Shown: positions 1 to 42,384 of the stretch, in pieces
How positions within the stretch are numbered: position 1 is the first letter of the stretch
Layout of the letters: the number at the start of each line of letters is the position of its first letter
Assembly (NCBI GenBank): GCA_904063045.1
Contig: CAJFCJ010000100.1
Location: 47,228 to 89,611 of the forward strand
Reading direction: 5' to 3'
From: Dimorphilus gyrociliatus
Taxonomy: Eukaryota > Animalia > Annelida
Length of the DNA: 42,384 bases
Program-made: the position numbers and the translations under genes
The notes under the pieces: generated by a model
What the model saw: only the letters and a program-made list of their open reading frames with translations
Told to the model about the DNA's origin: nothing
The model's database searches: none

Positions 1-3000
1 AACAATCCTCTAAACACAGTAATCTTAATTTGAAACAATTATTTTTAATATTTTCAAATATTGATTTTCCAACTTTTGAACCAAAATGATTGTGTTGTAA
101 ATTGATTTCTTCAAGATTTTTATTAACACCAATTGCTTTACCAACAACATTTCCAATATCTTTAAAATTGCAATAAGACAAATGAAGGAGTGTTAAGTGA
201 TGACAAGACTTTTTTATATTTAAAAATATTGATTTTCCAATTTTATTTCCAAAATTATTTTTGTCTAAAATCAAAATATCAAGATTTGAATTATTTCCAA
301 TTGCTTTTCCAATAGTAACACTAATTTCCTCGTTCAAATGACAATCTGATAGAGTGAGTTCTTTCAAATTAGAACATTTCTTTGCTATGTTCTTAAATAT
401 CGATTTTCCAACCACAGAACCCAGATTATTTTCTTGTAGATTAAGGTTTTGAAGATTTGGATTAACTCCAATTGCCGAACCAATTATAGGTCCAGTACTT
501 TCATCAAAATTACAATTATCTAACAACAGATCTGTTACACAGAAACAGTGTTTTTTTATATTGAAAAAAATTGACTTTCCCACTTCCGGTCCAAAATTAT
601 TCCTTTGTAAATTGATTTGCTCCAAAAAAGGATTTGCTCCAATTGCTTCACCAATTATAGGTCCAATACTTTCATCAAAACCACATTCTGATAAATAAAG
701 TTCTGTTAAATTTGAACAATTTTCTTTGATATTTTCAAATATTGATTTTCCTACTTCCGGTCCAAAAGGATTATCTTGTAAATTTAGCTGTTGAAGATTT
801 GAATTTACACCGATTGCCTGTCCAACAACAAGTCCAGTATTTTTATTGAAATCGCATTCCGATAAATAAAGTTTTATTAAATTCGAACAGTTTTCTTTAA
901 TATTTTGAAATATTGATTTTCCAACTTCCGGTCCGAAAGGATTATATTGCAAGTTCACATTTTCTAAATTTGGATTAGCACCTATTGCCTCTCCAACAAC
1001 GAGTCCAGTATTTTCATTAAAACCACATTCGGATAAAAAGAGTACTGTTAAATTACAGCAATTCTGTTTGATATTTTGAAATATTGATTTTCCAACTTCC
1101 GGTCCAAAAGGATTCATTTGCAAGTTAATATTTTCCAAATTTGAATTAGCTCCAATTGCTTTTCCAACAATAGGCCCAATTTTATGATTAAAACAACATT
1201 CAGACAAATGTAATTCTTTCAAGTTCCTTAAATAGTTTTTTATATTTCGAAATATTGAATTCCCAACTTTCGACCCAAAATTATTCTTTTTTAAATAGAG
1301 CTTTTCCAAATGTTTATTTAAGCCTATAGCATCTCCAACAACAGTTCCAATTCTTTCATCAAATTTGCAATCAATTAAATAGAGTTCTGTTAAGTTGGAG
1401 CAGTAATCTTTTATGTTTTGAAATATTGATTTTCCAACCTCAGATCCCAAGTCATTGCCCTGCAAATTAAGTATTTGAAGAGAAGAATTTCTACCAATTG
1501 CCTCTCCAACAATTATTCCCATATTTTCATTAAAACAACATTCAGACAAATTGAGTTCTATTAAATTTTTAGAATGATTTCTAATATTTTCAAATATTGA
1601 TTTTCCAACTTTTGTTCCAAGGTCATTTTTTTGTAAATTAATCTTCTGAAGACGAGGATTAGAAGCGATTGCCTCGCCAATAATCATTTTCAAATCTTTG
1701 TTAAAGTTGCACTGAGATAGACGTATCTCTGTAATATTACAACAATTCTCTTTTATATTTAGAAATATTGATTTTCCAACTTCCGGTCCGAAATTATTTA
1801 ATTCTAAATTCATTAGTTCCAATTGGGGATTTTTTCCTATTGCTTCGCCAACGACTGATCCTATTTCTTCATCAAAGGAACATTCGGATAAAAAGAGTTC
1901 TTTTAGGTGGACACAATTCTCTTTAATATTTTCAAATATTGCTTTACCAACTTTTGACCCAAATATATTTAATTCTAAATTGAGCTGTTGAATATTTGGA
2001 TTAGCTCCAATGGCTTCACCAACTGTTGACCCTATTTCCTCGTCAAAACCACATTCGGATAAATAGAGTTCTTTTACGTTGTGGCAATTTTGTTTTATAT
2101 TATCAAAGATTGATTTTCCAATTTTAGAACCAAAATAATTCATTTGTAAATTTAAGTGTTCAAGTTTAGGATTAGCGCCAATAGCTTCACCAATTATAGG
2201 CCCAATTTCTTCATCAAAACAACATTCGGATAAATAGAGTACTAATAGATTGTGACAATTTTCTTTTATATTCTTGAATATTGATTCCCCAACTTCTGAC
2301 CCGAAATAGTTTAGTTGTAAAATGAGATATTCAAGCTTTGGATTAACGCCAACTGCCTCGCCAACTATAGGCCCAATTTCAAAATTGAAACAACATTCCG
2401 ATAAACACAATTCTTTTAAATTAAAACAATGCATTTTTATATTCTTAAATATTGATTTTCCAACTTCCGGTCCAAAGTTATTTTTTCGTAAATGAAGTAC
2501 TTCAAGGTTTGGATTAGCGCCGATTGCTTTGCCAACAATTGGTCCAATGGTTTCGTCAAATGAACATTCGGATAAACACAATTCCTTCAAGCTAAAACAA
2601 AACATTTTTATATTTCGAAATATTAAGTTTCCAACTTTTGGTCCAAAACAATTTTGTTCTAATTTGATTTGTTGTAGATGAGGATTAGCTGCAATAGCTT
2701 GATCAATCAGGGATCCAACATTCTCATCCAAGCAACATTCCGATAAATTGATTTCTTTCAACTTGGAACAATTCTTTCGAATATTTTTAAAAATCGATTT
2801 ACCTACTTCGGGTCCAAGAGGATTTCCTTCTAATAGGATCAGTTCCAAATTTGGATTGTTAGCAATCGCTTCTCCAACAACTGATCCAATTTTCTCGTCG
2901 AAACAACATTTACATAAATCGAGTTCTTTTAGATTGGAACAATGATTTTTAATATTTTGGAAAATTGAAATTCCAACATCTGACCCAAAATTATTACACT

Positions 3001-6000
3001 CTAAATGAATATTTTCAAGGTATGGATTAACGGCAATTACTTCTCCAGCTGTTAATTCGATTTCTCTACCAAATCCGCATTCAGATAGAGTGATATTCGT
3101 CAAGCCAAAACAATGATCCCTAAGACTTTTAAATATTGACTTTCCAACTTCCGGTCCAAAATTATTCCTTTCTAGAGTGATAAATTCAAGTTTTGGATTA
3201 ACAGCAATTGCTTCACCGACTAAAGATCCAATTTTTGCGTTAAAACCGCAATGAGATAGAAGAAGAATTTTAATTTTGAAACAGTATTTCTTTATATTGC
3301 GAAATATTGATTTTCCAACTTCTGATCCAAAATCATTTGCTTGTAAATTAATATGTTCAAGCTGGGGATTAGCACCAATCGCTTTTCCAACTGAATAGCC
3401 AATGTCTTCGTTAAAGCCGCATTCGGATAAACATAAGAAAGTCAGTTTTGAGCAGTGTTGCTTTATATTTTGAAATATTGATTTTCCAACTTTTGTTCCT
3501 AGATTGTTTAGTTGTAAATTAAGTTGTTGGAGAAGTTTATTGGCAGCAATGGCTTCACTAATTGCAGTTCCAATCTTTTCGTTCAAACCGCACTCAGATA
3601 AGGCGAGTTCTCGTAGATTTGAGCAGTGTTCTTTAATATTTTTAAATATAGATTTACCAACTTCCGGACCTAAGTGATTCTTTTGTAAATTCAACTGTTG
3701 AAGATGAGGATTAGCTCCAATTGCCTCTCCAATTACTGGTCCAATATCTTGATTGAAATTACATTCAGAAAGATAGAGTACTGTTAAATTGGAGCAATTA
3801 GCTTTAATATTTTGAAAAATTGATTTTCCAACTTCCGGTCCAAAATTATTGTTTTGTAAATTGATATGTTCAATTCTGGAATTTGAACCAATGGCTTCAC
3901 CAACAACACTTCCAATATCTTCCTTAAAATTGCAGTCGGAAAGATAGAGATGAATGATGTTGGAACATTTATCTTTTATATTTTGAAAGATTGATCTTCC
4001 AATTCGGGATCCAAACTTATTCTTTTGTAAATTGATATAATCTAATTGAGGATTGGAGCCAATTGCTTCTCCAACTATACAACCAATACTTTCATCAAAA
4101 TGACAACTGGATAAATAAAGTACTGACAAATTAGAGCAGTTATCTCTAATATTTTTAAATATTAATTTTCCAACTTCCGGTCCAAAATTATTTTCTTGTA
4201 AATTGAGATGTCGTAGATTAGAATTTTCTCCAATTGCTTCGGCAATTATAGATCCAATATCTTTTGTAAAATCACATTGAGACATATACAATGATTTCAA
4301 ATTGAAATCTCCATCTTTTATTTCACGAAAGATTTGTTGTCCACAATCCGGGCCAATTCTATTATATTGTAAATTAATATGTTCAAGATGAATATTTGAG
4401 GTTAATATTTTCAAAATATTCAATTGTTTTTCACTATTAAACTTGATGTTTGTTATTTGAATTGTTTTCAATTTTGTACAATTAAATGAAATAGTTTCCA
4501 GAAGATTTTGTTGCAGAGTCTCTTCAATATTATTATTCTTTAGGACAATCTTCTGCAAATGTTTATTTGTAAACAGCTTTATTATAGATTCAAGAATAGA
4601 CTTTTGAAGTTGTTGCGCAATTTTCTCCATCTCTTTACCTTTCATCTTATCTGTTCCATTCGTAATGTTGAATGGAATGATATTTTCTAGGGATATATCC
4701 TTAAATTTTCTCTTCTCGGCTAAACATTCTAACAAATCTCTCAATTTTTCAAGATGGCCCATGGAAAATTCCATAACTTTACTAAACGATATTATTAAAC
4801 TATTAAAATGATTTTGACACTCTAACAGTTCTATGGTTTTTATGAAGATGACGTCATCAAAAATATTTTCATCTATTTTTAAATTTCTAATTGTAATGTT
4901 CATATTTTTTACAATTTCCAATTTACAAAGCATATCGATCTTTACTGAATTTCCTATAACGATAGTTTGATTTGTTATGACGTCACTTAAATCTTGAATG
5001 ATGTCTTTTATCAATAAAAGATTCAATGATTCAGAATTTAATTGTTTAATTAAACATTCAGCCTCTAATTTAATCTTTCTCTCTTCATAATCTGTTGAAT
5101 TGAACAATTGCAATTCTGATATTTCATTAACAGATTTCGCTATTTCAATGAGATCTTTAATTTTGAATTGGCAATTGTAAAAGTAAATTTTTTTCAGATT
5201 TTTTCTCTTCAAGTTCGAAAGATATTTAAAGAATTTTATTGCAACAACTCCTCGGAAGTTATTCTTTGATAAATCAATGATTTCAAGGAAATCTAACGAA
5301 TTGAATCCTTTGGTTAAATTCATCAAAAATTTACTATCTAAATTACAATTATTCAAAAACAATTCAGTTAAAACATTCATTTCCATTGATTTGAAAAATA
5401 CATTTGTAAAATTGCCATTCAAGTCATTATGCGAAAAATTCATCGATTCAAGATTTTTAAACAATTGTTGATTTTTGAATATTTCATCATTTAAATTACA
5501 TTGTGAAAAGTTTAATTTAATCTTTTTACTTCTTTGCTGACTTAATTGGTTTAGTATTTGCTGAGCAGTAGCAACTTTAACACTATTTTCATTATACCGC
5601 AATTTAGATAATTCCTTTAATTTAGTAATTCTACCGCAAAGATAATTTGCGGTTTCTTCTGTACATTTGCAGTCGGTTAATAATAGAGTAATTAAATCCA
5701 CTGAATTATTTAGTATTTCCATTAAAGTTTTAAATATTAATTGATTACTGACGTCATTGTGTGTAAATGCTAGTGATTTTAGTTTCAAATTTACCTTTTG
5801 CCAATCAAAGTTTACTTCTTCACCTTTGAATTTGATTTTAGGAAGTTTTATAATCTCTATTGACTCCTTTACCAAAAGACTCTTGATAAAGAGACAATCA
5901 ACAGATTCAGTTACTGTATTCTTCAATAATTCCAATACTCTTAAATATAAGCACGTGTTAAGTAACATCACTAAATCTTCGGCTGAAAAGCATAAATTAC

Positions 6001-8344
6001 AATAATTAAGCTTTAATACTTCAAGATTATGAAGATTATTTATAATAATAGAAGTTATTTCCTTCCAGATTCATTTTTGAAGATTGAATGGCAAAGGCAT
6101 AATTCAGTTAACTCTCTAAAACGTTCCAATAAAATTAGAGACGCTTTGTCGAAAACGATTCCATCACATTTTGACAGTTTTATTTTTTGAATATTTTTGG
6201 AAAGTATCATTTTCAACAGTATCTCAATATCATTTTCGGTTGAATCTGTTCAAAAAAAAATGAATAGATTACAAACAAGCAAAACAAACTAATACAAACA
6301 TTTTACCTTTTATTACATTTTTGGAAAAATTAATTTCACTTAAATTATTACATTCAATTTGAGTATCGTTGGAAAGAAATAATGATAAAAAATTGGAATT
6401 TTTCACTGTCAGATGCCTGAGAGGTTTCGATTCAAACTGTATTAACGATTGGTTATCATTTTTGAATAGAATGTTGGAAAAATTTAAATAATTTAGTTTG
6501 TTAAAATTGTTGAAAATAATTTGAAAATATTCAACATTCACCGAATTTTTTACTCCACCAGTTATGATTAATTTTTGAAGACAATTGTTCAAACTAACTT
6601 GAATTGTGCTAATAAAATCTTCAAATATTATATTGACCTGAGTAAACTCTATCATAGTAATATTGCTAGACGTATACTCAATTATAAAACTGAGCCACGA
6701 CTTTGGTAGTCGAGTAGCATTTAGACGAAGAAATGGATTTGCATAGTTATAATTTTGTAGAAGGTCAAGGACATTTCTATCCATATCCAATTTGCCTATA
6801 ATATGTTTATTGCTTTTCATAATTAATGAAAAAATTATATTATCCATCTCTTGGAGAAACGTAAAGACATTTTGCATAATAATGATATTTTTTGAATTTT
6901 TTAATGCTTCGTTGATGGCTGATTTATGAATATCGAAATTGGACTTATATTTGTAAAGAATATGGAGAGCTGTTAAATATTCTTGGAATGAAGAATGAAT
7001 AAATTTTAATAGTTGATTACTTTCTGAAGGAATTAGAATACCACCAAAATATTTAGACTCTTCCACAAAATGCGTCTTTTTTATTGGTTGATTGAAAAAG
7101 AGATTTTGATAGGCTGCTTCTGAACAGTAGCTTAGTAGCTCTTCCTGTTGATCAATATTTAATCTATTCTTTTTGAATAGTATTTGAATAAATTCCCTGT
7201 AGATGTCATTTAATTTTAAACCTTTCATCTCTGATCTCTTCTCTTCCCAAATCACTGCAATTAATGTTGCGAAAAGAGGATTATGGCAAGTTTGAAAGAG
7301 AAAATCTCCTTCAGCTTTCAAAAAGTCCATTAATTCTTCAGATTTGAAACTTTTCAAAATTACTTCATCCGCTTTGCAGTATGAACTGTCTTTTGATTCA
7401 TTTTTTAAATCTTCCAGACTCTCTTCCCTGAAGAAATTCTGTAAAAATTGTTTTAGAATATTATCATCAAACTCTGGAATTTCAAAGATAAAATCGTAAG
7501 TTTCTCTAATATCTTGAACTTTAGATTTTCTTGACCAAACTATGATTGGAAAATCTATGAATCCTTTAAAAGATAGAATTTTATTCAATTCAGTATCTTC
7601 AAGCCTTAGTTCATCAGCGCCGTCGAAGAGTAGGATAATCTTTCTCTTAGGATTTCTACAATCTTTTGACAAGTAATAGTCAAAAAGTTGTCTAGATATT
7701 CGTGTATCATATTTAACATTCTGTGAGAATAGTTCATCGTGAAAACTGGTATAGTGGCTTATTTCATTCAATCTAGTGAATATAAGTGTGGAGTCTTGAA
7801 GAAAATTATCCTCAGTTGCCCACATGTATAAAATTCTCATGAAATGATGAGTCTTTCCTATACCAGCGTTACCCTGAATAAGAATTCTGTCCTGTTTATT
7901 ACCAATTACCTTAACAAATTCAAGGTCTTCATATGTATGACTCTTATCATATCTTTCCTTCCTGGAAATGAGACAAACTGGTATAGTATAATCTTTAAAA
8001 TTCACAAATTTTCTTTTTTCAGCCAAGAATGAATATTGAAGAATTGTTTCAAATTCTTTTTTGACTAGCTTTTTTATCTCGTGTTGAAAACATTCCCAAC
8101 AATTTTCAATTGCTTTTAAAAGACATTCACTTTCATAAGAAGTTTCATGTTCTTTTAATAGTTTTATAAATATTTCAGTTGGTAATTTTGAAACATATCG
8201 TTCAAAGACACAATCAGCTCCATAAACATCTCCAGATTCAGAAATGATGCACTTTTGGTAAAGAAGAACCCGGAAGAGGAAATTATTACTCAAAAATGTT
8301 GTTATAGCATCTCTTTGAAAAATTATCTCTGCATTTTCTTCCAT
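1..8344 (-). CDS. NLR-family immune receptor (CARD-like death fold + NACHT + very long LRR region), 3' end runs off the window, one apparent 1-bp frameshift near 6070
   Basis: Exon 1 (8344-6307) has Walker A ILIQGNAGIGKT, Walker B IILLFDGADEL and FIHSSFQEYLTA. A 61-bp GT-AG intron follows at 6306-6246. Exon 2 reads DSTENDIEILL..., stops at 6057-6055, and continues in a shifted frame (IWKEITSIIINNLHNLEVLKLNY). I spot-checked that frame as open at 5282, 4442, 542-720 and 2-60; the ORF track lists no minus-strand ORF there, consistent with no stop before the window edge. The N-terminus IIFQRDAITTFLSNNFLFRVLLYQKCIIS resembles CARD helices (inference). Confidence 0.92.
61..4380 (-). repeat. Tandem 171-bp coding repeat = 57-aa ribonuclease-inhibitor-type paired LRRs, 26 units
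   Basis: A TTGATTTTCCAAC-like anchor recurs at 229, 400, 571, 742, 913, 1084 and so on to 4333 with exact 171-bp spacing (168 bp to the copy at 61). Example unit: CSNLTELYLSECGFDESIGPIIGEAIGANPFLEQINLQRNNFGPEVGKSIFFNIKKH. Confidence 0.95.
6246..6306 (-). other. 61-bp spliceosomal intron of the NLR gene
   Basis: Minus strand reads AAAAG|GTAAAAT...TTTTTTTTTGAACAG|ATTCA. The phase-1 junction restores a reading frame (G+AT = Asp). Confidence 0.85.
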
Positions 8345-8979
8345 ATTAAATAAATATAAAATGGAATTTTTATCTGCAAAGATAACAAATTGATGAAATA
8401 GATCTACTTAAACGTGTGAATGATTTATCCCAATAAAATAAACACAATCATTCGGAGACATTAAATGGGTAGTTATATAGAAAGCTCATCAAGAATCCAA
8501 AAAATTCTACTTAACAATCAGATATGACGAGTAATAAAATAATATTGATATGACTTAGTATCATATAGATATTCATTACTGGCTGCAATAGGCCTATTCT
8601 AGTAGTTAAAAATTTTTTCAATAAAAAGGAATAAAGAGGAGGGAAGATAGAAGTTTTACCTGATGATAAATTCTACTACATTTCTGTATTGCTCATAGCC
8701 GTTTAAAACTCAAAGAATTATAGCAATCATATTACACTATTTCGAAAAATAGTCTTTAAAAATGATTATAATGAGCACCTGTTGCTTGACAGCTTTCTAC
8801 TATTATGCCATGTAGAGGGCGTTGTAATCATCAGCAATTTATATTGTACATTATTATATTCCTTTTAAAGTGAAGTAGGCTTAAAAACCATATTATATTA
8901 CAGATATTCAGATTAGCAGATGTTAAAGTCCATTTTAAAAAACAAACTGCTTTCACAGTTGGAAGACAAATAATTTTAG

Positions 8980-9578
8980 TGTACAACTTTGGTTATATTT
9001 AACATGGTTGAACTCTATTATTTGATGCAACTTATACATGTACATCTTAAAACCTATGCAAGAAAATGCTATAACATTGGCCAAACATAAGTCTGATTAG
9101 TCAGCTTCAAGGCTCATCTTTAATTACCAATAAAGGTGTGGCCAAGTTATAATTCAATTAACCTTCCTAAATGTTCAACCTTGTAACATCCTGTTACTAA
9201 ACATAAATATGAACTACACATTTCGGCAACTGTAAAGTGATGATTGGATGTCAGAGGCAAACCTCAAAGTATATAAATCCTCACTATTCTCATTTGGCAT
9301 GCAGCTTCCATCTGGACCCAAGGACCTGGGAAAATCATCTGGAAACAACCTCCACTGGAACCATCCATCTACTCCTCAACATTAGAAGACAGTTTGGTAA
9401 TTTGGCAACCTGCTTTTATGAACTATCTACTCTGCTATTGAACTCTCATATTGTTACTTGCTTAAGTATTATTATTGCGAATAAACCATTTTAATTTAAA
9501 CATTTGTTTAAAGGTTCGAGTAGAACCAGTATTGTTACAACTTGCAAATGCATAGATTTTGCCAGCAACAGCAGTACA
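8980..9578 (+). mobile_element. Solo LTR, type A (599 bp)
   Basis: TGTAC...GTACA termini, 4-bp TSD TTAG (8976-8979 and 9579-9582), TATATAAA near 9270, near-identical inverted copy at 23334-23968. Confidence 0.92.
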
Positions 9579-9699
9579 TTAGGCACAGCAGCGCTATGTA
9601 AAATTTATCTAAAAGTTCATTTTGGACGAAATTTACAGTCTTGTTCTGATATTCTGCAATTCCATTCATCTTATTACCTTTGTTTTGGTCAACCTTTCA

Positions 9700-10398
9700 T
9701 GTATAATGTATGAATGCTTTGAAACATGTCACAATTCAGGATTCTTAGCTCAAGATACAATCACCACAACAATCTCATTTATCTAGCTCCATGTGTTAGA
9801 CATTACATTTGAACCAAGCTTTGTGTATTTTCCTGCTGAGGTTGTAGGTAAGTACTGGTCCAAATAGAACCAAACCAGGAGTAAGCCACTTAGAAGAGAG
9901 ATGTAGAATTGATGAAGGATGAATATAGAACCAAACTGTAAGAATAATATAACTGTATTCTAAAGTAATACTAGACCTTTTCACTAAGGGAGTTGATTCA
10001 GGACTGAATGCCTGTTACTGCCTACGCCCTGCTTTTATACAATTCCTTATCAGTTGTTTATGCCTTGGCTGTCAACAACAAGGGTCTAACCCCAGATAAG
10101 GATTGTTCACAACAAACAGGTTCAAGGGTTATCATATTATGCAATAGTGATGTAAACAACAACAACTTTGTGTAGGTTACCCGTCAAGGGTCAATTCTTA
10201 CATCATATTTATGTCAATAAACACTTGTTGTTGTTGTCAACATGTTTGTTATGTAACATCTTATCCTTTGCCTATAAAAGGGGTTGATTCTGGCAGTTGC
10301 ATACCATGTACTCTAGAGGCAACATCTACTTTAACACTTTTACCATATAGTAAGTATCATTTATAAAATATCTATAAACTATAGTTCATAAGTGTACA
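9700..10398 (-). repeat. 3' LTR of Gypsy element 1 (outer boundary near 9700 uncertain)
   Basis: Begins TGTACAC at 10398, just after a polypurine tract (AAGGAGAGAAG, 10411-10401). Contains GTATAAAAG near 10035. Shares TTCTATTTGGACCAGTACTT and CAAAGCTTGG(G)TTCA motifs with the other LTRs in the window. Confidence 0.7.
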
Positions 10399-10533
10399 GA
10401 CTTCTCTCCTTAAAGCATCATTCCACTGATGGTTCAACATTGGCAATAATAACTTGACCTTTCCTGCTACTGACAACTCTTAAGGGTTGGCCTTCCTCAA
10501 TGGATTTGATGTCATTTGTTTTTCTGAATCTGT

Positions 10534-11913
10534 TTAGTATTCTTTGATGTAAGTCCAAATATTTCCTTTGTTATAAAGCTTCTGCCCAGAGTAAGCTTTC
10601 TTCTCTTGATACATCTTTCTGCATTCTTCTTCTGACAATGTAACAATGAATTTTTCAACTCTGTGCTTCTTTGAACCAAAAAAATAATAAGTGTAGAAGT
10701 TCTCTCTCTTCCTCACCATGCATTTTACTGCTTCAACCTCTAAATCAGCTGTGTTTATTTCATAGACATTGGCTAATATTTTGGTCATAGGTTGGTTGTA
10801 TACTTGACATTCAGGTTGATCTGCTAAATCAAATGCTTGCTGTAGTTGCTGTCCATTGCAGTATTGAATAGGAGGTACAAATTCTAAAGTGATGTTAGCA
10901 CCAGTTGTGAATTGGTTTGCCATTGTCAATGGTAGTAGCATAAATATCATCATGATAAGAGGTGTTATCTCTCTAATTGGAAATAACCTTGATGGTTTTC
11001 TCCTATTTTCTGTATCAACATGATTAACTGTCTCATCTCTTGCTTGGTTATTAGCCAATCTTAATCTTGTTGCATGATAATATCTTCTTTTGCCATCTTC
11101 CAATTCCACTTCATACAAACATTTGGTTGCATCTGCAGCTGTTATCTTATATGGTCCATTCCATTTAAAGCTTGGTATCCTTTCCATACTTCTGTGAATA
11201 TCTTCTCTCCTAATATGTACCCAATCATCAACACTATAGGTTGGAGGTTTTCTGGTCAGGGTTTTGTTAATTCTATCCCTGTATTCCTTCTTCTTTATTA
11301 CTGATTTACATAGTGCAGTTGTCCTTAATTTGTCCATGTCTTGCTTTCTATCAAATAAGAATTTGGTTGTTGGCTCAATTCTTGGAATTGTTAGCAATGT
11401 ATCCAACATGTTTTGATTTCTAAGCCCATAAAGTAATTCATGAGGGGTTTTTCCTGTACTTCCAACTGGAATTTGGTTGAGGCAGCTTTGAATAATTGGT
11501 AACTGCTTCACCCAATTAGTATACCCTTCTATTACCAGTAACTTATGTAGTGCTCTTCTTACTTCCAAGTTTCTTCTTTCTATTATGCCATTGCTTTGGC
11601 TATGAAAGGCTGTAGTTTTGATTTTCCTTACACCCAGGGATGTGACAAGCTCAACAAATGTCTCGCTTAGGAAGTTTCTTCCTTGATCAGTTAACACTTC
11701 CTCTGGTAAACCAAAATTAGGAAAATTGTCATAAAACAAGTGTTTTAGTATCTCTTCTGAAGTTTGTCCCTTAAGAGGATACAGATTTGTAAATCTTGAC
11801 ATGTGATCTACAATAACCAAAATGTGCTTGAATGTGTTATGTCCATTAAGAGGTCCAATAATATCTATGGCAATTCTTTGTAGAGGTTCAACAGGATGTG
11901 GTGTTTCTATCAA
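10534..11913 (-). CDS. Integrase core and C-terminus fused in frame to the N-terminal part of env (remnant)
   Basis: The 459-aa ORF runs from the DDE integrase through WNGPYKI into a hydrophobic signal-like segment (ITPLIMMIFMLLPLTMA) and a Cys-containing ectodomain start with no stop codon. Confidence 0.88.
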   Translation of the reverse strand: MIETPHPVEPLQRIAIDIIGPLNGHNTFKHILVIVDHMSRFTNLYPLKGQTSEEILKHLFYDNFPNFGLPEEVLTDQGRNFLSETFVELVTSLGVRKIKTTAFHSQSNGIIERRNLEVRRALHKLLVIEGYTNWVKQLPIIQSCLNQIPVGSTGKTPHELLYGLRNQNMLDTLLTIPRIEPTTKFLFDRKQDMDKLRTTALCKSVIKKKEYRDRINKTLTRKPPTYSVDDWVHIRREDIHRSMERIPSFKWNGPYKITAADATKCLYEVELEDGKRRYYHATRLRLANNQARDETVNHVDTENRRKPSRLFPIREITPLIMMIFMLLPLTMANQFTTGANITLEFVPPIQYCNGQQLQQAFDLADQPECQVYNQPMTKILANVYEINTADLEVEAVKCMVRKRENFYTYYFFGSKKHRVEKFIVTLSEEECRKMYQEKKAYSGQKLYNKGNIWTYIKEY

Positions 11914-12588
11914 TTCATCAATTCATGCCTATGGCTTGGTGCTCTTAGTTGTTCACATACTTCGCACTGATGTAGATGATTTTTAATATTAGTTTTCAAT
12001 TTTGGGTGCCAGAATGCATATTCCCAAGTTCATATAGTGGTATCAATGCCATAATGTCTGAATAAGGGATGCCCATGCATCTGCTCAAATAGCTTTGTTT
12101 GTGATTCAATTGGTAGGATTAGAAGAGGTTGGGTCCCATCCAAGTACCATACCAAGTCATCTCTTATCAGCATCTTTTCCAAATGATCAGCATATTCACC
12201 CATTTCTGCATTTGAAATTTCTAAACCTTCTAATTTATCTACTACTTTCATCAGTTCCAAATCTTTAGCTTGTTCTTGTGGAAAATTCATTGTGATTTCA
12301 GCAGCTTCATTTTCATTGCCATTCGCATTTTTGTCATTACTATCTATATCCTCAAACTCTTCTGCATCTGGGAAATTACATGAAATTATGTCTTTTCTTT
12401 GCATAAGTTGTGTTGCAGACTCTTCAGCCTTCTCTTCCAATAACTCCTTCTTCAATAAATCTTGAAAGCTTACTTGGGGTTTTCCTTCACCAATTCTGGA
12501 TATCCAGTCAGCTCTGTTGTTCCTACCAGGTATGTATATTATCTCAAATTCCATATCCATAAGTGCCATTACCCATTTTACTGGGTGA
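11914..12588 (-). pseudogene. Gypsy pol remnant: RNase H C-terminus, acidic linker and HHCC zinc finger
   Basis: In-frame TGA at 12030, then TWEYAFWHPKLKTNIKNHLHQCEVCEQL. An 8-bp tandem duplication (ATCAATTC, 11909-11924) shifts the frame. Confidence 0.85.
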
Positions 12589-12589
12589 C

Positions 12590-14498
12590 AGGTGAAACCG
12601 TACCTGAGTGAAATTGTACCCATTGAGGGTGAAATCGTACCCATTGTGGGTGAAATCGTACCCAGGTGAAATCGTACCCATTGGTGGTGAATCTCTTGCT
12701 GTGACCAAGTAAAACTGTTATTGTTGATTCATATAGAAATGAAAAAAATATGATAATGTATGTATTGAAGAGGTATTATTCTATAAGTTAACTAAAGAAA
12801 AGAATAGATAATAGCAACTATGGAGTATAAATATAAGATGTCTGGATTAATAATTCATCAGCTAATATCCTTCCAAGCTTATAATCATCCCAGATTTCAA
12901 ATATTTTCTTCTCTATATCACCATATTTTTTTCTCTGATATTTGATAATCTTCTTCTCAGAGAGAAGTTTTTCATAAATACAAACCAAATCAGCCTCTCT
13001 TTTCAATTCATCAATCAACAAATAGAATGATCCTTTTGATTGTACTTTATTATTCATTCTATTGTGCCATCCTTCCATTAGTCCTTATTGATAATCCAAA
13101 TATTGACCAATTCAATGGTTTCCAAGTAGAATTCAAAATCCAAGTATTTTCATAATATTCCAGCAAGTCTGAAAATTTTCTCTTTTCTTCCAGCTGACTC
13201 TTCAAGCTAAAAAATGTTGAATGTTCCATCTATAAACCAATGATTTGATTTACCAAGTAAATCAAGCTGATGATTTGTGGCAAAAATCAAGATTCTATTG
13301 TTGTTTTCATAAATGTTGTCTTTTAAGAAATCATCAGGAATGAAATTCTTATTTAAATCAAAGTCCACTTCTTTTGGTTCATTAGGCCTAAGTTTCTGTC
13401 TGGTAAAATTTGCAACTCTTTTCAAATAGTCAATATTTGGCAGAGTCAGTTTGTTCTTGATGTTTCAACAGATCTGTTTCTGCTAATCTTCTTCCACTTG
13501 AATATGTGTCAGTTAGGCACATATCCCTTAAATCTTTCCTGATTGGTATATTGGATGATAAACTTTGATTGGCTCCATGAATGTGTTTTTTGCTTCCCTT
13601 TATAAATGAATTTCCTTGTTGGTGAATTCTTGCAGGACATCTCTGCTTTTTAGTTCTTTTACTGCACACCCAAATGCTACTTTTAGAAGTTTTAGCCTTG
13701 AGTGTGAATGAAAATCCATTGTGTATCAGAATGTCCTTTCCCAGTTGACTTCCACCACTGATTATTTGAAAATCATTATCCATAACTTCTTGGAAAGTGT
13801 CAACAGCATTGACTGATGATATTTCATCATTATTTGTATAAGAATCTCTAAGATCATCACCTTTTCTGTTATCTGTTGTCTCTTCATCAATCTTTTCATC
13901 TTCATTCTCATCCATTGCAACTCTTTCTTTCATTCCTTGATCTTCTAGTCTTGTCATTTGAAGAAGACACTGTCTTTTTTCACAATCCAGACAAACTGAC
14001 AGCCTGGAATCTGAAAGGAAGTAATTGTATATTTACAATTGACCAGATGAATTACAAAATTCTTACTGATGATACATTTTTCATGAAGAAGCTCATTACA
14101 TAGCAAACAGAATTTTCTCTTCTGTCTTCCATAAACTGTAAGTTTGCAATTTTTGCACTTGATTGCCATATTTCAAAATGTGCAGATTTGAAATGTTTAA
14201 TTTATTATTTGAAAAGCAGCAGAAAACTTTGAAACAAATATTTATAATACTATTTCAAGATTCTCTTATCAAGTAATCAACAAACAAATTCAAAATGGCT
14301 GACCTGAAAAAAACTGGTACTTGTATATCACATATTTGTTAAAACAAATAAATTAATTATTTCATTTTTTGATTTTCTCATGTTGACAGTTAAAATTTCA
14401 TCCAGGTACGATTTCACCCACAATGGGTACGATTTCACCCTCAATGGGTACGGTTTCACCCTCAATGGGTATGGTTTCACCCAGGTACGGTTTCACCC
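12590..14498 (-). mobile_element. Mutator-like DNA transposon 1 (MULE), internally deleted, with tandem-repeat TIRs
   Basis: Inverted arrays of GGGTGAAATCGTACCC(ATT) units at 12591-12690 and 14401-14497. Internal PHD-like, FLYWCH and MULE fragments (WFIDGTF; EGWHNRMN). No TSD found. Confidence 0.9.
12818..14169 (-). pseudogene. PHD-like + FLYWCH + MULE transposase with most of the DDE core deleted
   Basis: Exon 1 (14169-14067), a 56-bp intron (14066-14011), then SRLSVCLDCEKR in frame with ORF 13430-13957 (FLYWCH: IHNGFSF...WVC...CPARI...HIH). The VVDFE and CxFH motifs are missing between DGTF and EGWH. Confidence 0.85.
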
Positions 14499-14612
14499 CT
14501 ATTCATAAAAATCATGCATTAAAAAATTACAAATAAAATCTTTTAACACTTTTAATTATTTACTCCTTTTCACAGTGTTAAAACATTTTCATTTTCATTT
14601 TATTTCTGTCAT

Positions 14613-15060
14613 TGTACTTGAATAAGACAGATGTGTTATGTGGCAACATATGTTGGCCATATAGCCTTTATTTGGGGATTATGTTTTTGTGACATCATAC
14701 ATTGTTTTTATGTTTTTGTGACATATGTAATCTTTTGATAAATTGAACCCAAGCTTTGGGAAATGTATAAAAGGAAATACATTTCACCAGTTTGGCAGTT
14801 CAGTTCTTTAATGGTTAACTGGTTGTTTAAACTTGCTAATTTAGAACTAGAAACTCATTTACTCAATACATATTCTTTAAATGAAATACTGGCATTTTGT
14901 TGATTAATTTCTACCGAAATTACATTTATTAAGATTACTTGTGGACGAACTTGAAAGGTTCTATTGTGTGAGTACTTGGGCAGATTGGTAAATGATTGGA
15001 AAGGACAAATACTGTTCAGAAGAAACAGGAATTCCTACAATTACAATACAACAAAGTACA
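14613..15060 (+). mobile_element. LTR copy, type B (5' boundary uncertain, 14540-14613)
   Basis: TGTATAAAAGGAAA TATA near 14765, strong similarity to the reverse complement of 17423-17800, and an ending CAAAGTACA at 15060. There is a weak possible AAATC TSD if the start is 14540. Confidence 0.75.
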
Positions 15061-15324
15061 AAATCTCTTTTTGAATTGTTTAAATTCAATTTCTTCATCT
15101 TTTCTTGAGTTTTCAAAGAAAATTCCAGCTCTTTTAGCCAATTTAATGTATTGTAACCAATTTATCATACTTCAAAATTTAACTTTTGTCAAAAAACTTA
15201 AAGTTTAAATTTAAAAATACTTGCTTTGTTAAAATGTTTTAATCTTAGATATTTGGATAATTCATTTTCAGATATTCAATTATAATCTAAAAAATTAAAT
15301 ATATTAAAAATATTGAAGTGAATT

Positions 15325-16116
15325 TTTACTTTGTTGTATCATGATCGTAGGAATTACATTTGCATCCCAACTGTATTTGTCTGTACCACTCATTTAATAT
15401 TACGCCAAAGTACTGATCTGAATAGAACCTCAAGTTCATCCACAAGTATCAGCAAATGAATGATATTCGTCCAAAGTTTTATATCAAACTTTCAACAAAA
15501 ATCCAGTATTTTAAGATATGTATTGAATATTCTGAGCTTTTATCTCTAAGCAAGCTGTTAGAAAACTAAGCTAACAACTGTTAAATTCTAAGGGTTTATA
15601 TACTTTCCAAAAAGTTTAACAGTTTACAATTTCAAAGTTTCAGCAATGCAAAGTAACATTTTAACACAGTTGAAAGTTCTAAAAATGGTTTTTCCTTTAA
15701 TTGATTCCATTCATTATGAGTAATTAGGTCAGATAAATTTAGGTGGTCAGCTTCTTACATAAGATGTAACAATTTTGGTAATGGTCAATTCAACCATTGA
15801 AAGTGAAAATTTGGAACTGGTCCAAAAGTCAACAATAGTTGAGTTTGACCATTTGATACTCTTTAACTGGCGGCTAAATAAATGTTCTTAAGTGATTAAA
15901 GTAAGACTAATGTAGTTCTATAGTTAATGCTAAATTCGTTGCATTTGTTTGCAAGAATTTTATATGCTCATGTGCTTACCTGCATTGCGGCATATATGTA
16001 TAATAGAATTGTGCGTATCCAGCGCACAATGCTATTGTTAAGTATTTATATTAAATAGTATTGAATACAAGTCTATGGTTTTCTAACAGAGCATCTATAT
16101 CGAACTGAAGTGCACC
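15325..16116 (-). mobile_element. Degenerate solo LTR, type C (792 bp)
   Basis: 5-bp TSD GAATT (15320-15324 and 16117-16121), termini each with one mismatch to TGT...ACA, GTATATAAACCC-type TATA near 15600, similarity to 32631-33583 and 40792-41729. Confidence 0.78.
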
Positions 16117-16223
16117 GAATTTTTATAAAACTTGCTTTTTTGTTTGGAAATATATTAATATACAAATAATTTCATTCATATCATTTTTCCTTTGTATATT
16201 TGTTTCATATTTGTTGTTTTTGT

Positions 16224-17284
16224 TTATTCACCTGAATTATTAACTAAATCATCGACATCAATTACTATTGGCTCATGTGCTAGAGTTTTAGTTATGTGTT
16301 TAAAAAGTTCCATCAATTGTTTAAATCCAACTTCTGTCTGGTTGAAACTAGTCCAATCTAAACAATATTGTACTTGTAAGATATTTTTTGCTCCATACAG
16401 ATATTCACCACCATACAATTGGTATTCAGTCTTAAATAATTCTTTACTAACACACTACAAGTAGTCTCAATAAAATGACTCTTTATTTAGTAAAACAGGT
16501 TTTCCACCTGTAAAATAGGCCAATTGGAAAAATTCCTTACAATACGCCCATTGCAAATCTTTATTAATCCACTTTCCATATTATGGTGCAGTGACATTTA
16601 TGACCAGGACATTTCGGCCCAGGACAGTTCGGCCCACTTTTGGACATTTCAGCCCATTTGGGACATTTTGGCCCATTTGGGACATTTTGGCCCATTTTAT
16701 GACTTTTTGAGTTAATTATGAGTTAAATACAATAAATAAGAAAAAGTAAATCAATTTTAAAATTAATAAAAAATATAATAAGTAATATAATTTGGTAATT
16801 CCAGATATGTAAAATAATTATTATAAAATTCAAAATATTTTCAGAATAATGGATACCAGTTTTCCTTATTTCTGAATTATATTTTACATTGTTTTACAAT
16901 TTCCTTTTCCTGTTTTGAGAAAAAGTAGAAAGCATATTTCTTTTCTTCATTTATCATAGAAGCTTCAATAGAAATTACATGAATTTGAAAAACTGTTGGA
17001 AGTGTGGATTAAGATTTCATTGGAGACAAAGAGAAATTTTTTTTGTTTTTATAAAAAATATCTTCTCCTCCTTCACCAATAATAATATGAAATTTGTCTG
17101 AGTCTTCAGTATTCTCATTTTTTTCAGGTTCATTTGCATGCAATAAGTTTTCCTCCATATTACAAGTATTATTAACTTCATCAAGACTATAATTGTTTTT
17201 AACCATGTTATTAAGAGTACAACTCAGTGCAGCTTTTACAGTGGGATCATCATTGATCACATCTGATAAACTATTATCTGTCAC
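16224..17284 (-). pseudogene. Unidentified decayed coding relic, interrupted by a TIR-type repeat array
   Basis: Co-oriented protein-like ORF pieces at 17284-17009, about 17000-16860, about 16580-16470 and 16418-16224 with stops and frameshifts. No family recognised. Confidence 0.35.
16591..16710. repeat. Orphan tandem array GGACATTT(C/T)GGCCCA, MULE TIR-like
   Basis: About 6 units of 15-19 bp with the same design as the MULE TIR arrays; no partner end found. Confidence 0.65.
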
Positions 17285-17422
17285 TCACACTTTTGCATGA
17301 AGAACACTTATCAACTATCATATCTGTAATATTAAGCAAAGTTAAGTAAATGTATGTTTTTATGTAGTAAATATCACCTTTACAGTTATGATGTGAAAGT
17401 GAAAAAGCAATTTCTTCAATCC

Positions 17423-18165
17423 TGTACTGCGTTGTACTGTAATTGTAGGAATCTCGAGTTCGTTATGATTGAATTTGTCCTCACCAATCATTTACCAATA
17501 AACCAAAGTACTGGTCCAAATAGGACCTTTCAAGTTTGTCCCACAGGTAGTCTCAATGAATGCAATTCTGGCAAAAATTAATCAATGAACCACCAGTATT
17601 TTGTGCAAAGAGTATGTATTGAGTTTCTAGTTCTAAATTAGCAAGTTTAAACAACCAGTTAACCATTAAGAACTGAACTGACAAACTGAGGAAATGCATT
17701 TCCTTTTATACATTTACCAAAGCTTGGGTTCACTTGGTCAAAAGATTATGAAGTTGAAATGTAACAGTCTCACAATGCACATATAACAAAGACATGAAAA
17801 ACTATTGCATCACTTCTGGCTAACATGTGTCACAGCAAAAACAAGCCTGCCTCTTTGGCATCTGTTTTTGAATAAGATGTAACAAGTTTGACATGCATTT
17901 TTTCTATATTTTTGTTCCATTGTTAATTCTATAATGCAACATCTGTTTGGTCAAAGAATATGTTTCCTACGAAATAAAAGCCTTTTTAAAGTTCTAGGCT
18001 CTATTTCTACTAAATAAATATCTTTCTAAACTTCCACCATTATAATTTCTATGAAAAAACACTTTCTAAACTTCCACCATTATAATTGCTACGAAATAAA
18101 AGCCTTTCTAAAGTTCTATAATATCTAAGTCTATATATTATTATGTTGATGTTTCTAAGTGCACA
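17423..18165 (-). repeat. 3' LTR of Gypsy element 2, type B (743 bp)
   Basis: TG...CA termini, PPT adjacent, TATAAAAGGAAA near 17705, and ~40-bp tandem subrepeats in U3 (17970-18120). Confidence 0.88.
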
Positions 18166-18179
18166 GATATCCTACCCTT

Positions 18180-20634
18180 TTAAGACCTTGCTTCCATGAA
18201 AGGTCTGGGACTTGTCACAATGACTCTGTTATCTTCTTTCTTAAAAGTTAGGTAGTTTTGAAGAGGTATTGCTTCTTGGTCAATTTCTAAAGTTGAGTAT
18301 GTTGGGACTTGTAGTTCCTCTTGTTGAATATCTGAAGCTGTGGGTTGGGTTTTCTTTCTTTCCAAGTATTTCCAAAGTCTTTTCCAAGTAAGTTATTAAA
18401 TTTTCTTTTGTAAGCCAACCATAGTATGAATGCAATGCCAATAATTATTGTTGGAAAGGCAATGTTAATTAGCATTTTGGTTGGGGTTTTTAGCCATGAT
18501 GAAAGTAAATGTTGCTGTGTGGACATACTTGAGTCAATTCCTAATTTATTAGCAAAGTTGATATGCTTGTTATGCCTTGTTAAAGTGTCTTGTATATAGT
18601 CAATGACTTGTTGGAACTGTTGGTGTTTTTTGCCAACATCATCTTTTATCCCTAATTGCAGTAACTCAGTGAGCCTTGCAACCTCCAGTTTTGGTTCTTC
18701 AATTTCATTGTTGATTTTCATTCTGATTGACCTGGAAGCAGCTGTTTGGAATTTACAACCATTCTTTGTATAATAGATAAAAGTTTTCCTTCCAGAAGAT
18801 AGGCCATTCTGATTTCTTTCAGCATCCAAAGGGTTCTTTTTTATTTTAAAGAGATATTGTGTGTGGTCACATTCCCCATATCTTTTATCTTCTTTTGTTA
18901 TGTGGTAGGCATGGTGTAGGATTGGATCAATTGAAAATAGAAGTCCTTTATACTTGATGAGGAATTGTTTAGAACACAATCCATTTTTGCTTATGATTCC
19001 AATATCACATATGACTTGAACTGATTTTAGTTCTGTGCATGTGTTCAGTGTTGTTAGATCGCCCAGCCAAGTGCTGTGAGTTCCTTGTGTTGGATCCAAT
19101 ATTGTTGGGAGTTGGGGTGCCAAAGGTGTAAGCAATGCCATCATCTTATTTCTCATAATAAGCTCCTTGCATAAAAGTAGTGAAACTTGTTTGAAAACTG
19201 TTTGCAAGTTCTGAAAATTTTTGTCAATGTTATTCAGCAAGGCTGAAGTTCTTACAGCATCTTGTATGTCCATTTTCCTGAGTTTTGATTTCTCAAAGGT
19301 ATTCTCTTTTCTGTTTGCTGTTATGAACTGATGCTCTCTTGGTGTTCTTTGCAATAGAGAAAATTTTCCTTTTGTCTTCAATGTTTTCAATTGACTCTTT
19401 TTAGGACTTTGATACCATACATCCAATTTTGGTAATGGATTGAAAGTAACAAATTTTTGATTCAGGTCAAAATCCTCAGCCAATGAAATCTTAGCTCTAT
19501 CCCTATATGTCTGATTGAACATATTCAGAATATAGATATTGTCAATATCCCATATGTTTGGCAAAATAATTTTCTTCAAGATATATGTTCTAACCAATGG
19601 TGTCAGATGAGTTTTTATCAGCATATGGTATGTTTTATCACCATCTCTGTACCAATCATTATAGGTTAATATGTTTTCCATTTCAGTTTTGTTTGCTTTC
19701 TTCAAAAATGATTTTTTATCTGAGTAGTTTTCTAGTCTTTCAACTTCTTCATTGGAAGCTATTTGGTATTTAGCTTCTTCTGATTTTCTGTTATCTGCAA
19801 AATTTGATTGTGTTAAGTCTGTTCTCAGAAGGTCATATTCTTTCTGAGGTACCAATACTCTTGTTCCAGGACCACCATAGCCTCTTATATATCTATCTTC
19901 ATATGAAAGATCCATTATAGCAAAGTTTGGGCATGAAAAATATCCTCCAAGTATTACACATTCAATGTTTTTTGCCACAATTTTCCAAGGTGAGGTATGA
20001 CCAAGAAGGTGTTGCCCTTCTTTTTGATTGAATATTATGATTGAATCCAGTGTTCTACAGAATCTTTGTTTTATAGGACAGTCTTCCATATATTCCAGAT
20101 TGGTAGTTATTTTGTCTTGACCAGGCTGCCAGTAAGCTTTACCAATTTGTAATATTGTTGTGAATTCTTCAATAATTGTTGTTCTTGGCCATTTGTAATA
20201 TTGTCCTTTGTTTTCATGAAACACCAAATGTTTTCCTTTCTGAATGAGCTTTTGTCCATTTAGAGTTCTCTTAAGACTAAGCATTTTTCTACACTGCTTT
20301 TCAGTCAAGGTAAGTGTATCTTTTTCAATTCTGTGCTTCTTTGCTCCAAAAAGTAATATGTGTAAAAGTTGATTCTTCTTTTAAGCATACACTTGACTGC
20401 TTGAATTGCCAGTTTGTCAGCTTTTATTTCATAAATATTTGCCATTATTTTGGTCATTTGTTGAGTTTCAAAGGTGCATACTGGTTCATCAGCCAAGTCA
20501 TATGACTGGTGTACTTGTTGCCCCTGACAGAATTGTACTGGTGGTAGCATTCTTACAGTGATGTTTGCTTTGGTGGATGATGTGTCACCATGTACTATAC
20601 TCAAGCAGCATAAAGCTATCAAGGTGCAAACCAT
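18180..20634 (-). CDS. env: env-like class III viral fusion glycoprotein (~800 aa), split by a 1-bp frameshift near 20340 and probably another near 18365
   Basis: Signal peptide MVCTLIALCCLSIVHG and a C-terminal TM segment MLINIAFPTIIIGIAFILWLAY followed by KRK. Adding one T in TTTTT near 20345 gives YYFFGAKKHRIEK, matching element 1. Cys and aromatic patterns resemble VSV G and herpes gB (manual comparison from memory). Confidence 0.85.
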
Positions 20635-21099
20635 TCATCCTCTGATAGGTAGTGTTCCACCATTTCTTGTCTTATTTTCCAAACCAACAGAATTAACTTT
20701 TATTGATTGTTTATTTGCTAGTCTGAGTCTGCTAGCATAAAATTTTCTTTTGTCTGCCAATATTTCCAATTCATACAAACATTTTGTAGTATCAGTTGCA
20801 GTTACAAGGTATGGTCCACTCCATTTGCTTGTATTTATTCTGTTCATTGCTTGTCAAAAGTGTTCATTTTTTATGTGAATCCAATCACCTATTTTATAAG
20901 TTGGTGGTTTTCTTGTGATAGTTTTATTAACTCTATCTCTGTATTCCTTCTTTTTCAAAGCAGATGTACAAAGTGCTGTAGCTCTGATTTCTTCCATTTC
21001 ATGTTTTCTGTCAAATAGGAATTTTGTTGTTGGTTCTAATCTTGGTATTTCCATTAATAAGTCTAACACATTTCTATTCTTCAATCCAAATAATATTTC
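20635..21099 (-). pseudogene. Integrase C-terminal fragment of Gypsy element 2
   Basis: IPRLEPTTKFLFDRK...WIHIKNE then ...KWSGPYLVTATDTTKCLYELE, homologous to ORF 10534-11913, with a frameshift near 20850. Confidence 0.88.
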
Positions 21100-21585
21100 G
21101 GTTTATGGAGAAAACGTCCACAAGAGAAAATGTCCACAGGAGAAAATGTCCACAAGAGAAAACATCCACAAGAGAAAATGTCCACAGGAGAAAATGTCCA
21201 CAGAGGAAAATATCCACAGGAGAAATGTCCACAGTGGAAAAAGTCTATAGGGGAAAATGGCCATGGAAATTAAAATTAATAATGTATGTACATTGTAGTG
21301 ATAATAAAAATTATGCAATGTCAGGTTCTCCATTTTGTTGAGGAACTATTTCCTGTTTATGATTTCCTGTTTTTGTTCCATACAAAGGAGAGTTTGATTC
21401 AAATATTATCTGAAAAGGATATTACACAAGTACAACACAATATCAAAAAAATTCAATACACCAGAATATCTCTTGATAATTCTTTTAAATTGAATCAGTT
21501 TAAGGTAAAACTTTAATTAATAAAATCTCTTTTAAAATATTTGAGCAGCCATTTTGGGATAACTTTCTCTTTTTACTGATAGATA

Positions 21586-24221
21586 ATGGCATATTGCTAC
21601 AATTGTAAGGAGAAAATGGTTGGAAGACAGCATAAAGCAAAGTGTCAACTATGTCACCATTGGGTAATAATTCACAAGAAATGCATGAAAAGTAGGTTAA
21701 ATTCAATTTTATAGCATATATCATTTTTTAAATGATTGTATTAACAGAAAATCATCTCTTTCTTTGCAATATTTGTGAAGATATTTCTAAGAGAACATGT
21801 TTGGTCACCTTACAACAGCTGTCTACTAGTCAAATCAAAACAGTGAACTCTGAAGTGGAAAAGGAAGTTGAGATGACATATGAAGTTCAAAATACTATGA
21901 ATGATGTGTTGGTAATGGTCCAGATATTTATGAAAATGAAAAAGAAAGTGATAGAAATATGAGAACAGATGTTGATGATAATGATGTTATTGTTCAAAAC
22001 AACAGCACAGATCTAATGATTGGGTGTAACATTGAAATCACAACAGAAAATCATTCACAGGATTCAAATAATTTGATGGAAACTTCTTTCATAAATTCTC
22101 CAACATCAAAAAGAGTAGATATGGAGCCAACTTTCAAAATTCTGAAAGGAATGAGTCAAAAAGGTAAAGACCTATTAGCCTATGATGGTTATATGTTTAC
22201 AATAAAGATGAAAAGGTCAACAAAAACATTTTGGACATGTAGTGTAAGGAATAAGAACAACAAATGCCCAGCAAGTGTCAATCAATTGGAAGATCAATTC
22301 TATCCTGGAAAAAACCCCATTCCCATAAAAGAGAAGATGGACTGGAAAAGAAAATTTTAATTAAAAATGAAATTAAACAATTGCGCAAAATTGAAACTTT
22401 CTCTTCTGGAAAACCTTAGCTGAGGAAGTATTAAAACATCATTGTGATTGTGAAGAAGCTATTCCATCAATGGATAACTGTGCCAGGTTGGCAAATTGGA
22501 CAAAAAGATTTCAGCCAGAAGAGCTGGCAGATATTCACTCAAATTTTGAAATATCATTTATACCAGATGAGTTTCTGGTAAAAGATATTAAAATGAAAGA
22601 TGACAGAATAATAATTTTTTCAACTCCAAAACAAATTGAACTACTGTCTAAAGGAAAGATATGGTTTTGGATGGAACATTTAAATGTGTCAGAGACCCAT
22701 TTTACCAATTGTTCACAGTTCATGGGTTCATCAAAAAACATGGAGAAATGAAACAAGTTCCATTACTGTTTGCATTTATGGGATCGAAGAAAAAGACAGC
22801 TTATAAGAAATTATTTCAGGTATACATACTTTTAATTTCAATTTTTTTAAGTATTAAAATTCTTAAAAAAAGTCCATAAAGGAGCTGACCAATCAACATT
22901 TCCCAATGAAATTTGTGGTGGATTTTGAAAAAGGTATCTGGAGAGCATTGTCATCTGTTTATCCTGAGGTTATAATTAAAGGATGTGTCTTTCACTGGAC
23001 CCAATCTGTATATAGGAAAATTCTGGTAACTTTTATCATCATCTGTTGCAAAAAAATTAAGAAATGTAATAATTTTAGGAATTGGGCTACTCTTGTGAAT
23101 ATAAGGCAAAAGGAGAGTGTTACCATGCAATGAAAAAAATAATGGCATTACCATTTTTGCCATCAAACATCATTGAAAATGCATTCAAAAACATTGAACA
23201 GACAACCTCAACTCATTTAGGACCATTTATTGATTACATCAAGAACCAGTGGCTATATGGATATTACCCACCACATACCTGGTCAATATATGGTGAAGCA
23301 ATCAGAACCAAGAATGACCTGGAAGGATGGCACTGTACTGCTATTGCTGGCAAAATCTATGAGTTTGCAAGTTATAACAATACTGGTTCTACTCGAACCT
23401 TTAAACAAATGTTTAAATTAAAACGGTTTATTCGCAATAATAATACTTAAGCAAGTAACAATATGAGAGTTTGATAGCAGAGTAGATAGTTCGTAAAAGC
23501 AGGTTGCCAAATTACCAAACTGTCTTCCAATGTGGAGGAGTAGATGGATGGTTCCAGTGGAGGTTGTTTCCAGATGATTTTCCCAGGTCCTTGGGTCCAG
23601 ATGGAAGCTGCATGCCAAATGAGAATAGTGAAGATTTATATACTTTGAGGTTTGTCTCTGACATCCAATCATCACTTTACAGTTGCCGAAATGTGTAGTT
23701 CATATTTATGTTTAGTAACAGGATGTTACAAGGTTCAACATTTAGGAAGGTTAATTGAATTATAACTTGGCCACACCCTAGGCAAGTTAATTAAATTATA
23801 ACTTGGCCAAACCTTTATTGGTAATTAAAGATGAGCCTTCAAGCTGACTAATCAGACTTATGTTTGGCCAATGTTATAGCATTTTCTTGCGTAGGTTTTA
23901 AGATGTACATGTATATGTTGCATAAAATAATAGAGTTCAAGCATGTAAAATATAACCAAAGTTGTACAGCACAATAGATTAAACAGGAATATCCATGCCA
24001 ATTCTTCATTGTATGTTATCATTGATGAATTAAAGAGAGAAGCAGAGTTGATTACATTGTACAAGAAATTATTAAGTGAGAAAAAGATATGTAGACAACA
24101 GAGAAAGCCTTATCAGAAAATTCAAAGTCAGATCTTTGGCTTATGGGAGCAATTTGAGGTCAGATTAATATCTGCATCAGATTTATTGGAAAAGGCAGCC
24201 AGCATTTATATTGCATCATAA
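21586..24221 (+). pseudogene. Spliced PHD-like/FLYWCH/MULE transposase, frameshifted and interrupted by a solo LTR
   Basis: ATG at 21586 (MAYCYNCKEK...). Introns at 21692-21747, 22820-22872 and 23026-23078. Motifs LDGTF, VVDFE, CVFHW and NDLEGWH|NRLNR (split by the LTR). Stop at 24221. Confidence 0.9.
23334..23968 (-). mobile_element. Solo LTR, type A (635 bp), inserted in the MULE 2 transposase
   Basis: TGTAC...GTACA termini and TSD GCAC (23330-23333 and 23969-23972). Removing it restores LEGWHNRLNRN. It is 36 bp longer than the 8980 copy because of an extra repeat unit near 23760-23810. Confidence 0.95.
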
Positions 24222-36143: not shown

Positions 36144-36861
36144 TGATTGTCAAATGAGAAAAATTCTTTAGGACTTTCTGCTTCTTCAGAACAGTATTCA
36201 TCCCTTCCAATCATTTATCAACTTACCAAAGTACTCAAACAAATAGAACCTTTCAAATTCGTCCACAAATAGTCTTAACAAATGTCATTTCATTAGAAAT
36301 TAATCAACAAAATACCAGTATTTCGTCCAAAGAATATGTATTGAGTAAATGAGTTTCTAGTTCTAAACAAGTAAGTTTAAACAACCAGTTAACCATTAAA
36401 AAACTGAACTGACAAGCTGGAGAAAAGCATTTCCTTTTATACATTTCCAAAGCTTGGGTTCAAGTGGTCAAAGGATTACAAAGTTGAAATGTAACAATCT
36501 CATAATTCTCATGTAACAAAAATCTGAAAGACTGTTATTTAACAGTAAAACCCTGTTTATTATTTACATATAAAATATAATCCTAAGATTAGGGCCACAT
36601 GCCAGACATGTGCCACAGTAAACAGGCCTGTCTCATCAGCATCTGGTGTTTGAATCAGCATCTGGTGTTTGACCTGCTTGTTTTCCTTGTTCTTTGTTCG
36701 TTTGTTAATTCCCAAGTAGCCAACATCTGTTACAGTCAAAGAGTCTATTTCTTAGGAAATAGAGTTCTTTCTAGCAATTTTGTAATATAAAATAAGATAT
36801 TCTGAAGGTCAGATTTCGAGTAAAAGATTCATCTTAATCAACCTAATCTCAGCAAAGCACA
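36144..36861 (-). mobile_element. Degenerate solo LTR, type B (~718 bp)
   Basis: Colinear with 17423-18000. TATAAAAG at 36441-36434. Possible TSD TATCC/TACCC (4/5); ends are degenerate. Confidence 0.75.
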
Positions 36862-37348
36862 TACCCTTATTCTCTTTCACACACATACATTCATACTGAC
36901 TCATACTTGCACCCAACATGATTATTAATCTAGTTATTATTTTCAGAGTGTAAATATTGCTTGAACGCACACACATCTATGTTTATTTGCCAGATTTTTA
37001 TTTTTATTTAAAGAATCAATTGAAGATTGCAATATAAAAAAAAAACTATAAAAAATTATTTCATATTTTATTTTGAAGAATCAATTAAAATTCACATATA
37101 TATTTGGAAACAGCTGTCCAAACTGAAGTAGGTAGACCAACAATTGTTCCAATTTATAATGAACTGACTAATAACATAACTTAAAGCTAAAAATCAAAAC
37201 TTTTCTCATTTTGCGATTCCTAACCCTAAAGTTCATCCAAAATGACCTGAAAAAAAAACTAAAAAAATTAAATTTAATCTAGAATGAAAACTATCCAAAC
37301 CCTACAAATGCTATAGTCTAGTCTGGCATCAACTTCATATATTCCTGT

Positions 37349-37669
37349 TTATTTCTCACTTGAAGAATTCAAGTTCAATATATCAGTATCACTTTTTGTA
37401 ATGACATATCCTCGAATCATATTCTTACAGTATGGGCATTCTAATCTTGAAAGTTTCATTGTACAGTCTATACAGCTTAGTAAATGACAACAAGGTAGAA
37501 ACAAAGTATTAGCCATGTTATTATAGCATATTTTACACTCCAAAGTCTCTTTTAATTGACAATATTCATTTGAATATATTTCTGAATTCCTGAAATCAGA
37601 AACAAAAGATAAAATAATAAGAATAAAAAAATAACTATTTTCTTACTTGAACTCTTTCATAGTCAACAT
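37349..37669 (-). CDS. Small RING-finger protein (C3HC4, IAP/MGRN-like RING), predicted 87 aa
   Basis: CKIC...LFLPCCHLLSCIDC...CPYC. A 57-bp intron (37646-37590) joins a 23-nt first exon (ATG at 37669, preceded by an in-frame TGA) in the correct phase. Confidence 0.7.
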
Positions 37670-37942
37670 TCAGAGTTTTAATATAGATTATTGCAAATCA
37701 TTAATGTTCATATAGTAAAAACTCACATGTCAGTTAATTTAAATAAATTTTTTTGAAATTTAAAAAAATTATAAACTTGGATGGCTATTGGCTAATGAAT
37801 TATTAGTTCAAACATTTTATGTTTATGCTCAATAGTTTTCTTTTTTTTTATTCTCAATTTTTTCATATTTTTTCTCTTTTATTATTAAATGTTTATTTAG
37901 TATTATTTTCTTTAATATTACCAATTAAACATCTAGAATTTC

Positions 37943-38027
37943 ATGGGTACAGTTTTACTAAAAAAGTGGTACAATTTCACCTGGGTACAGTTTCACTTGG
38001 GTACATTTTCACCCAGGTACAGTTTCA
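37943..38027. repeat. Orphan TIR remnant of the MULE 1 family
   Basis: About 5 units of GGTACA(G/A/T)TTTCACC, similar to 14401-14497. Confidence 0.7.
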
Positions 38028-38144
38028 ATTAATAACCTACTATAATTTCTAATTATTGATTAAAAATTTTATTGTTGTCTGCAACATTCTTATTTGACCA
38101 TTGCTGCTTGTCAACTCTATTAAGCATTTTTTATTTAGATAGAA

Positions 38145-39790
38145 ATGGCAATAGATCCAAATTCTCACGAAATTGTTTTAGACATTAAATACCTTCTTCA
38201 CCAGGAATTTCAAAGTAAACTTTTCCACTTTTGATTTATTTCACAGAGAAAAAAATTTCTTCTTTTTAGATTTTACTTTGGATGGGGATTTTAATTTCAT
38301 GGATGAAAATGTTCCAAATGGAATATATTTCTATCATGATGCTAAATATGTAACTATTGAAAATAATTTAAAAAAAAAACAATTTTACAATTACTTTCTT
38401 TTTGTTAAAACTGTTAGGATGTAAACAGAAAAAGCTCTTTAAAATTATTTTCAAAATGGCATGAAACCCATAATGGAGAGGGAAAATTTACTTTAAAGAT
38501 ATTTCAACCAGAAATATTGTGTTCTGTTCAATTTGTTCGTGAAACCTGTGTTTTTAAGTACGAAGAAAACTGTAGTATTTACAGTGAGTTGAAACATTCA
38601 ATATTTCAAAATTGATTAATTTTTCTTGTTTTCAATAAAAGAAATTCCATTGAATAATGTTGAAAATTTTAAAAAATGTTCTGTGGTTATTAAATTCAAA
38701 GTTAAACATGATAGAATTCATTCTTTAAGAATTGGAGCATTCAACATACAAAAAAGATTTGGTTAATATATAAATTCAACATTTTCTCAAAGTAGTTAAT
38801 TTTAAATAATTTATCTCATAAGGGTGAAAATGAGGAAGTTAAAAATCAATTTAAAAAAGTATAATTAATTATAATTTTAAAATTAAGTGCTTTTTTTGTT
38901 TTATTTACAAACTGTAAAATTGATAACAGACAGTTAAAAGTTTTGATCTCCTTCTCTTACAAGAAGTAGCAAAAGACAAAAAGAAACTTCCAAATTTTTC
39001 CGAGATTTTGAGGTCTATAAATACAGAATTAGTATCAAATGGAGAATCTCCATATTACGCATTAGTTGGCAAGGAATACCACAATTGTGAAAGATATTTC
39101 CTTCTCTATAATACAAAATACCTTGTTTGTTCTAAATGTAAAGAATATGAGGATAAGGAAAAAGAAAAATTTTCTAGACCACCATTAATTGCTACTTTTC
39201 AAACAAAATATTGTCAAGTTGATAAATTCACATTTATTCCTTTGCATAGTCGTCCAGATAAGGAGGCTAAAGGAAAATATCCCAACTTTTGGAGAATTAT
39301 CTAAACTTTTAAAAATTCCTGAAGAATTAGAGGAAACAGAGGTTAACTAAAAATTCAATTCTTACAGAGAGAATTTTTTTTGTGTAGAAATTTCTTGTAA
39401 ATATTCTGAAAATTTTATATTTTTAAATTTACCAGAATGATACAGATTTTATTATTGGTGGAGATTTAAACTGGTCAGCAAGTTACTGTTCTGCAGAGGA
39501 TAGAGCCTCTTGACAATATGTTAGAAACCACAAATATTATACAATGTACTCCAAAAGTTGGAACAAATAAGGGAAAAAACAAAGAGTACGACAGGTGAGT
39601 TACACTTAAAAAAATACTTTCAAAGATTCTTTTTTAATTATTAATGACTTTTTTTTGGATTTGTTAAAAGGCTTTTTTTAAAAGGAGAACTAATTAAATA
39701 TTTCAAGTTGGAGGATTTGTTGATTACACCATAACGTTTAGTAATCATTTTCCAATTGGATTTCATATTCAATCCTGTGATAAAATGTGA
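38145..39790 (+). CDS. DNase I-family endonuclease with ~140-aa N-terminal extension; 8 predicted exons and 4 apparent 1-bp frameshifts
   Basis: Motifs LRIGAFNIQ, DLLLLQEV, ERYFLLYN, FSRPP, FIPLHSRP, GGDLN, YDRLFL and SNHFP appear in DNase I order. Predicted exons: 38145-38214, 38249-38349, 38418-38583, 38642-38761, 38823-38858, 38930-39341, 39436-39594, 39671-39790. The first intron (34 bp) is uncertain. Confidence 0.85.
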
Positions 39791-40791
39791 AAATATAAAA
39801 TAACAAAATTACTCTCCCTTCAGAGTAAAGATTTTAGATTTCTCTCTTATGATATACCAAACCTGGAGGAGAGAAATTTTATTGTACAGCAACTCAATAT
39901 AGAGATATTCACTAGGGAATTTATTGAAAATGTTACTTCATTCCTAAATAAAACTTATTTAGCCTGTTATATAAAAATTGACAACACACAGTTTAACAAT
40001 CTCTATTGTCTCAGAGATTTGAATTCACAATCTTTGCAGTTTCTATTTCTCATTAACTTTTAGATTAGTTGTGTAATTCATTTTCCATGAGCAGGGATAA
40101 AGTTTGGTTGGTTGGTTGATGGACTAATTGAAAAATAGCTTTGCCACACCTTTTCCAAATAGTTAAACCTCTAGGATGACTCATTGAAATATAATTGGGG
40201 GATGAAGTCTTGGTGTGTTTCATATTTAGGTTAGATAATCAGATGAGTTGGATAGAGTAATATAGATCAAGATGTAAAATAACACAAAAGTTGCACACTA
40301 TATCTATTTAAAAATTTTTGAAATTGCCCACAGTTTTGTGGTTGTATCCTAACCCAGCCCTGGACTCCATTTCACGTACTTCAGGCTATTTAAAAGATTT
40401 CCAAGAACAAAAGTTCATAATAAAGTAGAAATTAAAATATTTAATAACAAAACAATGAATGAATGAAGACAAACTAGAAATAGCAACTTACAAGGATTTT
40501 TGTAAACAGGACTGTTAGAAAAAGATACAATAGAAAAAAATTTAAAAATTTACAATTTAAAATATTCCAGTTTTGAAGTAAATTTGAAAAAAGAGAATTG
40601 ATTTTTTTCAATCCTTGTATTGTGATTGATTGATAATAAATTATTACTATGATCATTATTTGAACATGCTACAGATTTCAATTTCAACTTAATTTATTTA
40701 TCATTCAAGTCTAATTTATCATAAAAAAATCTATTTTTGGTAATTTTAGTCTTTCTAAGAGAATCCAGTTTGAAGATATATTTTATAAATT

Positions 40792-41729
40792 TGTACACAT
40801 ACATTCGTCAGCTATATTCTAAACAATAGAGAAAGTAGTATTGAACCAGTATTGTATATGCAGATAGCACTGATAAAGATAAGCAGTAGTGACCTAGTTT
40901 TCGCATAGGGCAGTGCATACACATTATGCAGCAATAAAACCTATTGAATTATATAAAGAATATTTGCTATTTGCAACCTAGCATTAATATTACAATTTAT
41001 TAATCCATACATTTATGATTTCCAACTAAAACTAGTTCAATTAATTATCAATTATGCTTAAATTCTAAGTTTAGATTATATTCACTATTCAACAGTATTG
41101 TATACACAATACTGTTCTTTTTAACATGCATTAATCAGATATACTTCCTCCTTATATGCTGATGCTAAATTTACTAACTCAATCAATTCAATATCATTAT
41201 TAAGTAGAATATAAAAACGGTCAAATATACAATCTACATGTTTTCTTGATTGTTGGACTTGTCCTACTAAAATTGTTACATCTTATGCAACTCTCCAACC
41301 TTCGAAATTCAACTATTATTTAGAAGAGGAAAACAATAAAAACATGACCATATTTAGAACTTTTCTTTGTCTTCAAATGTTACTTTTGTTTTTGTGAACA
41401 TTGAAATTTGTGAACTATCAACCCTTAAAAAGAGTATATAAACCCTACGAAATTAACAGTTGATAGTTCAGTTTTCTAACTGTCAGCTAGTTGTTTAAAC
41501 TAGCTTGTTTAGAACTAGAAGCTCATTTTACTCAATACATATTCTTTGGACGAAATACTGGTGTTTTGTTAATCAATTTCTACCGAAATTGCCTTTGTTA
41601 GACTATTTGTGGACGAACTTTAAAGGTTCTATTTGGACCAGTACTTTGGCAAGTTGGTAAATGATTGGAAAGGACGATTACAGTTGTGACGAACCAGAAA
41701 TTCCTACAATTACAATACAACAAAGTACA
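40792..41729 (+). mobile_element. Solo LTR, type C (938 bp)
   Basis: TGTACAC...CAAAGTACA termini, 5-bp TSD AAATT (40787-40791 and 41730-41734), GTATATAAACCC TATA near 41435. Confidence 0.88.
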
Positions 41730-42384
41730 AAATTCATAGTCTTTAGATTCTATTAAAGTATTTCCTTCAACTCTAACACTTTCAAAAATAAGTGATTTTT
41801 AAGTAATGTCACCAATTTTTTTGCAGAAACTTCAATTGAAAACTGGTAACAAAGAACAAGATAGCAAATAAAATGCACTTAGGAGAGTCTAGTCTAAGGG
41901 TTATGGGTGATGAAAAAGGTTAAGGAGAGATTAGGGTTGATTTAGGGTAAAAGTAATAGGAATGATTTGTGATCATTCAAAATCATTTAACAACAACTCT
42001 GAGGTTATCTTAGAAAAATTAATCATTAGTTTATACCTAACATATTTCCAGGTGGAAAAACTGGAATACTGCCATGAGATTCTTTATGTCTGATATAAAA
42101 TAATTCTTTGGGATGTTTGGGTCTATGGTTCTCCTTATATACATTCTATGAATTCTAGGCAGGAGGTGTTTAGACAGAAGACAGATGGCGCTGAATTATA
42201 CAAGTTATATAGATTTGACAGCAAACTGAACTTTTTTTATCTCAATAACCAATTAAAATGTTCTATCATTTAGAGAAAATTTTTTGAGGATTTTCTTTGA
42301 AGATAGTCAATTTTTATATTTGTGCTCAATTATTACTATCCAAAAGATGAAAATCTTCCAAATTAAATCCATTTTTGGTGAAAA

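What the first reader, a model, noticed from the sequence alone, without database searches (positions are those of the whole stretch)
18180..20634. Gypsy retroelements carrying a class III viral fusogen: a candidate invertebrate endogenous retrovirus lineage
Env reads AVKCMLKRRINFYTYYFFGAKKHRIEKDTLTLTEKQC, matching the VSV G first fusion-loop region (GWMCHASKW...RWYGPKYITHSIRSFTPSVEQC), with a second loop-like YKWPRTT. It later reads LCKELIMRNKMMALLTPLAP...HSTWLGDLTTLNTC, matching the herpes gB/chuvirus core helix region (WCELQ...KLNP...ARMLGDVMAVSTC). Signal peptide, TM anchor and cytoplasmic tail are present. The pol motifs are Ty3/Gypsy-type. Classical errantiviruses use a baculovirus F-like class I env, so this looks like an independent env capture. 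Two diverged families and many solo LTRs indicate repeated activity. The comparisons are from remembered sequences, not searches, and similar captures may already be described.
Basis: partly seen in the sequence, partly recalled or inferred. Interest (0 to 1): 0.9.

Follow-up and report, generated by a model that had tools for sequence, protein, structure and literature searches.

The report
Broken Gypsy retroelements with gB-like envelope
These are two damaged copies of a Gypsy-like jumping gene that carry a likely herpesvirus-gB-type membrane-fusion gene in the same reading frame as their integrase; the combination is real here, but this kind of element has already been catalogued across many animal groups.

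Summary
At 20634-18180 (minus strand) lies a broken envelope gene between an integrase tail and a purine tract plus 3' LTR. A second diverged copy (12590-10400) and two solo LTRs with perfect 5-bp target duplications are also present.

The envelope is probably a gB-type class III fusogen. Its cysteine gaps (17; 44, 21, 35) match HSV-1 gB (17; 44, 23, 37). Weak profile hits fall at the expected places: gB PF00606 E 0.022 (on homologue P0001) and rhabdovirus fusion domain PF00974 E 0.17 (on copy 2). No fold was obtained (pLDDT 32-34), so the class is inferred.

Chary and Hayashi (eLife 2026, PMC13524379) already list 221 HSV/gB-type entries among 1,512 env-carrying Ty3/gypsy elements, and argue for ancient origin rather than recent capture. 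This scan also noted the same kind of element on other DNA.

What is specific here is a divergent env with one database relative (42%), kept in frame with integrase and under purifying selection. No RT is present, so the lineage is unplaced. New member of a known kind.

The parts
18180..20634 (-). Copy 1 env gene, broken: frameshift near 20348-20350, inferred second shift near 18390; likely gB-type class III fusogen
20587..20634 (-). Signal-peptide-like hydrophobic segment (inferred from hydropathy)
20350..20586 (-). N piece of ectodomain: Cys pair 17 apart (gB tethering-loop-like) and start of the aromatic putative fusion loop 1
19037..19267 (-). Predicted long central helix with its Cys, and the Cys 44 residues later (gB domain III-like)
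   Evidence: (low-confidence models)
18416..18472 (-). Transmembrane anchor (hydropathy)
20638..21102 (-). Copy 1 integrase C-terminal remnant (GPY motif, one internal stop), same frame as the env N piece; ends upstream at a 16-bp minisatellite (21107-21263)
18166..18183 (-). Purine-rich tract (PPT-like) between env stop and LTR
17423..18165 (-). 3' LTR of copy 1 (743 bp, TG..CA, TATA-like motif)
   Evidence: a contig of run X3 begins to match at 18165
10421..12590 (-). Copy 2 (second family): RNase H end (motif recalled), H2C2 and rve integrase with breaks, reading without a stop into the env N-terminus; most of env deleted; tail remnant in another frame
9840..10416 (-). Copy 2 purine tract and 3' LTR (starts at 10398; 3' end not found, lower coordinate approximate)
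40792..41729 (+). Solo LTR, 938 bp, perfect 5-bp target-site duplication
32631..33583 (-). Solo LTR, 953 bp, perfect 5-bp target-site duplication
14726..15060 (+). LTR 3' fragment
15325..15800 (-). Diverged LTR fragment
36169..36800 (-). LTR fragment, shares two segments with the copy 1 LTR

Best explanation
The window holds decayed copies of two related LTR retrotransposon families, likely Ty3/gypsy, whose last gene is likely a gB-type (class III) membrane-fusion protein kept in the same reading frame as integrase. Shown: the order integrase-env-purine tract-LTR, TG..CA LTRs with target duplications, the shared frame, and purifying selection on env. Inferred mechanism in intact ancestors: Env would be made as the C-terminal part of a Pol-Env polyprotein, or from a spliced RNA. 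Its internal signal sequence would send the ~700-residue ectodomain into the ER, anchored by one TM helix. It would be tethered by two disulfides from the N-terminal loop to the central helix region, as in gB. On budding particles it would insert aromatic fusion loops into a neighbouring cell's membrane and refold, carrying the element between cells, plausibly soma to germline as for Drosophila gypsy. The copies here are broken and could not do this.
For: Anatomy.

Cysteine gaps: 17 in both copies' N pieces; 44/21/35 in copy 1 and P0001. HSV-1 gB pairs 116-573, 133-529 and 596-633 give 17; 44/23/37 (PMC13398477 passages). Random placement passed the quartet test 124 and 13 of 100,000 times, and the 17-gap 2.5% of the time.

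Profiles: P0001 205-305 hits PF00606 (E 0.022); the copy 2 N-terminus hits PF00974 (E 0.17). Atlas top hits for both proteins are PF24664 Monjiviricetes_fusion clusters (0.91, 0.92).

Selection: pN 0.24 vs pS 0.76 over 76 env codons.

Frame: GPY to the first env motif is 83 and 86 codons, with 1 and 0 stops. A deeper contig of run X1 crosses the junction gap-free and differs inside both the stop and the Met codon. A contig of X3 differs in length by 3 nt there (table 8).
Against: No fold: both AlphaFold jobs failed (pLDDT 32.1 and 34.2), and Foldseek gave nothing meaningful.

Profile support is thin: only 2 of 15 env-containing Pfam queries hit a class III family. Neither hit was on copy 1, both are far under the cut-offs, and unrelated families score alike (Tox-HNH-HHH 0.022, MBD 0.11, KGK 0.14). 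Atlas recognition was low (1303 and 1150, against 2300), and coronavirus spike and Baculo_F clusters scored 0.88-0.90. PDB sequence searches found no fusogen. The +-3 tolerance of the cysteine test was set after I had seen the data.

Gypsy assignment lacks RT, and the best PDB integrase hit is foamy virus (4.8e-27), not Ty3 (1.8e-10). Expression, particles and fusion are untested.
Confidence: 0.83

Rival explanations
1. The envelope is class III but an independent capture from a negative-strand RNA virus (rhabdovirus- or chuvirus-like G), separate from the catalogued HSV/gB-type errantivirus envelopes.
For: PF00974 rhabdovirus fusion-domain hit on the loop region. Atlas top clusters are Monjiviricetes/rhabdovirus glycoproteins. 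Only one relative among the candidates scored. The candidate second loop lies about 53 residues after the first, near the 46 of Mokola G (loops 74-77 and 121-122, PMC7082061). Chuvirus-like glycoproteins are known beside Gypsy fragments (PMC10084718 abstract).
Against: The ~700-residue ectodomain, 228-233 residues from central-helix Cys to TM, and the gB cysteine gaps fit gB-sized proteins, since VSV G domains are shorter (PMC7518877). Chary and Hayashi fold chuvirus-like env into their HSV/gB type, so even this origin stays within the published class.
Confidence: 0.1
2. Sub-mechanism rival: Env is made only from a spliced subgenomic RNA using an acceptor just before the signal sequence, and the shared frame with pol is incidental.
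For: Both copies have a pyrimidine-preceded YAG at the homologous site (20642, 10973), exactly 24 residues from a conserved PIR to the first ectodomain motif. Drosophila errantivirus env is spliced (bioRxiv 2023.08.03.551782 passages).
Against: The site is not uniquely strong: second-ranked tier of 24 YAGs in copy 1, and tied top of 38 in copy 2. Copy 2 has no pol stop before env, and the frame is kept in all four copies or contigs examined. The two routes can coexist.
Confidence: 0.35
3. The carrier is a BEL/Pao element, or another non-Gypsy LTR lineage; env-carrying BEL/Pao elements are known.
For: BEL/Pao elements with chuvirus-like glycoproteins exist (PMC7642597). RT is missing here. The best solved integrase match is foamy virus.
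Against: The Ty3 match extends over the core and C-terminal region (26-281). H2C2 PF17921 hit. The GPY motif and the RNase H end motif are Gypsy-like (recalled).
Confidence: 0.04
4. The ORF is a non-fusogenic membrane protein (captured host gene or unrelated), and the class III resemblance is chance.
For: No significant profile hit, no fold, and no PDB match.
Against: The cysteine pattern, hit positions, size, topology and env position all agree.
Confidence: 0.04

Closest known systems
HSV/gB-type env-carrying Ty3/gypsy 'errantiviruses' (Chary and Hayashi, eLife 2026, PMC13524379)
   Same: LTR element with integrase followed by a signal-ectodomain-TM env of gB-like size and cysteine layout; invertebrate-like host context. 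Their supplement labels some ORFs POL-ENV or GAG-POL-ENV, including a rotifer ENV_HSV element; I read these labels as fused ORFs.
   Different: Their entries are intact and these are broken. Membership of a catalogued family is untested: five env motifs gave 0 hits in 7 supplements and a sixth hit only a species name, but long cells are cut and the bait sequences are on GitHub. No furin consensus seen here (not always conserved in theirs).
Herpesvirus glycoprotein B (HSV-1 gB; PF00606)
   Same: Cysteine gaps 17 and 44 identical, 21/35 vs 23/37; long central helix followed by a beta-rich domain, a further helical arm and a TM (weak models 25, 98).
   Different: No significant sequence similarity (PDB phmmer negative); extra cysteines in the domain IV-like part; no partner glycoproteins seen in the window.
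Chuvirus/Monjiviricetes glycoproteins (PF24664) and the mosquito BEL/Pao 'Anakin' env (PMC7642597)
   Same: Top Atlas clusters; a class III env inside an LTR element.
   Different: No hmmscan hit to PF24664 in 15 queries; the carrier here looks Gypsy-like, not BEL/Pao.
Drosophila gypsy/ZAM errantiviruses (F-type env)
   Same: Gypsy-like backbone with env last, before the PPT and 3' LTR.
   Different: Their env is F-type and made from a spliced RNA; here the env is likely class III and in frame with integrase.

Membership tests
LTR retrotransposon | LTRs with TG..CA ends, PPT and target-site duplications | tested here: met
   3' LTRs after purine tracts; 2 solo LTRs with perfect 5-bp duplications; 5' LTR and PBS not found in the window
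Ty3/gypsy | Integrase (H2C2, DDE core, GPY/F tail) placed after RNase H | tested here: met
   the RNase H end rests on a recalled motif, with no Pfam hit
Ty3/gypsy | RT phylogeny or GyDB profile classification | not testable with these tools
   no RT seen in the window; no genome held; no related loci found
HSV/gB-type errantivirus | env with signal peptide, ectodomain and TM next to pol | tested here: met
   (hydropathy only)
HSV/gB-type errantivirus | Intact gag, pol and env ORFs | tested here: not met
   both copies are truncated and broken; this is the catalogue's inclusion rule, not a property of the lineage
Class III fusogen, gB type | Tethering and domain IV cysteine pattern | tested here: met
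   (spacing only; bonds inferred; tolerance set afterwards)
Class III fusogen, gB type | Five-domain fold with fusion hairpins and central coiled coil | tested here: inconclusive
   AlphaFold pLDDT 32-34; Foldseek uninformative
Class III fusogen | Significant profile match (PF00606, PF24664, PF00974) | tested here: inconclusive
   sub-threshold hits in 2 of 15 queries
Class III fusogen | Central-helix signatures of Vollmer 2020 (Cys; Lys-hydrophobic pair near the helix end, then a short helix) | tested here: inconclusive
   Cys present in both proteins; a Lys-hydrophobic pair occurs in both, but not in the same column
Class III fusogen | Membrane fusion activity | not testable with these tools
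   bench test
F-type errantivirus env | Furin site followed by a hydrophobic fusion peptide | tested here: not met
   no R-x-K/R-R and no internal hydrophobic segment besides the TM in copy 1 or P0001

The most novel reading that the evidence does not exclude
This is an uncatalogued, deeply diverged envelope lineage that joins a rhabdovirus-like fusion domain to a gB-like core. It was captured independently from a negative-strand RNA virus, and is expressed as an obligate Pol-Env polyprotein in a Gypsy element.
Probability: 0.15. Interest if true: 0.55.

Novelty: new member of a known kind. Interest (0 to 1): 0.27.

Why it matters
It adds a very divergent member to the known set of class III envelopes on Gypsy-like elements. 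If placed in the tree, it would bear on whether these envelopes share one Precambrian origin or were captured several times, and on how gB and rhabdovirus G are related. The conserved pol-env frame raises a testable question on how Env is expressed. The copies in this window are decayed, and the kind of element is published, so the gain is incremental.

Tried and rejected
Homologue searches: one hit, P0001 (42%, unnamed, singleton cluster). Only 7,999 candidates were scored. Longer (3,063 candidates) and shorter (553) searches gave none; proteins of 300-376 aa were covered by no search.

Locus searches: viral contigs and metagenome contigs gave no confirmed locus. The HMMER scan of 1.84 billion representatives never ran because the queue was full, so distant relatives remain unsearched.

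Structure: PDB sequence searches of env pieces were negative. Two AlphaFold jobs were unusable, and two Foldseek searches on them meaningless. Trimer prediction returned no verdict.

Other: NCBIfam gave nothing for env. No RNA holder listed. No tRNA genes. No genome held. Two cited papers were not held.

Rejected ideas: (1) My early doubt that the repeat family is an LTR, overturned by the target duplications. (2) My notebook line that other copies differ in length at both env breaks. Only the first break has a listed length difference (4 contigs of X1, 1 of X3). The rows at 18325-18327 come from one contig each, sum to three bases and lie past the inferred second break; 18 rows were not shown. 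(3) Two codon comparisons were out of frame and were redone. (4) Summed contig depth is not used as a copy number.

Full report
1. What is in the sequence. The minus strand at 20634-18180 carries an envelope-like gene in pieces: a 95-aa N piece and a 686-aa main piece in different frames, with the break near 20348-20350. A tail in a third frame ends at 18180, directly before a purine tract, as the tail of copy 2 does. I infer a second break near 18390 from this and from the tail's likeness to that of P0001. Hydropathy gives an N-terminal signal-like segment and one TM segment; there are four sequons and no furin consensus. Upstream, in the frame of the N piece, lies an integrase tail with a GPY motif and stops, ending at a minisatellite. 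Downstream lies a 743-bp TG..CA LTR.

2. Second family and LTRs. Copy 2 (12590-10400) has an H2C2 piece (PF17921, E 2.9e-4) and an rve core (E 4.3e-11). Its integrase frame runs without a stop into an env N-terminus 48% identical to copy 1 over 91 aa. Most of its env is deleted; a tail remnant, purine tract and LTR start remain. The copies are 68% identical over 794 nt. Two solo LTRs (40792-41729, 32631-33583) start and end with the same inverted 5-mer and have perfect 5-bp duplications (chance per fixed site 5e-3 and 4e-4); three more fragments exist. They share only their 3' part with copy 1's LTR, so they mark related subfamilies, not necessarily env-carrying ones. In run X1, 936 contigs lie on 17000-21500 (145, 233, 331 and 227 in the bands 99+, 95-99, 90-95 and under 90%). 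That count includes LTR and minisatellite matches; it fits a multicopy family but is no copy number. X1 may be the source sample.

3. Selection. Between copies 1 and 2, env shows pN 0.24 vs pS 0.76 over 76 codons, and 0.29 vs 0.61 over 38 codons past the break. The integrase tail shows 0.25 vs 0.66 over 153 codons. Env was therefore conserved about as strongly as integrase while the families diverged.

4. What kind of envelope. Sequence searches of the PDB found no fusogen. The protein collection gave one relative, P0001 (42%). Of 15 env-containing Pfam queries, two hit class III families, both weakly. P0001 205-305 matched PF00606 positions 3-105 (E 0.022), the central-helix region. The 131-aa copy 2 N-terminus matched PF00974 positions 16-53 (E 0.17), the aromatic loop; a 153-aa version of the same piece gave no hit, and unrelated families scored at similar levels. 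The Atlas put PF24664 clusters first for both proteins (0.91, 180 features; 0.92, 185), with low recognition, and with spike and Baculo_F clusters at 0.88-0.90. The strongest sign is cysteine spacing. HSV-1 gB has the pairs 116-573, 133-529 and 596-633 (PMC13398477), which give gaps of 17, and of 44, 23 and 37. The env has 17 in both copies, and 44, 21 and 35 in copy 1 and P0001. Random placement passed the quartet test 124 and 13 times in 100,000, and gave the exact 17-gap 2.5% of the time. The tolerance was chosen after seeing the data, and the two proteins are related, so they are not independent. Two AlphaFold models were unusable (pLDDT 32.1, 34.2). Their secondary structure shows a long helix, strands, then helices and the TM, the gB order, but carries little weight. 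Verdict: gB-type class III, inferred, about 0.85.

5. What kind of carrier. Integrase follows an RNase H end motif (recalled) and ends in a GPY tail. PDB hits are foamy virus integrase (4.8e-27) and then Ty3 (1.8e-10, the longest span); from my own knowledge, such foamy hits are usual for Gypsy integrases. Without RT the lineage cannot be placed.

6. How it would work. Pol and env share a frame in copy 1 (one stop just before the Met), in copy 2 (no stop), in a contig of X1 that is gap-free across the junction and differs inside both the stop and Met codons, and in a contig of X3 whose junction differs by three bases. Another X1 contig, close to this copy, has a 10-base gap there. I did not check those contigs for other stops. 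The stop looks private to copy 1, and a Pol-Env polyprotein with an internal signal sequence is the likelier product (about 0.65). A candidate splice acceptor at the homologous site in both copies, and spliced env in Drosophila errantiviruses, keep a spliced RNA possible. The later steps (ER entry, assembly on particles, loop insertion, refolding, cell-to-cell spread) follow from class III fusogens and Drosophila gypsy and are not shown here.

7. What is known. [quoted passage not shown] They argue for ancient acquisition. The words 'fused', 'single ORF', 'in-frame' and 'readthrough' do not occur in their main text, but supplement labels include POL-ENV and GAG-POL-ENV ORFs. Whether this family is among their entries is open (long cells are cut, figures and GitHub data not seen). 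I found the paper, before the scan's notes, which report the same kind of element in other genomes.

8. Papers seen. PMC13524379: abstract, sections 6 and 14 whole, part 1 of sections 4, 5 and 9, passages, searches of all 7 supplements, and parts 1-2 of file 5. PMC10084718: abstract. Passages only: PMC7642597, PMC13398477, PMC7518877, PMC4617298, PMC7082061, PMC2753318, PMC2288602 and bioRxiv 2023.08.03.551782. Malik 2000: only as cited. Searches for a rhabdovirus-type capture listed no paper whose title or abstract start reports one; that is three searches of an incomplete library.

9. Verdict. This is a new, divergent, decayed member of a published kind. Interest 0.27; the bolder reading (independent capture, hybrid-looking envelope, obligate polyprotein) has probability about 0.15.

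Noticed in passing
window 2-8407 (-): NLR-like gene: a NACHT ORF (PF05729, E 6e-14) followed by a 2,023-aa open frame with about 25 exact-period 171-nt LRR repeats.
   Followed up: partly
window 13430-14032 (-), 21905-23450 (+), 24689-25930 (+), 8980-9578, 23334-23968, 32002-32390: Decayed FLYWCH/MULE-type DNA transposon pieces; two are 91% identical in inverted orientation.
   Followed up: partly
window 21107-21263, 12608-12691, 14405-14498, 24413-24684, 16604-16709, 27084-27186, 37968-38027: 16-21-bp minisatellites, several beside the MULE-like pieces; both retroelement copies end upstream at one, which suggests truncation by later insertions.
   Followed up: no
window 38927-39304 (+): DNase I-like fragment (DNase gamma, E 2e-6).
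   Followed up: partly
window 27548-31971 (-): Run of short same-strand ORFs that looks like one decayed large gene, sacsin-like by recall; no Pfam support for the 3 pieces scanned.
   Followed up: no
window 34909-35859 (-): 316-aa ORF, fucosyltransferase-like by recall; no Pfam or PDB hit.
   Followed up: partly
window 18003-18116, 26226-26329, 27257-27344: A 40-42-bp tandem repeat inside the copy 1 LTR recurs at two other places without LTR ends.
   Followed up: no
window 14936-15448: Two LTR fragments face each other as an inverted pair about 260 bp apart.
   Followed up: no
window 12480-12170 (-): Acidic linker of about 100 residues between the RNase H end motif and the integrase zinc finger of copy 2.
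   Followed up: no
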